64,000 nucleotides of DNA from Gemmatimonadales bacterium (GTDB taxonomy: Bacteria > Gemmatimonadota > Gemmatimonadetes > Gemmatimonadales > GWC2-71-9), in assembly GCA_965248285.1 (NCBI GenBank), contig CBDFJJ010000007.1, positions 109,209 to 173,208 on the forward strand, in the 5' to 3' direction. Positions 1 through 64,000 of the stretch are shown in pieces. The notes beneath the pieces are model-generated. The model saw only the letters and a list, made by a program, of their open reading frames with translations. It did no database searches and had not been told where the DNA came from. How positions within the stretch are numbered: position 1 is the stretch's first letter; each line of letters begins with the position of its first letter. The position numbers and the translations under genes are program-made.

Positions 1-73
1 GAGCACCAACCGGCGCAGCGCCCGGCGAGTGGAGCCTTCACCCTCCGGTCGCGGGCCGCCGGCCGGGCGATGC

Positions 74-988
74 TTAACCGACACGTACCTGGAACGTGAC
101 GGTGCCACTGTCACCACCTTGGATTGTGCCGATGCGGAAAACGACCCGGTTGCCGCCGACGTCGAAGACCCCCTCGTCGTCGCCGGCTGCGTCGGTTAGC
201 GACGTGCCGTTCCACCGCAAGGTGCCGGGAACGTACGACGTACCAATCGGAATGGGATCTTTGATCTCGAAATTGGTCGCCGTGTTCGTACCGCTGGCGC
301 TGTAGGTGATCGTGTACGTCAGGATGTCGCCGATCGTCGCACTGGTGCGGTCGACCAGCTTGTTCAGGCTCACCACGATCCCGACATCGCGAATCTCCAG
401 CACATCGAGCAGCCCGTCGGACTCGGATGCGTCGAACTCACTGGTGACGACGACGCTGATCGTATCGATCGTGCCCCGGACCGTTGCCAATCCGGGGACG
501 TCGATCACTACGAGGAGTTCGGCGGTGGCGCCCATCGCCAACATGATGGGACCGGTCACTCGGGGATCGCCCGCGTCCAGCGCGCCATCCGCATTCACGT
601 CGCGGTGCACCCGAACCGGCCATCCCATCCGCGACGTCGCGACGACCGTCGTGCTGTCGGTCCCATTGCCCATGTTGGTGAGCGTGTGATTGTATACCAC
701 GGTCGTCGCGGGGTCACTCACGGCGGAGCGCGGTGGCTCGAGGTCCGTGCCCGCCACCTGCGCGACGACCATGGCGAGCGTATCGGAATACGCCGTAAAA
801 ATCAGACCGTTGGGCGCCTCGTAGCTTGCCTCCGCAAACGAGTTGATTTGCGTCCCCGCCGGCGTCTGCGCCCACACAACAGGGGCGAAGAGAGCCAGCA
901 CGGGGAAGAAGCAGATGGCCCGGCCAATCTGGTGGCCGAATCCGGGCCTCTGTCCTGCCGTACCGTGCAACACCCCAAACAACCGCAT
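74..988 (-). CDS. Secreted DUF11 (conserved repeat domain) protein, P1
   Basis: ORF 74..1003 trimmed to ATG 988: AGGAGA SD lies 6 nt upstream, and 1003 is a TTG inside that SD. Signal peptide ..FFPVLALFAPVVWAQT. C-terminal module LNKLVDRTSATIGDILTYTITY..IKDPIPIGTSYVPGT..GTVTFQVRV fits the DUF11 pattern (family knowledge, no search run). Confidence 0.75.
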   Translation of the reverse strand: MRLFGVLHGTAGQRPGFGHQIGRAICFFPVLALFAPVVWAQTPAGTQINSFAEASYEAPNGLIFTAYSDTLAMVVAQVAGTDLEPPRSAVSDPATTVVYNHTLTNMGNGTDSTTVVATSRMGWPVRVHRDVNADGALDAGDPRVTGPIMLAMGATAELLVVIDVPGLATVRGTIDTISVVVTSEFDASESDGLLDVLEIRDVGIVVSLNKLVDRTSATIGDILTYTITYSASGTNTATNFEIKDPIPIGTSYVPGTLRWNGTSLTDAAGDDEGVFDVGGNRVVFRIGTIQGGDSGTVTFQVRVG

Positions 989-1041
989 TGTTGTTCTCCT
1001 CAACGTCGAATGATTCCGTACTCGATTCCGTGCCTCTTAAA

Positions 1042-1058
1042 GGCACGATGCGTGCCAC
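1042..1058 (-). promoter_or_regulatory. sigma-54 type -24/-12 promoter A (drives P1)
   Basis: Minus strand reads GTGGCACGCATCGTGCC. TGGCACG is at -24 and GTGC at -12, with exact GG-N10-GC spacing. It lies about 55 nt upstream of ATG 988. Confidence 0.6.
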
Positions 1059-1082
1059 AGAGGACCCCACGGTGTCACATGT

Positions 1083-1090
1083 AAGTTGTT
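1083..1090 (-). promoter_or_regulatory. Conserved AAGTYRTT box A between upstream motif and promoter
   Basis: Plus strand AAGTTGTT, 25 nt beyond the -24 hexamer. The same octamer occupies the equivalent position at promoters B, C and D. Confidence 0.4.
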
Positions 1091-1148
1091 GTTGGAATTA
1101 GACTTGTGGAGTTGTATCGCAAGGTGGATTTGTTGGCCGAGCCATCAC

Positions 1149-1176
1149 GTTACTGAATGGTAACTAACCACGTAAC
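1149..1176. promoter_or_regulatory. 28-bp tripartite upstream motif A (candidate enhancer/UAS)
   Basis: Plus strand GTTAC-TGAAT-GGTAAC-TAACCAC-GTAAC, 91 nt upstream of the -24 element of promoter A. Confidence 0.6.
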
Positions 1177-1377
1177 AGATACCGTTTGGTGTCGCTGCGG
1201 TAACCGCGGTGCTTTGTGGGGCGACAGCGTCTCTGGGGCTCAAGCCCTCCACGAGTCGTGAATCGGGTCGACTAATCGAATACTCGCGGTAGACCCCGGC
1301 TTGCGCCGGCGTCCCATCCGCTCATACGTCGGGCGAATGGGACGGCGGCGGTGACTCATGCTAACCCACACGGATCG

Positions 1378-2628
1378 CTAGTTAATGGTCACTTCGATCC
1401 AGAAGTAGACCGAGCTGCCTGCGGCCAGCGAGGGTAGCGTTGCATCTACGTGCTCGGGCGGACCGTTGAGCTTGGTTATCGTCCACCCGCTTGCGTCATC
1501 GCCGTGGGTCACATAGCTGACCTCGCTCGGGAGATCGTCGTCCACGTCAATGCTGCTGGCGGCTGCCGTACCCGATGCGTTGCTGACGGTGACCTTGTAC
1601 CAGATCGACTGACCCGGCAGCACGTCGCCGCTCACAGGGGTCGTCAATCCGGCGTCCGTAAAGGCCTCTTTGGTGATCGTCACGCTGGGACGGATCACGG
1701 TGAGATCCGCGAAGCCGTCGTCGAACGTCGCCGGAGTCGTCACCGACCTGCCGCGTAAGTAAACGGTGTCTTGGGTTCCGGCGGCTACGTTGAGCACCGA
1801 GTAGACGACGACGATCGTCGTCGATGCGCCCGCCGCCAGATTGATGCGAGTGCTGTCTCCCGCCACGGCGTTGACCGACACGATTGCGATGTCGCTCGCG
1901 TCCTCAAACGACGCCAGAAGGTCGAAATCCTCCGGGCCGTTACCGTTGTTCTGCACGGTAAACTGGAACGTGTAGTCCGTGCCGTTGCTCGGCAGGTGCT
2001 GCAGGTTCTGTCCACCGTCCGGCGTCACGGTCACGGCGAACGTTTCGCTGGCGTTGATATCGTAGTCGCCTGCATCCGACTCTCCGCCATCGCGAACGGA
2101 CGTAGCCGTCAACTGGTAGTTGGCGCTCAGGCCACCCTTGCTAGAGGGTACGTCGTATGTCACCGTGATGATCGTTGACGCGCCCGCCGTGAGCTGGTAG
2201 GTCGAAAGAGCGGTGTTCAGAAGTGCGAGGGTGGCGTAGTTCCCCGCATTAAAGTTGTAGTTGGTGACGGAGATAACCGTGGGATCACCCGTGATCGACT
2301 CGGCGACCTGCACCGTATCGACGCCGTTACCGACGTTCTGAACGGTCAACGCCATCGTGCCACCAGTGCTTGGGGACGCTGGACTCTGCGATCCGCCGTC
2401 TGGCGTGAATGACAGACCGGCCTGGAAGCCCACCGTGATCGCCACGGAGCCGTTCACCGGCGTGTACGTGTTGCCGTTGGCGTCAGTCCACGACACCGTC
2501 GCGGTGTTGGTGATGACGGTGCCTTCCGCCGTTTGGGCCCGTGCTGCCGTGACGGCGACGGCCATGATGATGCCGCTCAACGCCACGGTTCGAGCCAAAG
2601 CTTTCAAGTGCAACATGCGTTTCTCCAT
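1378..2628 (-). CDS. Secreted multi-module protein with C-terminal DUF11-like module, P2
   Basis: Signal peptide MLHLKALARTVALSGIIMAVAVTAARAQT. Internal modules: ..FTPDGG..LTVQNVGNG.. and ..TVTPDGGQNLQHLPSNGTDYTFQFTVQNNGNG... C-terminal module: ITKEAF..GQSIWYKVTVSNASG..DLPSEVSYV... Start is 2628 or ATG 2616 (GGAG SD). It lies only 22 nt downstream of P3, so the two are probably co-transcribed. Confidence 0.7.
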   Translation of the reverse strand: MEKRMLHLKALARTVALSGIIMAVAVTAARAQTAEGTVITNTATVSWTDANGNTYTPVNGSVAITVGFQAGLSFTPDGGSQSPASPSTGGTMALTVQNVGNGVDTVQVAESITGDPTVISVTNYNFNAGNYATLALLNTALSTYQLTAGASTIITVTYDVPSSKGGLSANYQLTATSVRDGGESDAGDYDINASETFAVTVTPDGGQNLQHLPSNGTDYTFQFTVQNNGNGPEDFDLLASFEDASDIAIVSVNAVAGDSTRINLAAGASTTIVVVYSVLNVAAGTQDTVYLRGRSVTTPATFDDGFADLTVIRPSVTITKEAFTDAGLTTPVSGDVLPGQSIWYKVTVSNASGTAAASSIDVDDDLPSEVSYVTHGDDASGWTITKLNGPPEHVDATLPSLAAGSSVYFWIEVTIN

Positions 2629-2650
2629 TCCTTAAGAAAGGCGCGCTCTG

Positions 2651-3211
2651 TTAACGCCTCGACGCCCTGGGCTCTTTGCCAGGCTCTTGTGATGTGGCGT
2701 TCGCCACCAGCTTCGCTTCGAATTCTGCGGTGACCTGCACGCCGGGCTGCACCCAATCCTGGACGAGCCAGCGTATGTGGGTGTACCGCTCCGGCGGCGC
2801 CGGCCGCCTGATCGAACGGCCGTCAACCAGCACATCGACCAGCGGCTGTGTCGAATAGGTCAAACCACCGTCGATTGAGTACTCGATGACGACGTCGTCG
2901 CGGTCGGACAGAGCCGAGCCATCCACATAGGTCAGACCGGAGGGGATCGGGTCCTTCAACTCGATTCCGCGGACGGGTGCGTCGATGATGTTCGTGAACA
3001 CCAGCCGGTACAGCACCACGTCGCCGGCGAACAATGCTTGGGCGTCACCACCGCGCTCGGCGTGTCCGCGATGCATGGCGTCGCCCGCCATGAGATTCTC
3101 AGCCGTGATCACCAGCGCCTTGCGACCCTCGGCGTCCTGTGCGGCCGCCGGCGTGCTCCAAGACGCAGCGACCATAGCCGCCAATGCCAATACCTCTCGC
3201 CAGTGCTTCAT
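2651..3211 (-). CDS. Secreted DUF11 protein, P3
   Basis: ORF 2651..3301 trimmed to ATG 3211 (AGGAGA SD 7 nt upstream); the 3301 start would overlap promoter B. Signal peptide MKHWREVLALAAMVAASWSTPAAAQD. DUF11-like core: VVLYRLVFTNIIDAPVRGIELKDPIPSGLTYVDGS..IEYSIDGG. Confidence 0.7.
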   Translation of the reverse strand: MKHWREVLALAAMVAASWSTPAAAQDAEGRKALVITAENLMAGDAMHRGHAERGGDAQALFAGDVVLYRLVFTNIIDAPVRGIELKDPIPSGLTYVDGSALSDRDDVVIEYSIDGGLTYSTQPLVDVLVDGRSIRRPAPPERYTHIRWLVQDWVQPGVQVTAEFEAKLVANATSQEPGKEPRASRR

Positions 3212-3296
3212 CGCTCGATCTCCTGTTCTCTGGGTCCGGCTGGCGACGGTATTCGCCGCGTCGACAGCCTTTTGCTGTTCATGCGGGGGTGTAAAG

Positions 3297-3312
3297 AGCA
3301 TGCGGCATGCCG
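3297..3312 (-). promoter_or_regulatory. sigma-54 type -24/-12 promoter B (drives P3-P2)
   Basis: Minus strand reads CGGCATGCCGCATGCT. GG and GC are at the exact N10 spacing and the -12 region is ATGCT. It lies about 85 nt upstream of ATG 3211. Confidence 0.45.
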
Positions 3313-3341
3313 CGGGGTCACCGCGCGGTACGAGATCACAT

Positions 3342-3349
3342 AAGTTGTT
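3342..3349 (-). promoter_or_regulatory. Conserved AAGTYRTT box B
   Basis: Plus strand AAGTTGTT, 29 nt beyond the -24 hexamer of promoter B. Confidence 0.4.
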
Positions 3350-3409
3350 TCTTGACAGGTATTTACGGTGTCAGAACCGACCGGTTGTCACGAATTCGGC
3401 TGCTGCTGC

Positions 3410-3437
3410 GTTACCGAGAAGTAACAATATCGGTAAC
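3410..3437. promoter_or_regulatory. 28-bp tripartite upstream motif B
   Basis: Plus strand GTTAC-CGAGA-AGTAAC-AATATCG-GTAAC, 97 nt upstream of the -24 element of promoter B. Confidence 0.6.
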
Positions 3438-3612
3438 GGAATCCGTAGCGGAGGAGGGGTTCGGGGCGGCCGGACGTGGAGGCATCAACGAGGTCCGTGG
3501 CGCGGTGTTATGTCACTATTCACCACACTCGCTGCGAGCAATGCTCAGCTTGCGGGGCCTCCAGGATAGGGTGATCCGTCCGGTGCCGTTCGGGCCTGGA
3601 CCCCGAGCGCCG

Positions 3613-5178
3613 TCAGGATATCCTGCACACGAACTCCACTGTGCCGGTGTTGTCGGGTGCCGAGAAACCCAGGACATTCAGTAGGGTCCAGCGGATTCGG
3701 TCGACGCAGCCGTCGTAGTTGGCCGGGGCGCCACACCCGGTGGAGATCGGCACGTAGGTCCAGCTGCTACCGCCATCGTTGGAGTATTCGACCGTTACGC
3801 CGATTCCGACCGGCAAGTTGTTGACGACGCTCCCAACCTTGAACTCCACCTCAGCCGGCAACGAGTCCACGATCACCACACCGGCAGCGTCCTGGCTGCC
3901 GTCGTTGGTGACGGTGACCGTGTAGGTGAGGTCGGTGCCCGGGAGTTGCGTTCCGTTGGGATTGACCGACTTGGAGGTGGTCATACTCGGCTTAACCAGC
4001 TCCACGAACGCCGAGCCCGAGTCGGTGGAGTTGCTGTTGCTCACCGCCCGGCCCATGAGATACAGCGAGTCCAGGGTTCCGAGGGCGGCGTCCGAGACCT
4101 GGAACCACACGAAGGCGCTGTCACTTGAACTGGCGGGTATGTCGGCGATTCGCGCGCTGTCCGGGTCGGCTCCCCGGGTCACGTTGGGTCCGGTGACCGA
4201 ATCCGTCGTGAGGATGGTTGCGGAGTAGCCGAACAGATCGAAGGACTGGACGGCACCCGACGAGTTCGTGACCGTGAACTTGTACGACGTCGCCGTTCCG
4301 TTGCTGGGAAGAAGCCCCAACGTGTCCGCTCCATCGGGCGTGACGGTAAAGGCCACGGGCTGCACGGGTGCGATGGCAATCGTAACCGTTCTCGACTGCT
4401 CCGTATCCGTCAGCGAGAACGTCGACGTGCCACTCGAGCCCGCCGTCGCCTGGACCACGTAGCCGGCGCCGCCGGACACCGTGCCGCTGGCCGGGTCGCT
4501 CTCGTCCATGGTGATAGCCGTGTGTCCCGAGAGCCCCGGACTGTCTATTGTCACGTCGTCCTCGTCGAAGGCCCCCATGCGCACGATGAGCGTGTTGTCC
4601 ACCGTCGTCGTGACGGCGGGGCTGGTCGGCGTGGAGTTATTTCCGTCTTCGGCGGCGGCGACCACATGGATCGGTGCGGCGGCATCGTGGCCGGTAAAAC
4701 GCATCATCCAGGCATACACCTGCTGGGTGCCCGACCACGTGAACTGATGGGTCGCTGACTCCGACGCGCCGGCGAGCTTCCACCAGACGGCCAGCGTCAC
4801 TTCGTTGTTGTAGGCGCCCACGTCGATGAGCGTCCATCCCTCACCCCCAGGCGGGCTGATCGACGCAGCCGTGTTCCCGTCGGTCGCCACCGCGACGACC
4901 AGGAGGTCCCCATTGCTCGTGCCACACGGGATGGGAACGTCGATGGATAGCACGTTGCTGCTCGCCTTCGCCTCCGCGCCGCCCTCGTAGCGCACCGGGG
5001 CACCGCCCGGCGTCCCGAAGCACCCCTGGGCGAGAGCCGGTGGCGCGAAGATCCCGCCCGCCACGAGGAGAGCGACGCCCAAGAACAGCGTTCTCGGGTT
5101 GAGGAGAGAGAGCGCCAGGCCACGGCTCCCGGCGGTCCTAGGGACCGACGAGCTCAACCCGCTCCCCGAAATCAGCAT
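3613..5178 (-). CDS. Large secreted protein with C-terminal DUF11 module, P4
   Basis: ORF 3613..5280 begins with TTG; ATG 5178 is the more likely start (GGAGAGGAAAG upstream). Hydrophobic signal ..LFLGVALLVAGGIFAPPALAQG. Central module FTVTPDGADTLGLLPSNGTATSYKFTVTNSSG is shared with P2. C-terminal module: GTDLTYTVTVTNDGSQDAAGVVIVDSLPAEVEF..VEYSNDGGSSW. Confidence 0.7.
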   Translation of the reverse strand: MLISGSGLSSSVPRTAGSRGLALSLLNPRTLFLGVALLVAGGIFAPPALAQGCFGTPGGAPVRYEGGAEAKASSNVLSIDVPIPCGTSNGDLLVVAVATDGNTAASISPPGGEGWTLIDVGAYNNEVTLAVWWKLAGASESATHQFTWSGTQQVYAWMMRFTGHDAAAPIHVVAAAEDGNNSTPTSPAVTTTVDNTLIVRMGAFDEDDVTIDSPGLSGHTAITMDESDPASGTVSGGAGYVVQATAGSSGTSTFSLTDTEQSRTVTIAIAPVQPVAFTVTPDGADTLGLLPSNGTATSYKFTVTNSSGAVQSFDLFGYSATILTTDSVTGPNVTRGADPDSARIADIPASSSDSAFVWFQVSDAALGTLDSLYLMGRAVSNSNSTDSGSAFVELVKPSMTTSKSVNPNGTQLPGTDLTYTVTVTNDGSQDAAGVVIVDSLPAEVEFKVGSVVNNLPVGIGVTVEYSNDGGSSWTYVPISTGCGAPANYDGCVDRIRWTLLNVLGFSAPDNTGTVEFVCRIS

Positions 5179-5276
5179 TGACAGCTTTCCTCTCCGAAGG
5201 CGAGGACCACAACGGACCGCGCAACCAGGTGTGCCCCCGGACTCCGTCCAACAATCAGATCGCTGGCTCTCATGGC

Positions 5277-5486
5277 TCAACGAACACGCCGCGCGTCGGG
5301 TTCAAGGTCGTTCTCCCTGCACTTGTCCTGTGGCGCCACACGACCGCGGGGGGGAAGCCGATCGTTCAAATGCGGCTCCCGCCACGCGAACGGCTGGCCG
5401 CATACGGGACAGACAACCAGACTGCCCATCACGCCGCCGAACGGGTATTGGCGACTGCGACAGCATTTTGGACACGTGAGTCTCAG
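5277..5486 (-). CDS. Candidate 69-aa zinc-ribbon protein, absent from the ORF track (non-canonical start)
   Basis: My own translation of the minus strand gives (L/M)RLTCPKCCRSRQYPFGGVMGSLVVCPVCGQPFAWREPHLNDRLPPRGRVAPQDKCRENDLEPDARRVR*, with two CxxC pairs 18 residues apart. GGAGG SD at 5493-5497 lies 6 nt before CTG 5486, and no ATG/GTG/TTG precedes the first CxxC. Its stop TGA (5277-5279) overlaps TTG 5280 of the P4 ORF (GTTGA). It sits in the otherwise empty ~340-nt leader downstream of promoter C. Confidence 0.4.
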   Translation of the reverse strand: MRLTCPKCCRSRQYPFGGVMGSLVVCPVCGQPFAWREPHLNDRLPPRGRVAPQDKCRENDLEPDARRVR

Positions 5487-5526
5487 CCTTCACCTCCCGA
5501 TGCGAGAATCTTGCGCCACATCAGCA

Positions 5527-5542
5527 AGCATGGCTCATGCCA
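5527..5542 (-). promoter_or_regulatory. sigma-54 type -24/-12 promoter C (drives zinc-ribbon ORF and P4)
   Basis: Minus strand reads TGGCATGAGCCATGCT: TGGCAT at -24, ATGC at -12, exact GG-N10-GC spacing. Confidence 0.5.
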
Positions 5543-5570
5543 GCCCAGACGCAGCTTCTAAAAAAGCGTG

Positions 5571-5578
5571 AAGTTGTT
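5571..5578 (-). promoter_or_regulatory. Conserved AAGTYRTT box C
   Basis: Plus strand AAGTTGTT, 28 nt beyond the -24 hexamer of promoter C. Confidence 0.4.
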
Positions 5579-5637
5579 GCTGTAAAATGACTTACACGTC
5601 TAGACGGGGAGGGGGTTGCGGCTAAGCATACGGTGCT

Positions 5638-5665
5638 GTTACGAAATGGTAACGCACCATGTAAC
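5638..5665. promoter_or_regulatory. 28-bp tripartite upstream motif C
   Basis: Plus strand GTTAC-GAAAT-GGTAAC-GCACCAT-GTAAC, 95 nt upstream of the -24 element of promoter C. Confidence 0.6.
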
Positions 5666-5728
5666 GGAGTGCGGGGTTAGAGGCGAGGTCTTGCGGGGTT
5701 CAAGGCCGCCTCCATCACCAAGGCGGTC

Positions 5729-7201
5729 TCACAGCAGACCGTGCTTCTTGCGCTTCTCCCACAAATTCTTGCGCGAGATACCAAGGATCTCAGCAGCTTT
5801 CTCCACAGCCCCGTCGCACGCATCCATAGTGCGGCCGATATACTTCTTTTCGGCCCCGGCCAGCGTCAGGCCCTTAGGAATCTCGAAAGCCGCGTCGGAC
5901 TCTGTGTTCGCCGTGGTAACGTCGAGACGTCCGAACTCCGGCAGGTCGGTGGTCTGGAGCACGGCGCCCGCGGCGAAGATCATGGCCCATTCCATGACGT
6001 TTCTGAGTTCCCGCACGTTGCCGGGCCAGTTCCACTCCTGCAGCACCTGGGCGGCCTCCGGGCTGATCGACCGTACCTCCTTGCGGAACTCCCGGTTGAA
6101 CACCCCCAGGAAATGGTCGGCCAGGAGCGCGATGTCCTCCTTGACGTCCCGGAGAGATGGTAGGCAATGGGTGGCGACGCTGATCCGATAGTAGAGGTCG
6201 TTGCGAAACCGCCCGGCGCGGACCGCCTCATCCAAGTCGCGGTTCGTGGCAGTGATCAGCCGGAGGGCAACCTCGATCTCCTCCGTCCCACCGATCCGGC
6301 GAAACTGGCGGGACTCGAAGAAGTTGAGGAGCTTGGCCTGAAGCTCGGGGGAGAGATCTCCGATCTCGTCGAGAAACAGGGTCCCGCCGTCTGCCACTTC
6401 AACCAGGCCCCGCTTTGACTCGCGGGCGTCCGTGAACGCTCCCTTCTGGTGGCCGAACAGCTCCGCCTCGATAAGCTGGGGGGGCAGCGCCGAGCAGTTG
6501 ATTTCGACGAACCGCCCCTCCGAATCTGGGCTCGAGTAGTGGATCGCGCGAGCCACCAGGTTCTTCCCCGTTCCGCTCTCGCCAAGCAGCAGCACCGTCG
6601 GCCGTGGGATGTCGGCGATCTGGCGGACGAACTGGCGGACCTCCTCAATTCTCGGGTGCTCACCGAGAATCGCACGAACGGAGAATTCCTCCCGCCGCAC
6701 CTGCCGGAGGGTCGTAGCTTCCTCACGCAGCGGTCGCTCGTCGAGAGCGCGCTTGAGTAGTGCGTTGAACTCGTCGATGTTAACTGGCTTGGTCAGGTAG
6801 TCGGTTGCGCCGGCTTTCAACGCCTCAATTGCTGTCGCCATTTCCGCGTGGGCAGTGACGACGAAAATTGGCAGATGCGGGTCGCGCCCACGAAGCCGCC
6901 GCGTCACGTCGATGCCGCTGAGACCGGGCATCACGAGGTCGGTGACGATCGCATCGGGCAAGTCTTCCGCGCACCGCGCGAAGAGTTTTTCGGGATCGTC
7001 GAAGACTTCCCCGCGCAAGCGAGCCGCCGGATCGAGGTTGGCGGCTAGTAGCTTTGCAAAATCGAGGTCGTCATCCAGGATATAGATTCTCGGTATCACA
7101 AGTCGAATAATTGCGTCGAAGAGGTTGAGCCACAAGCCGCGCACTCCCGCCTCGAGACAGGGCGCGAATGGAGCCACGTTCATCGTCCTCGTGATCGACA
7201 C
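5729..7201 (-). CDS. sigma-54-dependent response regulator (NtrC-type enhancer-binding protein: REC + AAA+ + Fis-type HTH)
   Basis: REC domain: [21 protein letters not shown]+ domain: Walker [16 protein letters not shown], sigma-54 contact loop KGAFTDA (a GAFTGA variant), Walker [12 protein letters not shown], and [14 protein letters not shown]-terminal HTH: [21 protein letters not shown]. Confidence 0.9.
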
Positions 7202-7322
7202 TACTGGCGTCGGTGGCGAAGGTTACGCGGTCGTCTAACTGAGGCTAAGCCCAGACGTGGTTGCGATCGCAAACACCTCCCCGACGACGCCGACGCTATC
7301 GCCGGACCGAATTGGTCCGCGA

Positions 7323-7928
7323 TCAAGGGGTCATATTGGATCGCAAGTTTGGGACCAATAGGAGAGGCATATCTGTCATAGGAACGATCGTGTCCGCCGG
7401 CTGGAACGGCACCGGGATCGGTGCCGGTGAAGGCACTTTGCTGTTGGCGTTTCCGATCGCCGAACCGGCTCCGGTTGAGACCAACACGAACGCCGCGAAA
7501 GCGCCCGCTCGAATCATCCGTCGCTTGAAGTTCCGCGAAAGACGAGCCTCGAGGGCGCGGGTTTTCGTTCGCAGGACCGCTTTCTCCGCCCCCCTTTCGA
7601 TGGCCACCGCCAGGTGATCCAGGGCAACCGGCTTTGCTAGAAAGTTCTCCGCGCCAACGCGCATCGCTCGTACGGCGTCCTCGATTTCAGCCTGCCCGGT
7701 GAGCATGATCACCACCGCACGCTTCTCGCGCAGTCGATCCAACACCTCCATCCCTGACATGCCAGGCATCTTGAGGTCCAGCACCGTGACCTGAGGAGAA
7801 ACACGTTTCCAGGTTGCAATGCCTTCGGAACCCGACGCCGCCGTGTATACCGCGTGCCCAAGCTGCCGGAGGTGTGTGCTCAGGAGGTTCAGAAGATCGA
7901 CATCGTCGTCAATGATGAGAATACGCAT
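7323..7928 (-). CDS. Receiver (REC) domain protein with a C-terminal hydrophobic helix and no output domain
   Basis: ORF 7323..7961 trimmed to ATG 7928 (GGAG SD 8 nt upstream). REC: MRILIIDDDVDLL..VLDLKMPGMSG..LAKP. This is followed by ..RRMIRAGAFAAFVLVSTGAGSAIG.. (predicted TM) and a Pro-rich tail. Confidence 0.75.
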   Translation of the reverse strand: MRILIIDDDVDLLNLLSTHLRQLGHAVYTAASGSEGIATWKRVSPQVTVLDLKMPGMSGMEVLDRLREKRAVVIMLTGQAEIEDAVRAMRVGAENFLAKPVALDHLAVAIERGAEKAVLRTKTRALEARLSRNFKRRMIRAGAFAAFVLVSTGAGSAIGNANSKVPSPAPIPVPFQPADTIVPMTDMPLLLVPNLRSNMTP

Positions 7929-7966
7929 GGGTTTCGCTCCAAGTGGCAGCTTCCACCTCACTCAAC

Positions 7967-7982
7967 AGCAGGAGACGTGCCA
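7967..7982 (-). promoter_or_regulatory. sigma-54 type -24/-12 promoter D (drives the REC-TM / EBP operon)
   Basis: Minus strand reads TGGCACGTCTCCTGCT: TGGCACG at -24, CTGC at -12, exact spacing. It lies about 40 nt upstream of ATG 7928. Confidence 0.6.
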
Positions 7983-8010
7983 CTCGGGGACGGGCGCTGG
8001 CCGACCCTGT

Positions 8011-8018
8011 AAGTCATT
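8011..8018 (-). promoter_or_regulatory. Conserved AAGTYRTT box D (variant AAGTCATT)
   Basis: 28 nt beyond the -24 hexamer of promoter D. Two further AAGTTG copies follow at 8023-8034. Confidence 0.3.
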
Positions 8019-8079
8019 ATTCAAGTTGAAGTTGCGGTGTTTCAGCGAGGTGGCTGCGCCTGGTGACCGGGAAACTATG

Positions 8080-8107
8080 GTTACTAGACGGGAACCACCA
8101 GCGTCAC
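8080..8107. promoter_or_regulatory. 28-bp tripartite upstream motif D1 (degenerate)
   Basis: Plus strand GTTAC-TAGAC-GGGAAC-CACCAGC-GTCAC, 97 nt from the -24 element of promoter D. Confidence 0.5.
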
Positions 8108-8108
8108 T

Positions 8109-8136
8109 ATTACAGTATGGTAACAGTCCATGCTAC
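8109..8136. promoter_or_regulatory. 28-bp tripartite upstream motif D2
   Basis: Plus strand ATTAC-AGTAT-GGTAAC-AGTCCAT-GCTAC. It is tandem to D1 (29-bp period) and lies 114 nt from the -24 element of promoter E. Confidence 0.55.
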
Positions 8137-8250
8137 CCGCCCTGGAGGTGGTCTAGCCGTCCTGAAGGACCGCAAACCGGAACTGGCCGGTCTCTTCAAC
8201 CGGGACAGGACTTGCAGGTGTCAAGATCGTTGGTCGAGGAGGTAGACTTT

Positions 8251-8266
8251 TGGTATCACGGATGCA
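8251..8266 (+). promoter_or_regulatory. Candidate sigma-54 type promoter E (drives the REC-Hpt-HK operon)
   Basis: Plus strand TGGTATCACGGATGCA: GG-N10-GC spacing is exact and the -12 ATGC matches promoters B and C, but the -24 hexamer TGGTAT is weaker. It lies about 70 nt upstream of ATG 8336. Confidence 0.35.
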
Positions 8267-8335
8267 ATACTTGCCGATCGAAGGCATCGTTACAGGGCCG
8301 CTGCTCCTTCGACCACCTCGGAGCGCCAAGGGCGA

Positions 8336-8719
8336 ATGTCAACACCCTTCCGGATAGTCATAATCGACGATGACGCTGATCTTCGGGAGCTGATCAAAGT
8401 GACGTTGGAGTTTACGGCTGGTTGGGAGGTTGTAACGGCTGCCGACGGCCCCGAGGGGATTGCCGCCGTACGGCGGTCGACGCCCGACGCCGTCGTGGTA
8501 GACCTTATGATGCCCGGCATGGACGGCTATGAGGTGTGCCGTCAGCTTCGTCAGGATCCTGAAACGGCAGAGATTCACCTTGTCCTGCTGACCGCCCGCA
8601 GGCAGCTTGACCAGGCGCAATTCGAGTCCGCGGGTTCCGTGGGGGTCATCTTCAAACCATTCGAACTGGACGACCTCGCACCCCGCATTCTTGAACTTTG
8701 TGGATCCCGGGATGGTTGA
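8336..8719 (+). CDS. Single-domain response regulator (CheY-like receiver)
   Basis: FRIVIIDDDADLRELI..AVVVDLMMPGMDGYEV..VLLTAR..IFKPF: the canonical REC acidic pocket, phospho-Asp and Lys. Confidence 0.9.
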   Translation: MSTPFRIVIIDDDADLRELIKVTLEFTAGWEVVTAADGPEGIAAVRRSTPDAVVVDLMMPGMDGYEVCRQLRQDPETAEIHLVLLTARRQLDQAQFESAGSVGVIFKPFELDDLAPRILELCGSRDG

Positions 8720-9086
8720 CGATCAGGACCGGGGCGCTGCCGGTCACGATGCCCAGCTGGCCGAGATTCACCGCCAGTTTTCCCAGGGGTTGCCCGCTCG
8801 ACTAGAAATCCTGCGATCCGCCTTAGTCGAACTCACAGAAGGCTACCAACAGGCCATGGCCGAAAGTTTCTATCGCGCGGCGCACTCACTCAAGGGAACT
8901 GCGGCGTCCTTCGGTACCCCCGATCTGGCAGCGCACGCTGCACTCCTCGCTGATCTGGGAGACGGGTGGGTGCGGCGCCACGCTGCCCCGCACGACGAAA
9001 TCTCGTCTGCGTCCGCCGAGCTTCAGCGACTCGAAGCGACGATGGAGGCATACACAGGAAGAGTGGAGGGCGGCGGAGCAGAATGA
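8712..9086 (+). CDS. Hpt (histidine phosphotransfer) domain protein
   Basis: ORF 8607..9086 trimmed to ATG 8712, which overlaps the upstream stop. Hpt signature: FYRAAHSLKGTAASFG. Confidence 0.8.
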   Translation: MVDDQDRGAAGHDAQLAEIHRQFSQGLPARLEILRSALVELTEGYQQAMAESFYRAAHSLKGTAASFGTPDLAAHAALLADLGDGWVRRHAAPHDEISSASAELQRLEATMEAYTGRVEGGGAE

Positions 9087-10789
9087 CGCCGCAACGCGAC
9101 TCGCGGACCCTCTCAGACACCGATCGGCTCGAAGTTGTCGGTGAGCTCGCTGCACTGATCAACACAAAGTTCGATCTGAACGAGATTTTCGAGGCGGCCA
9201 TCCTGAAGCTGCGGCGCGTGATGGAATTCCGCCGTGCCAGTGTGCTGCTCCTCTCCGAAGACCGACACCACTATTACCTGCACACTTTATACGACGCGGA
9301 CAGCGGCGGGTTTGTCCAGTTGTTACAGGAGTTCAGCCTCGACGAGGGTCGCCCCGGAAAGGTGATCCGCACCGGGCAAGCGATGCTGGTGAACGAGTTC
9401 GAGGGCACTGAGGGAATCCGCAGCAAGGGTGAGCAACAAGTGTCAGCGCTAATTGTCCCACTTCGAGTGGAAGACGATGTCATAGGAACGCTCAACTTTG
9501 GAGTTGGCAGCACTAAGATTTACCGGGAGGAGGACCTGGAACTCGCGATCCTGCTGGCGCGACCGATCGAAACGTCACTGCACTACTCCAGGCTTTTCGC
9601 TACGATCCAAAGCCAGCGGGAACAACTGGCGATTGAAAATGCGCAAGTTCAGTCCGAGCGAACCCGCCTAGAAGCCCTCATCGAAGCAAGCGACGCTGCA
9701 ATTCTTATGGTAAGCGACGACATTGTCGCTCACGCAAACGGCACCATGGCTCGCCTGCTCGGCGTTCCCCTCGAAACCCTCGTGGGGGCGCCGATGGAAC
9801 ACATCAATCAGGCGGTTGCCCAGTCGCTGGCTGACCCCGAGGCGCTTGCCGTACAGACCGCCGCGCTCAATCGGGCAAGCCCGCCGCTGCGGGACCGAGT
9901 TGAATTCGTCTTTCCACGTCGGGCCATTTGCCAGCGCACGGTGGCTACGGTGCCCGGGGTGGGGGGCGACGTGCTGGGCTTTTTGCTGCTTTACCGCGAC
10001 GTCACGCGCGAAGCCGACGCGGAAGCCGCTAAGGACGAGTTCCTTGCCACAGTCAGCCACGAACTTCGCACCCCGCTCACCTCGATAAAGACTTCCCTCG
10101 GCCTGCTCGGGAAAGGCGCCGCAGGGACAGTGACCCAGCAGATGCAGAAGTTTCTCGATATCGCACTCCGCAATCTCCAGCGACTCATTCGACTGGTGGA
10201 CGACCTGCTCGACCTCTCCAGGGTCGCAAACGGGCGTTCCAAACCCACCCTCGTGCCGGTGTCCATTAAGGAAGCTACCGACCGCGCGGTGGAGGCTGTC
10301 CGCGGCTCTATTCAGGAGCGGGACGTCAAGCTGGAGCGCGACCGCCCCGCAAAGTCGATGCTCGTTAAGGGCGATGCCGATGGCTTGGTGCAGGTCGTCG
10401 TCAATCTCCTGTCCAACGCCGTCAAGTTCTCGCCCCGTGGGGGGCGCGTCACACTGGGCTGGCGGAAAGACGGCGACTTCGCCGTCCTCGAGATCTCGGA
10501 CGAAGGACCTGGATTGCCGGCCGACATGCTCGAAACGATCTTCGACAAGTTCCTGCAACTCGACGGGTCGTCCACTCGCCGTCACGAAGGAGTCGGGTTG
10601 GGACTTCACATCAGTCAGATCATAGTCGAAGATTTCGGGGGCAGGATCTGGGCGGAGAGCGAGGACGGGCAGGGATCTCGGTTCTTCGTCCGACTGGCGC
10701 TGGCCGACGCAGCTCCCAAACCCAATGAGATCGAAGGTCAGATCAAAACCGTCCAGGCCGAGGAGGGTCATCGTGGAGAAGAATCCTGA
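9083..10789 (+). CDS. GAF/PAS sensor histidine kinase
   Basis: ORF 8966..10789 trimmed to ATG 9083 (ATGA overlap with the Hpt stop). H-box FLATVSHELRTPLTSI, N-box NLLSNAVKFSP, G1 DEGPGL, G2 GVGLGLHIS. N-terminal GAF-like and PAS-like regions. No C-terminal receiver. Confidence 0.9.
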   Translation: MTPQRDSRTLSDTDRLEVVGELAALINTKFDLNEIFEAAILKLRRVMEFRRASVLLLSEDRHHYYLHTLYDADSGGFVQLLQEFSLDEGRPGKVIRTGQAMLVNEFEGTEGIRSKGEQQVSALIVPLRVEDDVIGTLNFGVGSTKIYREEDLELAILLARPIETSLHYSRLFATIQSQREQLAIENAQVQSERTRLEALIEASDAAILMVSDDIVAHANGTMARLLGVPLETLVGAPMEHINQAVAQSLADPEALAVQTAALNRASPPLRDRVEFVFPRRAICQRTVATVPGVGGDVLGFLLLYRDVTREADAEAAKDEFLATVSHELRTPLTSIKTSLGLLGKGAAGTVTQQMQKFLDIALRNLQRLIRLVDDLLDLSRVANGRSKPTLVPVSIKEATDRAVEAVRGSIQERDVKLERDRPAKSMLVKGDADGLVQVVVNLLSNAVKFSPRGGRVTLGWRKDGDFAVLEISDEGPGLPADMLETIFDKFLQLDGSSTRRHEGVGLGLHISQIIVEDFGGRIWAESEDGQGSRFFVRLALADAAPKPNEIEGQIKTVQAEEGHRGEES

Positions 10790-10790
10790 C

Positions 10791-12485
10791 GTGCCGCATC
10801 TTCTGGTTGTGAACCACCGAGTTTCCCACTTTGTAATTGTCTTGCTCTTTGCCATGACATCCAACCTCACCGCTCAAGAGACGCGTCCGTCGACCCTGGC
10901 CGGTCGCTCGACCGTGTATGCCCCACGCGGGGCGATCGCCACCAGCCAACCCCTCGCCACCGCAGCCGGTCTCGCCGTCCTGCAGCGTGGCGGCAACGCG
11001 TTCGACGCCGCCGTGACCGCGGCGGCCGTGCTCAATGTCGTGGAGCCCCATATGACGGGAATGGGTGGTGATCTCTTTGCGCTGTTCTGGTCTCAGAGCG
11101 AGCAACGACTGGTGGGCTTGGACGCAAGCGGCCACGCGGGCGCGTTGATGACGCGTGATGAGTTGCTGGCGCGCGGCCGAGAGAGGGTTCCCTCGAACGG
11201 CGCAGAAGCAATCACTGTTCCGGGCGCACTGTCGGGTTGGGCGGCGCTCTTGGAAAAGTACGGCACGATCAGCCTCGCGGAGGCACTCGCTCCCGCCATC
11301 CGAATAGCTGACGAAGGTTTCCCAGTCACACCGATCATCGCGGCGCAGTGGGGTGGTGCCGACCGCAGGCTCGCACGGGACCCGGGTGCACGCGCAACGT
11401 ATCTGATAGACGGAGAACGCGCGCCCCATGCGGGCGAGTGGTTCCGTAACCCCGACATCGCGGCGTCGTTCCAAAGCATCGCCGCCAAAGGACCCGGCGT
11501 TTTTTACGGAGGCGAGTTGGGGCGCAAGGTGGTGGACGGCGTCCGCGAGCTGGGTGGATTCCTCACCATCGAAGATCTCGCCAGTCACGAGCCGAGCTGG
11601 GTAGAGCCCCTCTCGGTCGCTTTCAAGGGATACCGGGTGTGGGAGCTTCCACCGAGTGGGCAAGGGATCGCCGCACTAGAAATGCTTCGGATCTTGGAGC
11701 CCTACGACCTGAAAGCGATGGGCCACAACTCTGCAGCCTACCTTCATCATCTCATCGAATCCAAGAAACTGGCGTTCGCGGACCTGGCGCGTTTCGTGGG
11801 CGACCGCGACCACATGATCGTTTCGGCCGAAGACCTCCTGTCTGATGAGTTCGTCGAGCAACGGCGCGCGCTGCTGAACCCAACCCGTGCCGCCGACCGA
11901 GTAGACCCAGGTAAGGCCGTAACGTCCAGCGAGACGATTTATCTCACCGCGTCCGATCAGCACGGCAACATGGTATCGTTCATCAACAGTATTTACTCGT
12001 CATTCGGCTCCGGCGTCGTCGTGCCCGGCACCGGCTTTGCCCTGCAGAACCGCGGCGCCGGGTTCACGATAGAACCCGATCACCCCAACACGGTGGCGCC
12101 CGGCAAGCACCCTTTCCACACAATTATTCCAGCTTTCGTCACAAAGGATCAAGGTGGAGAGCAGATTCCGTGGCTGAGTTTCGGTGTGATGGGTGGTTCC
12201 ATGCAACCGCAGGGACACGTCCAGGTGTTCTTGAGTCTGATCCTCTTCGATATGGACCTTCAGGATGCGATCGACGCTCCGCGGTTTCGGCACATGGGCG
12301 GCCGCCGCGTGGCTATCGAGTCACCTGTCGGGGAGGAAGTGCGTCGTGCACTCGAATCGATGGGACACGAGTTGATAGACGAAAGCGGAGCGTCCTTCGG
12401 TGGTGGGCAGGCTATCATGCGCTTGCTTCGAGGTTGGGCCGCCGCATCCGATCCAAGAAAGGACGGGATGGCGGCAGGACACTGA
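10791..12485 (+). CDS. ggt: Gamma-glutamyltranspeptidase
   Basis: GAIATSQPLATAAGLAVLQRGGNAFDAAV..HMTGMGGD and the nucleophile region TIYLTASDQHGNMVSFINSIYSSFGSG. ORF track start 10725 overlaps the HK gene. In-frame GTG 10791 (GGAGAAG SD) gives a signal peptide ..FVIVLLFAMTSNLTAQE. Confidence 0.9.
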   Translation: MPHLLVVNHRVSHFVIVLLFAMTSNLTAQETRPSTLAGRSTVYAPRGAIATSQPLATAAGLAVLQRGGNAFDAAVTAAAVLNVVEPHMTGMGGDLFALFWSQSEQRLVGLDASGHAGALMTRDELLARGRERVPSNGAEAITVPGALSGWAALLEKYGTISLAEALAPAIRIADEGFPVTPIIAAQWGGADRRLARDPGARATYLIDGERAPHAGEWFRNPDIAASFQSIAAKGPGVFYGGELGRKVVDGVRELGGFLTIEDLASHEPSWVEPLSVAFKGYRVWELPPSGQGIAALEMLRILEPYDLKAMGHNSAAYLHHLIESKKLAFADLARFVGDRDHMIVSAEDLLSDEFVEQRRALLNPTRAADRVDPGKAVTSSETIYLTASDQHGNMVSFINSIYSSFGSGVVVPGTGFALQNRGAGFTIEPDHPNTVAPGKHPFHTIIPAFVTKDQGGEQIPWLSFGVMGGSMQPQGHVQVFLSLILFDMDLQDAIDAPRFRHMGGRRVAIESPVGEEVRRALESMGHELIDESGASFGGGQAIMRLLRGWAAASDPRKDGMAAGH

Positions 12486-12573
12486 GATCAGCCTTAGTGG
12501 GCAGTAAGCAGTGGGTAGTAGGGTGTTCAAGTGTGCGCTAACGACTTGGGACTAATCCTTCTCGAAGACCAGC

Positions 12574-13973
12574 GAGTTATTTTCGAAAGTTGTGGATTGG
12601 AGGAATGAGAAAGGCGGCGTATCCTTTCGTGTAGTCAGTTGAAACGTACACGAGATCCGGTTGTGACGACCGGAGAAAGGACACGCCACCGATGTTGAGG
12701 ATAATAGAGAATGCGTCTGAGAGCAAAGGGAACGGACTGTTCGCAGACCTGGACGAGCTTGCCAGAGAGGGAGCTCGGCGGATGCTGGTGAGTGCGTTGG
12801 ACGCGGAAGTGACCGAGTATGTCGAGCGATATCGGATTGAGCGAGACGGAGAGGGCCGCGCCCTGGTGGTGCGCAATGGCAAAGCCCGTCCCCGCAAGGT
12901 GACGCTGGGTGCTGGTACGGTCACGGTGACCGCGCCACGGGTGCATGACCGTCGTATGCGGGCGCAGTTCACGAGCAAGATTTTGCCTCCCTATATGCGG
13001 CGGTCGCCGAAGGTGGCGGAGGTCTTGCCGGTGTTGTATCTGCGCGGTCTGTCGACGGGAGATTTTCGCGAGGCGTTGCCGATCTTGTTGGGTGAGGACG
13101 CATCAGGCTTGTCCCCGACGACGATCACGCGATTGACGGCGGCGTGGGAGGGGGAATACCAGGCGTTTCGCCAGCGTGATCTGCGTGATCGGGAGTATGT
13201 GTACGTCTGGGTCGACGGGATCCACTTCAACATTCGCCTCGAGGCCGACCGGCTGTGTACGCTGGTGATGCTGGGCGCCCGGGCGGATGGGACGAAAGAG
13301 CTGATCGCGGTGGAGGACGGCTATCGGGAGAGCACGGAGAGCTGGTTGGCGGTGTTGCGCGATCTGAAGCGTCGGGGGATGCGGGCCCCGGTGCTGGCGA
13401 TTGGGGATGGCGCGTTGGGGTTCTGGGCAGCGGTGCGGGAGGTGTGGCCGGCGACGCGGCAGCAGCGCGACTGGGTGCACCGGATGGCCAACGTGTTGGA
13501 CAAGCTTCCGAAACGTTTGCAGCCGGCGGCGAAGCGGGTGTTGCGCGAGATGATGTGTGCGGAGGCCGAGGCGCTGGTCGAGCGTTTCGCCACCGCGTAT
13601 GCGGCCAAGTATCCCAAGGCGGTCGCCTCGCTCACGCGGGACCAGGAGCACCTGTACAGCCATTTTGATTTTCCGGCCGAGCATTGGAAACATATCCGTT
13701 CGACGAACGTGATCGAGTCTGCCTTCGCGACGGTCCGGTTACGACAGCGCGTGACCAAGGGAGCGGGCTCGCGGAGCAAAGGGCTGACGATGGCGTTCAA
13801 GCTGTTGGAGATGGCGCAGCAACGTTGGCGGAAACTCAACGCTCCAGAACTTCTCCCCCTGGTGTTGGCAGGAGAACAATTCAAAGATGGTATGCAGGAA
13901 ACTGACAAAGAGAACACGGATCGGAAGGTCGCCGCTTGATCACTCACCGATCCACAACATTTGACAATACCTC
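12574..13973 (+). mobile_element. IS256-family insertion sequence, copy 1 (1400 bp)
   Basis: Imperfect 27-bp terminal inverted repeats: GAGTTATTTTCGAAAGTTGTGGATTGG and the reverse complement of CCGATCCACAACATTTGACAATACCTC. Perfect 9-bp target duplication AAGACCAGC at 12565-12573 and 13974-13982. Confidence 0.9.
12692..13939 (+). CDS. IS256-family (Mutator-type) transposase, 415 aa
   Basis: WVDGIHFNIRLE..ALGFWAAVREVWPATRQQRDWVHRMANVLDKLP..STNVIESAF fits the Mutator/IS256 family pattern. It is 4 aa shorter than copies 2 and 3. Confidence 0.9.
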   Translation: MLRIIENASESKGNGLFADLDELAREGARRMLVSALDAEVTEYVERYRIERDGEGRALVVRNGKARPRKVTLGAGTVTVTAPRVHDRRMRAQFTSKILPPYMRRSPKVAEVLPVLYLRGLSTGDFREALPILLGEDASGLSPTTITRLTAAWEGEYQAFRQRDLRDREYVYVWVDGIHFNIRLEADRLCTLVMLGARADGTKELIAVEDGYRESTESWLAVLRDLKRRGMRAPVLAIGDGALGFWAAVREVWPATRQQRDWVHRMANVLDKLPKRLQPAAKRVLREMMCAEAEALVERFATAYAAKYPKAVASLTRDQEHLYSHFDFPAEHWKHIRSTNVIESAFATVRLRQRVTKGAGSRSKGLTMAFKLLEMAQQRWRKLNAPELLPLVLAGEQFKDGMQETDKENTDRKVAA

Positions 13974-14671
13974 AAGACCAGCTGCATTCGCGCTTTGTCA
14001 CGAGCAGGACGCATGTCTTCGTTCCAGTCCCCGCACGCTAGAAGCATACGGAGACCGTGTTCTGCGCAAATCGACTCGAGTTCCCCTTCCATATATAGGC
14101 GCCACTCGAACCGATCCGTTGCCTCGCTCGAAGCGTATTGCAGGTCGACCACCAATCGCTGGTCGGAGTAACGCGACTTCTGCGTGATCGTCTCGCCGCC
14201 TCTGGACAGCGTGCGGGTACCGTCGAGCCCCTCGAAATGCTCTCGGTTGTATACATCGAGAACAAAACGTCCACCATCGACCAGTCGTGCCGCGATCTGT
14301 CTCACGACTAGTGCATTGGTCGCATCGTCGAAGTAGCCGAAGCTCTGCCAAAGACAAATCAACGCGTCAGCGCTTCCTTTTATCTCGGATAGACGCCGCA
14401 TATCCGCCTGAATATAGGCCACCGCGTCGCCGTCCCGGTTTTGTGCCGCCGCCAGCACGGTGCCGTTCCGATCTACACCGGTTACCTCGTAACCGTGCGA
14501 CGCCAACAACCGGGTGTGTCGCCCCGAGCCGCAACACAGGTCGGTGATCACGCGATAACGCGGCTGTGGCAATTGTCTCTTGAGAAACGCGACCTCGGCA
14601 GCCGTCTGATCTTCGGAGATCGTGTTCAGGAACACTGCGTACCACTTGCGCGAGAAAGTATTGCCTGACAC
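13940..14671 (-). CDS. Class I SAM-dependent methyltransferase with its C-terminus replaced by IS256 insertion
   Basis: Motif I VITDLCCGSGRHTRLLA. The last 11 codons (LRYCQMLWIGE*) are read from the IS end. Joining the flanks across the IS restores ..KARMQLVFEKD*. Confidence 0.75.
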   Translation of the reverse strand: MSGNTFSRKWYAVFLNTISEDQTAAEVAFLKRQLPQPRYRVITDLCCGSGRHTRLLASHGYEVTGVDRNGTVLAAAQNRDGDAVAYIQADMRRLSEIKGSADALICLWQSFGYFDDATNALVVRQIAARLVDGGRFVLDVYNREHFEGLDGTRTLSRGGETITQKSRYSDQRLVVDLQYASSEATDRFEWRLYMEGELESICAEHGLRMLLACGDWNEDMRPARDKARMQLVLRYCQMLWIGE

Positions 14672-14683
14672 GATGTGACTTTT

Positions 14684-14983
14684 CTAAGAACCCGGCTGCG
14701 ACAGCAGCTCCGTTATGAAAACGGCCCGATGGATTCTGTCCAGGTTTGGAAACTCCGCATCGAGATGAGCGTTCCCCTCGGCAATGATTTTGCCCTCATT
14801 GCCGCCACGCATTCCGCCGCCAGCCGATTCATCGTATTCCGCGTATAGCTGCTCCACTACGTCCATTCCCTCAACGATTCTGGCAATCGGAGCGAAGCCT
14901 TGATTGTCGAGTTCTGTACTGTCATCGAGATTGATGTACAGTTGCGTCGTACGGGTGTCCGGCCCCGTCATTGCATACGCCAC
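14684..14983 (-). pseudogene. Cyclophilin-type peptidyl-prolyl isomerase, C-terminal fragment only
   Basis: AMTGPDTRTTQLYINL..FAPIARIVEGMDVVEQL is the C-terminal half of a cyclophilin fold. An in-frame TGA lies 3 codons upstream of the GTG start, and the N-terminal half is absent. Confidence 0.6.
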
Positions 14984-15095
14984 AAATCCCTTTCAGTATG
15001 AAAAAAGGCAGGGACGTGGGGGTCGTTCGCCCCGACCTTGTGCCCGCACGATGCACACTGTCGCTCGCCGTAGGAGCCCGAGAACAACATCAGAT

Positions 15096-15658
15096 CTACT
15101 CGTAGCCCTCGAGCAATCGCTGCCGCGCGATATCGAGGGCCTCGGGAAAGCTGATCCGCAGCGCCTCAATGCGATAACCGTCCGCAAGGCAGTCGAGCGT
15201 CTGGTCACGAAAGGCAAGCACGTAGTGATTCTGCTCGGGGTAGCTAGACAGGTCGAACTGCGGATGGCGGCTGTCAAGTTGTTTCCCCTCTTCAATCCAC
15301 CTTGAGTTCTTGACCAAATAGGCACCGTGCCCGCCATAGCCACGTCCCACGAGCACGTGGCCGGCCTCCTCATTCGGGCCCCCGAATTCACGTCGCTGCA
15401 GCGCTCGAACTCCACAAGCGCGATTGGGCGCACCGCCTCGGACGCTGGATTGGCCATCCGAACGTATGATCCATCCCAGTTGGGATCGTGTTCGGCAATG
15501 TAGTAGAGCAAGAAGGTTTTCCAACCCGAGCACAGAAGGTGGGGCTCCGGAGCACCTTCGTCCCATATCGGGCTCCAGTATAGCGCGGTGGTGGTTTCTT
15601 CTCCCTTTGCCAGAGCCAGCTGACGTTCCGCCTTTAACTGGGACTGGTACGCTAACAT
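15096..15658 (-). pseudogene. Hypothetical protein gene with a frameshift
   Basis: The N-terminal part is in ORF 14993..15658 (MLAYQSQLKAERQL..PIALVEFERC). The C-terminal part is in ORF 15096..15743 (..EFGGPNEEAGHVLVGRGYGG..LLEGYE). The frames switch near 15370-15390 at a G/C run. No family recognised. Confidence 0.45.
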
Positions 15659-15786
15659 GCCTTCCTATTGGCAGGCGCCCTTCTACACCACTCCCGCATC
15701 GCCTGTAGCTTCGCTTCAAGCTCGTCCAATTCCGACATAGCACCTAGCCCTCAAAGCAGATCGGCTCACCGACGTTGGCCACCCTG

Positions 15787-16470
15787 TCAAATGCGCGCGC
15801 GCCAGTGTACCACTATGGCCGAGCCTTCGGCCACCACTGCGGAACGAGGCTCTCCGACCAGCACTTCGTCGTATTCGCGCCCATAGGTCGCTTCCACGTC
15901 ACATGACAATTTTGCATTTGCGGCCGGCCATACACGCCACTGGGGATGATCTACCCGATACTCGATCGACGATCCATCGCGTTGCCGTGTGTATCCCCAA
16001 TTGTGTTTCGTCACAAATTCCCCCTCTGATCCGGACGCCGGCAGATTGGGTAACCCACCGAAATCAGCACTCATCGAATTGTATAGACCCTCGCCCCATT
16101 GGTACTCGGCGCGTCCCTCGTTCTCCACTCCGGCGTCAGGGAGGGAGATGGTGGAGGACATCGGTGCGGTGACGTAATTCTCGTTGTACCACCAACGCGC
16201 CACCGCCGCCACCGCTACGCTTCGGACGATCTCCTTGATGAACACTACACCGCGGCGCCATTGTCCATCCACACGCCGGCGCACGTAGAAGCGCAGATTG
16301 ATTTCGTCGAAGTTGCGGTGAAACGGAACGGGGACTCCGAGCAGGCGCGTATTGAGAAACCGAAAACCCACGAGGCTCACCAACGCGCCATAGTCGGTAA
16401 CGTCGAGTTCGGTGCCGCGCGGCACTCGCGGCTTCAAGATCGCTGCGTCGATGTTGTAATTAAGCATCAA
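15787..16470 (-). CDS. DUF2071 family protein
   Basis: ..NYNIDAAILKPRVPRGTELDVTDYGALVSLVGFRF..FDEINLRFYV.. fits the DUF2071 pattern. The family-typical N-terminus (TLLTAEWRYLL) is in frame upstream of the TTG start but has no canonical start codon, so the start is uncertain. Confidence 0.6.
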   Translation of the reverse strand: MMLNYNIDAAILKPRVPRGTELDVTDYGALVSLVGFRFLNTRLLGVPVPFHRNFDEINLRFYVRRRVDGQWRRGVVFIKEIVRSVAVAAVARWWYNENYVTAPMSSTISLPDAGVENEGRAEYQWGEGLYNSMSADFGGLPNLPASGSEGEFVTKHNWGYTRQRDGSSIEYRVDHPQWRVWPAANAKLSCDVEATYGREYDEVLVGEPRSAVVAEGSAIVVHWRARI

Positions 16471-16514
16471 CAGATAGCGCCACTCAGCGGTCAGGAGCGT
16501 CGTAGCCTTGGTGT

Positions 16515-17144
16515 CTACGCTTTTGTTTTCCTCCTCGTGGCACGCTTAGTGCCTTTCTTTGCGACCGGCTTTTTTGTGGCTTTTCTCGTGGCCTTCTTTG
16601 CGGTGGTCTTACCGGCGCCTGCGGCGGTACGCCGGGCCTGAGTGGACTTTCGCTGGCCAGGCGCGCCGCGAGTTTTCTTCACCGTGGATGCAGAGGGCGT
16701 CTCGGGCGGACTGAAACGCAACAGCATTTCCTGGCAACGCTTGTACTCATCGAGCTTCGCAATCGCAGTGTTCTTCAACTTCTCCATCGTAACCGCAACC
16801 GTATATAGGCTCGGATCGAGTTTGAGTATTTCCGAGCGTACCTTCCCAAGATCGGCGGTGATCTTCTCCGATCGGGGACGGGACTGCGACATTTGATAGA
16901 GACGACCGATGAGGCGGCGCAGCGCGTGAATGATGATATGGTCTTGCGAGGACAGCGTCGAAAGAACCCGGGCGCGCCGGTCGACCCCGCGTCGGCGATC
17001 GACCTCCACGGCTACAGCCTCCTGGCGCCGCTGTGCCAGCCGCCGCTCGCTCACGGCCCGCCGTTCTTCCGCCGTCCGTCGGTCCGCGATTTTCCGTCTG
17101 TCGCCCTTGCGGCGTGTTGCGGCGGGGGTTTCTTCCATCTGCAC
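16515..17144 (-). CDS. Highly basic hypothetical protein (N-terminal DRR repeats, C-terminal Lys/Ala-rich histone H1-like tail)
   Basis: N-terminus: GDRRKIADRRTAEERRAVSERRLAQRRQ..DRRRGVDRRARV. C-terminus: TTAKKATRKATKKPVAKKGTKRATRRKTKA. Confidence 0.5.
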   Translation of the reverse strand: MQMEETPAATRRKGDRRKIADRRTAEERRAVSERRLAQRRQEAVAVEVDRRRGVDRRARVLSTLSSQDHIIIHALRRLIGRLYQMSQSRPRSEKITADLGKVRSEILKLDPSLYTVAVTMEKLKNTAIAKLDEYKRCQEMLLRFSPPETPSASTVKKTRGAPGQRKSTQARRTAAGAGKTTAKKATRKATKKPVAKKGTKRATRRKTKA

Positions 17145-17261
17145 TCCACGTGGTAAGCGGGCCAGTGTGAGAACGCGCCTTGGGATGGTGAGTATGAACC
17201 GCAGAACTGCGCTTCGGAAGGGTCAGTGCAAATCGCCACTCCCATCTAGGACAGGAACCGG

Positions 17262-17786
17262 TTACCTCGTCAGCACGGGGACGTATTCAGCCCAGGGACC
17301 CACCTGATCGGCGTACTGTTTCGCCATCACCCGCGTCGTCTGGGCGATGTGCCCCAAATCGTGCACCACCCACGTCGCCAGCAACTGACCCAGCCTGACG
17401 ACCCCAAAATCCGGGTGGCGCCCCACCCGCCGAAGATCGCTCGCCGATAGCTCCAACTCCCCGAGTGTGGACAGGTTGGCCGATCTCAGCTCTGCAAATT
17501 CATCCAAGAGTTCGACTAGTGCCTTTCCACGCGACTCCTCGAACTGTGCGAATCGATCCAGGGGCTCGAACACCTGCGATTCGCCTTTCGCGAGAATCAA
17601 TTTGGTGCGGTGGATCCAATCGGCCTTCTCGCAGTGGACCAGGTGTCCGACTACGTCAAATGGGCTCCACGTTTTCTCACCTTCATTCGACGCCACCCAA
17701 GAATCGGGCAGATCGCGTAGTAGTGCATCGAACACGGAAGGCGTGCGGCTGAGAATGGACGTGGCTTCCTCGATGTCAAATTGCAC
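17262..17786 (-). CDS. DinB-family protein
   Basis: His triad context: VVGHLVHCEKADW .. VHDLGHIAQ. Confidence 0.7.
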   Translation of the reverse strand: MQFDIEEATSILSRTPSVFDALLRDLPDSWVASNEGEKTWSPFDVVGHLVHCEKADWIHRTKLILAKGESQVFEPLDRFAQFEESRGKALVELLDEFAELRSANLSTLGELELSASDLRRVGRHPDFGVVRLGQLLATWVVHDLGHIAQTTRVMAKQYADQVGPWAEYVPVLTR

Positions 17787-17800
17787 TGCATACCTCCGTG

Positions 17801-18151
17801 TTACTGAGCATAGCTGTCTGCACCCATGAAGTGTAACGACACGTACGGTTCATCTCCGACGACCCAACTATCGTGACCTGGACCGATCGAAAAGAAATCG
17901 CCCGGTGTAAGATCCAATTCCCGCCCGTCATTCATCAACGCCTTCGCGTGTCCGGAAAGCACCAAGCCAATATGATCCACCTCGCAACTTGTCGCTCCGG
18001 TTGCCGCTCCGACATGCTCCGACCACTTCCAACCTGGCTCGTAGCTCGCACGTCCTATGATCATGTGTCCGATCTTGATGACGTCGAATTTCCCCTTCTC
18101 GAACGTCCTCGTCTCGTCGGGAGAGTCAAACCGCTTAATGGGTGCGTGCAT
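17801..18151 (-). CDS. Cupin domain protein
   Basis: 116 aa with ..SCEVDHIGLVLSGHAK..GDFFSIGPGHDSWV.., which is cupin motif-like. Confidence 0.6.
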   Translation of the reverse strand: MHAPIKRFDSPDETRTFEKGKFDVIKIGHMIIGRASYEPGWKWSEHVGAATGATSCEVDHIGLVLSGHAKALMNDGRELDLTPGDFFSIGPGHDSWVVGDEPYVSLHFMGADSYAQ

Positions 18152-18395
18152 CGGAATAACCTCGCTCTTGCTTCATCACCACTGTCTTCATCATCACTGT
18201 CTCAAATCTCCAAAAATGAAGCCATTAGTCACGTACGCCATCCGCACTGGCCAAGGCCTCCGCTACCTGATCAGCCTTGCACACAACTCGAGCACCTGCC
18301 CGGCCGTGCGACCAGTAGCCTGCGGGAGTGCCTGCTCGAGACGACCCGCGAAATCGAGCCGATGCTGTTGGAGACCCACAAAATGCGCGTGAGGC

Positions 18396-18574
18396 CTAGT
18401 ACTTGCTCTCGCAAAGGTACAGACTGTTGTCATCGGGGTCGCCGAAAAAGGCCAGCCTTATCGACCCATTCGCATCGCCCTGGATCGGGCCGTCGAATGT
18501 GACGCCCCGGCTCTTCAAAATACGCACGACTTCGTCGATCGACTCCGTCACATTGAAACCGACGTTGATGGATC
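18396..18574 (-). pseudogene. VOC/glyoxalase-family gene, C-terminal fragment truncated by IS5-family copy A
   Basis: GSINVGFNVTESIDEVVRILKSRGVTFDGPIQGDANGSIRLAFFGDPDDNSLYLCE. The upstream 40 codons of ORF 18396..18695 are read from the IS end. Confidence 0.65.
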
Positions 18575-18704
18575 CTAGCAGGTTGCGGAAAAATTGATGG
18601 TGAGCCGCGTTTGTCCGGGTAACACGACGGTGTACCAGCGTGCGGTCCCCTATTACCGCCCCCGCGGTGCGGTCGGCGTGACGAATGCGGCCCACACTGC
18701 CCCA

Positions 18705-19442
18705 TCAGGGGCTGCCTCCGGCCAGGGTCAGGGTGCGTATCCGCATCAGATTGTAGACCGCGGCCGTGAACGTAAACACCCACCCGACCCGCGGGGTCCC
18801 GCGATGTCGGAGTTTGCGTAACAACCCAATCGTCTTGCCCCACCCGTAGATCTCTTCCACTTTTTTGCGCTGCCGTTGACTGATCGCATAGCTGGGATGG
18901 CGCGTCGTCCGGCCATCCACCGCGCTCCGCAACCGCGTGCGGTGCACGTTCGGCGTGACGTGGGGCGTCCAGCCCAACGCCCGCAGCGTGTCGACAAACC
19001 CGCACCGATCATAACCCTTGTCCGCCCCCAACGTCCGACGCCGGGCCGTCGGCGGTAAGCTCCCCACCATCGCCAGCGCACTCGCACACTCCGCCTCGTA
19101 GCCGGGCTGCGTCACGTCGGTCGCCACCACGAGCCCGTGCCGATTATCCATCAACACACTCGCCAAGTACGCCAATTGCGCGCCTTGCCCCCCACTCTTC
19201 CGCGTCAACCGCGCCTCCGGGTCCGTCCGCGACGCATGCGTCGCATTCGTCCGTTTCTCCTGGCGAAACGTCACGCTCGGATTCCCCGGATCATCGTCCG
19301 TTGGCGGGCGGGTGCCGGCCTTCGGCTGAAAACTCTTCTGACTCGCCCACGCGTCCAGCAAGGTCCCGTCGACGGTGAAATGCTCATTCGACAACAACGC
19401 CCGCCGCTCCGCCTCCTGTAACACTTCGGCCAGAAACGCATC
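18705..19442 (-). pseudogene. IS5-family transposase, C-terminal part (copy A)
   Basis: ..LAEVLQEAERRALLSNEHFTVDGT..LGADKGYD.. is identical to residues 128-366 of the intact 366-aa copies. Confidence 0.9.
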
Positions 19443-19476
19443 GAGGTATTGTCAAATGTTGTGGATCGGTGAGTGA

Positions 19477-20736
19477 TCAAGCGGCGACCTTCCGATCCGT
19501 GTTCTCTTTGTCAGTTTCCTGCATACCATCTTTGAATTGTTCTCCTGCCAACACCAGGGGGAGAAGTTCTGGAGCGTTGAGTTTCCGCCAACGTTGCTGC
19601 GCCATCTCCAACAGCTTGAACGCCATCGTCAGCCCTTTGCTCCGCGAGCCCGCTCCCTTGGTCACGCGCTGTCGTAACCGGACCGTCGCGAAGGCAGACT
19701 CGATCACGTTCGTCGAACGGATATGTTTCCAATGCTCGGCCGGAAAATCAAAATGGCTGTACAGGTGCTCCTGGTCCCGCGTGAGCGAGGCGACCGCCTT
19801 GGGATACTTGGCCGCATACGCGGTGGCGAAACGCTCGACCAGCGCCTCGGCCTCCGCACGCGACTCCGCATACATCATCTCGCGCAACACCCGCTTCGCC
19901 GCCGGCTGCAAACGTTTCGGAAGCTTGTCCAACACGTTGGCCATCCGGTGCACCCAGTCGCGCTGCTGCCGCGTCGCCGGCCACACCTCCCGCACCGCTG
20001 CCCAGAACCCCAACGCGCCATCCCCAATCGCCAGCACCGGGGCCCGCATCCCCCGACGCTTCAGATCGCGCAACACCGCCAACCAGCTCTCCGTGCTCTC
20101 CCGATAGCCGTCCTCCACCGCGATCAGCTCTTTCGTCCCATCCGCCCGGGCGCCCAGCATCACCAGCGTACACAGCCGGTCGGCCTCGAGGCGAATGTTG
20201 AAGTGGATCCCGTCGACCCAGACGTACACATACTCCCGATCACGCAGATCACGCTGGCGAAACGCCTGGTATTCCCCCTCCCACGCCGCCGTCAATCGCG
20301 TGATCGTCGTCGGGGACAAGCCTGATGCGTCCTCACCCAACAAGATCGGCAACGCCTCGCGAAAATCTCCCGTCGACAGACCGCGCAGATACAACACCGG
20401 CAAGACCTCCGCCACCTTCGGCGACCGCCGCATATAGGGAGGCAAAATCTTGCTCGTGAACTGCGCCCGCATACGACGGTCATGCACCCGTGGCGCGGTC
20501 ACCGTGACCGTACCAGCACCCAGCGTCACCTTGCGGGGACGGGCTTTGCCATTGCGCACCACCAGGGCGCGGCCCTCTCCGTCTCGCTCAATCCGATATC
20601 GCTCGACATACTCGGTCACTTCCGCGTCCAACGCACTCACCAGCATCCGCCGAGCTCCCTCTCTGGCAAGCTCGTCCAGGTCTGCGAACAGTCCGTTCCC
20701 TTTGCTCTCAGACGCATTCTCTATTATCCTCAACAT
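19477..20736 (-). CDS. IS256-family transposase, 419 aa
   Basis: Translation is identical to copy 3. Confidence 0.9.
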   Translation of the reverse strand: MLRIIENASESKGNGLFADLDELAREGARRMLVSALDAEVTEYVERYRIERDGEGRALVVRNGKARPRKVTLGAGTVTVTAPRVHDRRMRAQFTSKILPPYMRRSPKVAEVLPVLYLRGLSTGDFREALPILLGEDASGLSPTTITRLTAAWEGEYQAFRQRDLRDREYVYVWVDGIHFNIRLEADRLCTLVMLGARADGTKELIAVEDGYRESTESWLAVLRDLKRRGMRAPVLAIGDGALGFWAAVREVWPATRQQRDWVHRMANVLDKLPKRLQPAAKRVLREMMYAESRAEAEALVERFATAYAAKYPKAVASLTRDQEHLYSHFDFPAEHWKHIRSTNVIESAFATVRLRQRVTKGAGSRSKGLTMAFKLLEMAQQRWRKLNAPELLPLVLAGEQFKDGMQETDKENTDRKVAA

Positions 20737-20854
20737 CGGTGGCGTGTCCTTTCTCCGGTCGTCACAACCGGATCTCGTGTACGTTTCAACTGACTACACG
20801 AAAGGATACGCCGCCTTTCTCATTCCTCCAATCCACAACTTTCGAAAATAACTC

Positions 20855-21005
20855 GCTCTCAGACGCATTCTCTATTATCCTCAACATCGGTGGCGTGTCC
20901 TTTCTCCGGTCGTCACAACCGGATCTCGTGTACGTTTCAACTGACTACACGAAAGGATACGCCGCCTTTCTCATTCCTCCAATCCACAACTTTCGAAAAT
21001 AACTC
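20855..21005 (-). repeat. Exact tandem duplicate of IS256 left end (20704-20854)
   Basis: 151 bp comprising the left inverted repeat, the leader and the first ~11 transposase codons, repeated head to tail. Confidence 0.85.
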
Positions 21006-21377
21006 AAACGCATCCGCGATGCCCCCCTCGACCAGCCGCGTCCGATTCTTCGTAAAGACCGTCGGCACCCACACCGCGTCGTCCAGATTCAACCCCACAA
21101 ACCATCGGTACAAGATGTTGTAATCGAGCTGCTCCATCAGCTGCCGCTCGCTCCGGATCGTATACACCACCTGCAGCAATAACGCGCGTAACAAATGTTC
21201 CGGGGGAATCGACGGCCGGCCCCGCCGCGCGTACAGCCGGTCCAACTGCGGCGAGAGCCGGGCTAACACCGGGTCCACCAGCGCCCGCAGGGCGCGCAAC
21301 GGATGGTCGGAGGGCACCCGATCCTCCGCACTGATATAGCTGAACAGCGCCGACTGATTCGTCTTGTTCCCGCGCAT
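21006..21377 (-). pseudogene. IS5-family transposase, N-terminal part (copy A)
   Basis: MRGNKTNQSALFSYISAEDRVPSDHPLRAL..GGIADAF is identical to residues 1-124 of the intact copies. Confidence 0.9.
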
Positions 21378-21580
21378 CGTGGCACTCCCATCGAGGTCCC
21401 TCTACGATAAGAACTTCCGGCTCGCGATGCTATCGTCCATTACCCGACTTTTTCCGCAACCTGCTAGAGGTCTTATCGGTGAAGACTAAATGGAGAAGAT
21501 ATTTAGGGGAGAGGTTTGGGCCTCCCCGGTTTGGTGGACACCGAGTTAGTAGACGTCCATCATACTGTGGGAGGTTTGTT

Positions 21581-21850
21581 ATGGTCAAGAAACGACGGCG
21601 GTATACGCGGGAGTTCAAGCTGGAAGCCGTCAGGCTGGCGTTAGAATCGGAGCGTCCGCTGGCGGAGGTCGCGCGGGAGTTGGGCATTGCCCCGAATGTG
21701 TTACACCGGTGGAAGCAGCAGCTGGAGACGCGGGATCCGGCGACGGCCTTCCCGGGGCATGGGAAGCGGGCGGGGCCGGAAGATGAAGTCTGGCAGCTGC
21801 GTCGGGAACTCGAGCAGGTGAAACAGGAGCGGGATTTCTTAAAAAAAGCG
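21581..21850 (+). pseudogene. IS3-family orfA (HTH), cut at the frameshift site
   Basis: MVKKRRRYTREFKLEAVRLALESERPLAEVARELGIAPNVLHRWK..ERDFLKKA. The slippery TTAAAAAAAG at 21838-21847 is immediately followed by the IS30 end. Confidence 0.8.
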
Positions 21851-21914
21851 GTGGTGGATTCAGCAGGTCATTGCAACACCCTGTATTATTTCACCGATTT
21901 GGAGGGTGTTGTTC

Positions 21915-22898
21915 ATGGCACGGTTAGGACGTCCTGGCCTTTCCGCGACCCAGAAGGCGGAGTTGTGGCGACGTTGGAAAAAGGGAGAGTCGCTGAGTGA
22001 TATTGGTCGCGCGCTCGGCAAGCATGCGGGATCGGTGTTTGGTGTACTGAAGACAAACGGAGGTATATGCCCAGCGCGTCGGCGGCGCTCGCGCCTTGCG
22101 CTGACGATGGCCGAAAGAGAAGAGATCTCGCGTGGCCTCGCGGCGGATCGTCCCATGCGGCAGATTGCCGCAACGATTGGTCGATCGCCATCAACGGTGA
22201 GTCGCGAGATCGCGCGGCATGGCGGCTGGAACGGGTACCGTGCGGCCGATGCCGACACGGCGGCCTGGGAGCGGGCCCGTCGTCCCAAACGCTGTCGGCT
22301 GGCGCAGCACGTGCGACTGCAGCGGATCGTTGCCGAGAAACTGCGTCTTGATTGGTCGCCGGAGCAGATAGCGGGCTGGCTGCGGCGGACCTTTCCCCAT
22401 GACGAGACCATGCGGGTGTCGCACGAGACCATTTATCGGAGTTTGTTTGTCCAGGCGCGTGGGGTCCTGAAACGCGAGTTGATCAAGCATCTGCGATCGC
22501 ACCGCGTGATGCGGCACGCGAAGAACGCCACCACGAAAGGGCAACCTCGGGGCCAGATCATCGATGGCGTCTCCATCCGCGACCGCCCCGCATCGGTGGA
22601 AGACCGTGCAATCCCTGGGCATTGGGAAGGCGACCTGATCGCTGGGTCGAAGAACACCCATATTGCCACACTCGTGGAACGCCAATCCCGATTTACCATG
22701 CTGGTCAAAGTGGATGGCAAGGACTCCGAAACCGTCGTATCAGCACTCAGCAAACACGTCAAGAAACTACCGTCCGAACTCCGGCGGTCCTTAACCTGGG
22801 ATCGGGGCATGGAGCTGGCCCAACACAAGCGATTTACGGTCGCCACTAATTTGCGAGTCTACTTTTGTGATCCACAGAGCCCTTGGCAGCGCGGGACG
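21915..22898 (+). pseudogene. IS30-family transposase, N-terminal 328 codons
   Basis: MARLGRPGLSATQKAELWRRWKKGESLSDIGRALG..HWEGDLI..FCDPQSPWQRGT, then read-through into IS256. GGAGGG SD lies 8 nt before ATG 21915. Confidence 0.85.
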
Positions 22899-24310
22899 GA
22901 GGTATTGTCAAATGTTGTGGATCGGTGAGTGATCAAGCGGCGACCTTCCGATCCGTGTTCTCTTTGTCAGTTTCCTGCATACCATCTTTGAATTGTTCTC
23001 CTGCCAACACCAGGGGGAGAAGTTCTGGAGCGTTGAGTTTCCGCCAACGTTGCTGCGCCATCTCCAACAGCTTGAACGCCATCGTCAGCCCTTTGCTCCG
23101 CGAGCCCGCTCCCTTGGTCACGCGCTGTCGTAACCGGACCGTCGCGAAGGCAGACTCGATCACGTTCGTCGAACGGATATGTTTCCAATGCTCGGCCGGA
23201 AAATCAAAATGGCTGTACAGGTGCTCCTGGTCCCGCGTGAGCGAGGCGACCGCCTTGGGATACTTGGCCGCATACGCGGTGGCGAAACGCTCGACCAGCG
23301 CCTCGGCCTCCGCACGCGACTCCGCATACATCATCTCGCGCAACACCCGCTTCGCCGCCGGCTGCAAACGTTTCGGAAGCTTGTCCAACACGTTGGCCAT
23401 CCGGTGCACCCAGTCGCGCTGCTGCCGCGTCGCCGGCCACACCTCCCGCACCGCTGCCCAGAACCCCAACGCGCCATCCCCAATCGCCAGCACCGGGGCC
23501 CGCATCCCCCGACGCTTCAGATCGCGCAACACCGCCAACCAGCTCTCCGTGCTCTCCCGATAGCCGTCCTCCACCGCGATCAGCTCTTTCGTCCCATCCG
23601 CCCGGGCGCCCAGCATCACCAGCGTACACAGCCGGTCGGCCTCGAGGCGAATGTTGAAGTGGATCCCGTCGACCCAGACGTACACATACTCCCGATCACG
23701 CAGATCACGCTGGCGAAACGCCTGGTATTCCCCCTCCCACGCCGCCGTCAATCGCGTGATCGTCGTCGGGGACAAGCCTGATGCGTCCTCACCCAACAAG
23801 ATCGGCAACGCCTCGCGAAAATCTCCCGTCGACAGACCGCGCAGATACAACACCGGCAAGACCTCCGCCACCTTCGGCGACCGCCGCATATAGGGAGGCA
23901 AAATCTTGCTCGTGAACTGCGCCCGCATACGACGGTCATGCACCCGTGGCGCGGTCACCGTGACCGTACCAGCACCCAGCGTCACCTTGCGGGGACGGGC
24001 TTTGCCATTGCGCACCACCAGGGCGCGGCCCTCTCCGTCTCGCTCAATCCGATATCGCTCGACATACTCGGTCACTTCCGCGTCCAACGCACTCACCAGC
24101 ATCCGCCGAGCTCCCTCTCTGGCAAGCTCGTCCAGGTCTGCGAACAGTCCGTTCCCTTTGCTCTCAGACGCATTCTCTATTATCCTCAACATCGGTGGCG
24201 TGTCCTTTCTCCGGTCGTCACAACCGGATCTCGTGTACGTTTCAACTGACTACACGAAAGGATACGCCGCCTTTCTCATTCCTCCAATCCACAACTTTCG
24301 AAAATAACTC
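22899..24310 (-). mobile_element. IS256-family insertion sequence, copy 3 (1412 bp)
   Basis: The same inverted repeats. Perfect 9-bp target duplication CGCGGGACG at 22890-22898 and 24311-24319. Confidence 0.9.
22933..24192 (-). CDS. IS256-family transposase, 419 aa
   Basis: Translation is identical to copy 2. Confidence 0.9.
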   Translation of the reverse strand: MLRIIENASESKGNGLFADLDELAREGARRMLVSALDAEVTEYVERYRIERDGEGRALVVRNGKARPRKVTLGAGTVTVTAPRVHDRRMRAQFTSKILPPYMRRSPKVAEVLPVLYLRGLSTGDFREALPILLGEDASGLSPTTITRLTAAWEGEYQAFRQRDLRDREYVYVWVDGIHFNIRLEADRLCTLVMLGARADGTKELIAVEDGYRESTESWLAVLRDLKRRGMRAPVLAIGDGALGFWAAVREVWPATRQQRDWVHRMANVLDKLPKRLQPAAKRVLREMMYAESRAEAEALVERFATAYAAKYPKAVASLTRDQEHLYSHFDFPAEHWKHIRSTNVIESAFATVRLRQRVTKGAGSRSKGLTMAFKLLEMAQQRWRKLNAPELLPLVLAGEQFKDGMQETDKENTDRKVAA

Positions 24311-24319
24311 CGCGGGACG

Positions 24320-24495
24320 AACGAAAACACGAACCGCTTATTGCGTCAGTATTTTCCGAAGGGTACTGATTTATCCGTTCACTCTCAGGCAGATCTCAAT
24401 GCTGTAGCATTACGTCTAAATCAACGACCTAGAAAAACATTGAAGTTCTGTACGCCAGCAGATAAACTGCACTCGAATGTTGCGATGACTGATTG
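24320..24495 (+). pseudogene. IS30-family transposase, C-terminal remainder
   Basis: My translation continues in frame after the duplicated CGCGGGACG: [50 protein letters not shown], which is the typical IS30 C-terminus. Confidence 0.8.
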
Positions 24496-24529
24496 AACTC
24501 AAAGCAGCGTTCTTCGCGCGGGAGTCGCC

Positions 24530-25408
24530 GTGAAGTACGCGTGTATCGCGTCGCACCGGCGGCGGTTTCCGGTGACGATGATGTGTCGGGTGTTGGGGGT
24601 GAGTCGGTCGGGCTTTTATGCGGCCCAGACGCGCCCGCTCAGCCCCCGGACGCGGCAGGACCAGCGACTTCTGTTGGAGATTCGCACGATTCATCGCGCG
24701 AGCAAGCAACGCTATGGCAGCCCTCGGGTGCACGCGGAGCTGCACGGGCGGGGCGTGCCGTGTGGGAAGACCCGGGTGGAGCGCCTCATGCGCCGCGATG
24801 GCTTGCGCGCCAAGAAACGGCGCCGGTTCCGGGTGACCACGGAGTCGGACCATGCCTACGCGCCAGCGCCCAATGTCCTGGCCCGCCAGTTTGGCGTGGA
24901 GCGTCGGTGCGCCGCGCGGGTGTGGGCCGCAGATCTGACGTATCTCCCCACGCGGGAGGGGTGGCTGTATCTCGCGGTGATTCTGGATGTCGGCACCCGG
25001 CGGGTCGTGGGCTGGGCGGCGCAGTCCTCGTTACAGCACGATATCACGCTGGCGGCGCTCGACATGGCGCTGGCGCGCGAGGGCGGTGGGGGCGGCCTGC
25101 ACCATTCGGATCGGGGCGTGCAATACGCGTGTCGCCCCTACCGCGATCGCTTGGCCGCGCATGGCATTGCGGTCAGCATGAGTCGGCGGGGCAACTGTTG
25201 GGATAACGCCGTCGTCGAGAGTTTCATGGCCACGCTGAAATGGGAATTAGTCGCCGACGCCAACTGGCTCACCCGACGCCACGCGGCCCGCTCGCTGTTT
25301 GAGTATCTCGAGCTTTGGTACAATCGGCAGCGTCGGCATTCGAGTCTCGGGTATCGGACACCGGTCGAGTACGCCGTGCTACTCGCCCAGACACAGCAGG
25401 CAGCGTAA
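24530..25408 (+). CDS. IS3-family orfB (DDE integrase core)
   Basis: ..WAADLTYLPT..HSDRGVQYACRPYRDRLAAHGIAVSMSRRGNCWDNAVVESF..YNRQRRHSSLGY. It is separated from orfA by the nested ISs, so a fused transposase cannot be made. Confidence 0.85.
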   Translation: MKYACIASHRRRFPVTMMCRVLGVSRSGFYAAQTRPLSPRTRQDQRLLLEIRTIHRASKQRYGSPRVHAELHGRGVPCGKTRVERLMRRDGLRAKKRRRFRVTTESDHAYAPAPNVLARQFGVERRCAARVWAADLTYLPTREGWLYLAVILDVGTRRVVGWAAQSSLQHDITLAALDMALAREGGGGGLHHSDRGVQYACRPYRDRLAAHGIAVSMSRRGNCWDNAVVESFMATLKWELVADANWLTRRHAARSLFEYLELWYNRQRRHSSLGYRTPVEYAVLLAQTQQAA

Positions 25409-25439
25409 ACTGTATGTCCATCAAACCGGGGGAAGACCA

Positions 25440-25643
25440 GTTGTCAGCAAAAAAGCGAGTGAGCAGATGATAAATATTATGTTGGAAACAACCTTTATGC
25501 TCAATCTAATCAAAGGGCGATTGCCGAGTGGAACGCCTGTAGCTCGTAAGGCTGGCACTCTACCAACGTCCCTTGGGGAAACGGGTATAATTTATCTTCC
25601 TGAAGACAAAGGACATGTGATAGTAACTGTAATGACCAACAAT
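25440..25643 (+). pseudogene. Class A beta-lactamase-like gene remnant, part 1 (visibly low GC)
   Basis: ..LIKGRLPSGTPVARKAGTLPTSLGETGIIYLPEDKGHVIVTVMTNNL resembles the KTG-box to C-terminal region of class A enzymes (KAG here). The 5-prime part is lost at the IS3 right end, and the fragment is interrupted by IS5 copy B. Confidence 0.5.
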
Positions 25644-26964
25644 CTAACAGGTTGCGGAAAAAGTCGGGTAATGGACGATAGCATCGCGAGCCGGAAGTTC
25701 TTATCGTAGAGGGACCTCGATGGGAGTGCCACGATGCGCGGGAACAAGACGAATCAGTCGGCGCTGTTCAGCTATATCAGTGCGGAGGATCGGGTGCCCT
25801 CCGACCATCCGTTGCGCGCCCTGCGGGCGCTGGTGGACCCGGTGTTAGCCCGGCTCTCGCCGCAGTTGGACCGGCTGTACGCGCGGCGGGGCCGGCCGTC
25901 GATTCCCCCGGAACATTTGTTACGCGCGTTATTGCTGCAGGTGGTGTATACGATCCGGAGCGAGCGGCAGCTGATGGAGCAGCTCGATTACAACATCCTG
26001 TACCGATGGTTTGTGGGGTTGAATCTGGACGACGCGGTGTGGGTGCCGACGGTCTTTACGAAGAATCGGACGCGGCTGGTCGAGGGGGGCATCGCGGATG
26101 CGTTTCTGGCCGAAGTGTTACAGGAGGCGGAGCGGCGGGCGTTGTTGTCGAATGAGCATTTCACCGTCGACGGGACCTTGCTGGACGCGTGGGCGAGTCA
26201 GAAGAGTTTTCAGCCGAAGGCCGGCACCCGCCCGCCAACGGACGATGATCCGGGGAATCCGAGCGTGACGTTTCGCCAGGAGAAACGGACGAATGCGACG
26301 CATGCGTCGCGGACGGACCCGGAGGCGCGGTTGACGCGGAAGAGTGGGGGGCAAGGCGCGCAATTGGCGTACTTGGCGAGTGTGTTGATGGATAATCGGC
26401 ACGGGCTCGTGGTGGCGACCGACGTGACGCAGCCCGGCTACGAGGCGGAGTGTGCGAGTGCGCTGGCGATGGTGGGGAGCTTACCGCCGACGGCCCGGCG
26501 ACGGACGTTGGGGGCGGACAAGGGTTATGATCGGTGCGGGTTTGTCGACACGCTGCGGGCGTTGGGCTGGACGCCCCACGTCACGCCGAACGTGCACCGC
26601 ACGCGGTTGCGGAGCGCGGTGGATGGCCGGACGACGCGCCATCCCAGCTATGCGATCAGTCAACGGCAGCGCAAAAAAGTGGAAGAGATCTACGGGTGGG
26701 GCAAGACGATTGGGTTGTTACGCAAACTCCGACATCGCGGGACCCCGCGGGTCGGGTGGGTGTTTACGTTTACGGCCGCGGTCTACAATCTGATGCGGAT
26801 ACGCACCCTGACCCTGGCCGGAGGCAGCCCCTGATGGGGCAGTGTGGGCCGCATTCGTCACGCCGACCGCACCGCGGGGGCGGTAATAGGGGACCGCACG
26901 CTGGTACACCGTCGTGTTACCCGGACAAACGCGGCTCACCATCAATTTTTCCGCAACCTGCTAA
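25644..26964 (+). mobile_element. IS5-family insertion sequence, copy B (intact, coordinates include the flanking CTAA duplication)
   Basis: Terminal repeats CAGGTTGCGGAAAAA and TTTTTCCGCAACCTG, flanked by CTAA on both sides (25644-25647 and 26961-26964). Confidence 0.9.
25734..26834 (+). CDS. IS5-family transposase (DUF772 N-terminal plus DDE), 366 aa
   Basis: SYISAEDRVPSDHPLRAL..YNILYRWFVGL.. (N-terminal domain), ..LGADKGYD.. (DDE region). Confidence 0.85.
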   Translation: MRGNKTNQSALFSYISAEDRVPSDHPLRALRALVDPVLARLSPQLDRLYARRGRPSIPPEHLLRALLLQVVYTIRSERQLMEQLDYNILYRWFVGLNLDDAVWVPTVFTKNRTRLVEGGIADAFLAEVLQEAERRALLSNEHFTVDGTLLDAWASQKSFQPKAGTRPPTDDDPGNPSVTFRQEKRTNATHASRTDPEARLTRKSGGQGAQLAYLASVLMDNRHGLVVATDVTQPGYEAECASALAMVGSLPPTARRRTLGADKGYDRCGFVDTLRALGWTPHVTPNVHRTRLRSAVDGRTTRHPSYAISQRQRKKVEEIYGWGKTIGLLRKLRHRGTPRVGWVFTFTAAVYNLMRIRTLTLAGGSP

Positions 26965-27050
26965 GAGAGGTGCGTGAAGCTGGTGAAAGGCTCATAGCTT
27001 CAGTCGCTAGGGCTACATATGAATACTTTCTTGACCAACAGGCTAATTAG
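26965..27050 (+). pseudogene. Class A beta-lactamase-like gene remnant, part 2
   Basis: The frame continues across the IS: ..NNL|REVREAGERLIASVARATYEYFLDQQAN*. Confidence 0.45.
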
Positions 27051-27212
27051 GGCGCGCGCGGTCACGATGTCGAGGACTGCATCCGCACCGCACCCCAGGG
27101 TCGGAGGGCGCACACACAGGGTCAGACGGTGCGCCGGGGCTCGTGCTTCGGAGGCCGGTGTGGATCGCCCGGAGGAAGATGTGGAGGACGCCGGCTTGGA
27201 GGAAATCGAGCG

Positions 27213-29375
27213 ATGTCGCTAACCGAAGGTCTTCCGCGATCGGCCGGGCTCCGGAGGCGGCCGCGCACGATTCAGCGAGGCGCGGGCGTCGCAGGTCTCA
27301 CGCTAGCGACGCTCGTCGCGAGCACGTCCACGGGCGTCCGTGAACGGAGTTCCTCGCGCGGCTCGCAAAGCGCGGTGGTGGCCCCGCAAGCCTTCCTTCA
27401 GATCCACAAGCCGACTGCGATCGCCTGGTCACCCGACGCCCGACAGCTGGCCTATCGACTAACCAACGCAGAGGGCAGTGAGATTCGGGTCACCGCGCTC
27501 GGAAACGGAGCGACGGTCACCGTGGCCAGAGACCTCCCCCCGGACCGCTATGGCCGAGACCGGCCCGACCTGCGTTGGTCGGCAGACGGCCGTCGCGTCA
27601 TCTACCGGGCGGAACTTAGCTATTACTCGGTGCCAGCCACCGGGGCCAGCCCCACGGTTTTGGTCAGCGGCACATTGCTGGGAGAGCTGGTGCAGCTGTC
27701 GCCGGATCAATCGCGGGTCAGCTTCATCCGCGACGGTGATCTATGGGTACAGTCCGTCGCCGGCGGCCGAGCCCGAAGGCTAACCCAGGGCGAAGGGCTG
27801 CACACTGCGGATACTCAGTTCTTCGGTCGCCTCATGCAGTGGCCGCAGTGGTCCCCGGACGGTACCCGCATCGCGTATCTCTCTCCCACCGGAGGCAGCT
27901 TCAAGATCGGGATAGTAGATGTCGCGACCGGTTCCACCAGCTGGATCGTACCGACAGAAGACATCTGGGGTCATACGATCGTCGAGTGGGCACCGGACGG
28001 CCGACGGCTCGCCGTCTCGCGCCTGAGCGCTGACTTCACGCGCAAGAAGCTCACCGTGGCCGACGCGGCGACCGGACGCGAAATGGACGTCTGGGAGGAC
28101 ACCGATGACAAGTGGGTCGATCACAACGTGGAACCCAGCTTCCACGTCTCCTGGGCGCCCGGCGGCAAGCGGCTGGCATTCCTGTCTAATCGGGACGGGT
28201 GGCGCCATCTCTACGTGTCGGATCCTGAGGGACGCGAAACGCGTCAAATCACCAGAGGCTCGTACGAGGTATCCTGGACCGCCTGGGCTCCCGGGGGGCG
28301 GCGGCTCATGGCCATCTCGAGCAGGGACCATTTACAGCGCCGCCGACCCTGGGTGGTCTCAGCCGACGGCGGCGACCAGCACCCCTTGATCGATCAACCG
28401 GGAATAGCCTCGGACAGCTGGTGGCCCGGCTATCTCGCCTTTCCGAAATGGTCGCCGGACGGGAGGCGGGCGGCGTTCTCCTTCAGCGGGCCAAGCGACC
28501 CCTTCCAGCTCCTGATTGCCGACGTCGATGAGGAAGCCGCGACTCGTACCGTTTTCTCCTCCGCTGCGGAAGATCTGGATGTCGGCCGCCTGGTGCGTTC
28601 CGAGACCGTGAGCTTCGAGAGCGAGGACGGCACTCGCATCCCCGCGCTCCTGCTCACCGCCACAGACGTGGATCGCCAGCGGAAGCATCCCGCGCTGGTC
28701 CATATGTACGGCGGGTGGGCGCAGATGGCGTCGCACGGGTGGGCAATCCCGGTCAAATCGCAGTTGTTTCACTACCTCGCCCATCGAGGCTTCGTGGTGT
28801 TGATCGTCGACCCCCGGGGATCGGAAGGCTACGGTGACGCCCACTCCAAGGGCCTCTACCGAGATGGGGGCGGCAAGCAGTCCGAGGATCTGGTGGCCGC
28901 CACTCGGTATCTCGCCGGACTGGGATACGTGGACTCCGGGGCCATTGCGCTTCACGGGCACAGCTATGGAGCGTACCTCACGCTCCAAACGATGGTGCGG
29001 TATCCCGAGGCATTCGCGGCGGGAATCCTCCAGGCCGGCGTATTCCAGTGGTCCAGTTATGGTGGCTCGGGCACGTATCAACTCATTCGCTTCGGCTCGC
29101 CCGACCGTGATCCTGAGCTCTGGGCCGCGCGTACCAATCCCCAGGGCAGAGTGGACCGCTTGCGCGGACCCGTACTGGTGTTGCACGGCACCGGCGACTT
29201 CAACGTGCCGGTTGCGCGCTCCGAGGAGCTCATCGGCGCCCTTCACCGAGCGGAGCGCGACGTGGAGTACATGGTCTACCCGGGCGAGCCGCACGACTGG
29301 GTCTCGTACCATGCCAAGCTGGACTACCTGACCCGGGTCGAGCGTTTTCTCGATCGGGCGCTCAGATCCGAATAG
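27213..29375 (+). CDS. S9-family serine peptidase with N-terminal TolB-like beta-propeller
   Basis: Repeated WSPDG/WAPDG propeller motifs. Nucleophile elbow HGHSYGAY; ..GTGDFNVP.. and ..GEPHDW.. (Asp and His regions). ORF 27129 trimmed to ATG 27213 (GGAGGAAA SD). Confidence 0.85.
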   Translation: MSLTEGLPRSAGLRRRPRTIQRGAGVAGLTLATLVASTSTGVRERSSSRGSQSAVVAPQAFLQIHKPTAIAWSPDARQLAYRLTNAEGSEIRVTALGNGATVTVARDLPPDRYGRDRPDLRWSADGRRVIYRAELSYYSVPATGASPTVLVSGTLLGELVQLSPDQSRVSFIRDGDLWVQSVAGGRARRLTQGEGLHTADTQFFGRLMQWPQWSPDGTRIAYLSPTGGSFKIGIVDVATGSTSWIVPTEDIWGHTIVEWAPDGRRLAVSRLSADFTRKKLTVADAATGREMDVWEDTDDKWVDHNVEPSFHVSWAPGGKRLAFLSNRDGWRHLYVSDPEGRETRQITRGSYEVSWTAWAPGGRRLMAISSRDHLQRRRPWVVSADGGDQHPLIDQPGIASDSWWPGYLAFPKWSPDGRRAAFSFSGPSDPFQLLIADVDEEAATRTVFSSAAEDLDVGRLVRSETVSFESEDGTRIPALLLTATDVDRQRKHPALVHMYGGWAQMASHGWAIPVKSQLFHYLAHRGFVVLIVDPRGSEGYGDAHSKGLYRDGGGKQSEDLVAATRYLAGLGYVDSGAIALHGHSYGAYLTLQTMVRYPEAFAAGILQAGVFQWSSYGGSGTYQLIRFGSPDRDPELWAARTNPQGRVDRLRGPVLVLHGTGDFNVPVARSEELIGALHRAERDVEYMVYPGEPHDWVSYHAKLDYLTRVERFLDRALRSE

Positions 29376-29404
29376 CACCGCCACGTCACAAAGGAGGCGT
29401 CCCC

Positions 29405-31192
29405 ATGGGCAACCGGAGAACTTTCCTCAAGAGCGCTGCCGCCGGCGTCGCGGCTACCCCCGCTCAGGCCAGATCCCGATGCGCCCTCGCCTTGGCATTG
29501 CTGGTAGTGGCGGCTTCCTGCCGGGGTCCCTCCTCCGCAGACAGCGCCGAGGCACTGGAGGAGATCGCCAAAGACTACTTCGCCTATGGCGAGGCGGTCG
29601 CCGACTCGTTCAAACTGTCTCCCAAAGCGACCGAGGAGACTGCATCGTTCGCTCGAGAGATTCTCGAACGCCTCGATGCCCTCCCGCTCGAGGTCATGAC
29701 CCACGAGCAGCAACTCACGGCTGAGATCCTACGCTGGCGGGCATCCGACGACGTGCGTGAGCCGGACCTCTACTGGTACCGCTCACCGATCACACCGTAT
29801 TCGTCCCCGCTGGGCGACGCCCTCACCCGGCTCAACGGTAAGGAACTCAAGAGCGCCAGCGATCTCGAAGCATATGTCGCATCCGTCCAGCGCTTCGCGC
29901 GACTCCTCACGGCCGTCCATGAGAAGCTCCGAGTCAAGGTCGAGCGGGGTATCGTTTTGCCCACGCCGCAGATCGGCCCGTCTACGGACTACGTCGAATC
30001 GTTCACCGCTCGAGCGGCCCAGAGTGCTCTGGCAGTCGCGCCTGCTCGGCTCGGTGCGATACCGGTGGATCAGGCCGAGCATTTTCAGCACCGACTCGCC
30101 GCCGTCATCGATTCGTCCGTCGTACCCGCGGCGAGGTCCCTCACGCGGTACGTGGCCGACACCCTCCGCCGAAAGGCTCCACCCGACGTCGGGATCAGCC
30201 AGTACCCCGGCGGGAAGGAGATCTATCGCACGCTGGTCAAGCAGCGGGTCACGCTGGACATCACTCCGGAGGAGGTTCACCAGCACGGCCTGGACGGCCT
30301 CGAGCGCATCGAGGCGGAGATGCAGCAGATCCGGGACTCCCTGGGCTTTCGGGGAACCCAGGCCGAGTTTCACCAGCGGCTCAGGCGGGACCCACGCTTC
30401 CACGTCAAGACACCCGAGGAGTTCGGACAGCGGCTCATGGCGCACTTCGAGCGCATCCTGCCAATGGTCGACCAATATTTCCTGCGGAGTCCCAGGGCCA
30501 AGGGCGATGTGCGGCGTCTCGATCCGGCTCTCGAGGGCACCATGACGTACGGTTACTACCAACGGCCCACCGACAGCGATTCCATGGGCCACTATCTCTT
30601 CAACGGTTCTGAGCTCGAGAGGCGATCGCTCCTCTCCAGTGCCGGGCTGACGTATCACGAGCTGGTTCCGGGACACCACTTTCAAATCAACCTGGCCTTG
30701 GAGAACGAGGCGGTCCCGGAGTTCCGCCGGCGAGGTTATTACTCCGGCTTCGGCGAGGGTTGGGGAGAGTATTCCTCTTCGGTGGTCGCTCGCGAAATGG
30801 GGATGTATCAGGATCTCTACGACCTCTATGGCAGGTTGGTGTTCGACGCATTCTTCGCCGTCAGGCTGGTGGTGGATACGGGGATGAACTACTACGGCTG
30901 GCCGCGCGCAAAGGCACTCGCCTTCATGAAGGATCACACCATGGAGTCCGAGGTCCAGATCGCCAGCGAAACGCTACGCTACTCGACGGACATGCCCGCA
31001 CAGGCGCTGGCCTATCGGATGGGGCGGGAGACCTTCCTTCGCCTTCGGCGTCAGGCCGAGGAGGAGCTGGGCGAGCGATTCGATGTGCGTCGCTTCCACG
31101 ACGCCGCGATAGGAAGCGGCGCCATGCCGCTGGCCATCCTCGAGCGGCACATCGCTTGGTTCATCGCACAGGAGAAGACTCGGCAAGACTGA
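29405..31192 (+). CDS. DUF885-family protein with twin-arginine signal
   Basis: MGNRRTFLKSAAAGVAA (Tat motif). YHELVPGHHFQ and GEGWGEY are typical of DUF885. Confidence 0.8.
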   Translation: MGNRRTFLKSAAAGVAATPAQARSRCALALALLVVAASCRGPSSADSAEALEEIAKDYFAYGEAVADSFKLSPKATEETASFAREILERLDALPLEVMTHEQQLTAEILRWRASDDVREPDLYWYRSPITPYSSPLGDALTRLNGKELKSASDLEAYVASVQRFARLLTAVHEKLRVKVERGIVLPTPQIGPSTDYVESFTARAAQSALAVAPARLGAIPVDQAEHFQHRLAAVIDSSVVPAARSLTRYVADTLRRKAPPDVGISQYPGGKEIYRTLVKQRVTLDITPEEVHQHGLDGLERIEAEMQQIRDSLGFRGTQAEFHQRLRRDPRFHVKTPEEFGQRLMAHFERILPMVDQYFLRSPRAKGDVRRLDPALEGTMTYGYYQRPTDSDSMGHYLFNGSELERRSLLSSAGLTYHELVPGHHFQINLALENEAVPEFRRRGYYSGFGEGWGEYSSSVVAREMGMYQDLYDLYGRLVFDAFFAVRLVVDTGMNYYGWPRAKALAFMKDHTMESEVQIASETLRYSTDMPAQALAYRMGRETFLRLRRQAEEELGERFDVRRFHDAAIGSGAMPLAILERHIAWFIAQEKTRQD

Positions 31193-31258
31193 CCGAGGGA
31201 CGGCCACTCGCTCGCTTCCCGTTCCTCAGCGAATATTGGTTTGAGGGGGGAATTCGTC

Positions 31259-31360
31259 ATGGCACGTAATCGCAGAGCCTTCTTGATGGACGCCGCCGCA
31301 GGCGTCGCGGCGACGGGAGTCGGGGGCCCGCCCCGTCACCAAGGACTAAGGTCGACGTAG
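31259..31360 (+). pseudogene. 5-prime stub of a second Tat-signal (DUF885-like) gene
   Basis: ATG 31259 with GAGGGGGG SD. MARNRRAFLMDAAAGVAATGVGG.. parallels the MGNRRTFLKSAAAGVAAT of the neighbouring gene. A stop follows after 33 codons. Confidence 0.5.
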
Positions 31361-31365
31361 TTGGC
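31324..31365 (+). repeat. ~42-bp direct repeat, copy 1
   Basis: GGGCCCGCcCCGTCACCAAGGAC-TAAGGTcgacGTAGTTGGC. Its partner is at 40504-40546. Confidence 0.7.
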
Positions 31366-31378
31366 CCAAAACGCGCGG

Positions 31379-32167
31379 TCACCGCAGAGCGCGCCATGGT
31401 GATCGCCTCCCATCCCTCGACCAGGCTGGTCCCTCACACCTACATAGGGTGCGGAGATGTCCAACCAGCGCCCAGATCTCGGCCGTAGTCAAGGTTTGGC
31501 CGAAGCCCGGCATGCGATGACTGCGATTGAGGATCCGCCCGCCCGCGAAGATACCGTCGAAGAGGGTATCGTCGGGGCGCGTGCTCATGTAAGCGGAGTC
31601 CGCGTGCGACGTAGCCGGAACGGGTAAATGGGAGGCGTTGTATCCGTCGCCGCGGCCGGTCGGGCCATGGCAGCCTGCACAGTAATGGGAGTACAGCTGA
31701 GCGCCATCGGTTGGCATCTCGGGGGGGTCTCCTTCCGCACTCGTCGGAATGGGCGAGGGGGACGTATCGAGCTGGCCCGAGGACTGTACCAGATAATTGG
31801 TGATGAGGCGCCGCTCATCCTCGCGCATGGCAATCTTGGGCATAACGGTGCCCGGGAACCTGGCCTTCGGATCGCGAATCATAGCGTAGATGTAGCCAGC
31901 CTCTCTGCGGGCGCCGACATCGGAAAGATCGGGTGCGATGATCCCCCCTTCACCCTCCAGCCGATGGCAGCCAAGGCAGGGGAGCCGGTCGCGGAGCAGG
32001 CGCACCGCCTTGGCCCGGGCGAAGGCCGATAACGAGTCAGGGTGGAACGAGCGAACGCTGTCTGCATCAACCGTGGCTCGCTGGGCCCAGGCCGCGACCG
32101 TTGGTGAGGAGCTTGCCAGCAATGCAGTCAGCACCGCCTGGCACCATCTCGTAGAGATCATCACCAT
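31379..32167 (-). CDS. Dihaem cytochrome c
   Basis: Two CxxCH motifs (CLGCH, CAGCH). Signal MVMISTRWCQAVLTALLASSSPTVAAWAQ. ORF 31379..32224 trimmed to ATG 32167. Confidence 0.8.
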   Translation of the reverse strand: MVMISTRWCQAVLTALLASSSPTVAAWAQRATVDADSVRSFHPDSLSAFARAKAVRLLRDRLPCLGCHRLEGEGGIIAPDLSDVGARREAGYIYAMIRDPKARFPGTVMPKIAMREDERRLITNYLVQSSGQLDTSPSPIPTSAEGDPPEMPTDGAQLYSHYCAGCHGPTGRGDGYNASHLPVPATSHADSAYMSTRPDDTLFDGIFAGGRILNRSHRMPGFGQTLTTAEIWALVGHLRTLCRCEGPAWSRDGRRSPWRALR

Positions 32168-32180
32168 GCCGAATGCATCC

Positions 32181-34217
32181 TCACGGTGATTCCTCACTCT
32201 TCCGGAGGTTGGCCTCGGCCACACGAAGGTCCAATCGCACCAGCGGTTGGTTGGGATCGACGGCTAGCGATCGCCCGAAGTACTCGACGGCCGCCTCGTG
32301 GTCACCCACGTAGCTGTACCGCCGGGCGAGGTCGCTCAGAATGTGGGGATCGTCCGGATAAGCCTCGATGGCCTTCTGATACGTTCGGATGGAGGCTTGG
32401 ACGGCAGCTGCGTCGGGAGCCGAGCCCGCGCCTGCGCGGATGTCTGCCAGTTGCCCCGCCACCAGCGCCAGCGCCGACGCCCATCGCCTGCGAACCAACA
32501 CGTCCTGATCTCCCAAACGTTGCAGCTCGCCGATGAGAAAACGCCGGACATCCCGCTCACCTCCCCATGCGTAATGCAGGCTCGCGGCAGCCAGCGCCCG
32601 CACGTCCAGGTCCCGGTGACGCATCAATTCCCTTAACATCGCGATGGTTTGAGGCTCGCGCTCCGGCATGTCCGGCCTCAAGTGACCCTTCAGTACCCGA
32701 ACCAAGGCGTACGCCTGCGCCTGAGGGTGGTTGGCTGCCGGATCGAGCAGGAGGTCCGGACGGATTGCCCCTGACTCGGCGAGCACCAATGCTTGCACTA
32801 TCTCCTTGAGCGGCTTGAGCTCTCCGTACCACGCGCGCACGCTCGCGTCCAAGTCCTCCACGTCGCGGTCCCGATGACATTGTTCACAGGCTGCCTCGAG
32901 ACCCAGGCCCCTGTCGTGGAGGGGACGGGGGATAGGAATCGTGTGGTCGGAGCGGGCATAACGGATCGCGGTGCCAACGGCGCGCTGCTGCAGGTACGGC
33001 ATGTGACACGCCACGCATCGGCTGCCGGGGGATCCGGGTGCATGGTGCGTGTGCCGGGAGATATCCGAAGCCTTGCTCGCATGGCAACCCACGCACTGCC
33101 CGTCGGAGAACCGCCCATCCAAGACGTTGCCGAAGACATCACGGTACTGCTGCGAGTGCGGATCGTGGCAGTCGACGCAGGTCATGGATCCGTTCAAGTA
33201 GCAATCGCTGTACAGATGGTTCTGTTGGTAGCCGAACGTTCGAATGCGCCCGTCTGGTTCGTACGCTTGCTGACCGATCATCCAGATCTTGAGAGAGAAG
33301 TGCTCCAGGAAGGAGTTGCCCGGAAGATATGCGGGCGCCAGCCCGCCCTTCAGCGCATGGCACTGGAAGCACACTTGGAGAGACGCGTCCTTGTCCACCG
33401 TCCCCAGCGCGGCGATCGCTATGTCCACCGAGTCCTCCAGCATGCCGGCATGCGCCAGTTCCGCATGTCGGCGTCCGGGGCCATGGCATGACTCACAGTT
33501 GATCGCCAAGCTGTGAATTCTCGTTTCGTACGCCTCGCCTTCGGGATTGTACCGAATCAAGATTTGGCTGCCGTGACATTGCTGGCAGTTGCTCATCGGG
33601 GCATCGGCGCCGAGCACGCGGCTCGGGGGCCAATCGTGGCAATCCTCGATGGACAAGTCTTCGGTGATCGGCACGAAGTGTCCTTGGCCGCGGGTGTCCT
33701 CTCCGGCCGGCCCCTCCGCGGCACAGAACCACACCGCCTCGGCTCGTGCGTAGTCGAAGGGGAGAAACCGAATCGTGCCATCTGGGAAGATCGATACCGA
33801 GCCCTGGGTGCCACCTCCCACCATGTGCCCTCCCCCCACGAATCCCATCACGGGGAACTCGGTGCTGCGGCCGTTGTCCAGTCTGACCGAGAACACGTAC
33901 TGGCCGACGCTGTCGACGTGCGGCACGACCACGGCGTCCCTGAAACGAATGGGCGCGCCGTCAAAGGGAGCGATGGCGGTCTCAGGGGAGGGGGGACCGC
34001 CGGCCCGGCCGTGGGTCGACCCGAGCCAGGCCTGGTACTGGTCGACATGGCATTCCGCACAGGCCGCCGCCCCCACGAAGTCGGCGGGCGAGGGCTCGGA
34101 TTCCGCTGCCACCGGTGCCGGTGGCGGCAGGGGTCGCGTGCCAGTGCAATGGCGGATCGCAACGCCCAGGAATACCGGGGCTGCAAGCCCAAGCGCTATC
34201 CGCCCGCGGGCCGTCAT
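32181..34217 (-). CDS. Octahaem c-type cytochrome with C-terminal TPR-like region
   Basis: Eight CxxCH motifs: CAECH, CQQCH, CESCH, CFQCH, CVDCH, CVGCH, CVACH, CEQCH. The C-terminal ~200 aa is helical-repeat-like (..AIEAYPDDPHILSDLARRYSYVGDHEAAVEYFGRSLAVDP..). Confidence 0.8.
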   Translation of the reverse strand: MTARGRIALGLAAPVFLGVAIRHCTGTRPLPPPAPVAAESEPSPADFVGAAACAECHVDQYQAWLGSTHGRAGGPPSPETAIAPFDGAPIRFRDAVVVPHVDSVGQYVFSVRLDNGRSTEFPVMGFVGGGHMVGGGTQGSVSIFPDGTIRFLPFDYARAEAVWFCAAEGPAGEDTRGQGHFVPITEDLSIEDCHDWPPSRVLGADAPMSNCQQCHGSQILIRYNPEGEAYETRIHSLAINCESCHGPGRRHAELAHAGMLEDSVDIAIAALGTVDKDASLQVCFQCHALKGGLAPAYLPGNSFLEHFSLKIWMIGQQAYEPDGRIRTFGYQQNHLYSDCYLNGSMTCVDCHDPHSQQYRDVFGNVLDGRFSDGQCVGCHASKASDISRHTHHAPGSPGSRCVACHMPYLQQRAVGTAIRYARSDHTIPIPRPLHDRGLGLEAACEQCHRDRDVEDLDASVRAWYGELKPLKEIVQALVLAESGAIRPDLLLDPAANHPQAQAYALVRVLKGHLRPDMPEREPQTIAMLRELMRHRDLDVRALAAASLHYAWGGERDVRRFLIGELQRLGDQDVLVRRRWASALALVAGQLADIRAGAGSAPDAAAVQASIRTYQKAIEAYPDDPHILSDLARRYSYVGDHEAAVEYFGRSLAVDPNQPLVRLDLRVAEANLRKSEESP

Positions 34218-34510
34218 GGTAGAGGGGTCTGGGTACTCGATGCGCCGGTAGCGCGAGCGCCTCGGGTCCTCATATTACCCCCTGAGCGATCAGATGCAGC
34301 GCGCGTCTCCCCTGCCTCAGCGAGAACGACCATCCCCCCTCTGCAACCGCGGCACTCGCAGTTGCGTACATGGGCATTTCGCGATGGAAGATGCTGACGG
34401 CCGCTCGGGTCTCGCTAGGCTTGACGCCCATTCGGTTTGGGGTGCGCCGACCGTGTCCCTCCCGGGACCAGAGACGGCAGCTCTGTCGTCTCCGACATCG
34501 GCGGGCAGAC

Positions 34511-34648
34511 CTGGGCGAGCAAATCGATGTGCGTCGCTTCCACGACGCCGCAATATGAAGCGGCGCCATGCCGCTGGCCATCCTCGAGCGGCACATCGCC
34601 TGGTTCATCGCCCAGGAGAAGACTCGGGAGGACTGACCGAGGGAAGGC
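34511..34648 (+). pseudogene. 3-prime remnant of a DUF885 paralogue
   Basis: About 90% identical by eye to 31067-31215, the end of the intact DUF885 gene plus its trailer. It carries a premature TGA (..FHDAAI*). Confidence 0.75.
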
Positions 34649-37013
34649 CGCCCTCGCTCCGGCTGCCGCTCGACGTGGCGACGTGACGATAGGGTTCCAG
34701 TTGCTCCTCGAAGTGCCGTCGAATGGCTTGATGCCAGTAGCGCTGGGTGGCCCCTCGATAGCCGTGATTCGCTTCGGGGAAGACCACGAGATCGTAGGGC
34801 TTTCCCGCCCGCGTCAGCGCTTCGACCATCTTCATGGTCGCCCCGAAGTGGGCGTTGACGTCGCTCGTGCCATGGACCAACAGCAGTCTCCCCTTGATGC
34901 GGTCAGCGAGGCGGAGACTCGAGCCGTACTCGTACTCCTCCCGATTCACCTGAGGCAAGCCCATGTAGGGCTCGATGGGACTGGCCCAGTGATAGAGGTC
35001 GGCAACGGGATACGTAGCGACGCCGGCAGCGTACACATCCGGCGCCAGCACCATCGCTCGAATCGTCATGTATCCACCCCAGGAGCCGCCGTAGATCCCC
35101 ACCCGACTCAAGTCCATGTAGGGCCGCTCCGCAGCCAGTTGCTTCAGCGTGGCGACATGATCCGGGATCTCATTCCGCCCGAAATTCTTGTAGACCACGT
35201 CCTGAAAGGCCTTGCCGCGCTCCGTGGTGCCGCGACCGTCCACACTGAACACGATGAAGCCCAGGTGCGATAAAGCCGCGGCACCATAATGGGGCCAGCC
35301 ACTCACGAACTTTCGCTGCACCATGGTGGTCTGCGGGCCGTTGTAGAGGAAGTCGACCACGGGATACCGCTTCGTCGGGTCGAAGTCGTATGGCCGGTAC
35401 ATCACGCCCCACAAATCGGTCTTGTCGTCCACCGCCTTCACCACGAACTCCTCCGGTGGATGCCACCCGATTGCCTCCAGCTCGCTGATGTCCGCCTCCG
35501 CCACCGTGCGGATCATCGTTCCGTCCGCCGCCCGCAAATCCACCCGGGGCGGTCGCGTCAGGTTGGAGTGTCGATCGAGAAAGAACTGCTTGGACGGGGT
35601 GAACTGCGCGGCATGCTGCCCCTCTTCGTGAGTGAGCCGCTCGAATCCCTTGCCGTCCAGCCCCACGCGGTAGACATGCGTGTCATACACCCGCTCTTCT
35701 GCGTGGCCCGTGAAATACACCCAGCCGTTCGCCGCATCCACCGCGGCCACTCTCAACACTGGCCAGGCTCCCTCCGTTAACCGGCGGATCAGATTGCCGT
35801 TCAAATCATAAAGGTAGAGGTGGTCCCAGCCGTCCCGCTCGGAGATCCAGAGAAATCGATTCGACTGCGGTAGAAGCGTGAACAGGTCGCCCCATCCGGG
35901 GTTGCCGGCAATCCCCTTGATGAAGGTGGGCTGCGTTTCGGTAAGGACGATCCGCGACTCGCCCGTCTCCGGATTCGCGGCCATCACGTCCAGCCGCTGG
36001 AACACCCGGTTCATCCGGAGGAACAATACTTCAGACCCGTCAGCCAACCACCCGATGATCCCGAAGTACTGATCCAGGTCCTGACCCGTGTCGATCTTGA
36101 CCTGCCGTTTGGACGAGATGTCCACGATATAAAGCGACGTTTGTGGCAAGGGCTGTCCCGCCTTGGTGAAGCGCTGCCACTCCACCTCTTCGGTGGTCTT
36201 GAGCCAGTGCACGACTGGGAACCACGGCACACCCTCCTGATTCGACTTGATGGTCACCACTTTCCAGCTGTTGGGCGACCACTTGGCCGCGGCTCCCCCC
36301 CGCACAGTGTTCAGCCGTCCACCGGCGATCTCCCACGCGTCGTCCTCGGTCCCGTCCGTGGTCAGCGGCTCCTCCCTGCCGTCGTAGGTCGAGCGGAGCC
36401 AGAGGTTGTAGTTCTTCTCCGCGAGAAACCACTGCCCGTCCGGGGACGGGAGCTCGTACACGTCCGGCGCCGTCTCCGGAAAGCTCTCGCGCACCCGGCG
36501 CGGCGTGGTCCGCGCCCGCTCACGGGCCGATTGGGGAGGAATTCGAGTCACCTCGTAGCTCTCACGATCCAGCCGAAACTCCCCACCCTCAAGTGTGAAC
36601 CGGACCACGCCGTCGTCGTCTTCCAGCGTAAACGACTCGAACGGCACGCCCCGATAGGGCGGTTCGTGGCCCAATGACTCGGTCAGGGCCTGGCGCAGAC
36701 GCCCGGTATCGAAAAATGCTGACTGGGTGTTAGCTCCCGGGTCGACTAGATACACCCCAACCGAGTCCGCCCCCCGCACGGCGTACCAGAAACGACTGCC
36801 GTCCGCCATCCAGTGCGCCGTGAGATCGCCGCCTTGGATCAGGCTGGGCAGGTCTAGATAGGCCTGATACATCTGTTCTCGTTTGGAGAGCTCTTGGGCA
36901 TCCGCCACGCTCCAGGAGCTTCCAACTGCTACCACGGTCAAACCAAATAGGTGCCTGCGTATCACGCTCGTCACTGCTGCAACTGCTGGGCAGCTGTCGT
37001 CATGTCGTCGCAT
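34605..37013 (-). CDS. S9B-family peptidase (dipeptidyl-peptidase IV-like)
   Basis: Nucleophile elbow GGSWGGYMT; ..HGTSDVNAH.. and ..EANHGY.. (Asp and His regions). Start is ATG 37013, or 37139 in the ORF track. The last ~14 codons and the stop lie inside the DUF885 remnant. Confidence 0.85.
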   Translation of the reverse strand: MRRHDDSCPAVAAVTSVIRRHLFGLTVVAVGSSWSVADAQELSKREQMYQAYLDLPSLIQGGDLTAHWMADGSRFWYAVRGADSVGVYLVDPGANTQSAFFDTGRLRQALTESLGHEPPYRGVPFESFTLEDDDGVVRFTLEGGEFRLDRESYEVTRIPPQSARERARTTPRRVRESFPETAPDVYELPSPDGQWFLAEKNYNLWLRSTYDGREEPLTTDGTEDDAWEIAGGRLNTVRGGAAAKWSPNSWKVVTIKSNQEGVPWFPVVHWLKTTEEVEWQRFTKAGQPLPQTSLYIVDISSKRQVKIDTGQDLDQYFGIIGWLADGSEVLFLRMNRVFQRLDVMAANPETGESRIVLTETQPTFIKGIAGNPGWGDLFTLLPQSNRFLWISERDGWDHLYLYDLNGNLIRRLTEGAWPVLRVAAVDAANGWVYFTGHAEERVYDTHVYRVGLDGKGFERLTHEEGQHAAQFTPSKQFFLDRHSNLTRPPRVDLRAADGTMIRTVAEADISELEAIGWHPPEEFVVKAVDDKTDLWGVMYRPYDFDPTKRYPVVDFLYNGPQTTMVQRKFVSGWPHYGAAALSHLGFIVFSVDGRGTTERGKAFQDVVYKNFGRNEIPDHVATLKQLAAERPYMDLSRVGIYGGSWGGYMTIRAMVLAPDVYAAGVATYPVADLYHWASPIEPYMGLPQVNREEYEYGSSLRLADRIKGRLLLVHGTSDVNAHFGATMKMVEALTRAGKPYDLVVFPEANHGYRGATQRYWHQAIRRHFEEQLEPYRHVATSSGSRSEGGLPSVSPPESSPGR

Positions 37014-37264
37014 GCTTTCCGCGCCTCCATTCCTTACGCTCTGCACTCGCTTGCCAGGGATCGCACTGCCGAGCTTGGTTGCGGGCGCGAAACCCGCGGG
37101 CTTGCGGTCAAGATCAGGAACGATCATCTCTTTGGCCATGTGGACTTCTCCCCACGAGGAGCGATGCTCCTCGTGATTTCATTGTCGGGCTAGGTTTCGG
37201 ACACGTCGGCCGACTTTCGTGTTTCGAGCCTCTCAGCCTCTCGCCACATTAGCGTCCGATGACG

Positions 37265-40200
37265 CTATCGCGCGAGCTGGAAATACATGCGGGCCGCCGG
37301 CCGTGGATCCGGGTAGACTCGAGCGGCGTCGTCACCGCTGTATACGACGCCGTTCTTCATCACATAGACGACCGATCGCGTGTTCCGAATGTTCACCAGA
37401 GGATTGTCGCGGAGCACAACTAGATCGGCCAGCTTGCCCACCTCGATCGACCCGAGCGCGTGATCCAGTCCGGTATGACGCGCCCCGTTGATGGTGGCGA
37501 TCTGAATCGTTTCCATCGGGCTGAAACCGCCCTGGGTGAACAGCTCCATCTCCCAGTGCGCATCGAGTCCCAGCATCTGCCCATGGGCGCCGAGCTGGAT
37601 CCGCACGCCCGCGTCGTGCAGCCGCTTGAGGTTGGCGGCGAGCTTCGGCGCGAACTGATCGTCCGGCCAGTAGTGCGTCGAACGCCGGGTGCGGGCGATG
37701 AGCTCGTCGCGCGTCGCGAAGTTCAGGAGCTTTGGGTTTTCCCACAACCGTTCCGACAGGTAAAAGAACGTTTCACCATACGGGCCGTCCAGCGTCACCA
37801 CCAGGGTCGGCGTGATCCCCGTCTCGGCGGCCGCGTGGATCCGCACCACGTCCTCGAAGAGCGGAGTATATCCCATGCCGTGCGCGATGCCCGTCGCGCC
37901 ATCGATCAGGCGGGTGAAGTTGCTCTGGGCATCCCCGCTCGGTTCCACCACCAGGTTCAGACCCTCTTCCCGGGCGGCTGTTGCCAGCATGTGACGGACC
38001 TTGCGCGTGCGCGTGAGGTAGTCCTTGAGCGCGGTGGCCCCGTGCGCCTTGTTGAAGCGCACGTGTTCGCGGGCGTCATCGATTGACTGAATCGCCCGGT
38101 ACTGCTTGGGTCTGAACTCCCTCGCGCCGTAGATCAGCGAGCCCACCGTGAACAGCCGGGGTCCCGTCATCGCTCCCTGCCGGAGCATGTCCGACACCCA
38201 GGCGTCCTTCCGATTGGAGCCCGCCACTTCGTACATGGTGGTCACGCCGTGCGCGAGGGCCGCGTGCAGCCTGGCGATTCGCTGTTGCAGGACATTGAGG
38301 CCGGAAATGCTGCTGTTGTAGTGGGCGTGCACGTCGACGATCCCGGGCATCACGGTATGGCCGGGAAGGTCGTAGACCCTGGCGTCCGATGGGATGCGGA
38401 CGGCAGGCCCGATTGCCTCGATCCGATTCCGGCGCACGAGCACGGTGGCGTTCTCCATCACCTCGCGGCCGGCGTTCATGGTGATCACCCGTACACCGGT
38501 GAAGGCGACGGTCGAAAACGGAACATCGACCTGGAATGGAACGGAGACGTCGATCCCGTGGGCCGGGCGCTGTCCTGCTAAGACGTCATCGAGAGATTTT
38601 TCGTAGAAATTTCCTCCGCGCGTCCAGTAGAGCGTGTCGCTGCTGGCCGCCCACGAGAAGAACAGTCCGTCTGCTTCGGCATCGACCCGCCTATTGAACC
38701 CCTGCTTGTCCTCCGCACTGATTGTGACCGCCTTGCCGGCAAAGTCGAACGGGGTGACGTAGGTACGGCTGTATTCGTGAAACGCAATCCACCGGGCATC
38801 GGGCGAGATGGCGGCGCCGATGCCATGCGGAAACCGATAGAGCGTCATCTCCTCCAGACCGTCGAGTCGAATCTTCTTCAACATCAACGTGTCGCCCACG
38901 AACTCCTGGAAGTAGACTCGATCACCATGCGGGTCGAACGACGTCATGGGTGGATACCTGGCTCGCCGGTTCGCGCTCAAGGAGACGTCCGTCACCTTTT
39001 GCTCTTTCCCATCCGGCCCAATGACCACCAGCTCGAATTCGGTCTGTCCTTCGAGGCGTCCGCCCATCCGGAGCGCGCCCGCCCCGCGGACAAACGCGAC
39101 CGACCGACCGTCGGGTGATACGGATAACGCTCCGTACTGAGTCGGCGTGGATGTCAACTTCCGCGGACGGCCCTCGGGAAGCGGGAGCGCGTAGATTGCC
39201 CCCATCTCATCGTCGCTCCACGACGCGTAGTAGAGCGTTCGGGTAGGCGGGTGGTACGCGGGACTGGTCTCGTGTGCCGCCGACCTTGTCAGGTTCCGGA
39301 TCTCGTTCCCAGATTTCAGATACAGATCGCCCAGCGTTTCAAACAGCATCCCCTGATCGGTGCGCTGAGCCCAGCGATGCGCCCGCGTTTGCGTCGGCCC
39401 CTCGGGAATCGGTACCGGGAACAGAATCGTTTTGTCGAGTTCCCGATGCACTCGAGCCCGGAAGGGGATGGTACGTATGTCTCTCGACTCCACGTTGACG
39501 GCGCGGATCTTTCCCCCGATGGCAACGAGCACCTCCGCCCCGCTCGGGTGCCAGGCCATCGTCGGGTAAGTTCCGTGATGATAGACTCTGAACACTTGCC
39601 GATCCCGGTCGAGCGGGGCCAGCACCCGCTCCTGGAACGTCTCCAGGTCGTGGAGGATGAGCTGGGACTGGAGATCGTCCCGGTGCACATATGCCAGGTA
39701 TCGGCCATCGGGCGAGAGGGCCGGATTCATGGCACCCCCCGGGCGGTCCAGGTACACATCGACCGTTCCCGTGCGCAGATCATATGTCTTGATCCGGGCT
39801 CCACTCGCGTACAGGTCGCCGTCGTTGTGCTCGTAGAACAGTTTCTGACGGGCCGCATGCTCCCTGAACACGTTGGCTGGTCCCCCACCTGGACCTGACG
39901 AGGTTCGAAACACCCCCAGGTCGAGCAGCTGCTGTTTGCTGCCGCGAACATGAAACTGATAGACCCTGTTATGAGAGCCGTCCGTGAAGACGGCGGCGTA
40001 GAGGTGGCGGCCGTCAGCAGACCACGTGCCCCGAAAGACCACGAGGTCGCTCTTCGAGACATTCTCCAAATCGCCGGTGGCTCGATCCAAGACCCAGAGA
40101 TCATCACTCCCGCTCCGGTCCGACGTGAACGCGATTTGCGTCCCATCGGGACTGTATTGCGGAAACATGTTCCACGAGCGCCCCGTGGTGAGCGCCGTCG

Positions 40201-40441
40201 CGTCTCCACCCCGGGCCGGCATCTGGTAGATGTGTCCCAAGAGATCGAACACGATCGTCTGGCCATCGGGCGACACGTCCAGGCTGATCCAGGTGCCCTC
40301 GGTCGCCATATAGTCCAAGACCGTGGTTTCCGGAGCGTGAGAACGCTCGACGTCCCACTCCTGACTCCACGCGCTGGCCGGCAGCGCGAGGGCCAATGCG
40401 GCGATAGCGGTGTTGAGCCGCGGAAGACCCAAAGTCGACAC
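37265..40441 (-). CDS. TolB-like beta-propeller plus amidohydrolase fusion protein
   Basis: ORF 37265..41071 trimmed to GTG 40441 (AAGAGG SD 6 nt upstream). This gives the signal STLGLPRLNTAIAALALALPASAWSQ, and the N-terminus then aligns with paralogue 52712..56065. Amidohydrolase motif: PGIVDVHAHY. Confidence 0.85.
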   Translation of the reverse strand: MSTLGLPRLNTAIAALALALPASAWSQEWDVERSHAPETTVLDYMATEGTWISLDVSPDGQTIVFDLLGHIYQMPARGGDATALTTGRSWNMFPQYSPDGTQIAFTSDRSGSDDLWVLDRATGDLENVSKSDLVVFRGTWSADGRHLYAAVFTDGSHNRVYQFHVRGSKQQLLDLGVFRTSSGPGGGPANVFREHAARQKLFYEHNDGDLYASGARIKTYDLRTGTVDVYLDRPGGAMNPALSPDGRYLAYVHRDDLQSQLILHDLETFQERVLAPLDRDRQVFRVYHHGTYPTMAWHPSGAEVLVAIGGKIRAVNVESRDIRTIPFRARVHRELDKTILFPVPIPEGPTQTRAHRWAQRTDQGMLFETLGDLYLKSGNEIRNLTRSAAHETSPAYHPPTRTLYYASWSDDEMGAIYALPLPEGRPRKLTSTPTQYGALSVSPDGRSVAFVRGAGALRMGGRLEGQTEFELVVIGPDGKEQKVTDVSLSANRRARYPPMTSFDPHGDRVYFQEFVGDTLMLKKIRLDGLEEMTLYRFPHGIGAAISPDARWIAFHEYSRTYVTPFDFAGKAVTISAEDKQGFNRRVDAEADGLFFSWAASSDTLYWTRGGNFYEKSLDDVLAGQRPAHGIDVSVPFQVDVPFSTVAFTGVRVITMNAGREVMENATVLVRRNRIEAIGPAVRIPSDARVYDLPGHTVMPGIVDVHAHYNSSISGLNVLQQRIARLHAALAHGVTTMYEVAGSNRKDAWVSDMLRQGAMTGPRLFTVGSLIYGAREFRPKQYRAIQSIDDAREHVRFNKAHGATALKDYLTRTRKVRHMLATAAREEGLNLVVEPSGDAQSNFTRLIDGATGIAHGMGYTPLFEDVVRIHAAAETGITPTLVVTLDGPYGETFFYLSERLWENPKLLNFATRDELIARTRRSTHYWPDDQFAPKLAANLKRLHDAGVRIQLGAHGQMLGLDAHWEMELFTQGGFSPMETIQIATINGARHTGLDHALGSIEVGKLADLVVLRDNPLVNIRNTRSVVYVMKNGVVYSGDDAARVYPDPRPAARMYFQLAR

Positions 40442-40503
40442 GTGGCACCTCTTGATGTCTGGAAAGGTAGGTCTGAGCCAGGCTTCGCAACCGAAAGCCG
40501 GCC

Positions 40504-40546
40504 GGGCCCGCACCGTCACCAAGGACATAAGGTTTAGGTAGTTGGC
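40504..40546 (+). repeat. ~42-bp direct repeat, copy 2
   Basis: GGGCCCGCaCCGTCACCAAGGACaTAAGGTttagGTAGTTGGC. Weaker similarity extends about 55 nt upstream (TTGATG..CAGGCtTCGC). Confidence 0.7.
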
Positions 40547-40669
40547 GCATCTGGCAACCCCTGATCGCCGGCCTGCGGGACGGTCACTGGCGTTGCCGGG
40601 CACCCCAGACAGCCCCGAACCAGCCATCCGGGGCGTCGGCGGCAACAGTCTAGGCCGAGGTGGAACCGG

Positions 40670-40845
40670 CTGTGGCGCGAGCCCGCCGGGCGGGTCGAGG
40701 CGATGCGCGCGAACGGCACCTCGCAGGGGTTCCATATGCAGCACCTCCTGTGGGCGAGAGACGATGGCGCGCACCTGAAGCGGTTTCGCCATGGCATGGG
40801 ATTCGAGATACTCGCGACTTTGGCCCATCCTGTATGCAGCCTGAG
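40670..40845 (+). pseudogene. Type B carboxylesterase gene, N-terminal fragment
   Basis: GVPYAAPPVGERRWRAPEAVSPWHGIRDTRDFGPSCMQP matches the family N-terminal signature (compare GIPYAKPPVG..W....A..YGP.CPQ). Homology stops at about 40845, where an AT-rich tract begins. A frame change upstream is likely. Confidence 0.65.
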
Positions 40846-41056
40846 AGACTATCTTTAAAGAGAGACTGCATAACCAGATTCTGAGCCCGTTACCGTAAGG
40901 GTAATCGGTAGCGAAGATTGTCTTACGGACCCGTTTGGCTGAGCAAAAACAAGTCGTAGTCGTGACAATTAATGATAGATTGGGTGCGTTCGGGTTTCTG
41001 GCGCATCCAGAATTAAAAATGAGAAAGAGCACGATAAAGTAAACCTGCCATGGTAA

Positions 41057-42751
41057 TTGAGTTCTGCGCACTCGAATCGCATTCGGCTGGACGATCGAAT
41101 CGGTAGTCTTGCTGGCAAATCCGTCGAATCCCAGCCAACCGGACCAGAGCGACGCTACCCAGTGAGAGCTGTCGAGAGCCTAACACGGCTCGTCGGAGCC
41201 GAGCACTCGACGATTCCCGAGGTGCTGGCGGCGCGCGCCAAAGCAAGTCCGGACCAGGTGTTTCTATACTGGAACCGGCGGCAGTGGACCTATGCACAGG
41301 GTCTAGCAGAGATCCGGCGGTTCAGCGGCTTCCTCGATGCCCACCTGCGTCCGCCAGAGCGACCCCGAGTCGTGACGTATCTCAGCAACCGACCCGAGGC
41401 GCTCTGGGGTTGGCTGGGGTCGGTGTGGAACGGGACGACGTCAGTGGCGATCAACCGAAATCATAAGGGAGAGCTCCTGGTGGACATGTTGGCTCGGTCG
41501 AAGGCCAGCATCCTGTTGACAGAACCCACCGCGGTAGCGGACCTGCCAGACCTGAAGGCGCTCGGCATCGACACCGTTGTCCTCACCGATGGTGACAGTG
41601 AGCGGATCTCAATCGCCGGGGTCTGCACTGTCCCGTTCCAACGGGCCATGGAGACGCCGGCCGGCGAGGCACACCGATCCGATCCAACGGCCATTGCCAG
41701 TGTGCTCTACACGTCGGGGACCACGGGGCGGTCGAAGGCAGTCATGGTTCCCCACAACCAGTACTGCCGCGGCGCGGCCCGTCTGGTGGACGCGTACGGC
41801 TGTGGTCCCGAAGATGTCTTTCACAATTGGCTTCCGCTGTATCACCTGGGCGGTCAGTTGCACATGACCATGGGCGCCGTCATCGCCGGCGGCACGGTGG
41901 CGCTATTCCCGACGTTTTCGCGGAGCCAGTTCTTCAAGCAAGTAGCCGAGGTGAAGGCGACGGTGATTTGTGGATTCGCCGCGATTCTCCACATGCTTTG
42001 GTCGCTGCCCGAGTCGTCCGGCGACGCGGACAACACCCTCTGCACCGGCATTATCGCGGGCATTCCGACGGAGCTGCACGAGCGCTTCGAGCAGCGCTTT
42101 GGGTTCACGGTCGCGGATCAGTACGGGATGACCGAGGCCGAGCCGGTGACCCTGCCGCGGCCTGATGTCGCCACCCCCCCGGGCTCATGCGGCTTTCCCT
42201 CGGACGACTTTCAAGTCGCGATTGTCGATGACCGCGGCTTCCGCCTGCCTCCGGGCTGCCGCGGCGAAATCGTGCTCCGACCGCGCGTCCCTGGCATCAT
42301 GATGATCGGCTACGAGGATGACCCGAGCGCGGAGCTGGAGGCATATCGCGGATTGTGGTTCCACACCGGCGACCTCGGCCGAATGGATGAACAGGGCTTC
42401 CTCTACTTCCTGGGCCGCCTGAAGAGCGCGATTCGGCGGCGGGGAGAGAATATCTCCGCCGTGGAAGTTGAGGCGATGTTGTTGAAGCACCCTGACGTCG
42501 CGGAATGCGCCGCCGTCGGCGTGCCTTCGTCGCTCGGCGAAGAGGAGATCAAGGTTGTGGTCGCGCGGAAGCCTGGGGCCCTGCTCACCGAGCCGGACCT
42601 TCACGCGTTCGCAGCGGAACGCATGGCCGCGTTCATGGTGCCGCGGTTCATCGAGATCCGCGACGCGCTCCCGAAAACGGACTTGGGCAAGCTGAAGACA
42701 GACGAGGTCAAGAACCTAGACGCGGCGACCTGGGACGCCCAGGAGCCTTGA
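41057..42751 (+). CDS. AMP-dependent acyl-CoA synthetase/ligase
   Basis: AMP-binding motif LYTSGTTGRSKAV; ..YGMTE.. and ..WFHTGDLG..GRLKSAIRRRGENI... The true start may be GTG 41162. Confidence 0.85.
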   Translation: MSSAHSNRIRLDDRIGSLAGKSVESQPTGPERRYPVRAVESLTRLVGAEHSTIPEVLAARAKASPDQVFLYWNRRQWTYAQGLAEIRRFSGFLDAHLRPPERPRVVTYLSNRPEALWGWLGSVWNGTTSVAINRNHKGELLVDMLARSKASILLTEPTAVADLPDLKALGIDTVVLTDGDSERISIAGVCTVPFQRAMETPAGEAHRSDPTAIASVLYTSGTTGRSKAVMVPHNQYCRGAARLVDAYGCGPEDVFHNWLPLYHLGGQLHMTMGAVIAGGTVALFPTFSRSQFFKQVAEVKATVICGFAAILHMLWSLPESSGDADNTLCTGIIAGIPTELHERFEQRFGFTVADQYGMTEAEPVTLPRPDVATPPGSCGFPSDDFQVAIVDDRGFRLPPGCRGEIVLRPRVPGIMMIGYEDDPSAELEAYRGLWFHTGDLGRMDEQGFLYFLGRLKSAIRRRGENISAVEVEAMLLKHPDVAECAAVGVPSSLGEEEIKVVVARKPGALLTEPDLHAFAAERMAAFMVPRFIEIRDALPKTDLGKLKTDEVKNLDAATWDAQEP

Positions 42752-42813
42752 GTCGCAAGCGGGTCACTGCACGGCCAAGGCCGGCCGTGGTCGCGAAAGC
42801 GCGGAGGTAAACT

Positions 42814-43587
42814 ATGAACCCATTCCGGCTCGACGGGCAAGTCGCGCTGGTGACGGGGTCGAGTCGTGGCATCGGGCGCGCTATAGCGTGCGCCATGGCC
42901 GACGCGGGAGCGGCGGTCGTGGTGTCGAGCCGCAAGCTCAAGTTGTGCGAGCAAGTCGTTCGCGACATCGAGACCCAGGGGGGACGGGCACTAGCGGTCG
43001 CCTGCAACGTGTCGCACAAGGACCAACTCGAGCGCCTCGTTGAGCGTGCCGACTCGACGTACGGCCGGATTGACATTTTGGTCTGCAACGCTGCCACCAA
43101 CCCGCATTACGGCCCAATGGCGGACATGAGCGACGCGGCCTATGAAAAGACGATGGCCGCGAATCTCCGGAGCACATTCTGGCTCAGTAACATGGTGGTG
43201 CCACGGATGGCTGATCGCGCCAGCGGCTCTGTCATTGTGATCTCGAGCATCGGTGAGAAGGTTGGCAGCAAGACGATCGGGGTCTACAATATATCCAAGG
43301 CGGCAAACTCGCAGCTGGTCCGGAATCTGGCGGTAGAGTGGGGAGCGCGGAATGTCCGGGCAAATTCCATCGCTCCCGGCCTGATCAAAACGGATATGGC
43401 ACGCGCGCTATGGGAAAGCACGACCATCAGGCAGTTCGTCGAGGATCACACGCCGCTCGAGCGAATCGGCACAACCGACGACGTCGCCGCCGTCGCGGTG
43501 TTCCTCGCGTCGCCGGCCGCGGCGTTCGTGACGGGACAGACCCTCGTGGTGGACGGCGGCTTCACGATCGCGGAGCTCGTGGGTTAG
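42814..43587 (+). CDS. SDR-family oxidoreductase
   Basis: Cofactor motif [13 protein letters not shown], catalytic [11 protein letters not shown] region. Confidence 0.85.
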
Positions 43588-43630
43588 ACCATGCGGGCCA
43601 CATTCCGGCCGACTCCAGAAAGGAGCAGGA

Positions 43631-44710
43631 ATGAACCGGGCTTCCGAGCGGTTTGTCGGCGCTGGCGAGGTTCGGGAGGGACACGGTTTCGATGTTCGGG
43701 CGCTGCAACGCTATCTCGCCGAGCACATCGACGGCTTCCCCAACATCCGGTCCTTGCAAGAGTTCCGGGGCGGACAATCGAACCCGACGTACCTGCTCCA
43801 CACCACGAGCGGGAAGTACGTCCTCCGGCGTCGCCCGCCCGGTCGGCTCCTCAAATCGGCGCACGCCGTGGACCGCGAATATCGGGTGACCCGCGCCCTC
43901 CACGGCTTGAGGCTGCCCGTGGCTCGCCCTCTTCTCCTGTGCGAAGACGACGCGGTGATCGGCACCGCATTCTACATCATGGAATTCGTCGACGGGCGCG
44001 TGTTCTGGGATCCGACGCTGCCCCAAGTTCGCTTTCCGGAACGTACCCTCGTGTATGACGCGATGAATCAGACGCTCGCCAAGCTACATAGCGTGGACTA
44101 TGCCACCATCGGGCTCGCGGACTTCGGACCGCACGGGGACTATTTCCAGCGGCAGATCTCCCGTTGGTCAGAACAATACACCCAGTCGGAATCCGAGCTG
44201 CACCCCGCAATGCGAGGCCTCATCGAATGGTTGCCGGACGCGATGCCTCGCGCCCCGGCGGAGACCTGCGTCATCCACGGCGACTACCGGGTGGATAACG
44301 CCATCTTCCATCCGACGGAGCCGAGGGTTCTCGCGGTCATCGACTGGGAGCTTTCCACGCTCGGCCATCCGCTGGCGGACTTGAGCTATCAATGCATGCA
44401 ATGGCGCATGCCCGCCGGAGCATTCGGGAGCCTGGAAGGTGGAGATCGAGCCGCGTTGGGCCTGCCGACTGAGGAAGAGTATGTGGCCGCCTATTGCGCG
44501 CGCACGGGGCGACCCGGCGTCGAACACTGGGATCATTACATCGTCTACAACATGTTCCGGTTCGCCGCGATCCTCTTTGGCGTGCGGGCGAGGGCCCGGG
44601 CCGGTACGGCCGCCAGTCAGCATGCGCTCGTCATGAGTGCGCAAGCGGCCCCCATTGCCGAGCGGGCCTGGGAGCTGGCGCGTCGGCTCGGGGCCCAGAG
44701 CCTCGCGTGA
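43631..44710 (+). CDS. APH-family phosphotransferase (ACAD10/11- and LvaA-type kinase fold)
   Basis: Brenner-type motif [13 protein letters not shown], then [16 protein letters not shown]. Confidence 0.75.
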
Positions 44711-45519
44711 TGGAAACCTCAACGGAGAAAGGTCCTGAGATGGAGCCGCTGGTACTGCGGGAACGACAGGGCGCGGTCGAGATCGTGACGATCAACCGGC
44801 CGCGCGTCCACAACTGCATTGACGCTGAGACTGCGCGGGAACTGAACGACCTCTTCGACGAGCTCGAGGGGGACGAGGAAGTGCGGGTCGTCATCCTCCG
44901 CGGGGCAGGGCCGTCGTTCAGCACTGGTCTCGACCTCAAAGCGCTCGCCCGCCAGGGCCCCGCGCTGATCGCCAAGGTCATCTTCGAAAAAACCGGCTGG
45001 GCCGGAATCGGGAAGCGGTTCTTTCCCAAACCTCTCATCGCCGCCGTGCATGGTTATGCGCTGGCGGGCGGGCTCGAGCTGGCGCTCTCGTGCGACTTCA
45101 TCATCGCGGCAGAGGATGCCAAACTCGGCTTCAACGAAGCGACCCTCGGACCGATTGCGGACGCGGGCGGTTGCTTCCGGCTGCCCAAGTGGGTGCCGCT
45201 GCCCCTCGCTCGGGAGATGCTCATGACGGGGAGACCGATCAGCGCGCAGCGAGCGTACGAGGCTGGCCTGGTCAACCACGTGGTGCCGCGCGAGCAGTTG
45301 ACTCCGGCGACGCTCGAAATCGCGCAAACCATCGCGACGAACTCGATCGTCTCGATGAGCATCATGAAGCGCCTCATCGCGGAGACCTTGGACCGGCCCG
45401 AGGATGAGGCGTGGACGATCAACGACCGCTACATGCGCCAATCGATGGAGACAGCGGCTTTCATGGAGGGACCGACAGCCTTCGCCGAGCGACGGCGGCC
45501 GGAGTTCTCCGGCCGATGA
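44710..45519 (+). CDS. Enoyl-CoA hydratase/isomerase (crotonase) family protein
   Basis: ORF 44494 trimmed to ATG 44710 (TGATG overlap with the upstream stop). ..VTINRPRVHNCID..RGAGPSFSTGLDL..VHGYALAGGLELALSCDF... Confidence 0.85.
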   Translation: METSTEKGPEMEPLVLRERQGAVEIVTINRPRVHNCIDAETARELNDLFDELEGDEEVRVVILRGAGPSFSTGLDLKALARQGPALIAKVIFEKTGWAGIGKRFFPKPLIAAVHGYALAGGLELALSCDFIIAAEDAKLGFNEATLGPIADAGGCFRLPKWVPLPLAREMLMTGRPISAQRAYEAGLVNHVVPREQLTPATLEIAQTIATNSIVSMSIMKRLIAETLDRPEDEAWTINDRYMRQSMETAAFMEGPTAFAERRRPEFSGR

Positions 45520-45535
45520 GGGTGCGGGAAGCTCC

Positions 45536-46789
45536 ATGAGGGGAAGAAAGGGATCGGTCGTCGTCGTCGTTCTGTTGCTCATGGCGCTGACGTTCCTGGG
45601 CCACTTCAATCGCATCGCGATCTCGGTAGCCGGCAGCGAGCGCATGATGGATCAGTACGGTATCGATCCGACCCGTATGGGTGTCGTGTATTCAGCGTTC
45701 CTCTTCACCTACGCCATCGCCATGATTCCCGCCGGCCTCCTCGCTGACCGGTTCGGGACCTGGCTCGCCCTCGGCGTGATGGCCGTCGGTCTCGCTGCCG
45801 GAAGTGTGGCCACCGGCGCCGTCGGCCTCACAGTGGGGGCCGCGCATGTGGTAGTCACGCTGCTCGTGGTGCGCGGGGTAATGGGAATGCTGTCAGCGCC
45901 ATTACACCCCTCAACGGCGCGCAGCGTCGCAGACTGGATTCCCATGCACCGCCGATCGCTGGTGAACGGACTCACACTCGGCGCGGCATTCCTGGGGATC
46001 GCTCTGACATATTACGTCTTCGGTGCGTTGATCGACCGCGTCGACTGGCCGGTCGCGTTCATGATCACCGCGGGTGTTACCCTCGTGGTGGGAGCGCTGT
46101 GGATCACCTTCGCAGCGGATATGCCGGCGGGACACCGCTCCCCGACACCCGCAAGAACCTCGCGCGCCGAGTGGCTCGCTCTGTTGCGCAATCGCAGCGT
46201 ACTCTTCGTTACCCTTGCGTACACCGCGGTTGGCTACTTTGAGTACCTTTTTTTCTACTGGATGCACTACTACTTCGACAACGTCTTGCAGATTGGGACT
46301 GAGACGAGCCGACTCTACTCGACCATCGTCACGCTCGCCATGGCCGGCGGAGTGATCTCCGGCGGGTGGCTCAGTGATCGACTCGTCGCCCGATGGGGAG
46401 CGCGCCGCGGCCGGGCCACCGTGCCTGTGGTCGGCATGATCGCCGGCGCAATCTTGCTCGTGGTCGGCGTTACCGCGGAGGCACCCCTCTGGGTGATGAT
46501 CTGGTTCAGCCTCGGGGTGTTCGCCACGACGGCCGCCGAAGCACCGTGCTGGGCCACGGCGATCGAACTGGGCAAAGCGCGCGGAGCCACAGCGGGGGGC
46601 ATCATGAACACCGGGGCCAACCTCGGTGGCTTCATCGCCCCGATTGCGACTCCATGGGTAGGCATGACGTTCGGCTGGCGGTGGGCGATTGGGCTTGGCG
46701 CCGCGGTGAGCCTGGCGGGCGGCTTGTTGTGGCTCGGAGTGAAGCCGGCGGAAGATGAGGTCACGATCGCAGAGCCGACGGTTGCGTGA
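45536..46789 (+). CDS. MFS transporter
   Basis: ORF 45404 trimmed to ATG 45536. About 12 hydrophobic segments. Confidence 0.75.
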   Translation: MRGRKGSVVVVVLLLMALTFLGHFNRIAISVAGSERMMDQYGIDPTRMGVVYSAFLFTYAIAMIPAGLLADRFGTWLALGVMAVGLAAGSVATGAVGLTVGAAHVVVTLLVVRGVMGMLSAPLHPSTARSVADWIPMHRRSLVNGLTLGAAFLGIALTYYVFGALIDRVDWPVAFMITAGVTLVVGALWITFAADMPAGHRSPTPARTSRAEWLALLRNRSVLFVTLAYTAVGYFEYLFFYWMHYYFDNVLQIGTETSRLYSTIVTLAMAGGVISGGWLSDRLVARWGARRGRATVPVVGMIAGAILLVVGVTAEAPLWVMIWFSLGVFATTAAEAPCWATAIELGKARGATAGGIMNTGANLGGFIAPIATPWVGMTFGWRWAIGLGAAVSLAGGLLWLGVKPAEDEVTIAEPTVA

Positions 46790-47274
46790 AGACGAAGCGG
46801 CCGGGATATCCACACGCTCGAGCGGTCCTGCACCCGGTGTTCCTGCCCTCCGGAGCCCCAGGGTCAGCAGCCTGTTCTATGAAAGCGATTGTCAAGGGCA
46901 GACTTCGTCTGCGCTGATTGGTCGGCGTTCTTTTTCCTGGCAATCAGCCCCACCTTTTTTGAGGGCGACTTCCGGTGCTTCCGGGTACGCCGGGCAGTCT
47001 TCTTCGGCATCATTCACCTCAATTCGTCTCCCGATCCGACGGAACACATGCAAGCGTCGTTGGTCGCGCGAGGCGAACCATAGTTCTATCTGAGACTCGG
47101 CACGGAGCCGGCCTGACGCTTCTTCTGGTTCTGCGAGGGGGCCTAGAGTTAGACGAGTGCCTCGGCGTGACTGCTGGCCGGGCAGACGGCTCTGTCGAGA
47201 CTGTCCCCCACACCGATGTCCTGGATCCTGGAGCCGTGGACGAGGTAAACGCACCCGCACCAGCGCCTCAGGAA

Positions 47275-48339
47275 CTAGGACGATTGTCGCGTCAACTGCG
47301 TCGGATCATAGGACGCTCCTGTCTTCCACAGACGTAGCGTGAGCGCGGCGATCTTGCGGGCGAGCGTCAGGCGTGCCAACTCCGGGCGCAGCCCGCGGGC
47401 CACTAAGGCTTGGTAAAAGTCCTGGAGCGGACCAGGCCGCGATGCGGCAGCGGTCGCCGCACCTTTGAACACGTCCTTCAGTACGCGGTTGTGATTGCGA
47501 TTGAGTCCCCGGGTCAGCGGGGCGCGGCGGCGCCGGACCGGCTGGCCCGCCACGAACGTATGATCGGCACTGGACCAGGTCACCACGGCCAGCCCCGCGT
47601 AGGCCCACAGATTCCGTTTGGTGCGAAAGCGCCAGGGCGTTCCCATCGTGGCCAGGAGCAGCGCGACCCGCACGGGTCCGTAGAACGGGATTGCCCCCAG
47701 TACGGACCACGCCGGATCGCGCTTGCCCTCGGCGATCATCGCGCCCTTCGCCTTGGGACGCAGCGCGCGCAGCACATCGAGTTCGGCGTAGAGCACCTCG
47801 GCCCGGAACCGCACCCCGCGCTCGGGGAGTTGCTCGAGCCACTGCACACGGGCCTTGGTTTGATACACGCCCGTGCCGGGGGTCGGAATCGCGCGGGCGC
47901 GGAACAGCGCTTTGATCCGGAGCATCACGCGGGTGCTGTCTTCGACCAGGTTTCGGTAGGTGCGGGTGAGTTCCTTCAGGTCGGCGCGATGCGCACTGCC
48001 GTGATAGACCGGACGCAGCCCGCCCAACCGCAGCAACTCGGACAGCCGGTCGGCATCGACCTGATCGCCCTTGTTGCCCTGGCGGGCCACCTGACGCGGA
48101 TCACAGACGACGACGCGATCGGCGAGCGGCGCGACCAGATCGTGCAACCACTGCGACTGCGTTCCCACCTCGAAGGCGACGTGCCGCGCCCCTCTCATGC
48201 CACGAAGGAACTCGACGAGCGACGGCCCGTGCGTCTCCAGGACGCTCCGGGCGAGCACCCGCCCGCTGTCATCCCGCACCGAGGCCACCGTGGTTGCCTG
48301 ATGGACGTCAAACCCCACATACTTCGTCGTGAGTTTCAT
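47275..48339 (-). CDS. IS110-family transposase/recombinase (DEDD plus C-terminal domain)
   Basis: MKLTTKYVGFDVHQATTV.. is the typical N-terminus. ORF 47275..48384 trimmed to ATG 48339 (AAGGAG SD 8 nt upstream). Confidence 0.8.
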   Translation of the reverse strand: MKLTTKYVGFDVHQATTVASVRDDSGRVLARSVLETHGPSLVEFLRGMRGARHVAFEVGTQSQWLHDLVAPLADRVVVCDPRQVARQGNKGDQVDADRLSELLRLGGLRPVYHGSAHRADLKELTRTYRNLVEDSTRVMLRIKALFRARAIPTPGTGVYQTKARVQWLEQLPERGVRFRAEVLYAELDVLRALRPKAKGAMIAEGKRDPAWSVLGAIPFYGPVRVALLLATMGTPWRFRTKRNLWAYAGLAVVTWSSADHTFVAGQPVRRRRAPLTRGLNRNHNRVLKDVFKGAATAAASRPGPLQDFYQALVARGLRPELARLTLARKIAALTLRLWKTGASYDPTQLTRQSS

Positions 48340-48420
48340 GAGAGCCGCTCCTTGTTGTGGTCCTTGGGTCTTGGTCGACTCCATGGTAGCAACAAGGGGC
48401 GTGCTTTCAATATGCGTTAG
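47275..48420 (-). mobile_element. IS110-family element (minimum extent; true ends not determinable from one copy)
   Basis: The family lacks terminal inverted repeats and only one copy is in the window. The upstream non-coding arm lies between the CDS and the 48421 palindrome. Confidence 0.5.
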
Positions 48421-48515
48421 ACGTGAGAGGTGAGAAGTGAGAGGGCCACCCGGCCGTCCCCTTTTTGGGGGTGGGGATGGGGGGCCGTCTCACGTCTCAC
48501 GTCTCACTTCTCACT
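48421..48515. repeat. Imperfect palindrome built from inverted arrays of GTGAGA heptamers around a C4-T5-G5 core
   Basis: The left arm reads cGTGAGA gGTGAGA aGTGAGA. The right arm reads TCTCACg TCTCACg TCTCACt TCTCAC. GTGAGAAGTGAG pairs with CTCACTTCTCAC. Confidence 0.8.
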
Positions 48516-48532
48516 ATCAACTGGAGGCCACA

Positions 48533-49480
48533 ATGCAATTACGCCCTACCGCCCTTCTTTGCCTGTCGCTGGCCATAATCGGCTGCCAGGCCGAACCGAT
48601 CGTCCGCACCGCGGATCCTTACTTGCGTGGGTTCACCGATGAGGACTTCCCGCGGGTCCAAGAACTGGCGGACGGGGTGTATTCCTACGAGGAGCTTCGA
48701 TCGGCTGGGGAGGAAAAATTCACCACGGTCAGCCTGTTTGTGGTGACATCCGCCGGCGTGTTGGTCGCGGACGGGCAGGGGAGTCTCGCCGAGACGCAGC
48801 GCATGGTCGATGCGATCGCGGACATTACCGACCAACCGATCACGCACGTCGTGATTTGCTCCGATCACGGAGATCACACCGCGGGGAACGCAGTTTTCCC
48901 GGAGGGTGCGATCTTTCTCGCGCATCCCACATCAAAGGCCAACCTAGAACAGAGCGCCGGCAATCCGAATCGATCGGCCGACGCGCCTCCGGTAATCCTT
49001 CCCACCGAGCTCGTCGAAGACGAGAAAGTACTGCAGCTCGGCGACAAAGAGATCCACGTACGATTTTTGGGACGCGCGCATACCGGTGGAGACCTAGTGG
49101 TCTACTTGCCCGCCGAGAGAATTCTCTTCATGAGCGAAGCATATCTCAATCGAATATTTCCTGCGATGCGTTCGGCTTACCCGTCGGAGTGGGTGACGAT
49201 GATCGAACGGGCGCAAGCCATGGACGTCGATGTTTTCGTTCCGGGTCACGGGTTCGTTGAGTCACCCGAGGTTCTCGAAGAGGAGCTGGAGACGCACCGG
49301 CGAGCGGTGGAGCAAGTGATCGCGGAGGCGAAGCGGTTGCACGACGCGGGCGTGAGCGTGGAGGACGCGGTAGAGCAGGCGCAGTTTGGTGATCTGGAAG
49401 GTTGGAGCCTGCGCGCGAGTCAGGGCCCGCGCGCGATTCAACGTGTGTACTTGGAGTTGAATGGAGAGCTATCTCGCTAG
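48533..49480 (+). CDS. MBL-fold metallo-hydrolase lipoprotein
   Basis: ORF 48437 trimmed to ATG 48533. Lipobox LAIIGC; metal motif CSDHGDH. Confidence 0.8.
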   Translation: MQLRPTALLCLSLAIIGCQAEPIVRTADPYLRGFTDEDFPRVQELADGVYSYEELRSAGEEKFTTVSLFVVTSAGVLVADGQGSLAETQRMVDAIADITDQPITHVVICSDHGDHTAGNAVFPEGAIFLAHPTSKANLEQSAGNPNRSADAPPVILPTELVEDEKVLQLGDKEIHVRFLGRAHTGGDLVVYLPAERILFMSEAYLNRIFPAMRSAYPSEWVTMIERAQAMDVDVFVPGHGFVESPEVLEEELETHRRAVEQVIAEAKRLHDAGVSVEDAVEQAQFGDLEGWSLRASQGPRAIQRVYLELNGELSR

Positions 49481-49502
49481 GCGAACACAGGAGCGCGCCG
49501 TT

Positions 49503-50096
49503 TCAAATCGGCTTGAATAGCTCCATCAGGTTGACTGTGAAGGGCATCTCGGCGGCCGCTGTCTGCCACGTGAGTCGTCCCGCTTCCAACTCAGGAAACT
49601 CGAGGTTCGGACGCCAGATTTCCACGCGTTGCAGGTCCGGGTCCACGATCCAATAGAGTGGAATCTGTTGCTCTTGGTATAGACGTCGCTTGCTGAAGCG
49701 ATCATGTCGAGCCGTGCTCGGGCTCAACACTTCAATCACGAGCAACAACGTCCTCATGCGACTCCAATCGAGGGAGCGTGCTTCGGAAAGGTCCACCACG
49801 AAGAGATCGGGTTGGACCAGAGTGTCGTCGCTCCACGAGATATCGGCGGGTGATTGTAAGACCACGCCGACCGACTCACTCTCGAGATAGTTGGCCAGGG
49901 CAACATGCAATCGGCCCAGGACCAGCTGATGCCAGGCTCGTGGCGAGGGCGTCACGAGTAGCTCGCCGTGGACGGTTTCGTAGCGGTTACCGTCGTCCGG
50001 GAAGGTCCGGACCATATCTGCTGTGTAGTACACTGGGGCGGCCATACCCATAGCGTAAGCTCGGCGGGTGAGGGAGCGCAAGAGTGGTTCACTCAC
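49503..50096 (-). CDS. Uma2-family (DUF820) endonuclease
   Basis: ..YETVHGELLVTPSP..PDLFVV..LVIEVLSPST..YWIVDP... Confidence 0.75.
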   Translation of the reverse strand: MSEPLLRSLTRRAYAMGMAAPVYYTADMVRTFPDDGNRYETVHGELLVTPSPRAWHQLVLGRLHVALANYLESESVGVVLQSPADISWSDDTLVQPDLFVVDLSEARSLDWSRMRTLLLVIEVLSPSTARHDRFSKRRLYQEQQIPLYWIVDPDLQRVEIWRPNLEFPELEAGRLTWQTAAAEMPFTVNLMELFKPI

Positions 50097-50238
50097 CCAG
50101 ACTACAATGCCGGGGTGATGTCCCCATAACCATTCGATTGCGGCGTGGTGCGAGCTATTTCACGCCGATCCTGGATCTCATGAAGATCTTGAGCCGAGTT
50201 GACGCAATCCGGTCGGCGCGCTGCGCCCCGCTGTCAGC

Positions 50239-51768
50239 CTACTGAATCAGCACCGACCCGGATGTCCGCTCGATGAACGCATCCAACGTTCGCTTCCATT
50301 GCGTTAGCAGTGTCTGCTCGACGTACATCATGTGTCCCGCCGCAAAGTCCGCGCGTTGAATGTTATCGCGCAGGTCGGGCGGCAACCCCATGTTGTCCAT
50401 CGTCCACACAGCGGCGAAGTACGGCGTAGCGAGATCGTAGATCCCGTTGACAAGCAACACCTCGAGTCTGGGATTTCGTTCGATGGCGGTTGCGAGATCG
50501 GGTGCCACGTTCGGAATACCCTCCAGCCCGAATCCGATATTGTTCCCACGATCCCAGTTCCACGGACGAGCCCTGGCGCTCGGCACGTACTCCCGGTCGC
50601 CGTCGTACCCCAGCTCGTTGCGCACGTAGGTGTTGAATGCTGAGGTGTACGCGGAGCTGATGGCCGACGACTGAGGGTCGTGGGACGGTGTCGTTTCCAA
50701 CTGATCGCCGGTTGGTCCCGTGAAGCGGGCGTCCAGCCGTCCCACCACGAGACGTTGATCCCGCAACAGCTCTTTCTCGAACTCCGGAGCGGACACGCGC
50801 AAGTCCGACTTGTCGAGGAAGTCGCGGCTGAGCCCTGTGTAGCGATGCATCTGGTCGATGACGGTACTGCGCTGTTGGGGGTCCACGGCTCCGCCGGCGA
50901 GTATTGTCGTCGCGTAGTCCGTCATGGCCCAATGCTCGACCTCTTTCATGAACGCCTCGAGGTCGGCGGGTTTCCCCCCGGGCAGCGCATCGAGATACGC
51001 GGCGGTCACCGCGTACGACGGCACGTTCACGATATAGGGGATCGCCGCTCCCGGCGGGAACAGAATCGTGTTGAAGTCGAGTACGGCGGACACGAGCACG
51101 ATGCCGTTCAGGTCGATGTTCGCGCCTTGCAGGTGCCTGGCCAGCACCGCCGAGCGCGTTGTTCCGTAGCTCTCACCAAGAAGGTAGCGGGGTGAGTTCC
51201 ACCGCTTGTACTCGCTCAGGAAGCGGCGGATGAACTGCGTCAATGACCGCGCGTCCTCATCGAGTCCCCAGAAGTCGGCTCCCGTCGCCTCACCGGCGGG
51301 GCGGCTGAACCCCGTGCCCACCGGGTCGATCATCACGATGTCGGCCTTATCGAGCAGCGTGTATTCGTTGTCGTCAAGGGGGTACGGCGGCGGCGCTTGC
51401 TGTCCCACGTTGGGCGTGATCACGCGGCGGGGTCCCATGATGCCCATGTGCAACCAGAACGATGCCGACCCGGGCCCGCCGTTGTAGGCAAAGAGGATCG
51501 GGCGTGTGGATGAGGTACCCCCGTTCGTGCGGAAGTACGCCGTGTAGAACAGCTCGGCAGTTGCTTTCGCTTCGGTATCACGAAGAATCGTGCTTCCGAC
51601 AACCGCATCGTACTCGACCGTCTCGCCGTTTACAGAGATGGAGTGGTGGCTTTCCCAGCGCGACGGTGTGGGTTCGGGAAGTGTGGGAGGCGCATCCTCC
51701 TGCGCCCAAACACGAACCGGCGACATCGCAACGGAGGTAATCAGTAACGAAACGACCGACTTTACCAT
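50239..51768 (-). CDS. S10-family serine carboxypeptidase
   Basis: NGGPGSAS and the nucleophile motif GESYGT. Signal peptide ..SVAMSPVRVWAQ. Confidence 0.8.
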   Translation of the reverse strand: MVKSVVSLLITSVAMSPVRVWAQEDAPPTLPEPTPSRWESHHSISVNGETVEYDAVVGSTILRDTEAKATAELFYTAYFRTNGGTSSTRPILFAYNGGPGSASFWLHMGIMGPRRVITPNVGQQAPPPYPLDDNEYTLLDKADIVMIDPVGTGFSRPAGEATGADFWGLDEDARSLTQFIRRFLSEYKRWNSPRYLLGESYGTTRSAVLARHLQGANIDLNGIVLVSAVLDFNTILFPPGAAIPYIVNVPSYAVTAAYLDALPGGKPADLEAFMKEVEHWAMTDYATTILAGGAVDPQQRSTVIDQMHRYTGLSRDFLDKSDLRVSAPEFEKELLRDQRLVVGRLDARFTGPTGDQLETTPSHDPQSSAISSAYTSAFNTYVRNELGYDGDREYVPSARARPWNWDRGNNIGFGLEGIPNVAPDLATAIERNPRLEVLLVNGIYDLATPYFAAVWTMDNMGLPPDLRDNIQRADFAAGHMMYVEQTLLTQWKRTLDAFIERTSGSVLIQ

Positions 51769-51811
51769 GATGACACCAAGTGTGTTGAGGTTGTGATGCC
51801 GACGGGTTTAC

Positions 51812-52624
51812 TCACTCGCCCGTTCGACCTGCAGCTTCTCTACCCACGGCCAAGGCTTCGGGCTCCGTCACGATGATGACGCGGAACCCCTGTTCGAGCC
51901 GCTCCGCGATGTCGTCCACACCCGCGGTTACTCCGCACGGCACATCGAACTCCTTACAGGCGGCAAGGATGGTCTGAATCGCGTTCTCGACGGCCTCCAT
52001 GTCGCCTTCGTATGCACGCCTCAAATCCCCGGGCCCCGCAAAGACGACGCCCACACCGGGCGTGCTCAGGATCTCGCGAACGTTCGCCACACCCACCTTG
52101 TCCTCCACGATCAGTATGCTGACCAGGTGTCCTCCGGGATTGCCGGGCCAGGCGTCAGGCCCCATGGCGCTCACCGCCACCGCGGCTTGCGCGGCGGATT
52201 CCATGTGCGGCACCACGATGGCCCCCACACCGGCGGCAAGACCCTGGCGCACGTGATCTCGGGCGGCTTCCTCGCCTTCTCCGATTGGCGGGATGCGCAA
52301 TGCCATGGGACGGGCGCCCTCCTCATCCGAAGCCGCGGCCATGTTTTCCTTATAGGCCGTCATGGTTGGGATATCGAACGGGCCCGACTCTAATGAATAG
52401 AAAACGAAGTCCGTCTCGCGGTTCTGGGCCATGATGGCGCCCTGTTCCGCCGTGTGATCGCCTGAGAACATTCCAAATACGGGTTGGCCGGCGGCGAGCA
52501 GGCCCACGATGGTATTCGTCATTTCGTCTGTCCGGTTGGAAGCTGGTGCGCACGCTGCCATGGCAACGGTCAGGAGGGCCAAGCAGGTGATCGGATTGTT
52601 TTTCATGCGACCTATTCTCGGCAT
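51812..52624 (-). CDS. HpcH/HpaI aldolase-like TIM-barrel lipoprotein (tentative)
   Basis: Lipobox LTVAMAAC. ..ALRIPP..LAAGVGAIVVPHMESAAQA..IVEDKVGVANVREIL..VVFAGPGDL.. follows the family pattern. Confidence 0.5.
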   Translation of the reverse strand: MPRIGRMKNNPITCLALLTVAMAACAPASNRTDEMTNTIVGLLAAGQPVFGMFSGDHTAEQGAIMAQNRETDFVFYSLESGPFDIPTMTAYKENMAAASDEEGARPMALRIPPIGEGEEAARDHVRQGLAAGVGAIVVPHMESAAQAAVAVSAMGPDAWPGNPGGHLVSILIVEDKVGVANVREILSTPGVGVVFAGPGDLRRAYEGDMEAVENAIQTILAACKEFDVPCGVTAGVDDIAERLEQGFRVIIVTEPEALAVGREAAGRTGE

Positions 52625-52711
52625 CGGTAAACCGTCGGGCTGGGATCATCGTGGGCGAGCGGCTATTCTACCGTCTGATCCCAAACATGCAACTCTGGGT
52701 GGAGGCTTGCC

Positions 52712-55700
52712 ATGAGGTACTTGAGCAGATCGCTGGTCGGTTGGCGACTAGCCATCGCGACCACGCTTGTGTCGTTTGGTCTGCCAGCGGCCGCGTCGGC
52801 CCGGCAGGCGGACACCACTTGGGACGTGACGCTGGCGCGCGGTCAAACGCGGGAGATCGATTTCACGACCAGTGAGGGAACCTGGATGTCGGCGGACATC
52901 TCGCCCGACGGTCGCTGGATCGTTTTCGATCTGCTGGCACATGTCTACCGGGTGCCGGCAGAGGGCGGGGAGGCCGAGTCCCTCACCCAGAACAGCGGCG
53001 TCGCAACGAACTACCATCCCCGCTACTCCCCGGACGGGCAACACATCGCGTTCATCTCCGACCGAAGGGGACAGAACAACCTCTGGATCATGGATGCCGA
53101 CGGCGCCAACCCCCGGCCGGTGTTCACCGATCTGAACGCTCGGGCGGTAGAGCCGGCATGGACGCCGGATGGCAACTACATCATCGTGCGGCGGTATCAG
53201 GTCACGGGCCCGCGACCACGTCGCAGCGGCATCTGGATGTATCACCGGGACGGTGGCGAGGGCGTCGAACTGCTGGGTCCCGAGCAGCCGGGTGCGAGCT
53301 GGCCAAGCGTCTCCCGCGACGGGCGCTACGTCTATTTCCATGTCTCGCTGGACGGTCCTCGGCTGCTGTACAGACCCGATCTCTCAAAGGGGGACTTCCA
53401 GATCCGCCGCCTGGAGCGGGCGACGGGCGACATCATGGACGTCACGATGGGCCAGGACGCGCAACAGTTTCGCGCGTCCAGCGGCGGGGCAATTGCACCG
53501 GAGGTTTCGCCGGACGGCCGCTGGCTCGCATTTGCGCGCAAGATCCCCAATGGAACCATCTCGTGGAAGGGTCATCGCTTTGGCCCCCGCACGGCGCTCT
53601 GGCTCCGCGACCTCCGAACCGGTGCCGAGCGGGCGATCATGGACCCCATCGAGGTCGACCTTTCCGAGGGAATGAAGATGCTGCGGGTGCTGCCGGGCTA
53701 CAGCTGGGCGGCGGACGGGAAGTCGATCGTGATCTCACAGGGTGGGAAGCTACGCCGGCTGGACGTGCAAACCGGGGCCGTCAGCAGCATCCCGTTCACT
53801 GCCCAAGTCCACCGCACTATCTCCGAGATGGCATGGGCACCCTCCCGGATCTCGGATGGGCCACTCGAAGTGCGCTTCGTGAGGTGGCACACGGCCTCCC
53901 CGGATGGCCGGCGCCTCGCCTTCGAGGCGGTGGGGAAGATCTGGATCATGGAGTTGCCCAACGGCACGCCCCGGCGCCTGACGGGCGAGGGGTTCGAGCC
54001 CTTGGAGTTCGCTCCCACCTGGTCGCCCGATGGGCGCTGGCTTGCCTTCACGAGCTGGGATGATGAAAACCGGGGGCAACTGTGGAAGGTTCACGCAGGT
54101 GGGAACGGCAGCGGCGCTCCTGAGGCGGTGATCGCGGAGCCCGGGGAGTATCTCCACCCGGTATGGAGTCCCGACGGTACCCATTTGGTCGCGACTCGCG
54201 GAGCGGGAGCAACGGCCCGAGGCCGGAATCTGATCAACAACCCCTGGTACGAAATCATCCGGGTGCCGGCCACGGGTGGCGACCCGGAGGTGTTGGCGCG
54301 AGTCGACTTCGAGGCGGAGCGCAGCATCTGGAGCGTGATCGTTCGCCAAGTTACCCGCGCCGCCTTCGGGCCGGAGGGGCGGATCTTCTACCACGAGCGG
54401 ATACCGCAGGGGCCGGACGGGACCGGCGACGTCGTCACGCACTTCGTTTCGATCAAGTCCGACGGTAGTGATCGGCGGGTTCACATCACCATCCCGCACG
54501 GCGACGAAATCGTCCCGTCCCCTGACGGCAAGTGGGTCGCGTTTCAGGAAGGGGACAACGTTTATCTCACCTCGTTGCCCTGGCCGGGCGCGGCAGGAGC
54601 GCCTGTGCACGTGGACCGTAGGCGGTCGAAGCTTCCCGTGAAGCAGCTCTCGCTCGAGGGCGGCACGTTCCCCCGCTGGCGGGACGCGACGACGCTGGAA
54701 TTCGGAAGCGGCAACCGGTACTTCGTCTACCATGTTGCAACCGCGTCAACGGACACCTTTAATATCCGGCTGCGCGTGCCGCGCGACATCCCGAGTGGCA
54801 CGATTGCGCTCACAGGCGGGCGCATCGTGACGATGGAGGATAGGCAGGTCATCGAGCGGGGCAGCGTCGTCGTGACGGCCGGTCGAATCAGCTGCGTGGG
54901 TGAGTGCGACGCCTCACGCGCCGACCGCGTGGTCGACGTGAGCGGCAAAACGTTGATTCCCGGGATCATCGACATGCACACGCATCACTACCGGGAGCAC
55001 CGGGGGATCAGCCCGCGCCATAACTACGAGACTGCCATCTATCTCGCATACGGTGTCACCACCGGCTCCGATCCCTCGGCTTGGGATCAGAACGTCTTCA
55101 CCCAAGCGGAGATGATCGAGGTGGGAGCGACCATCGGCCCGCGAACTTTCAGTCCCGGCAGTCCGCTGTATGCCGGCGATGCAGCGCGGCATAACGAAGT
55201 GACGAGCTACGACGCGGCGGAGCGACAGGTTCGACGGCTCATGTCGTGGGGTGCTGTCTCGATTAAGTCCTACATGCAGCCACGCCGGGACCAGCGCCAA
55301 TGGATCGTGGATGTGGCGCGAAAGTACGGACTCGAGGTCACCGGTGAAGGCGGCGACCTGGCGTACAACCTGGGCCTGATTATGGACGGCCAGACGGGGT
55401 GGGAGCACCCTATGGGGTACGCCGTACTCTATAGCGATGCGGCCAAGTTCTTCGGGAAGGCTGGCACTACCTACTCGGCCACTCCCATCGTGGCCGGTCC
55501 CGGGCCGTGGAGCGAAGAATACTTCTACCAAGAGAGTGAGATCTGGCGGGATGAGAAGCAGCAACGCTGGATGCCATGGCGGCAGCTCTTACCACACACC
55601 CGGCGCCGTGCGTTGCGGCCGGTCACCGACTACAGCTTCCCCCTCCTGGCTCAGAGCGTGGCGGACATCATTGCGGAAGGCGGCTACGGGGCGGTTGGAT

Positions 55701-56065
55701 CACACGATCAACATCACGGCCTGTCGGCGCACTGGGAGATCTGGATGGAGGCCGCGGCGATGGGGCCCATGGGTGCGCTCGAAGTCGCGACTCGGCACGG
55801 CGCGCGGTTCCTCGGCATGGAGCAGGATATCGGGTCGCTCGCCGTGGGGAAGCTTGGCGACGTGGTGGTCTTGAACTCGAACCCGCTGGAAAACATTCGG
55901 AACACCACGGACATCCAATTCGTGATGAAGGGAGGAATCCTGTACGACGCGGCGACGCTGGACGAGCTTTGGCCGCGGCAGCGACCCTTTGGCCCGTACT
56001 ACTGGGTCAATCCGGATGCACTGCTGGCCGACGACCGGCCGATCGATTACTGGGATCGGCGGTGA
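52712..56065 (+). CDS. TolB-like beta-propeller plus amidohydrolase fusion protein (paralogue of 37265..40441)
   Basis: SPDGRWIVFDLLAHVYRVPAEGG.. and repeated SPDG motifs. Amidohydrolase motifs PGIIDMHTHHY and ..GSHDQHHG... Confidence 0.85.
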   Translation: MRYLSRSLVGWRLAIATTLVSFGLPAAASARQADTTWDVTLARGQTREIDFTTSEGTWMSADISPDGRWIVFDLLAHVYRVPAEGGEAESLTQNSGVATNYHPRYSPDGQHIAFISDRRGQNNLWIMDADGANPRPVFTDLNARAVEPAWTPDGNYIIVRRYQVTGPRPRRSGIWMYHRDGGEGVELLGPEQPGASWPSVSRDGRYVYFHVSLDGPRLLYRPDLSKGDFQIRRLERATGDIMDVTMGQDAQQFRASSGGAIAPEVSPDGRWLAFARKIPNGTISWKGHRFGPRTALWLRDLRTGAERAIMDPIEVDLSEGMKMLRVLPGYSWAADGKSIVISQGGKLRRLDVQTGAVSSIPFTAQVHRTISEMAWAPSRISDGPLEVRFVRWHTASPDGRRLAFEAVGKIWIMELPNGTPRRLTGEGFEPLEFAPTWSPDGRWLAFTSWDDENRGQLWKVHAGGNGSGAPEAVIAEPGEYLHPVWSPDGTHLVATRGAGATARGRNLINNPWYEIIRVPATGGDPEVLARVDFEAERSIWSVIVRQVTRAAFGPEGRIFYHERIPQGPDGTGDVVTHFVSIKSDGSDRRVHITIPHGDEIVPSPDGKWVAFQEGDNVYLTSLPWPGAAGAPVHVDRRRSKLPVKQLSLEGGTFPRWRDATTLEFGSGNRYFVYHVATASTDTFNIRLRVPRDIPSGTIALTGGRIVTMEDRQVIERGSVVVTAGRISCVGECDASRADRVVDVSGKTLIPGIIDMHTHHYREHRGISPRHNYETAIYLAYGVTTGSDPSAWDQNVFTQAEMIEVGATIGPRTFSPGSPLYAGDAARHNEVTSYDAAERQVRRLMSWGAVSIKSYMQPRRDQRQWIVDVARKYGLEVTGEGGDLAYNLGLIMDGQTGWEHPMGYAVLYSDAAKFFGKAGTTYSATPIVAGPGPWSEEYFYQESEIWRDEKQQRWMPWRQLLPHTRRRALRPVTDYSFPLLAQSVADIIAEGGYGAVGSHDQHHGLSAHWEIWMEAAAMGPMGALEVATRHGARFLGMEQDIGSLAVGKLGDVVVLNSNPLENIRNTTDIQFVMKGGILYDAATLDELWPRQRPFGPYYWVNPDALLADDRPIDYWDRR

Positions 56066-56106
56066 AGGAATTAGTGGCCGTATTTCCTTACACTACTGGA
56101 GGCATC

Positions 56107-58545
56107 ATGCGTTCCCTGCGCCGAGTTCTGCTTTTCCCGTTTCTGGTCACGCTCGCGACCGCACCCGTCGTCGCGCAGTCGGGTTCGTTCGGGAACGCCA
56201 TCGTGGTCGGCGATGGCGAGCTGATCATCGCCGAGCCCAACACCAACTTCCGGCCCGGCGCGGTCTACATCTACCGCAAGAGCGGCAACACCTGGCGCGA
56301 GGCGGCCCAGCTGCATGCGCCCGACGCTGAGCGTGCCGACGGCTTTGGCTCGGTGTTAGCCCGTGCGGGCAATACGCTCTTCGTGGGTCAACGGGGCGGG
56401 CCGCTGCACATCTTCGAGAAACAGGGTACGACCTGGCGGGCCACAGGCACCGTCACGGGGGAAGGCGTGACCGGAATCGACCCGAGATGTGGTCAATACG
56501 GCTATTGCGGCACGGACTTCGGCATCGCGCTTGCCGCGAGCGGTGACTGGCTACTCGTCGGCGCGCCGGGGACTGTGCCGCCGCGCCGCCGCGGCGACCG
56601 CAGCCCCCTACCGGAGCCCCCGCCCGGTGTGGCATACGCGTACCAGCGTGGGGCGGACGGCAGCTGGAACCAGCGTGCGCGTTTCCGGCCCTCGGAAAGT
56701 CTTGCGGGTGACCGCTTTGGCGCAGTGATCGCGCTTGGCGGCGGCCGCGCGCTCGTTGGTGCGCCTAATTGGAGCCCACCCGGCGACACCACGGTTGTAG
56801 GAGTGGGTCGCGTCTATGAATTCCGCTTTGAGGACGGCAGATGGCGGGAAACGGCGTTGCTCGATTCGAGGATCGAGGCAAACGCCAATTTTGGATTCAC
56901 GATCGCGATGCAGGGAGACGCCGCCGTGATTGGCGCCCCCGAGAGCGGTGATGGTCACGGCGCTGCCTTCCTCCACGCCCGCGATCCGAGCACCGGTGCG
57001 TGGTCAGAGCATTCCCGACTCGCGGCATTCAACAGCATTCGCGGCGATCGCTTCGGCGGCGCCGTCGCGCTCGACGGCAACGACGTCTGGATCGGTGCAC
57101 CCACTCGGCGCGGTGAAGAGACTGGCCAGGTGTACGTGTATCGTGGCCGGGGCGACGGGCAGCTTCTGGACGCACCGCGTCGGATCCGTCTCACCGAGAC
57201 GGTCACGCGCGACGCCTTCGGCGATCTGATTGTCGCCCAAGGTGGAGTGGCTGCCGTTTGGTCATCCGGCATGCACCACCAAGCGGGTGCGGTGTACGTA
57301 TACCAACGTGACGCGACTGGCGATTGGCTGGACAACGGCATGCTCGTCAGCGCGCCCGACGCGCTCGCAGCAATGGTGGGCGAAGAACGCAAGTGTACCG
57401 ACGGCAAGGTCGGTCCCTTCGACTGCAATGAGGTCGAACTCCTATCTTTCGTGCCAAGCTCGATGCTCAGAGCGCCTGGGCACGCGCGCGGTGTGCGGAC
57501 CAACGACAACTGGGGATGGACTGATCCGCAGACCGGTCGCGAGTATGCACTGGTGGGCCGCAACGACGGCACGTCATTCATCGACCTCACCGACCCCGTC
57601 AACCCGGTGCTCGTGGGCGACCTTCCGAAACCCGCAAACACGCCGCCCTCACAACTGTGGCGCGACATCAAGACCTACAAGAACCACGCGTTCATCGTCG
57701 CTGACGGTGCCGGCAACCACGGCATGCAGGTCTTCGACTTGACACGGCTGCGGAACGTGACCAACCCACCGGCGCTGTTCGAGCCGGACGTGCACTACAC
57801 GGGAATTGCCAGCTCGCACAACATCGTGATCAACGAGGAGACCGGATACGCGTACACGGTTGGCAACCGAAGCGGCGGTGAGACATGCGGCGGCGGGTTG
57901 CACATGATCGACATCCGCGATCCGCTTAACCCCGAATTCGTCGGCTGTTTCAGGGACGGGCGCAGCACGCACGACGCGCAGTGTGTGATCTACCAGGGTC
58001 CCGACCGGGACTACCAGGGTCGGGAGCTGTGCCTGAATCTGAACGGCAGCTTCTTCGGCATCTCGGACGTGACGGACAAGGAGAGCCCGGTGGCGGTCGC
58101 GCGGGCGACATCTCCTAACGTGGCCTACATCCACCAGGGCTGGCTGACGGCGGACCATCGCTATTTCTACGTGGATGATGAAAGCGATGTGATCCGGGGC
58201 AACGTGCCAACCACGCGCACGCTCATCTGGGATCTGAGCGATGTCGACGATCCGGTGTTGGTCACGCAGTTCATGGGCTCGATGACCGCGAGCGCGCACA
58301 ACCAATACGTGAAGGACAACTTTGCGTATCAGGCGAACTACCGGTACGGGTTGCACATTCTCGACATCACCGATCCCGAGAACCCGCGCGAGGTCGGCTT
58401 CTTCGACACGTCACCACACCACACCGGTCCCGGGTTCAGCGGGGCGTGGAGCACCTATCCGTTTTTCGAGAGCGGCACGGTGATCGTGACGAGTCTACAG
58501 GAGGGGCTGTTCATACTGAAGAAAAGGGATCGGCCCGTATTCTAA
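56107..58545 (+). CDS. Secreted protein: FG-GAP-like repeats plus C-terminal LVIVD/choice-of-anchor-B-like beta-propeller
   Basis: ORF 55576 trimmed to ATG 56107 (signal MRSLRRVLLFPFLVTLATAPVVAQS). Repeats FGxxxAxxGDxxxVGAP. C-terminal part: ..NDNWGWTDPQTGREYALVG..WRDIKTYKNHAFIVAD..MQVFDLT... Confidence 0.65.
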   Translation: MRSLRRVLLFPFLVTLATAPVVAQSGSFGNAIVVGDGELIIAEPNTNFRPGAVYIYRKSGNTWREAAQLHAPDAERADGFGSVLARAGNTLFVGQRGGPLHIFEKQGTTWRATGTVTGEGVTGIDPRCGQYGYCGTDFGIALAASGDWLLVGAPGTVPPRRRGDRSPLPEPPPGVAYAYQRGADGSWNQRARFRPSESLAGDRFGAVIALGGGRALVGAPNWSPPGDTTVVGVGRVYEFRFEDGRWRETALLDSRIEANANFGFTIAMQGDAAVIGAPESGDGHGAAFLHARDPSTGAWSEHSRLAAFNSIRGDRFGGAVALDGNDVWIGAPTRRGEETGQVYVYRGRGDGQLLDAPRRIRLTETVTRDAFGDLIVAQGGVAAVWSSGMHHQAGAVYVYQRDATGDWLDNGMLVSAPDALAAMVGEERKCTDGKVGPFDCNEVELLSFVPSSMLRAPGHARGVRTNDNWGWTDPQTGREYALVGRNDGTSFIDLTDPVNPVLVGDLPKPANTPPSQLWRDIKTYKNHAFIVADGAGNHGMQVFDLTRLRNVTNPPALFEPDVHYTGIASSHNIVINEETGYAYTVGNRSGGETCGGGLHMIDIRDPLNPEFVGCFRDGRSTHDAQCVIYQGPDRDYQGRELCLNLNGSFFGISDVTDKESPVAVARATSPNVAYIHQGWLTADHRYFYVDDESDVIRGNVPTTRTLIWDLSDVDDPVLVTQFMGSMTASAHNQYVKDNFAYQANYRYGLHILDITDPENPREVGFFDTSPHHTGPGFSGAWSTYPFFESGTVIVTSLQEGLFILKKRDRPVF

Positions 58546-58560
58546 ATAAAAAGGAATGAC

Positions 58561-58603
58561 GGCCACGGATTGATATTTGAGCACGGATTTGTACGGGAAG
58601 GGT
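58561..58603. repeat. CACGGAT palindromic element, copy 1 left arm (split by IS5 copy C)
   Basis: GGCCACGGATTGATATTTGAGCACGGATTTGTACGG.. . Its mate is 59925-59978, and 61415-61448 is a near-identical arm. Confidence 0.8.
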
Positions 58604-59924
58604 CTAGCAGGTTGCGGAAAAATTGATGGTGAGCCGCGTTTGTCCGGGTAACACGACGGTGTACCAGCGTGCGGTCCCCTATTACCGCCCCCGCGGTGCG
58701 GTCGGCGTGACGAATGCGGCCCACACTGCCCCATCAGGGGCTGCCTCCGGCCAGGGTCAGGGTGCGTATCCGCATCAGATTGTAGACCGCGGCCGTGAAC
58801 GTAAACACCCACCCGACCCGCGGGGTCCCGCGATGTCGGAGTTTGCGTAACAACCCAATCGTCTTGCCCCACCCGTAGATCTCTTCCACTTTTTTGCGCT
58901 GCCGTTGACTGATCGCATAGCTGGGATGGCGCGTCGTCCGGCCATCCACCGCGCTCCGCAACCGCGTGCGGTGCACGTTCGGCGTGACGTGGGGCGTCCA
59001 GCCCAACGCCCGCAGCGTGTCGACAAACCCGCACCGATCATAACCCTTGTCCGCCCCCAACGTCCGACGCCGGGCCGTCGGCGGTAAGCTCCCCACCATC
59101 GCCAGCGCACTCGCACACTCCGCCTCGTAGCCGGGCTGCGTCACGTCGGTCGCCACCACGAGCCCGTGCCGATTATCCATCAACACACTCGCCAAGTACG
59201 CCAATTGCGCGCCTTGCCCCCCACTCTTCCGCGTCAACCGCGCCTCCGGGTCCGTCCGCGACGCATGCGTCGCATTCGTCCGTTTCTCCTGGCGAAACGT
59301 CACGCTCGGATTCCCCGGATCATCGTCCGTTGGCGGGCGGGTGCCGGCCTTCGGCTGAAAACTCTTCTGACTCGCCCACGCGTCCAGCAAGGTCCCGTCG
59401 ACGGTGAAATGCTCATTCGACAACAACGCCCGCCGCTCCGCCTCCTGTAACACTTCGGCCAGAAACGCATCCGCGATGCCCCCCTCGACCAGCCGCGTCC
59501 GATTCTTCGTAAAGACCGTCGGCACCCACACCGCGTCGTCCAGATTCAACCCCACAAACCATCGGTACAGGATGTTGTAATCGAGCTGCTCCATCAGCTG
59601 CCGCTCGCTCCGGATCGTATACACCACCTGCAGCAATAACGCGCGTAACAAATGTTCCGGGGGAATCGACGGCCGGCCCCGCCGCGCGTACAGCCGGTCC
59701 AACTGCGGCGAGAGCCGGGCTAACACCGGGTCCACCAGCGCCCGCAGGGCGCGCAACGGATGGTCGGAGGGCACCCGATCCTCCGCACTGATATAGCTGA
59801 ACAGCGCCGACTGATTCGTCTTGTTCCCGCGCATCGTGGCACTCCCATCGAGGTCCCTCTACGATAAGAACTTCCGGCTCGCGATGCTATCGTCCATTAC
59901 CCGACTTTTTCCGCAACCTGCTAG
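58604..59924 (-). mobile_element. IS5-family insertion sequence, copy C (intact, coordinates include the flanking CTAG)
   Basis: The same ends as copies A and B. CTAG on both sides (58604-58607 and 59921-59924). Confidence 0.9.
58734..59834 (-). CDS. IS5-family transposase, 366 aa
   Basis: Protein identical to copy B in the ORF track. Confidence 0.85.
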   Translation of the reverse strand: MRGNKTNQSALFSYISAEDRVPSDHPLRALRALVDPVLARLSPQLDRLYARRGRPSIPPEHLLRALLLQVVYTIRSERQLMEQLDYNILYRWFVGLNLDDAVWVPTVFTKNRTRLVEGGIADAFLAEVLQEAERRALLSNEHFTVDGTLLDAWASQKSFQPKAGTRPPTDDDPGNPSVTFRQEKRTNATHASRTDPEARLTRKSGGQGAQLAYLASVLMDNRHGLVVATDVTQPGYEAECASALAMVGSLPPTARRRTLGADKGYDRCGFVDTLRALGWTPHVTPNVHRTRLRSAVDGRTTRHPSYAISQRQRKKVEEIYGWGKTIGLLRKLRHRGTPRVGWVFTFTAAVYNLMRIRTLTLAGGSP

Positions 59925-59978
59925 TCTGCCGGATCGCTAGCGGACCTATCCGTGTTCGAAAAGGATCAATCCGTGGCC
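59925..59978. repeat. CACGGAT palindromic element, copy 1 right arm
   Basis: ..CCTATCCGTGTTCGAAAAGGATCAATCCGTGGCC. The outer 14 nt are the exact reverse complement of 58561-58574. Confidence 0.8.
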
Positions 59979-59980
59979 CA

Positions 59981-61648
59981 TTACCGAATCAGGTACCACT
60001 CCATTTGATAGGGCCGGAAGTACTCGTAGCCCCGGCCCGTCAAGAAGGCGTCGTCCTCCATAGGAATCAGCAGCGAATCGCCGTTCCACTCCTCGAGCGC
60101 GGTCTTGGCACTGAACTCAACCGACCGGTAGTTGCCAAGACGGAGCCGGGTGTCGCGCTCGTAGCCGGCGAGTATCATGTTCCGCGCATTGATGCCGGCG
60201 CCCAGAGCGTGACCCTGGTAACCCAGGGGGTGGGAGTACAGGCTGGGGAGAAAATCCACGCTCTCGAGCTGCTTCATGATGGCCAAGGTCGCTTCGCGCC
60301 CCGTCATCGACGGCCGCGGGGCGGACGCGAAAGCCTCGTGCATCAAATTCGCGTTTCGCAGCGCGACCTTCATCCCTTCGGAGACGTCCGTCTCTCCTTC
60401 GCGCAGAACATAGGCCACCTTTTGCCAGTCACTGGCGAAGCCCAGGTAGTTGAGCCCGCAGTCCAGATGGATGATGTCGCCCCGCTGGTACACGAGGCTG
60501 TCGGGGGCGGGGTGCACGTAGGGGATCACTCGACCGCTCGTCGGATCGAAGCGCTGCACTGCCGTATGAATCTCGAACCACGGCTCGGCGCCGACGCCTA
60601 GCGAAGCAACTTGCTGGTTGAACCACCACTTGACGTCTACGGCGCGCGTGACCCCCGGAGTGATCACCTCGTTGGAGAGGGCCCGCTGAGCAAAGATGTC
60701 TGTGACCAAGACCAACGCACGGTAATGCTCCAGCTCGTCCGGCAATCGCGTGTCGAAGTAATCCTCGATCAGTGCCGCCGCCGACACGAAACGCGCCTGG
60801 ACATTGGGACCCAGCGCGTCAACCAGAAACGCATACGCGTCTCGAGTCAGTCCGCGGTCCTGGCCTCGTACGCCACCCATGTTCAGGCCGATCGTTTCAG
60901 GGTCGTACCGCTCGAATAGCAACCGGAGGCCTTGCGCTGCATCTTGGCGTCCTCGAGCCGACCGCGGCACCGGCAGCGGCTCGAAGAAACGCGCGTAGTC
61001 GGCAGTGGGGCGCGAGTAGTTGGAATACCGCTTGAGCCCTTCGGCACCCGCATCCACGAAAACGTGGAATGTCAGGCGCGCGGTGTACTCGAGATCCGGA
61101 GCGACATATTGCGTGACCGGATCTGGGTGGAACTCCTCGCTGGTGACGATCCACATGGCGATGCTGTGCTTCCGCATCATCGGGAGCAGGGCTTCGTGTT
61201 TCGCGGCCAGCCATGTCAACCGCAGCTCGAACTGCTCTCGGACGCCCGCGAGCTTGGGGAGCGCCGGTACGATTCGGCCGTCGAACAGCTCGATGGAGCC
61301 GTCGGTCCGATGCATGATCGGGGATTGCTCGCGCTCGGCCCCCGATCGTGAGCAGCCGAATGCGAGGAGCGGCAAGAATAGGGTGACCCTCGCATGGCGG
61401 AATAAGGAATTGCTGCCACGGATTGATTGTTTGAGCGCGGATTTGTTCAGGAACAGAGCCCGTCTGCCGTATCGTTCCGGAAACCATCCGTGTCCGACAA
61501 AGATCATCCGTGGCCGCACTTCATTATTAATCATCCGTGGCCGCTGTTCATCCCACTGATAATGAACGCGGATTCGTGGCTGCACAAGACGAGCGCCGTA
61601 GCGGCTGAAAGACATCCGTGCTCGAATAGAATCATCCGGGCCGCACAA
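59981..61648 (-). CDS. M24-family metallopeptidase (Xaa-Pro aminopeptidase-like); start uncertain
   Basis: ..GDIIHLDCGLNYLGFASDWQ..HPLGYQGHALG..IPMEDDAF.. are the metal-ligand regions. Lipobox LLAFGCS. The first ~85 codons of the long ORF are translated repeat DNA (RPRMI twice); ATG 61507 or a later start is more plausible. Confidence 0.75.
   Translation of the reverse strand: MCGPDDSIRARMSFSRYGARLVQPRIRVHYQWDEQRPRMINNEVRPRMIFVGHGWFPERYGRRALFLNKSALKQSIRGSNSLFRHARVTLFLPLLAFGCSRSGAEREQSPIMHRTDGSIELFDGRIVPALPKLAGVREQFELRLTWLAAKHEALLPMMRKHSIAMWIVTSEEFHPDPVTQYVAPDLEYTARLTFHVFVDAGAEGLKRYSNYSRPTADYARFFEPLPVPRSARGRQDAAQGLRLLFERYDPETIGLNMGGVRGQDRGLTRDAYAFLVDALGPNVQARFVSAAALIEDYFDTRLPDELEHYRALVLVTDIFAQRALSNEVITPGVTRAVDVKWWFNQQVASLGVGAEPWFEIHTAVQRFDPTSGRVIPYVHPAPDSLVYQRGDIIHLDCGLNYLGFASDWQKVAYVLREGETDVSEGMKVALRNANLMHEAFASAPRPSMTGREATLAIMKQLESVDFLPSLYSHPLGYQGHALGAGINARNMILAGYERDTRLRLGNYRSVEFSAKTALEEWNGDSLLIPMEDDAFLTGRGYEYFRPYQMEWYLIR
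61415..61517. repeat. CACGGAT palindromic element, copy 2 (uninterrupted)
   Basis: GCCACGGATTGATTGTTTGAGCGCGGATTTGTTC ..34 nt.. ACCATCCGTGTCCGACAAAGATCATCCGTGGCCGC. It is collinear with the two halves of copy 1, spacer included (GTCTGCCG.ATCG). Confidence 0.75.
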
Positions 61649-61650
61649 CC
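61518..61650. repeat. Additional partial CACGGAT units
   Basis: AATCATCCGTGGCCGC, GCGGATTCGTGGCTGC, ATCCGTGCTCGAATAGAATCATCCGGGCCGC. Confidence 0.6.
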
Positions 61651-61992
61651 TCAGTCCGTTGGTACGACCACGAATCCAGCGGCACCAAAGTGACGATCGA
61701 GTGTCAGCGTCTCGCGCACTCCCCGTTCCGACATCACCTCGAAGCTCACCGCATCCGCAAGAGAGAAAAGCTGGTCGTCGTACCGCTCGAGCCAGTGCGT
61801 GATGGCGCGGTTCTCGAGCTCGGTGGTGGCCGCGACGACCTCGTTCGGCCGTTGTCGCACGGCGCGCAGGAACGCCAGCGCTGCCTCGCGCCGAGTGCGC
61901 GCCAAGAGCAGGGCATGCGTTTCGGCCACTATGAGGTTGGTGGTTACGATACGCACGCCGCCGCGGACGCGGTCGTGAAGCGCCGCCGCCAA
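61651..61992 (-). pseudogene. PIN-domain (VapC-like) gene lacking the N-terminal acidic motif; no antitoxin gene
   Basis: ..VTTNLIVAETHALL..LADAVSFEVMSERGV..TLDRHF.. are the central and C-terminal PIN motifs. The expected N-terminal ..LDTS.. segment is absent, and the in-frame upstream sequence runs into the 62085 palindrome. Confidence 0.45.
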
Positions 61993-62084
61993 GGAGTCTC
62001 CCGGCGCGACGCGCGGGGAAGGTGGATCCGATGGTGGCGTTGCGGAACGGGTAGGCAGTGTAGCGTCCTTTTCCGAGATTTAGA

Positions 62085-62252
62085 TAGCCACGGAAAACAC
62101 GGAATCCACGGAAACCCCGCCCAACCCCAGACTAATGTCCCCCTCCCATCCCCTTTTCGTGGCGATCCCGAATCCCGGGGGAGAGGTGGGGAAACACAAC
62201 CTCCGGGCGGGGGGTAGGGGTCCGTGCTTTCCGTGGATTCCGTGGCTATTAC
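62085..62252. repeat. ~170-bp palindrome with inverted triplets of CACGGAA units around a C/G-tract core
   Basis: Left arm: ATAGCCACGGAAAACACGGAATCCACGGAAACCCCGCC. Right arm: GGCGGGGGGTAGGGGTCCGTGCTTTCCGTGGATTCCGTGGCTAT. Confidence 0.75.
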
Positions 62253-62306
62253 TCGATCGGAGCCGGCATCCGTCTCCCCTGGTCGCTTGAGTTATGGGGC
62301 TAACGA

Positions 62307-64000
62307 CTATGTCTTGAGCGATATCAACGGATCGACCGAGGCGGCTCGCCTGGCAGGGATGTAGGTGGCGACGGCCGTCACCGCCACGATGAGCAACAGC
62401 GCGACACCGTAGGTGCTCGGATCTCTTGGGCTCACGCCGAAAACGAGACCGGACAGCACGAACCCGGCCATGATCGAAAACAGCAAGCCCACTCCGATCG
62501 CGCTGCCAACGAGCATCACGGCGCGTTTGCCCATTAATCTCATCACATCTTTTCGACTAGCACCGAGGGCGATGCGGAGTCCCAGTTCACGGGTTCGCTG
62601 ACTGACCGAGAGCGCAATCACACCGTATACGCCCACGGACGCCAGCACGAGGGCGAACGCGCCGAGCCCCATCGCGATCGTCGCGGCTGTGCGCGAGAGC
62701 CAGAGATCCGTGCTGACCCAGTCTGCGACGGTCATGACATTCCTGGGTTCGAGGCCGGGATCTAAGGCGTTGATCTGCTCGCGTAGCAAAGTCTTCGCGA
62801 GGGCCGTCGATCCCTCGCTACGGACGTGCAAGGTTACAATCGGCTGGAAGCGTTGGGCCAAAGAGAGATACACATAGGGCCGTGGGTCGCACGCCAGACA
62901 AGAGTCGCGCACGTCCGCCGCAATGCCGACTACTTCGAAAGTTGTCGTGCCCTCGCTCACCTGCAATGTCCGTCCAACGGCCTGGGTTTCGGGCCAATGT
63001 CGCTTCACGAAAGACGCGCTGACGATGGCTACCGGCCGGCCATTTACATCGTCTGTTGCGTTGAAGTGACGACCTTCCAGAAGCGGAATATCCATCGTCA
63101 TGAAGTACGCTGTGTCCACGACGTTGAATGGCACACGGGTCTCTTCCAGTTCCGCCCTACTACCGTCTACTCGAACGTCCATCACGGGAGAACCGGGCAT
63201 GAGCGGACCCACTCGTGCGATGGAGACACTACGGATCGTGGGTATGGCCGCCAGCGATGTTGCCAGCCGACGGAGCAGGCGTTGCCCCTCCGCCTCCCCG
63301 TGCCGCTCGCCGATGTTGAGGAGAGCTACGACGCGGTTCTCGATCCCGAATCCCGTATCCACGCGCTGGTACCAGATCATGGTGCGCACAAACAGACCCG
63401 CCACAACCAGCATGGTGAGGCCCAGTGACAGTTGCACCATCACGATGGCGTTCATCGACCGGAATGGTGAAGCATGGCTGCGGTTGTCGTTCGACTTGAG
63501 GCTCGATACAAGGTCGGTCTTGGTCGAAGCAAGGACGGCGGGGAGCGCAGCCAAGCAGCCCGCGAGGAGCGACGCGCCGAGGGCATACGTCGCCACCCGG
63601 AGATCGGGAGAGAAATCCATCGCAAACGATGTTGCGATAGGGGGGAGAAAGAAGGTGAAGATCTTCGTCATCCAAAACGACAACGTCAGTCCGATGGCCC
63701 CGCTGGTAGCGCCAGGACGATTGTTTCAGTAAACAGCTGGCAAGCAATCCGCGAGCGATTCGCCCCCATGGCCACGCGGATGCTCAACTCGTTTCTCCTG
63801 GTGATTCCGCGTCCCAACAACAAGCTGGATACGTTCGCGCAGGCGAGCAGGACGATGAACGCTGCCATGGCGAATGCAACCGCGGTTGCGGAGGTAACCG
63901 CAGAAGGCGTGTTGGGGTTAATGAGGCCGGCCCGCTCCGGGAGCACGGTGACGGTGATTGCCCCTTCGTCCCGCGACGACATGAGTGCGGCATGTGTTGC
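62307..64000 (-). pseudogene. ADOP/MacB-type FtsX-domain ABC permease, frameshifted, 5-prime end outside the window
   Basis: C-terminus ..YIPARRAASVDPLISLKT. The upstream part (63686..64000, open to the window edge) is in a different frame, and the frames meet at about 63684-63700. Confidence 0.65.

Follow-up and report, generated by a model that had tools for sequence, protein, structure and literature searches.

PF01345 (DUF11) was solved and renamed CLIPPER in 2025 (PMC12617251, PDB 9IFR). The domain forms the stalks of fibrillar adhesins and carries an intramolecular Lys-Asn isopeptide, and the view of DUF11 as a domain of unknown nature is outdated. In the known adhesins the domains are complete and arranged in tandem in one long polypeptide; the Acinetobacter adhesin behind the structure consists of CLIPPER repeats and a C-terminal OmpA-like anchor. 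The present locus belongs to the same family (Pfam and TIGR01451 matches above cut-off), and a giant protein of its relatives likewise combines CLIPPER, SdrD_B and OmpA. However, the parts of one CLIPPER here belong to proteins that are exported separately, and a Lys-Asn bond, if formed, would link two chains. This division between successive proteins is what sets the cluster apart. It was overlooked in the initial annotation of the DNA analysed here, and the text of PMC12617251 contains no 'split', 'strand complementation' or 'Gemmatimonad' and does not use 'intermolecular' concerning CLIPPER.

Completion of an incomplete Ig-like fold by a neighbour's terminal strand is known from donor-strand pili (chaperone-usher and Bacteroidota type V), which share with the proposed fibre the order tip adhesin, shaft, adaptor, anchor and a tip without a donor. 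Here, in contrast, the fold is a CnaA-like CLIPPER, two strands (~35 aa) rather than one would be donated, the base would be the giant protein, which has an OmpA domain and is barrel-like towards its C-terminus, and a PapD-like chaperone, an usher, a lipoprotein sorting signal and an Rgp-type cleavage signal are all absent. In the 'exchange and lock' fibres of BsaA (TasA family, Clostridium perfringens) and in archaeal threads (Saci_0406) an N-terminal strand enters the neighbour and a spontaneous inter-subunit isopeptide follows, with no sortase. Those are homopolymers of unrelated folds (TasA/camelysin-like, thread head domains) from monoderm or archaeal hosts, and the thread bond uses the N-terminal amine, whereas the present host is diderm and the bond would come from the canonical Lys-Asn-Asp triad of a CnaA-like domain. 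SpyTag/SpyCatcher and related engineered split domains also place the Lys and catalytic acid on one piece and the partner residue on the other, and reconstitution of the cut Cna-type isopeptide domain gives a covalent bond. They are man-made from the CnaB2 domain of a Gram-positive adhesin, while the split here is natural, concerns a CnaA-like domain and occurs at several joints, with a bond that is only putative. In sortase-assembled Gram-positive pili, too, the tip, the shaft and the base are made of Ig-like isopeptide domains. Foldseek ties P2 and P4 of the present cluster to AgI/II, PrgB and a Corynebacterium membrane-anchored (pilin-like) protein, and a profile of the P1-giant junction domain, including the P1 C-terminal domain, matches the Spb1 pilin. 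However, the cluster proteins have no LPXTG motif or pilin-motif lysine context, the cluster has no sortase gene, and the host is diderm.

The window analysed here is a stretch of 64,000 nt from a Gemmatimonadales bacterium (GCA_965248285.1, contig CBDFJJ010000007.1, positions 109,209-173,208 of the forward strand). On balance, we favour the reading that this locus of a Gemmatimonadota soil bacterium encodes a modular cell-surface fibre together with its own sigma-54 phosphorelay switch. Searches with Pfam and NCBIfam profiles found ten genes and their domains, all within 74-10789, which bears out the gene and domain inventory of the initial annotation. The features of the fibre part are as follows (subunit roles are putative).

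1-41, minus strand: probable start of the next gene, truncated at the window edge; a GTG at 41-39 opens the ORF VKAPLAGRCAGWC, which runs off the window
74-1003, minus strand: P1, adaptor subunit; DUF11 48.4 bits (cut-off 24.6)
749-868, minus strand: P1 N-terminal donor strands (aa 46-85)
77-394, minus strand: P1 C-terminal truncated CLIPPER acceptor (aa 204-309)
1378-2628, minus strand: P2, shaft subunit with three Ig-like domains; DUF11 28.9 bits
2425-2535, minus strand: P2 donor strands (aa 32-68)
1381-1707, minus strand: P2 truncated CLIPPER acceptor (aa 308-416)
2651-3211, minus strand, best start 3211: P3, a single truncated CLIPPER acceptor; TIGR01451 'DUF11 type repeat' 38.2 bits (cut-off 24), no Pfam match
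3613-5178, minus strand, best start 5178: P4, tip subunit; DUF11 33.9 bits
4366-4995, minus strand: P4 N-terminal beta domain of ~210 aa (aa 62-271), followed by an Ig-like domain
3616-4011, minus strand: P4 C-terminal truncated CLIPPER acceptor (aa 390-521); P4 has no donor strands
5277-5486, minus strand: small cytoplasmic zinc-ribbon protein (CPKC...CPVC..FAWRE), most likely start CTG 5486

The signal peptides of P1-P4 (AxA↓Q sites) were assigned by visual inspection alone. The CLIPPER domains of all four proteins stop at about profile position 84 of 114; the P1 match (profile 3-84) ends at its last residue and the P2 match exactly at its C-terminus. The strands that they lack stand at the beginning of mature P2, mature P1 and the mature giant protein, with the pattern 'TP[EA]GT.I.N.A.v.Y...N...Y....v.vtV'. 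When the P2 N-terminal segment was appended to the C-terminal domain of P2 or P1, the match reached position 102 and gained 8-10 bits, as against 1.6 bits for a shuffled segment. Across 83 distinct related Gemmatimonadota loci, a donor HMM detected 80/83 P2, 19/20 P1 and 56/69 giant proteins, 0/79 P3 proteins and 1/1869 other ORFs; its three positives among 67 tips were all misclassified P2 proteins. Tip, P1 and P2 proteins all end on the last acceptor strand.

The two halves are also joined into contiguous domains by natural fusions. P1 and the giant are contiguous in ~50 loci. In ~12 they are split, the break lying precisely between 'FQVRVG' and 'VVSNTAAATYE...', inside one domain, with a new signal peptide behind it. 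A P2-P1 fusion exists in one lineage (L012, P0059), where the P1 donor follows directly after 'FFWIRV'. No tip-P2 or P2-P2 fusion was found, so those two joints and the polymerisation of P2 are steps that we infer.

The description of the cluster as self-contained does not hold, nor does the idea that it has no anchor. In the related loci the block runs on into a protein of ~1450-2200 aa wherever the contig reaches that far, and here the window edge truncates the cluster. Because a gene of 1450-2200 aa always follows P1/P2 in relatives, the ORF at 1-41 is probably the start of this giant base protein. In relatives the giant (~1800 aa) has donor strands at its N-terminus, two CLIPPER domains, one SdrD_B and one OmpA domain, and a barrel-like region at its C-terminus. 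With OmpA placed between this region and the fibre end, the topology, and even the proposed surface location, is tentative.

Once exported by Sec, a donor subunit would use its N-terminal strands to complete the C-terminal CLIPPER of the next. The giant would donate to P1, P1 to P2, and P2 to another P2, the P4 tip or P3, giving a fibre with the giant as base, P1 as adaptor, P2 as shaft and then either P4 as lectin-like tip or P3 as cap. Through its OmpA domain and barrel-like C-terminus, the giant would anchor the fibre base in the envelope. We infer the trans assembly, covalent bonds and export route of this fibre from sequence logic and the natural fusions. The tip role of P4 is suggested by its lectin-like or variable N-domain and its lack of a donor; tip N-domains of related loci vary between LamG/DUF2341, CBM96 and the P4-type module. 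P3 is acceptor-only and has no cross-linking Lys (the strand-1 position is Ala in at least 90% of 80 orthologues, window P3 likewise), which suggests a cap or a (periplasmic) protein that holds donor strands. AlphaFold2 predicts P2 as a confident three-domain Ig rod (mean pLDDT 94.8, pTM 0.77), and Foldseek shows that it resembles adhesin and pilin Ig rods. The acceptor domain of P4, with no donor in its chain, has a pLDDT of 57-83, although a thinner alignment may also cause this.

The acceptor would supply the strand-1 Lys and the catalytic Asp, and the donor the Asn of the CLIPPER isopeptide triad. With the triad shared in this way, completion could lock the subunits covalently without a sortase, and the fibre is possibly held by such intermolecular isopeptides. 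The candidate residues in P2 are K320 (83/83 orthologues), D364 (82/83) and N41 (77/83). Asn occupies the donor position in 76/79 P2 donors (96%) and 11/11 split-giant donors. Of the P1-type donors only 30/56 have it, which means that some joints cannot be covalent. The best-surviving alternative is trans completion that stays non-covalent: classical donor-strand complementation, with Lys, Asp and Asn serving folding and no inter-subunit isopeptide. The 46% of P1-type donors without Asn, the absence of the Lys from P3 and the many CLIPPER domains that lack isopeptides (PMC12617251) are consistent with it. However, all 83 stand-alone P2 proteins keep K320, and Q replaces it in the sole lineage where a fusion links the partners by peptide. 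The near-constant Asn of P2 and split-giant donors also argues for locking, and so does the fact that the acceptor Lys and 'D.lP' Asp align with triad positions proven in 9IFR. We hold the non-covalent reading to be unlikely, though a serious contender.

A second alternative, which we consider rather improbable, is that in P1 and P2 the N-terminal strands fold back within the chain and make, with the C-terminal domain, a circularly permuted CLIPPER. This would leave independent monomers at the surface or in the periplasm, degenerate domains in P3 and P4, and no fibre. The confident P2 monomer model includes the N-terminal strands (pLDDT ~90), as self-completion would look, but a monomer cannot tell cis from trans completion. 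The cluster also encodes no export or assembly machine. Against cis completion, donors and acceptors are unbalanced within single chains: the giant has a donor though all its own domains are complete, and P3 and the tips, which have acceptors, lack a donor in every case. The P2-P1 fusion fills the P2 acceptor with the P1 segment that comes next, yet its P2 N-terminal donor is fully conserved. The split of P1 from the giant inside one domain, with a new signal peptide behind it, likewise argues for assembly in trans.

The switch is the well-supported part of the model. Its genes and candidate control sites are listed below.

5729-7201, minus strand: NtrC-type enhancer-binding protein (EBP); REC, Sigma54_activat (214 bits), AAA_lid_14 and HTH_8; the true start is probably downstream of 7201
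7323-7928, minus strand: REC-only response regulator (profile match) with a C-terminal hydrophobic (membrane) segment read from the translation, AGAFAAFVLVSTGAGSAIG
8336-8719, plus strand: single-domain REC response regulator (phosphorelay intermediate; profile match)
8711-9086, plus strand: Hpt phosphotransfer protein (profile match; start codon read from the sequence)
9083-10789, plus strand: soluble GAF-PAS-HisKA-HATPase histidine kinase (profile match), its start overlapping the Hpt stop as ATGA
1043-1057, minus strand: -24/-12 promoter-like site of P1, TGGCACGCATCGTGC
3298-3311, minus strand: -24/-12 promoter-like site of the P3-P2 operon, GGCATGCCGCATGC
5528-5542, minus strand: -24/-12 promoter-like site of the Zn-ribbon-P4 unit, TGGCATGAGCCATGC
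7968-7982, minus strand: -24/-12 promoter-like site of the REC-TM/EBP operon, TGGCACGTCTCCTGC
8251-8265, plus strand: -24/-12 promoter-like site of the REC-Hpt-kinase operon, TGGTATCACGGATGC
1149-1176: UAS 1, candidate EBP-binding element, perfect copy, GTTACTGAATGGTAACTAACCACGTAAC; promoter-like site 93 nt away
3410-3437: UAS 2, candidate EBP-binding element, perfect copy, GTTACCGAGAAGTAACAATATCGGTAAC; promoter-like site 99 nt away
5638-5665: UAS 3, candidate EBP-binding element, perfect copy, GTTACGAAATGGTAACGCACCATGTAAC; promoter-like site 97 nt away
8080-8107 (2 mismatches) and 8109-8136 (3 mismatches): tandem degenerate UAS pair between the divergent regulatory operons

Judging from domain content only, phosphate would pass from the soluble GAF-PAS kinase to the REC protein, the Hpt protein and then the REC-AAA+-HTH EBP. 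The arrangement is reminiscent of LuxU-LuxO phosphorelays, which share the NtrC-family EBP of REC-AAA+-HTH_8 architecture, a separate Hpt protein and a palindromic upstream element ~100 nt from a -24/-12 promoter; it differs in the soluble GAF-PAS kinase and in the extra stand-alone REC and membrane-anchored REC proteins. The EBP reached no NCBIfam equivalog cut-off (best AtoC, 413 bits vs 714). Its L1 loop reads GAFTDA instead of GAFTGA in 26/26 orthologues, a variant accepted as functional (PMC4641369). The bound EBP would then open sigma-54 holoenzyme at the P4 tip gene, the P3-P2 operon and P1 from GTTAC-N6-GTAAC-N7-GTAAC elements ~75-115 nt upstream of -24/-12 promoters. In the window genome it would also act on both regulatory operons, giving positive feedback.

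The five promoter-like sites and shared 28-bp upstream motif of the initial annotation were recovered, all sites being intergenic and correctly oriented. As matches to GG[CT]A-N7-TGC the sites span 1043-1056, 3298-3311, 5528-5541 and 7968-7981 on the minus strand and 8252-8265 on the plus strand. The motif lies 93-99 nt from the promoter-like site in four cases and 116 nt in the fifth. With up to two mismatches it has 4 matches in 64 kb against 0.00 expected (100 shuffles). Among related loci (1.23 Mb surveyed), the pair of UAS and -24/-12 site precedes the tip gene and P3 operon in 24/26 EBP-adjacent loci (window included), the 24 spanning 36-61% P2 identity, and in no EBP-less locus, although upstream DNA is present there. 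This strict co-occurrence upholds the earlier single-regulon proposal, and the genes very likely form one EBP-dependent regulon. The linkage of EBP and DUF11 genes is kept in those 26 loci, where the REC-Hpt-kinase operon travels with the EBP, but it is not universal, since about half of the assessable loci carry fibre genes with neither EBP nor element. That the pattern is coincidental or belongs to another regulator, with the DUF11 genes read from sigma-70 promoters beside unrelated two-component genes, is highly improbable: the EBP-less loci, the GAFTDA loop and the lack of enrichment of the -24/-12 pattern by itself (GG[CT]A-N7-TGC, 6 found vs 3.1 expected in the window) agree with it, but the UAS has a chance expectation of zero, a fixed distance and orientation to the -24/-12 sites and a strict tie to the EBP, and no sigma-70-like promoters stand out.

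The zinc-ribbon ORF noted initially is real, but its listed GTG start is most likely wrong, as the first CxxC lies upstream of that GTG. It has only weak Zn-ribbon profile matches; at least 25 loci conserve it, and there it usually leads the P3 operon.

The gene set that the initial annotation had described in the first 10.8 kb was recovered with its domains by Pfam and NCBIfam profile searches, and the observation as a whole was confirmed. The block reads as follows:

74-1003 (-): P1, secreted DUF11 protein, DUF11 48.4 bits (cut-off 24.6)
1378-2628 (-): P2, secreted DUF11 protein, DUF11 28.9 bits (cut-off 24.6)
2651-3211 (-): P3, secreted protein without a Pfam match, TIGR01451 38.2 bits (cut-off 24)
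3613-5178 (-): P4, secreted DUF11 protein, DUF11 33.9 bits (cut-off 24.6)
5277-5486 (-): small zinc-ribbon ORF, upstream of P4
5729-7201 (-): NtrC-type enhancer-binding protein (EBP) with REC, Sigma54_activat (PF00158, 214 bits) and HTH_8 domains
7323-7928 (-): REC protein with a C-terminal hydrophobic (membrane) segment (REC-TM)
8336-8719 (+): REC protein, divergent from the secreted-protein genes
8711-9086 (+): Hpt protein
9083-10789 (+): soluble GAF-PAS-HisKA-HATPase kinase

Homologues of P2 assigned the window to Gemmatimonadota. A scan of species-representative genomes yielded 80 Gemmatimonadota loci, to which protein look-ups added three distinct ones, and the ORFs of these related loci were assigned with family HMMs built for this analysis. 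Nearly all loci have the structural genes in the order tip protein, P3, P2, (P1), giant protein. The cluster had been called self-contained, which does not hold, as P1 or P2 is in relatives always followed by a giant of 1450-2200 aa. An ORF that starts with GTG at 41-39 (-) is cut off by the left end of the window, and by synteny with relatives this is probably the giant gene.

The DUF11 family also proved to be less obscure than had been assumed. Since 2025 PF01345 has carried the name CLIPPER; it is a CnaA-like stalk domain in which an Asp catalyses a Lys-Asn isopeptide bond (PDB 9IFR; PMC12617251). P1, P2 and P4 belong to it by the Pfam profile and P3 by TIGR01451 only. A complete domain (about 114 profile positions, 9 strands, one chain) is not found in P1, P2 or P4. 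Their DUF11 match stops at profile position 84 of 114 (P1, P2) or 51 (P4), and there the protein ends. P1, P2 and the tip proteins all terminate on the same strand ('...TVTFQVRVG', '...FWIRVQIN', '...VEFVARIK'), and contiguous full CLIPPER domains occur only in fused orthologues. The missing strands, with the signature '..GT.ItNtA.v.y.d.nGn.y....s..vtV', are present elsewhere, as the mature N-termini of P2 (QTAEGTVITNTATVSWTDANGNTYTPVNGSVAITVGF), of P1 (QTPAGTQINSFAEASYEAPNGLIF...) and, in split loci, of the giant (VVSNTAAATYETIAGTDSVGSN...). Adding the P2 N-terminal segment to the C-terminal domain of P2 or P1 extends the DUF11 match to position 102 and gains 8-10 bits, against 1.6 bits for a shuffled segment. 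That the CLIPPER domain is split between proteins, into an acceptor (a C-terminal domain without its last strands) and a donor (the N-terminal strands of another subunit), is well supported as far as sequences can tell.

Donors were scored with a mixed donor HMM together with inspection of the sequence ends. A chimera HMM derived from P2 was dropped as an acceptor score for other families, being too family-specific. The donor HMM is positive in 80/83 P2 proteins, 19/20 P1 proteins and 56/69 giants; it finds none among 79 P3 proteins and one among 1869 other ORFs, and its three hits among 67 tip proteins are all misclassified P2 proteins. The giant thus carries a donor only, P1 and P2 carry a donor and an acceptor, and P3 and the tip carry an acceptor only. 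This balance of donors and acceptors argues against mere folding in cis. P3 may be a cap, or a holder of donor strands. An exhaustive search with P3 returned dozens of small single-domain relatives amid generic giant CLIPPER proteins and was taxonomically uninformative. A PDB sequence search with the P2 acceptor+donor chimera returned nothing useful.

Natural fusions identify which halves belong together. About a dozen loci, this lineage among them, have P1 as a gene of its own; in about fifty it forms the N-terminal part of the giant. In one such fusion (locus L005) residues 48-308 align with P1 45-306 and residues 317-723 with giant 49-428. When 25 fused domains are aligned with the window P1, the latter ends exactly where the others run on into 'v.N.A.a.Y...G.DsV.SN.V.T'. 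A P2-P1 fusion was detected in L012 and in an independent cluster (P0059), in which a 9-residue linker follows 'FFWIRV' and leads into the P1 donor. The P1 acceptor with the giant donor, and the P2 acceptor with the P1 donor, are therefore halves of one domain. Since each half in the split state has its own signal peptide, completion probably takes place in trans after export. No tip-P2 or P2-P2 fusion was found among 6969 proteins; these two joints, and polymerisation of P2, are inferred. Repeated fission and fusion at exactly one point inside a domain illustrates how one long adhesin can give rise to a fibre of several subunits.

The candidate residues of an isopeptide bond are divided between acceptor and donor. 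The strand-1 Lys and the 'D.lP' Asp of the P1, P2 and P4 acceptors align with those of 9IFR, and the Asn of the triad is located in the donor of another chain. In the alignment of fused P1-giant domains Lys and Asp are invariant and Asn is at least 90% conserved. Among the donors the Asn is present in 76/79 P2 and 11/11 split-giant sequences but in only 30/56 of the P1 type. Tip acceptors retain the Lys in 60-90% of sequences; at this position P3 has Ala in at least 90%. Given this distribution of Lys, Asp and Asn, a Lys-Asn bond between chains is plausible at the P1-giant and tip-P2 joints, and at P2-P2 joints if these exist. At the P2-P1 joint the predicted bond is not universal, and for P3 the residue at the Lys position would exclude it. 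The acceptor Lys of P2, K320, is replaced by Q in the P2-P1 fusion and is found in 83/83 sequences elsewhere; that it stays constant although the P1 donor varies argues weakly for P2-P2 links.

Chaperone-usher and type V pili are the classical cases of donor-strand complementation, and SpyTag/SpyCatcher is an engineered split of a CnaB2 domain. Complementation followed by an inter-subunit isopeptide bond is described for archaeal threads (PMC9715654) and has been proposed, with mutational support, for BsaA of C. perfringens (bioRxiv 10.1101/2024.11.04.621531). Sequence logic, chimera scoring and the fusions support a putative arrangement like that of donor-strand-complemented pili, in which a terminal extension would complete the incomplete fold of a neighbouring subunit. 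A chaperone-usher pilus was considered and rejected: neither usher and chaperone genes nor type V lipoprotein or protease genes were found in the window block or the 83 related loci. A sortase pilus was rejected as well: the cluster has no sortase gene, and the proteins have no LPXTG-type sorting signal and end on the last acceptor strand. An S-layer was set aside, no SLH-type domains being found.

The structure proposed is a hetero-oligomeric or polymeric surface fibre, in which the giant would form the base, followed by P1, a number of P2 subunits and a lectin tip. Both the assembly in trans and the covalent lock are hypotheses suggested by the sequences. The system could be a natural counterpart of SpyTag/SpyCatcher, a CLIPPER domain split by gene fission whose reconstitution assembles a diderm fibre and locks it by Lys-Asn bonds, with no sortase, usher or chaperone; this reading is put forward tentatively and with more doubt than confidence. 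In the literature no account was found of a CLIPPER or CnaA-like domain that is split in nature, nor of this Gemmatimonadota system. If the split-CLIPPER logic is right, it represents a new route of fibre building in diderms, by trans domain reconstitution and with swappable lectin-like tips. With at least three donor/acceptor specificities in one operon, the system might also supply orthogonal self-ligating tag/catcher pairs of natural origin. Gemmatimonadota are abundant in soil, and to our knowledge almost none of their surface structures have been characterised.

The AlphaFold2 model of mature P2 (119 sequences) is a three-domain beta rod with a mean pLDDT of 94.8 and a pTM of 0.77, the donor strands being at about 90. 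Foldseek matched it to AgI/II C-terminal domains, PrgB Ig domains, cadherins, integrin legs and SafDAA. The P4 model consists of an N-domain (pLDDT at least 95), an Ig domain and an acceptor domain (pLDDT 57-83). The weaker prediction of the acceptor is as expected for an unfinished fold, though the alignment is thinner there. The whole P4 model gave only generic Ig-rod matches in Foldseek, which assign no fold to its N-domain. This N-domain (aa 62-271; window 4366-4995 (-)) comprises about 210 all-beta residues without a Pfam family and is 67% identical to tandem C-terminal modules of LamG/prepilin-type (PulG-annotated) proteins of about 800 aa from Planctomycetota metagenomes. Such identity is unusually high between phyla, so the N-domain may be a mobile adhesin module. 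Tips in other loci carry LamG/DUF2341 or CBM96 domains, and this variability fits a ligand-binding tip.

In the CP070716.1 giant a signal peptide is followed by a donor segment of about 30 aa, CLIPPER, a CLIPPER_2-like domain, SdrD_B, OmpA (residues 490-563), about 450 aa of further beta-rich sequence and a C-terminal region of about 800 aa. The OmpA domain separates the fibre end from the barrel-like region. In its alternating pattern and its terminal 'GWFVT..VR.TE' strands the latter resembles a large outer-membrane barrel. It is conserved in more than 60 loci (residues ~1000-1818 of the L001 giant, 12117-17573), with a mean column identity of 53% over 20 sequences. It has no Pfam match and a profile of its last 830 aa finds no PDB sequence relative, so the barrel label rests on the sequence pattern only; the region may be an undescribed large outer-membrane domain.

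That the cluster forms one regulon is supported by its promoter-like sites and their upstream element. In the window five GG[CT]A-N7-TGC sites in the correct orientation are found, one in each of five intergenic regions. By itself this pattern is not enriched (6 observed, 3.1 expected). Each promoter-like site is paired with the element GTTAC-N6-GTAAC-N7-GTAAC (three perfect copies, one with 2 mismatches, one with 3), at a spacing of 93-99 nt, and 116 nt for the last copy. The 64 kb contain 4 copies with at most 2 mismatches, where 0.00 are expected. The element comprises a 16-bp palindrome and a third half-site one helical turn off, a layout typical of NtrC-family operators. Of the 26 EBP-linked loci, the window included, 24 have the element (at most 2 mismatches) at 52-101 nt upstream of a -24/-12 site; none of the EBP-less loci whose upstream DNA is present has it (1.23 Mb scanned). 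Fourteen more loci have the element, their contig or flank ending short of the EBP position. In relatives the pairs stand before the tip gene and the P3 operon, and in some cases also before the giant gene; only this genome or its close relatives have sites before P1 and before both regulatory operons (autoregulation). The link between EBP, operator and sigma-54 is strongly supported by this phylogenetic footprinting. The cluster provides a clean candidate sigma-54 regulon with a defined operator in a phylum whose transcriptional regulation is little studied.

The linkage of EBP and DUF11 genes held for those 26 loci but not for about half of the related loci (L003, L005, L016, L054-L085), which carry the P3-P2-giant block without EBP or operator. 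Several of these have a different REC-domain protein upstream of the block, so that control of the fibre seems to have passed to other regulators from lineage to lineage. Where an upstream EBP of this type is present, the REC-Hpt-kinase genes lie divergently beside it; phosphate would pass from the kinase to REC, Hpt and then EBP. The EBP has an AAA+ Sigma54_activat domain with GESGTGK and LFLDEI motifs (Walker A/B). Its L1 loop, which contacts sigma-54, reads GAFTDA instead of GAFTGA in 26/26 orthologues (window and 25 others), a variant listed as compatible with activation (PMC4641369). It falls under every NCBIfam equivalog cut-off (AtoC, NtrC, PEP-CTERM-box regulator, LuxO, ZraR), the best scores being AtoC 413/714, NtrC 366/559 and PEP_resp_reg 353/503. 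No rpoN gene lies within the examined part of the window, and a scan for sigma-70 promoters and terminators gave nothing informative.

The REC-TM gene is co-transcribed with the EBP and no counterpart was seen beside the EBP in related loci; its product might serve, in this lineage only, as a phosphate sink or to localise the system. The zinc-ribbon gene is conserved (L001 9226-9318 and at least 25 other loci besides the window). Normally it opens the sigma-54-driven P3 operon; here it has been relocated to a place in front of P4, and the homologous start position has only CTG, no standard start codon. Its product (MVLRCPxC...VVCPxC..FAWRE and a basic tail) lacks a signal peptide and is cytoplasmic.

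Starting within or just past the 3' end of the kinase gene is a 586-aa ORF (10725-12485 (+)), gamma-glutamyltranspeptidase-like by eye, which has no conserved counterpart beside the cluster elsewhere. Just past the cluster come three IS256/Mutator-family transposase genes (12692-13939 (+), 19477-20736 (-), 22933-24192 (-)), so that the fibre/regulator block adjoins an IS-rich stretch of about 12.7-27 kb. The latter two are probably identical copies, given their equal Pfam scores and lengths. Two further ORFs of 366 aa are found at 25734-26834 (+), an IS5-like (DUF772 + DDE_Tnp_1) transposase, and at 58734-59834 (-). The occurrence of GGCATCGCGGATGC at 21010, 26088 and 59467 suggests three copies of one insertion sequence. 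The regions 27129-41071 and 52712-58545 encode two S9/DPP-IV peptidases, a DUF885 protein, a multihaem cytochrome (32181-34217), two PD40-amidohydrolase giants and an FG-GAP repeat protein, an ordinary complement of envelope and proteolysis genes with no relation to the fibre block.

Follow-up and report, generated by a model that had tools for sequence, protein, structure and literature searches.

A probable sigma-54 regulon of secreted DUF11 protein genes in Gemmatimonadota, marked by a repeated enhancer-promoter cassette

Enterobacterial sigma-54 promoters of the NtrC-glnAp2 type work with a response-regulator activator that has receiver, AAA+ and Fis-type HTH domains. The enhancers of this type are dyad sites of about 16-17 bp that lie some 100-140 bp ahead of a GG-N10-GC promoter. 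NifA-nifH and other IHF-assisted sigma-54 promoters combine an enhancer, an A/T-rich bend site and a -24/-12 element.

The locus described here lies in a 64 kb stretch of Gemmatimonadota DNA (the window). With NtrC-glnAp2 it shares the activator domains, a dyad enhancer upstream of GG-N10-GC, multiple sites per enhancer and, as predicted from promoter D, autoregulation of the activator's operon. It differs in the half-site, GTTACC here and TGCACC there, and in a fixed third direct half-site, which makes the enhancer polar. The outputs differ as well, being secreted DUF11 proteins here and nitrogen assimilation genes there. The three-part layout and a CAA-N4-TTR core are the same as in NifA-nifH, with an IHF site that is predicted here. 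Compared with IHF-assisted promoters, the A/T-rich box agrees with the WATCAANNNNTTR consensus in its 3' core only and does not match the 13-nt IHF consensus in full. In PrsK-PrsR, as here, a sigma-54 response regulator is dedicated to local genes for secreted or surface proteins. PrsR (PEP-CTERM box response regulator, TIGR02915) is the third-best NCBIfam match of our activator, with 353 bits against a cut-off of 502.6. Pfam and NCBIfam scans of P1-P4 gave no match to PEP-CTERM models, and the window showed no exosortase.

In terms of the sigma factor, rpoN is absent from the window and from every fetched locus, so sigma-54 is assumed for this genome from its phylum. Francke et al. 2011 (PMC3162934, additional file 1) list a sigma-54 orthologue for Gemmatimonas aurantiaca T-27. 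The same work connects sigma-54 with the exterior of the cell, in line with the secreted outputs found here; the extracytoplasmic regulon output and a diderm phylum with sigma-54 are common to both. This cluster, its enhancer and its zinc-ribbon cistron are not described there, and the term "DUF11" is absent from the text.

With high confidence, we regard the region 1-10.8 kb of the window as a self-contained sigma-54 regulon of four cassettes and four units, with site E standing apart (Table 1).

Table 1. Features of the cluster in window coordinates; scores of promoters A-D are from the orthologue-trained matrix, and ranks are within the window.
Feature	Position	Strand	Description
P1	74..988	-	secreted DUF11-repeat protein, 304 aa; transcription unit A
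Promoter A	1043..1057	-	TGGCACGCATCGTGC; upstream of P1; 15.5 bits, rank 3
A/T-rich box, cassette A	1077..1105	-	CAAGTCTAATTCCAACAACAACTTACATG; IHF-like CAA-N4-TTA; conserved columns in alignment A1
Enhancer (UAS) A	1149..1178	-	29.8 bits; 107 nt from -24 element
P2	1378..2628	-	secreted DUF11 protein, 416 aa; unit B, gene 2
P3	2651..3211	-	secreted DUF11-type protein, 186 aa; unit B, gene 1
Promoter B	3298..3312	-	CGGCATGCCGCATGC; 17.3 bits, joint top
Enhancer B	3410..3439	-	27.2 bits; 113 nt from -24 element
P4	3613..5178	-	secreted DUF11 protein, 521 aa; unit C, gene 2
Zinc-ribbon ORF	5277..5486	-	69 aa; CPKC-N17-CPVC-xxxFAW; unit C, first cistron
Promoter C	5528..5542	-	TGGCATGAGCCATGC; 12.5 bits, rank 8
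Enhancer C	5638..5667	-	31.0 bits, best in window; 111 nt from -24 element
Enhancer-binding protein (activator)	5729..7099	-	REC + sigma-54 AAA+ + HTH_8
RR2	7323..7928	-	receiver domain + hydrophobic C-terminal segment (Pfam); unit D, gene 1
Promoter D	7968..7982	-	TGGCACGTCTCCTGC; 17.3 bits, joint top
Tandem degenerate enhancers (D)	8080..8138	-	copies 8080-8109 (16.3 bits) and 8109-8138 (15.5 bits)
E'	8201..8216	+	CGGGACAGGACTTGCA; weak -24/-12-like alternative; 7.5 bits
Site E	8251..8265	+	TGGTATCACGGATGC; doubtful sigma-54 site
Conserved box at site E	8262-8271		TGCAATACTT; overlapped by site E
Phosphorelay operon	8336..10789	+	RR3 8336-8719, Hpt 8712-9086, GAF-PAS histidine kinase 9083-10789 (Pfam)

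A preliminary description of this DNA had proposed five sigma-54 promoters, A to E, 40-90 nt ahead of their start codons or, for C, ahead of the zinc-ribbon ORF. All five 15-mers match exactly in position and strand, and each is intergenic and aimed toward a gene. The distances to the start codon, counted from the promoter-proximal end of the 15-mer, are 55, 87, 42, 40 and 71 nt for A, B, C, D and E, that of C being to a CTG start at 5486. For A-D the proposal is supported by the cassette and the activator; for E it is not.

The -24/-12 match by itself says little. The pattern YGGYAY-N6-TGC occurs 9 times in the 64 kb window against 4.8 expected, a count matched or exceeded in 6 of 100 shuffles, and bare matches without context are within chance expectation. 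With a matrix trained exclusively on 18 non-redundant orthologous sites, D, B and A take the first three ranks of the window. Simulated windows gave a mean top score of 14.5 bits and a maximum of 17.1. Coding-sequence matches at 40014, 31143 and 34587 outscore promoter C, and one at 12024 (12.1 bits) is slightly under it. Coding matches of equal quality exist; for this reason the quality and density of GG/GC matches, offered earlier as the criterion, are insufficient. This fits the reading that the GG/GC matches are chance, the conserved upstream palindrome serving as operator for a conventional activator or repressor of sigma-70 type, with transcription starting elsewhere. The bare pattern is unenriched in the window, and the matrix scores of A-D are inside the simulated top-score range.

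What makes A-D non-random is their context, a tripartite enhancer 107-113 nt upstream of each. The four sites are components of a single repeated cassette of about 150 bp, shared by all four intergenic regions when these are aligned (alignment A1). The cassette contains the enhancer GTTAC-N7-GTTACC-N4-GGTAAC (GTTAC-N7-GTTACC-N4-xGTAAC for enhancer A, in gene direction), the promoter element xGGCAYG-N4-xTGC and, between the two, the A/T-rich box with its IHF-like core. The five enhancer copies are the top five matches of the enhancer matrix in the window, the best unrelated match reaching 6.7 bits. Enhancer-plus-promoter pairs number 4 in the window and 0 in 200 simulated windows. The extra half-site is on the promoter-distal side in every case. 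Read from this half-site, both tandem copies are oriented for promoter D, at 113 and 142 nt. On the gene strand, CAA-N4-TTR is present in 22 of 54 non-redundant cassettes, with about 1.5 expected.

Spacings between enhancer and promoter form three classes, whose modes are 89-90, 101-103 and 113 nt. A period of 11.75 bp fits best, longer than the helical turn of 10.5 bp, and none of 5000 uniform null sets fitted equally well; since the sequences analysed are related, the spacing and conservation statistics overstate independence. This quantised spacing suggests a dependence on the face of the helix, as in the NifA-nifH type.

The same copies could be seen as relics of a REP- or MITE-like element, repeated or mobile, that spread in the cluster without a regulatory role. 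Insertion sequences are many in the neighbourhood, and cassette positions are lineage-specific: A is shared by the window, L008, L125 and L151 alone, and D is unique to the window. We consider this extremely improbable. The copies are alike in their functional boxes alone (57% mean column identity), their orientation relative to the downstream gene is constant, and a start codon follows 30-90 nt away. The enhancer pattern is absent from the rest of the 64 kb window. Furthermore, each step in spacing is close to one helical turn, which fits selection on geometry.

In 17 orthologous Gemmatimonadota loci the cassette recurs, its orientation and spacing unchanged. There, every palindrome taken as an enhancer copy (one in each cassette) leads to a GGCAC-type site 86-113 nt on in the gene direction; the palindrome at 9360 of L014, 67 nt from the contig end, was left unscored. 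The equivalent of promoter C directly follows the activator gene in 15 orthologous loci, and most relatives have that of B in the P4-P3 interval. Metagenomic relatives L125 and L151 carry the identical 15-mer of A, at equal distance from the enhancer, ahead of P1 orthologues that are 87-89% identical. No counterpart of promoter D was found among the orthologous loci. When metagenomes were scanned with just the enhancer pattern, a sigma-54-type site of at least 10 bits was found 88-114 nt downstream in 55 of 79 usable matches, and in 0 of 74 in the opposite direction. Nearly all of the 55 adjoin genes of this cluster, L137 having the zinc-ribbon ORF only.

This one-sided placement speaks against chance matches beside a sigma-70-type operator, as does the conservation of the GGCAC-N..-TGC element between diverging flanks. 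A sigma-70-type scan gave 3 weak sites against 1.7 expected, none adjoining A-C. On the other side, some proteins with a sigma-54-type AAA+ domain, such as TyrR, DhaR and HupR, act at sigma-70 promoters (cited in PMC3162934), and the activator loop is non-canonical. It reads GAFTDA in place of GAFTGA, in 17 of 17 orthologues and in 56 of 83 relatives retrieved; the F and T, critical residues according to PMC3162934, are intact. We hold the sigma-70 reading to be very improbable. Sigma-54 promoters for the cluster genes are the supported best explanation of A, B, C and D, and very likely these are real promoters, each with a conserved upstream activator-binding site.

The activator matches Pfam Sigma54_activat (1.3e-63), Response_reg and HTH_8. 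It is not orthologous to any named activator, because NtrC, AtoC and ZraR all score under their NCBIfam cut-offs. Its start is probably the GTG at 7099, judging from orthologues that begin MIPRIY at the same codon. Among 137 related loci no RR2 orthologue was found, the best match (41% identity) being to other receiver domains. RR2 and promoter D form a window-specific insertion, and among these loci RR2 is confined to this genome. All orthologues retain the phosphorelay operon, oriented divergently from the activator gene.

As for the outputs, P1 matches Pfam DUF11 (1.3e-12) and TIGR01451, and has orthologues in L002, L008, L012, L013 and L015. P3 matches TIGR01451 at 1e-09. Its start is the ATG at 3211, since orthologues align from residues 2-4 of that protein; the preliminary description was right to reject 3301, and its own coordinate, 3212, was one off. 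The zinc-ribbon ORF reads CTG at the position of the relatives' ATG, and GGAGG precedes it by 6 nt. It is conserved, with 57 unique homologues (one in L001), and in most relatives it comes first among the cistrons behind the sigma-54 site. Similarity searches gave nothing beyond generic zinc-ribbon matches.

Site E was also considered as a sigma-54 promoter, driving the RR3-Hpt-kinase operon through the tandem enhancers, so that all five sites would be functional. It has GG-N10-GC, and its core GGTAT-N6-TGC presumably resembles the Klebsiella nifH promoter. A YGGTATCAT-N3-TGC equivalent is present in L001-L004, L006, L016, L117 and L108. After the duplication in the window, the RR3-side copy retains TGC, where the copy at the working activator start has AGTCG. 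The window enhancers are 142-171 nt upstream; however, they point to promoter D and fall outside the 86-114 nt range, and E has no properly spaced enhancer. The orthologous sites have none within 1.4 kb upstream. The family matrix gives E -4.4 bits. Close relatives L128 (AGTAT) and L116 (GATAT) have lost its GG, and L005 and L008 its GC. Coding constraint explains GGTATCA, because it is antisense to the conserved Met/Val-Ile-Pro codons of the activator, here of the relic activator start (alignment A2). What stays invariant, in the closest clade, is the box TGCAATAyTT; L140 (about 70% identity) reads GGCAATACTT, and most relatives at greater distance have an AATAyT core. A sigma-54 role for E is considered unlikely, and E most likely lies outside the cassette system. 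E probably overlaps a sigma-70-type -10 element for the phosphorelay operon or the ancestral activator promoter. The alternative E' is 92 nt from enhancer copy 2, within relic coding sequence, and is otherwise unsupported.

Lastly, we infer the binding partners of each cassette element as follows. The GAF-PAS histidine kinase, Hpt and the single-domain receiver RR3 would pass phosphate to the NtrC-type activator, whose HTH_8 would bind the tripartite enhancer, given their co-occurrence. An IHF/HU-type protein may bend the A/T-rich box, and the AAA+ ring would touch the sigma-54 holoenzyme at the promoter element and open it, with transcription predicted to start about 12 nt past the GC. Since promoter D precedes RR2 and the activator, cassette D would provide positive autoregulation; cassette C would drive the zinc-ribbon protein and P4, cassette B P3 and P2, and cassette A P1. 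The outputs would be DUF11 beta-sandwich proteins with signal peptide, probably at the cell surface. This kind of regulation is well known, and Gemmatimonadota, where it is described here, is a little-studied phylum.

Oriented with their genes, the regions upstream of the four transcription units A to D can be aligned into a single cassette. It consists of an enhancer (GTTAC-N7-GTTACC-N4-GGTAAC), an A/T-rich box ending AACAACTTAC and a -24/-12 element (xGGCAYG-N4-xTGC). The enhancer combines the dyad GTTACC-N4-GGTAAC, which suits an HTH_8 dimer, with a third half-site, GTTAC, 12 nt upstream. This half-site is always promoter-distal, so the enhancer has polarity. Sites A to D, four of the five -24/-12 elements proposed in the preliminary description, each have an enhancer 107-113 nt upstream, inside the range of about 80-150 bp expected for activator sites of sigma-54 promoters. 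Tandem enhancer copies occur in the window and also in two related loci, L005 and L016.

Features of the cluster and its surroundings, in window coordinates
Feature	Position	Strand	Description
P1	74-988	minus	DUF11/TIGR01451 protein with signal peptide; unit A
Site A	1043-1057	minus	-24/-12 element, unit A
P2	1378-2628	minus	DUF11/TIGR01451 protein with signal peptide; unit B
P3	2651-3211	minus	DUF11/TIGR01451 protein with signal peptide; unit B
Site B	3298-3312	minus	-24/-12 element, unit B
P4	3613-5178	minus	DUF11/TIGR01451 protein with signal peptide; unit C
Zinc-ribbon ORF	5277-5486	minus	unit C
Site C	5528-5542	minus	-24/-12 element, unit C
Activator	5729-7099	minus	NtrC-type enhancer-binding protein: receiver domain, Sigma54_activat (1.3e-63), HTH_8; unit D
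Activator 5' duplication	8225-8262, 7074-7114	minus (8225-8262)	first copy decayed, adjoining RR3
TGCAATAyTT / AATAyT box	8262-8271, 7102-7111		RR3-activator intergenic region
RR2	7323-7928	minus	receiver domain, hydrophobic stretch (MIRAGAFAAFVLVSTGAGSAIG), proline-rich tail; unit D
Site D	7968-7982	minus	-24/-12 element, unit D
Tandem enhancers	8080, 8109		copies 1 and 2
Site E'	8201-8216	plus	weak alternative to E
Site E	8251-8265	plus	proposed -24/-12 element
RR3, Hpt, GAF-PAS histidine kinase	8336-10789	plus	receiver protein and phosphorelay partners
Gamma-glutamyltransferase gene	10725-12485		directly after kinase gene
IS-rich island	12571-26963, 58605-59924		adjoins cluster
IS256 family (Mutator transposase)	12571-13973, 19443-20854, 22899-24310		three copies, 99-100% identical
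Hairpin	16538-16552		perfect
IS5-like	25644-26963, 58605-59924		two copies
IS5-like, third copy	18575-19442 and 21006-21467		split by an IS256 copy
IS3-type integrase ORF	24497-25408		
Secreted-type hydrolase genes	27051-58545		run of large genes: prolyl oligopeptidase/DPP-IV; PD40 beta-propeller plus amidohydrolase
Direct repeat	31064-31216, 34508-34658		153 nt, 91.5% identity, flanks S9/DPP-IV peptidase genes

With an enhancer matrix derived from other genomes, the five best matches in the window are the five enhancer copies (31.0, 29.8, 27.2, 16.3 and 15.5 bits), the best unrelated match reaching 6.7 bits. Pairs of enhancer and promoter 80-120 nt apart are found four times in the window, against none in 200 simulated windows. 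Spacings in 54 non-redundant cassettes form three classes, whose modes are 89-90, 101-103 and 113 nt. A period of 11.75 bp fits them best, and 0 of 5000 uniform null sets do as well; as the cassette sequences are related, this is suggestive of helical phasing and falls short of formal proof. A/T content climbs to 54-63% between -50 and -16 relative to the T of the -24 element. Between the enhancer and this element, the IHF consensus WATCAANNNNTTR is matched in its core only (CAA-N4-TTR), the full 13-mer being unmatched. The A/T-rich box carries this core on the gene strand in 22 of the 54 cassettes and on the opposite strand in 11, where chance would give about 1.5.

The positions and strands of all five proposed 15-mers are correct, and GG and GC lie exactly 10 nt apart in each, as they do in every orthologous and metagenomic cassette site. 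The extended consensus of sigma-54 is TGGCAC-N5-TTGC. Sites A to D read xGGCA(C/T)G-N4-xTGC and score 12.5-17.3 bits on a position matrix trained on 18 non-redundant sites, all from other genomes, while E departs from the extended consensus and scores -4.4 bits. Over all window positions D, B and A rank first to third (17.3, 17.3 and 15.5 bits) and C eighth (12.5 bits). The top score in simulated windows averages 14.5 bits, with a maximum of 17.1, and some matches in coding sequence equal or approach the score of C. The pattern YGGYAY-N6-TGC has 9 matches in the window versus 4.8 expected, a count reached in 6 of 100 shuffles. Enrichment of bare pattern or matrix matches in the window is thus not significant alone. 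The comparison with coding and shuffled sequence suggested in the preliminary description does turn up matches of equal quality, and -24/-12 matches taken alone would fail it.

Several other matches were rejected as promoters. Those at 40014, 31143, 34587 and 12024 lie inside long ORFs, the last in the gamma-glutamyltransferase gene, and have no enhancer. The match at 16538 is a small hairpin, GGCAC-GCTTA-GTGCC, across a stop codon where two minus-strand genes meet. This match also has no enhancer, and a transcript starting there would have no ribosome-binding site.

As for the surroundings, insertion sequences and a long run of hydrolase genes lie beyond the cluster (table). The hairpin resembles site A, and the sequence around it, at about 14-18.7 kb, has a lower G+C content (0.58-0.59). 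The 153-nt direct repeat carries GGCACATCGCyTGG matches of 12.9-13.6 bits on the promoter matrix.

The closest relatives of the activator (64-73% identity) are all in Gemmatimonadota genomes. Their gene order is kinase, Hpt and RR3 in one direction, a gap of about 80 bp, then the activator, P4-like proteins, P3, P2 and P1 in the other. L001 and L006 come from complete genomes (CP070823.1 and CP070812.1). For RR3 of the window, public assemblies gave no record of an identical sequence. In 17 orthologous loci, 22 palindromes were judged to be enhancer copies, counting one per cassette. Beyond each of them, in the direction of the genes, lies a GGCAC-type site at a distance of 86-113 nt; one more palindrome, at 9360 in L014 and 67 nt from the contig end, was left unscored. 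As an independent test, a metagenome collection was scanned by the enhancer pattern only. A site of at least 10 bits was found 88-114 nt downstream in 55 of 79 usable matches, and in 0 of 74 in the opposite direction. The 24 matches without a site include chance-like ones on low-G+C contigs (0.27-0.56), others being of similar G+C. Cluster genes flank nearly all of the 55, either P4 or the activator on the upstream side or P3 or P1 on the downstream side; L137 has only the zinc-ribbon ORF. In four loci (L003, L004, L006 and L016) the gene after the equivalent of promoter C encodes a different secreted protein (GQGWYDxNWxYRKKITID...) in place of the zinc-ribbon ORF and P4, so the output genes of the regulon vary by lineage.

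The zinc-ribbon ORF that the preliminary description placed after site C is real, in a corrected frame (table). Its homologue in L001 begins MLLRCPHC, and 57 unique homologues across the loci share M(V/L)LRCPxC-N17-CPxC-xxxFxW and a basic tail. In most relatives it is the leading cistron behind the sigma-54 promoter, usually before P3. At the position of the ATG of relatives the window carries CTG, and a good GGAGG lies 6 nt ahead of it; the gene either uses a rare CTG start or was recently inactivated. A profile search of PDB and Pfam returned generic zinc-ribbon similarity only, below cut-offs. In L158 the ORF reads through, with no stop, into the P3 homologue (243 aa), and the L140 protein has an internal tandem duplication of the segment FSWxEAQVEVAGAEVEEST.

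Taken together with the consensus match and the enhancer, the activator gene supports sites A to D as probable sigma-54 promoters of cluster genes. The predicted contact loop of the activator reads GAFTDA in place of the canonical GAFTGA (G5 to D), with F and T intact, and is kept in 17 orthologues. No RpoN box was found in six-frame translations of the window and loci L001-L080. Gemmatimonas aurantiaca T-27, the type species of the phylum, has a sigma-54 orthologue (Francke et al. 2011, PMC3162934, additional file 1). The theme of that work is that sigma-54 controls the cell exterior, which the secreted outputs of the cluster fit.

Judged from sequence, the cluster is best read as a classical sigma-54 system. 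The phosphorelay would activate the receiver domain of the enhancer-binding protein, which would bind the tripartite enhancer. Bending of the DNA at the A/T box would bring it to the sigma-54 holoenzyme on the -24/-12 element, and ATP hydrolysis would open the promoter. The sequences show how the cassettes are built, oriented, spaced and conserved; we infer the binding partners, the pairing of activator and enhancer from co-occurrence, and the transcription starts, predicted about 12 nt downstream of the GC. The cassettes would work like NtrC at glnAp2 and like the IHF-assisted NifA-nifH promoters, the IHF match here being to the core only. Rfam gives zero matches over the whole window, so none of the long leaders is a known RNA element, and a terminator scan between the transcription units found nothing convincing.

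Site E presents a different picture. For the segment 8190-8335, the orthologue in relatives is the short region between RR3 and the activator, to which the window adds the decayed copy of the activator 5' end. Read on the antisense strand, the GGTATCA of E gives the Val/Met-Ile-Pro start codons. YGGTATCAT-N3-TGC stands here in many close relatives, and after the duplication TGC was kept in the RR3-side copy and not in the copy at the working activator start, a single observation; both would fit a sigma-54 promoter. However, GG is missing in L128 and L116 and GC in L005 and L008, whereas the adjoining TGCAATAyTT is invariant in the closest clade and its AATAyT core is kept in most more distant relatives. 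Given these losses, the conserved box, the lack of an enhancer upstream of the equivalent of E in orthologues and the -4.4 bits, a sigma-54 promoter at E is unlikely. We read E instead as probably overlapping a sigma-70-type, possibly extended, -10 element. Equivalents of the box occur in L001-L018 and metagenomic loci; in the closest clade 6 nt separate its end from the activator ATG, which would fit a leaderless transcript from a sigma-70-type promoter. The alternative E', at 92 nt from enhancer copy 2, was rejected: it scores 7.5 bits and is placed in relic coding sequence, and the enhancer polarity is opposite.

RR2 and promoter D have no counterpart among 137 related loci. RR2 may be a membrane-tethered receiver; its C-terminal 85 aa have zero matches in PDB. 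It appears that RR2 and promoter D were inserted within the activator gene at its 5' end, and that about 40-75 nt of this end became duplicated. The decayed duplicate, VIPKVYLLD followed by a frameshift, would mark this insertion into the ancestral activator start, which would place the activator behind a promoter that it targets itself. Promoter A is restricted to the window, L008, L125 and L151; in other relatives P1 directly follows P2. A joint reading, which we offer as speculative, is that the cassette of about 150 bp is a portable module rewiring the cluster by lineage. The window copy would have come with a membrane-tethered RR2 into the activator 5' end, causing the duplication there and making the activator autoregulated, and the zinc-ribbon protein would be no bystander, acting as a feedback partner dedicated to the activator or to sigma-54.

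The activator reaches the cut-off of no named NCBIfam equivalog. This includes the PEP-CTERM regulator PrsR (TIGR02915), on which it scores 353.4 bits against a cut-off of 502.6. A literature search found no paper describing this DUF11 cluster or its enhancer. Gemmatimonadota are abundant in soil and, to our knowledge, almost nothing has been reported on their gene regulation. That the cluster is a previously undescribed sigma-54 regulon with ordinary mechanics, in an understudied phylum, is well supported.

For genome scans, the lesson is that a -24/-12 match alone cannot tell real sites from coding noise, whereas a coupled enhancer at a quantised distance can. The enhancer search pattern recovers the same system from metagenomes, 55 of the 79 usable matches being true. 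Lastly, the analysis defines a testable regulon, made up of a sensor phosphorelay, a sigma-54 activator, an enhancer sequence, four promoters, secreted DUF11 proteins and a conserved zinc-ribbon protein.

Follow-up and report, generated by a model that had tools for sequence, protein, structure and literature searches.

The locus analyzed here raises the question of what a 28-bp tripartite sequence, recurring ahead of the promoters of one gene cluster in a Gemmatimonadales bacterium, does there, and which protein is likely to read it. The initial annotation had described five plus-strand copies of GTTAC-N5-GGTAAC-N7-GTAAC and interpreted them as enhancers. We analyzed these copies within the window, i.e., the whole 64-kb stretch of DNA, and compared the cluster with related loci.

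Copies of the element and their promoters

The whole 64 kb was searched with GTTACNNNNNGGTAACNNNNNNNGTAAC, allowing up to three mismatches, and shuffled sequence was used as the null. Five matches were found, all on the plus strand and at the positions already annotated, whereas shuffled sequences averaged 0.13 matches and none of the 100 reached five. The copies at 1149-1176 and 5638-5665 had no mismatches, the one at 3410-3437 had one, and those at 8080-8107 and 8109-8136 had two and three, respectively. The last two are degenerate and singly below significance, yet they are adjacent and in register, with a 29-bp offset. A sixth, weaker tandem copy, absent from the earlier list, was observed at 1178-1204, and the other 56 kb yielded no further copies with up to three mismatches. 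The single hexamers GTTACC and GGTAAC were at background level in the window (12 each versus about 13 expected), indicating that the signal resides in the triple arrangement. On the gene strand, the copies read as follows:

1149 to 1176, minus strand: putative UAS-A, GTTACG-tggtta-GTTACC-attc-AGTAAC; promoter A 91 nt downstream
1178 to 1204, minus strand: weaker candidate for a second tandem copy, on the upstream side of UAS-A, GTTACC-gcagc-GACACC-aaac-GGTATC; agrees at 15 of 18 half-site positions and has a first spacer of 5, not 6
3410 to 3437, minus strand: putative UAS-B, GTTACC-gatatt-GTTACT-tctc-GGTAAC; promoter B 97 nt downstream
5638 to 5665, minus strand: putative UAS-C, GTTACA-tggtgc-GTTACC-attt-CGTAAC; promoter C 95 nt downstream
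8080 to 8107, minus strand: putative UAS-D1, degenerate, GTGACG-ctggtg-GTTCCC-gtct-AGTAAC; promoter D 97 nt downstream
8109 to 8136, minus strand: putative UAS-D2, degenerate tandem copy, GTAGCA-tggact-GTTACC-atac-TGTAAT

The refined gene-strand consensus was G(T/A)TACC-N6-GTTACC-N4-GGTAAC, a 16-bp dyad plus one direct, promoter-distal half-site placed 12 bp farther from the promoter than the dyad. The half-site centers are thus 12 and 10 bp apart, a phasing of about one helical turn, and the dyad, with centers 10 bp apart, fits a helix-turn-helix (HTH) dimer. The three half-sites showed no simple mapping onto dimers. Each motif was followed downstream by an AT-rich box and then by a GG-N10-GC promoter:

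1042 to 1057, minus strand: predicted sigma-54-type promoter A, TGGCACGCATCGTGCC (TGGCACGCATCGTGC at 1043-1057)
1080 to 1095, minus strand: AT-rich box A, CCAACAACAACTTACA, with a CAA-N4-TTA core, between the putative UAS and the promoter
3297 to 3312, minus strand: predicted sigma-54-type promoter B, CGGCATGCCGCATGCT (CGGCATGCCGCATGC at 3298-3312)
3339 to 3356, minus strand: AT-rich box B, GTCAAGAAACAACTTATG
5527 to 5542, minus strand: predicted sigma-54-type promoter C, TGGCATGAGCCATGCT (TGGCATGAGCCATGC at 5528-5542)
5568 to 5597, minus strand: AT-rich box C, GTAAGTCATTTTACAGCAACAACTTCAC
7967 to 7982, minus strand: predicted sigma-54-type promoter D, TGGCACGTCTCCTGCT (TGGCACGTCTCCTGC at 7968-7982)
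8008 to 8035, minus strand: AT-rich box D, CTTGAATAATGACTTACAGG

When measured on the minus strand from the motif to the first base of the -24 element, the gaps were 91, 97, 95, and 97 nt for promoters A to D, as annotated before. The accompanying claim of a fixed distance from every promoter had to be narrowed: the distance is constrained (91-97 nt here and 70-100 nt in relatives) but not strictly fixed, and "every promoter" applies to the four sigma-54-type promoters of this cluster and is limited to them. In the alignment of the four upstream regions, the only conserved islands were the half-sites, the AACAACTTA box, and GGCA-N6-TGC. The AT-rich box had a CAA-N4-TTA / TAAGTCATT core in either orientation and is a candidate IHF-like site. 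No rpoN or IHF/HU gene was found in the 64 kb plus flanks, a span too small for their absence to be informative.

The gene cluster and its conservation

The minus strand carries the genes from 74 to 7961, among them every gene downstream of a motif; a divergent operon follows:

74 to 988, minus strand: DUF11-repeat secreted protein A, 304 aa from the ATG at 988
1378 to 2628, minus strand: DUF11-repeat secreted protein, 416 aa
2651 to 3211, minus strand: secreted protein with one DUF11/TIGR01451 repeat, 186 aa
3613 to 5178, minus strand: DUF11-repeat secreted protein, 521 aa
5277 to 5486, minus strand: small zinc-ribbon protein (CPKC...CPVC), with an apparent CTG start where the aligned orthologues have ATG
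5729 to 7201, minus strand: NtrC-family response-regulator EBP (REC, AAA+ sigma-54 interaction domain, GAFTDA loop, HTH_8), candidate binder
7323 to 7928, minus strand: stand-alone receiver protein, 201 aa, first gene behind promoter D
8336 to 10789, plus strand: divergent REC-Hpt-kinase operon, with REC at 8336-8719, Hpt at about 8716-9086, and a GAF-PAS-HisKA-HATPase kinase at about 9083-10789

Predicted promoter A would drive the DUF11 gene at 74-988, and predicted promoter B the genes at 2651-3211 and 1378-2628. The EBP, whose true start is probably at 7183 or 7099, was the sole sigma-54 activator in the 64-kb window and had a complete domain set of REC, Sigma54_activat, AAA_lid, and HTH_8 (PF00158, 1.3e-63; HTH_8, 2.7e-10). 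Its closest solved relatives were Aquifex NtrC-family activators, and by its sequence it appears only generically AtoC/NtrC-like. The loop reads GAFTDA instead of the canonical GAFTGA, a variant present in 47 of 90 fetched EBPs, a set biased by the search pattern. The REC-Hpt-kinase operon is a conserved neighbor of the EBP and is presumed to be the phosphorelay feeding it. The stand-alone receiver gene was missing at the same position in the orthologous loci.

The comparison set comprised 13 related loci, drawn from genomes of Gemmatimonadales and from soil metagenomes and representing about 10 distinct lineages, and these shared the REC-Hpt-kinase operon, the EBP, the DUF11 secreted proteins, and the small zinc-ribbon protein. 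Across the orthologous clusters, 26 motif sites were found with position and orientation kept, and at all 26 the odd half-site was promoter-distal. Every one of these sites, spread over 14 loci in this count, also had a GG[CT]A[CT]-N5-N[TCG]GC promoter element 71-100 nt downstream, a pattern with a background chance of about 1.6% per 35-nt window. Alignment of the 13 upstream regions showed invariant half-sites; otherwise conservation was limited to the IHF-like AT-rich box, the promoter, and the ribosome-binding site, and the spacers were scrambled. Flanks and spacers lacked similarity within the window, and the same held between genomes, in which the proteins share only 40-67% identity. The copy at UAS-C lies 64 nt past the EBP stop codon, and this position was kept in all orthologous loci; in the six Gemmatimonadales genomes with a 66-67% identical EBP, the motif was directly past the EBP stop codon and in the same orientation in all six.

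As a control, we used 1.1 Mb around 74 non-orthologous EBP genes, with a cut-off of at least 15 of 18 half-site positions. This gave no matches, versus 24 in 208 kb of orthologous DNA, and the motif was found in none of the 74 control loci. Moreover, the 12-residue recognition helix of the EBP HTH was identical in all orthologues and different in every other EBP examined, and the invariant helix coincided with the motif-bearing genomes.

The enhancer reading and its rivals

From these data, we consider it probable that the 28-bp elements are the UAS (enhancers) of a small sigma-54 regulon, with the neighboring EBP as the putative binder. The enhancer reading, already put forward in the initial annotation, is supported by the position of the motif, 91-97 nt from a -24 GG / -12 GC promoter in the window, by dyad and repeated half-sites phased about one helical turn, and by conservation at the 26 sites. 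It is also backed by an EBP with an AAA+ sigma-54 interaction domain, a GAFTGA-type loop (GAFTDA), and a C-terminal HTH, and by the co-occurrence of the motif with the orthologue of this EBP (6/6 genome loci versus 0/74 others).

In the proposed mechanism, the EBP (5729-7201) would bind the half-sites via its C-terminal Fis-type helix-turn-helix, would be phosphorylated through the adjacent REC-Hpt-kinase relay, and would assemble into an active AAA+ ring. DNA looping may be aided by the AT-rich, IHF-like bend site between about -55 and -75, and the EBP would touch sigma-54 RNA polymerase at the presumably sigma-54-dependent GG-N10-GC promoter about 90-100 nt downstream. The predicted output is that three operons of secreted DUF11-repeat proteins and the zinc-ribbon protein are switched on. 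In this lineage, promoter D would also switch on the REC gene, and probably the EBP gene too if both are co-transcribed, giving positive feedback.

It is unlikely, although conceivable, that the motif is a genuine regulatory site with another binder, either an EBP or regulator encoded elsewhere or the zinc-ribbon protein of the cluster, and that the adjacent EBP binds another sequence. In favor of this, the EBP is a candidate binder, the zinc-ribbon protein, to which no function is assigned, is a conserved member of the cluster, and 64 kb of the genome were in view. However, the motif strictly co-occurs with the orthologous EBP, whose recognition helix is invariant, and occupies the classical EBP position, about -120 to -150 relative to the inferred start site. 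Moreover, the HTH_8 of the EBP is the only recognized DNA-binding domain in the cluster, and the alignment of the 13 regions showed no other conserved enhancer-like dyad or repeat upstream of the promoters.

Since every copy comes after a same-strand gene, the inverted repeat could also work as RNA, as a hairpin for termination or processing at that gene's 3' end. GTTACC-N4-GGTAAC is able to form a short hairpin, and copies B and C folded somewhat better than shuffles (z = -2.0 and -3.1), whereas copies A and D folded like shuffles (z about -0.3). No terminator-like sites were called at the copies and no U-tract follows them; the half-sites do not vary in sequence and show no compensatory changes, and any hairpin leaves out the third of them. 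An intrinsic terminator or structured RNA was rejected for the lack of a U-tract, of covariation, and of an Rfam match, and a role at the RNA level is very improbable. Alternatively, the copies might lack any sequence-specific function, being either relics of promoter duplication or a short repeat dispersed in the genome. Common ancestry of the upstream regions is conceivable given that the DUF11 genes are paralogous, and the same pattern also occurs by chance in an unrelated low-GC repeat elsewhere; conservation here, however, was confined to the half-sites, the AT box, and the promoter, with unrelated flanks and spacers, and there were no copies in the remaining 56 kb or in the control loci. 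We find this explanation hardly credible. A REP/MITE-like dispersed repeat was rejected, as the five copies plus the weak one in 64 kb are all at sigma-54-type promoters and have unrelated flanks. The concern, raised in the initial annotation, of a common genomic repeat away from such promoters was not borne out either, with no match in the 1.1 Mb control and all window copies at sigma-54-type promoters.

Likeness to known enhancers

The putative enhancers resemble NtrC-type UAS, such as that of glnAp2, in having dyad half-sites phased by roughly one helical turn, at a distance of about 100-150 bp from a downstream -24/-12 promoter, a candidate IHF-like, AT-rich element in between, tandem copies at some promoters (here A and D), and a cognate REC-AAA+-Fis-type-HTH activator (here a candidate) encoded next door. 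As annotated before, the motif differs from the NtrC site TGCACC-N5-GGTGCA: its half-site is GTTACC, its dyad spacer is N4 (16 bp) and not N5 (17 bp), and each unit has three half-sites, whereas NtrC uses two full dyads. The identity of the EBP as NtrC (GlnG) was rejected, since its score of 366 bits is below the NtrC equivalog cut-off of 558.6 bits. The NorR enhancer upstream of norV has three GT-N7-AC sites, which are three complete small dyads, and the sensory domain of NorR is GAF. By analogy, an odd number (three) of close-set sites may nucleate an EBP oligomer at a sigma-54 promoter in both systems, although the site sequence differs, three half-sites replace the three dyads, and REC replaces GAF.

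The three-subsite TGTTAC/GTAACA enhancer of Pseudomonas CbrB is the nearest known counterpart. It has the subsites F1 (TGTTAC) and R1 and R2 (GTAACA), together with IHF and a sigma-N promoter; the subsites are 20-25 bp apart center to center, i.e., two helical turns, and CbrAB is exclusive to pseudomonads (PMC6296734). Both share a GTTAC/GTAAC half-site core, three subsites on one helix face, with two in one orientation and one in the opposite, and an IHF site (here a candidate IHF-like box) between enhancer and sigma-54 promoter. They differ in spacing, which is 12 and 10 bp (one turn) here, and in order, F-F-R toward the promoter versus the mapped F1, R1, R2. The partner kinase here is a GAF-PAS kinase acting via REC and Hpt, not CbrA, and this context (a REC-Hpt-GAF/PAS kinase in Gemmatimonadota) argues against the EBP being a CbrB orthologue.

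Tentatively, and with less than even confidence, we suggest that this 28-bp element is a compact "one-and-a-half dimer" enhancer, with GTTAC at half the CbrB spacing, that may nucleate the EBP ring unlike the two-dyad NtrC paradigm, and that the cluster is the first defined Gemmatimonadota sigma-54 regulon. No description of a sigma-54/EBP enhancer for Gemmatimonadota was found in the literature searched. If true, the GTTAC half-site common to CbrB and this element would imply either convergence or an HTH recognition code that distant phyla have in common, and the regulon would consist of DUF11 surface proteins of unknown role, encoded in a cluster that occurs lineage-wide and is controlled by a phosphorelay. 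Predicted sigma-54 control of the DUF11 cluster agrees with the proposal that sigma-54 governs the bacterial exterior (PMC3162934), and conserved, uncharacterized DUF11 secreted proteins are thereby linked to a two-component phosphorelay.

The gene switch is ordinary in kind, with a textbook architecture, and its value is thus in annotation and as a compact three-subsite variant, not as a new principle. It offers a concrete, testable pair of cis-element and candidate regulator for the phylum Gemmatimonadota, and the refined position-specific motif is usable for regulon annotation in Gemmatimonadales MAGs. Among the metagenome matches listed, 3 exact matches on high-GC contigs were outside recognizable clusters, and 8 of the 11 were at the same position of the same cluster.

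Motif copies and their promoters

A search for the tripartite motif GTTAC-N5-GGTAAC-N7-GTAAC with up to three mismatches reproduced the five copies of the initial annotation, all on the plus strand, with starts at 1149, 3410, 5638, 8080 and 8109 and with 0, 1, 0, 2 and 3 mismatches, respectively. The chance expectation was 0.13 matches, and none of 100 dinucleotide-preserving shuffles gave five. Taken singly, the GTTACC and GGTAAC hexamers were not enriched in the window (12 each vs. about 13 expected), indicating that the signal is the phased triple. As all genes between 74 and 7961 lie on the minus strand, the motif is best read on that strand, as GTTAC(C)-N6-GTTACC-N4-(G)GTAAC. Downstream of every copy, a sigma-54-type GG-N10-GC element was detected on the minus strand, and the remeasured motif-promoter gaps had the values previously given.

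Promoters, their gaps to the motif and the genes behind them
1043-1057, minus strand: promoter A, TGGCACGCATCGTGC, 91 nt from the motif; 304-aa DUF11 protein
3298-3312, minus strand: promoter B, CGGCATGCCGCATGC, 97 nt from the motif; 186-aa and 416-aa proteins, both with DUF11 repeats
5528-5542, minus strand: promoter C, TGGCATGAGCCATGC, 95 nt from the motif; 69-residue zinc-ribbon protein and 521-aa DUF11 protein
7968-7982, minus strand: promoter D, TGGCACGTCTCCTGC, 97 nt from the motif; stand-alone receiver protein, then, 120-220 nt further on, the gene of the NtrC-family sigma-54 activator (EBP)

With gaps of 91-97 nt, the putative enhancers would lie at about -120 to -150 relative to the inferred starts of transcription. 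When the four upstream regions were aligned, the overall identity was only 56%, with islands at the three half-sites, an AT-rich box and the promoter. The box (AACAACTTA / TAAGTCATT) recalls IHF sites in its CAA-N4-TTA core; no IHF/HU gene or RpoN box was detected in the window plus flanks, a partial genome in which such an absence is uninformative. Two motif units stand in tandem at promoter D, and promoter A may likewise carry a tandem pair with one degenerate member, since a sixth, weaker copy (1178-1204; GTTACC-N5-GACACC-N4-GGTATC) abuts copy A upstream.

Conservation across genomes

Scanning a single genome per species gave six Gemmatimonadales MAGs with a 66-67% identical EBP; all other EBPs found were at most 44% identical. 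The motif pattern (up to two mismatches) was present in 6/6 loci with the orthologous EBP and in 0/74 other EBP loci, and a threshold of at least 15 of 18 half-site positions gave 24 matches in 208 kb of orthologous loci vs. none in 1.1 Mb of control loci. Gene order was conserved, with kinase, Hpt and REC genes on one side, then EBP, enhancer (UAS), promoter and DUF11 gene, followed by UAS, promoter, zinc-ribbon gene and three DUF11 genes. Among the metagenome matches listed, 11 high-GC ones were usable, and eight of these exact matches lay at the same position of the same cluster. About 105 of at least 120 metagenome loci represented instead a conserved repeat of more than 200 bp, on contigs of 35-45% GC from Ga01539xx and Ga01573xx samples. 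This repeat (L081-L200, e.g., L087 3328-3355; more than 100 contigs among the matches listed) contains GTTACAAGTAGTGTTACCACATTGTAAC, and its match to the pattern is accidental and unrelated to the motif.

Altogether, 26 sites were tallied over 14 loci (about ten distinct lineages). Orientation toward the promoter was uniform in 26/26, and GG[CT]A[CT]-N5-N[TCG]GC occurred 71-100 nt downstream of every site, with a chance of about 1.6% per 35-nt window. The refined consensus was G(T/A)TACC-N6-GTTACC-N4-GGTAAC, the dyad spacer being 3 or 5 in two genomes. Tested for helical periodicity, the dyad-promoter distances gave R = 0.44-0.48 at periods of 11.5-12 bp, which carries no weight as the sites are orthologous and not independent. 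Moreover, the alignment of 13 sequences upstream of the zinc-ribbon gene gave a clean phylogenetic footprint, in which the half-sites, a TAA...TTA box, GGCA-N6-TGC, the AAAGGAG ribosome-binding site and the ATG were conserved and the rest was scrambled, including the spacers within the motif.

The candidate binding protein, rival readings and proposed mechanism

The conserved islands in scrambled surroundings exclude that the similarity stems from common descent or from a repeat element. The window contained no further copies and the flanks were unrelated, so that a genomic repeat, which the initial annotation had named as a finding that would speak against it, is scarcely credible as a reading of the motif. 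A terminator or RNA element is also very improbable: the folding energies of copies B and C were modest only and those of A and D unremarkable, the terminator scan made no call at any of the copies, Rfam gave no match for the motif, and the 13 upstream regions showed no covariation. Half-sites that are kept while their spacers are scrambled argue for recognition by base identity, i.e., for protein binding rather than a hairpin.

The candidate binder is the following protein:
5729-7201, minus strand: EBP with REC, Sigma54_activat, AAA_lid_14 and HTH_8 domains

It is the sole EBP in the 64-kb window and resembles Aquifex NtrC1/NtrC4-type activators; it scored below every NCBIfam equivalog cut-off. 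On visual inspection, the acidic, Thr and Lys residues typical of receivers are present in its REC domain. The sigma-54 contact loop is GAFTDA, not GAFTGA (codons 6440-6460); all orthologues in which the loop could be located share this variant, and it was frequent among the fetched Desulfobacterales EBPs as well. In the C-terminal HTH, the recognition helix was identical in all orthologues and the linker before it hypervariable; other fetched EBPs have different helices, e.g., IDRRTLYRKL, LSFRSMRYKL and IDRSTLYSKI. One UAS always directly follows the EBP stop codon. Collectively, there is strong circumstantial evidence from sequence for the EBP as the motif binder, and binding by a different protein appears unlikely.

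When the DNA-binding domain alone was used as a protein query, only short fragments came back, several of which were C-terminal parts of frameshifted EBP genes. One locus, L201, has an EBP called as a pair of ORFs, apparently through a frameshift; its recognition helix is near-identical and its gene context different. There, GGTAAC-N14-GTTTACC-N4-GGTAAC stands 102 nt upstream of TGGCAC-N5-TTGG (1700-1736, 1603-1619), on the strand of a Ser/Thr kinase gene that it faces, an arrangement that is suggestive and no more. No such site was found in L202, and the L203 locus is truncated.

The comparative genomics supported the earlier interpretation of the motif as an enhancer, putatively of a sigma-54 activator. 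It is built like a classical NtrC-family enhancer, although its sequence differs from the NtrC site, as had been claimed. Of the described systems, the closest is that of CbrB in Pseudomonas putida, which has three subsites (F1 TGTTAC; R1 and R2 GTAACA) on one helix face, plus an IHF site and sigma-N promoter (PMC6296734). The half-site core and three-subsite logic match, whereas the subsites are spaced by 20-25 bp in CbrB (PMC6296734) and by 10-12 bp in the motif, and the window EBP is not demonstrably a CbrB orthologue. Our literature search found no description of the motif or of a Gemmatimonadota EBP regulon. The value of the result lies in annotation; the mechanism is ordinary, and the compact layout of three half-sites mildly unusual.

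By established sigma-54 biology, an HTH dimer would occupy the 16-bp dyad and a further EBP subunit the distal direct half-site. The kinase-REC-Hpt relay would phosphorylate the EBP and so trigger its assembly into a ring; DNA bending would fall to the AT-rich box, and ATP hydrolysis would open the sigma-54 closed complex.

Putative target genes and other elements of the window

The gene products discussed here are encoded as follows:
3613-5178, minus strand: 521-aa DUF11 protein
5277-5489, minus strand: zinc-ribbon protein
7323-7928, minus strand: receiver-only protein

All DUF11 proteins have hydrophobic N-termini that, judged by eye, are signal-peptide-like. The N-terminal half of the 521-aa protein (residues about 50-280) had no Pfam or NCBIfam match and is only partly conserved, the N-terminal regions of its orthologues being variable. 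PEP-CTERM/PrsR membership was rejected (353 bits vs. a cut-off of 502.6), and the target proteins carried no PEP-CTERM tails. Ahead of its first Cys, the zinc-ribbon ORF lacks any ATG, GTG or TTG; a CTG (5486-5484), 6 nt past GGAGG, lines up with the ATG in every orthologue (MVLRCP vs. LRLTCP) and would be used as the start or else reflect a mutated start codon.

The receiver-only protein, whose C-terminal tail is hydrophobic, resembles the N-terminal part of an EBP (AtoC model positions 6-158). Neither its gene nor promoter D was present in any orthologous locus, which suggests an insertion specific to this lineage or what is left of a duplicated EBP. Promoter D would provide positive feedback, a loop specific to the lineage of the window, provided that the EBP gene is transcribed together with the receiver gene. 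A REC-Hpt-(GAF-PAS-HisKA-HATPase) operon is transcribed divergently from the EBP. Between it and the double UAS-D lie two sigma-54-like elements on the plus strand, GGGACAGGACTTGCA (8201-8215) and TGGTATCACGGATGCA (8251-8266), given which the tandem UAS-D might serve divergent promoters. The intergenic gap between REC and EBP in the orthologous loci, at about 50 nt, is too short for a UAS and promoter. A palindromic sigma-54-like element at 16538-16553, TGGCACGCTTAGTGCC, closely resembles promoter A and has no GTTACC motif nearby.

Two insertion-sequence-like repeat families, of about 1.4 kb and about 1.3 kb and with copies 99-100% identical, were also observed:
12571-13973, 19443-20857 and 22899-24310: first family
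25644-26963 and 58605-59924: second family
18573-19442 plus 21006-21468: second-family copy, apparently split, with a first-family copy beginning exactly at the break (19443)
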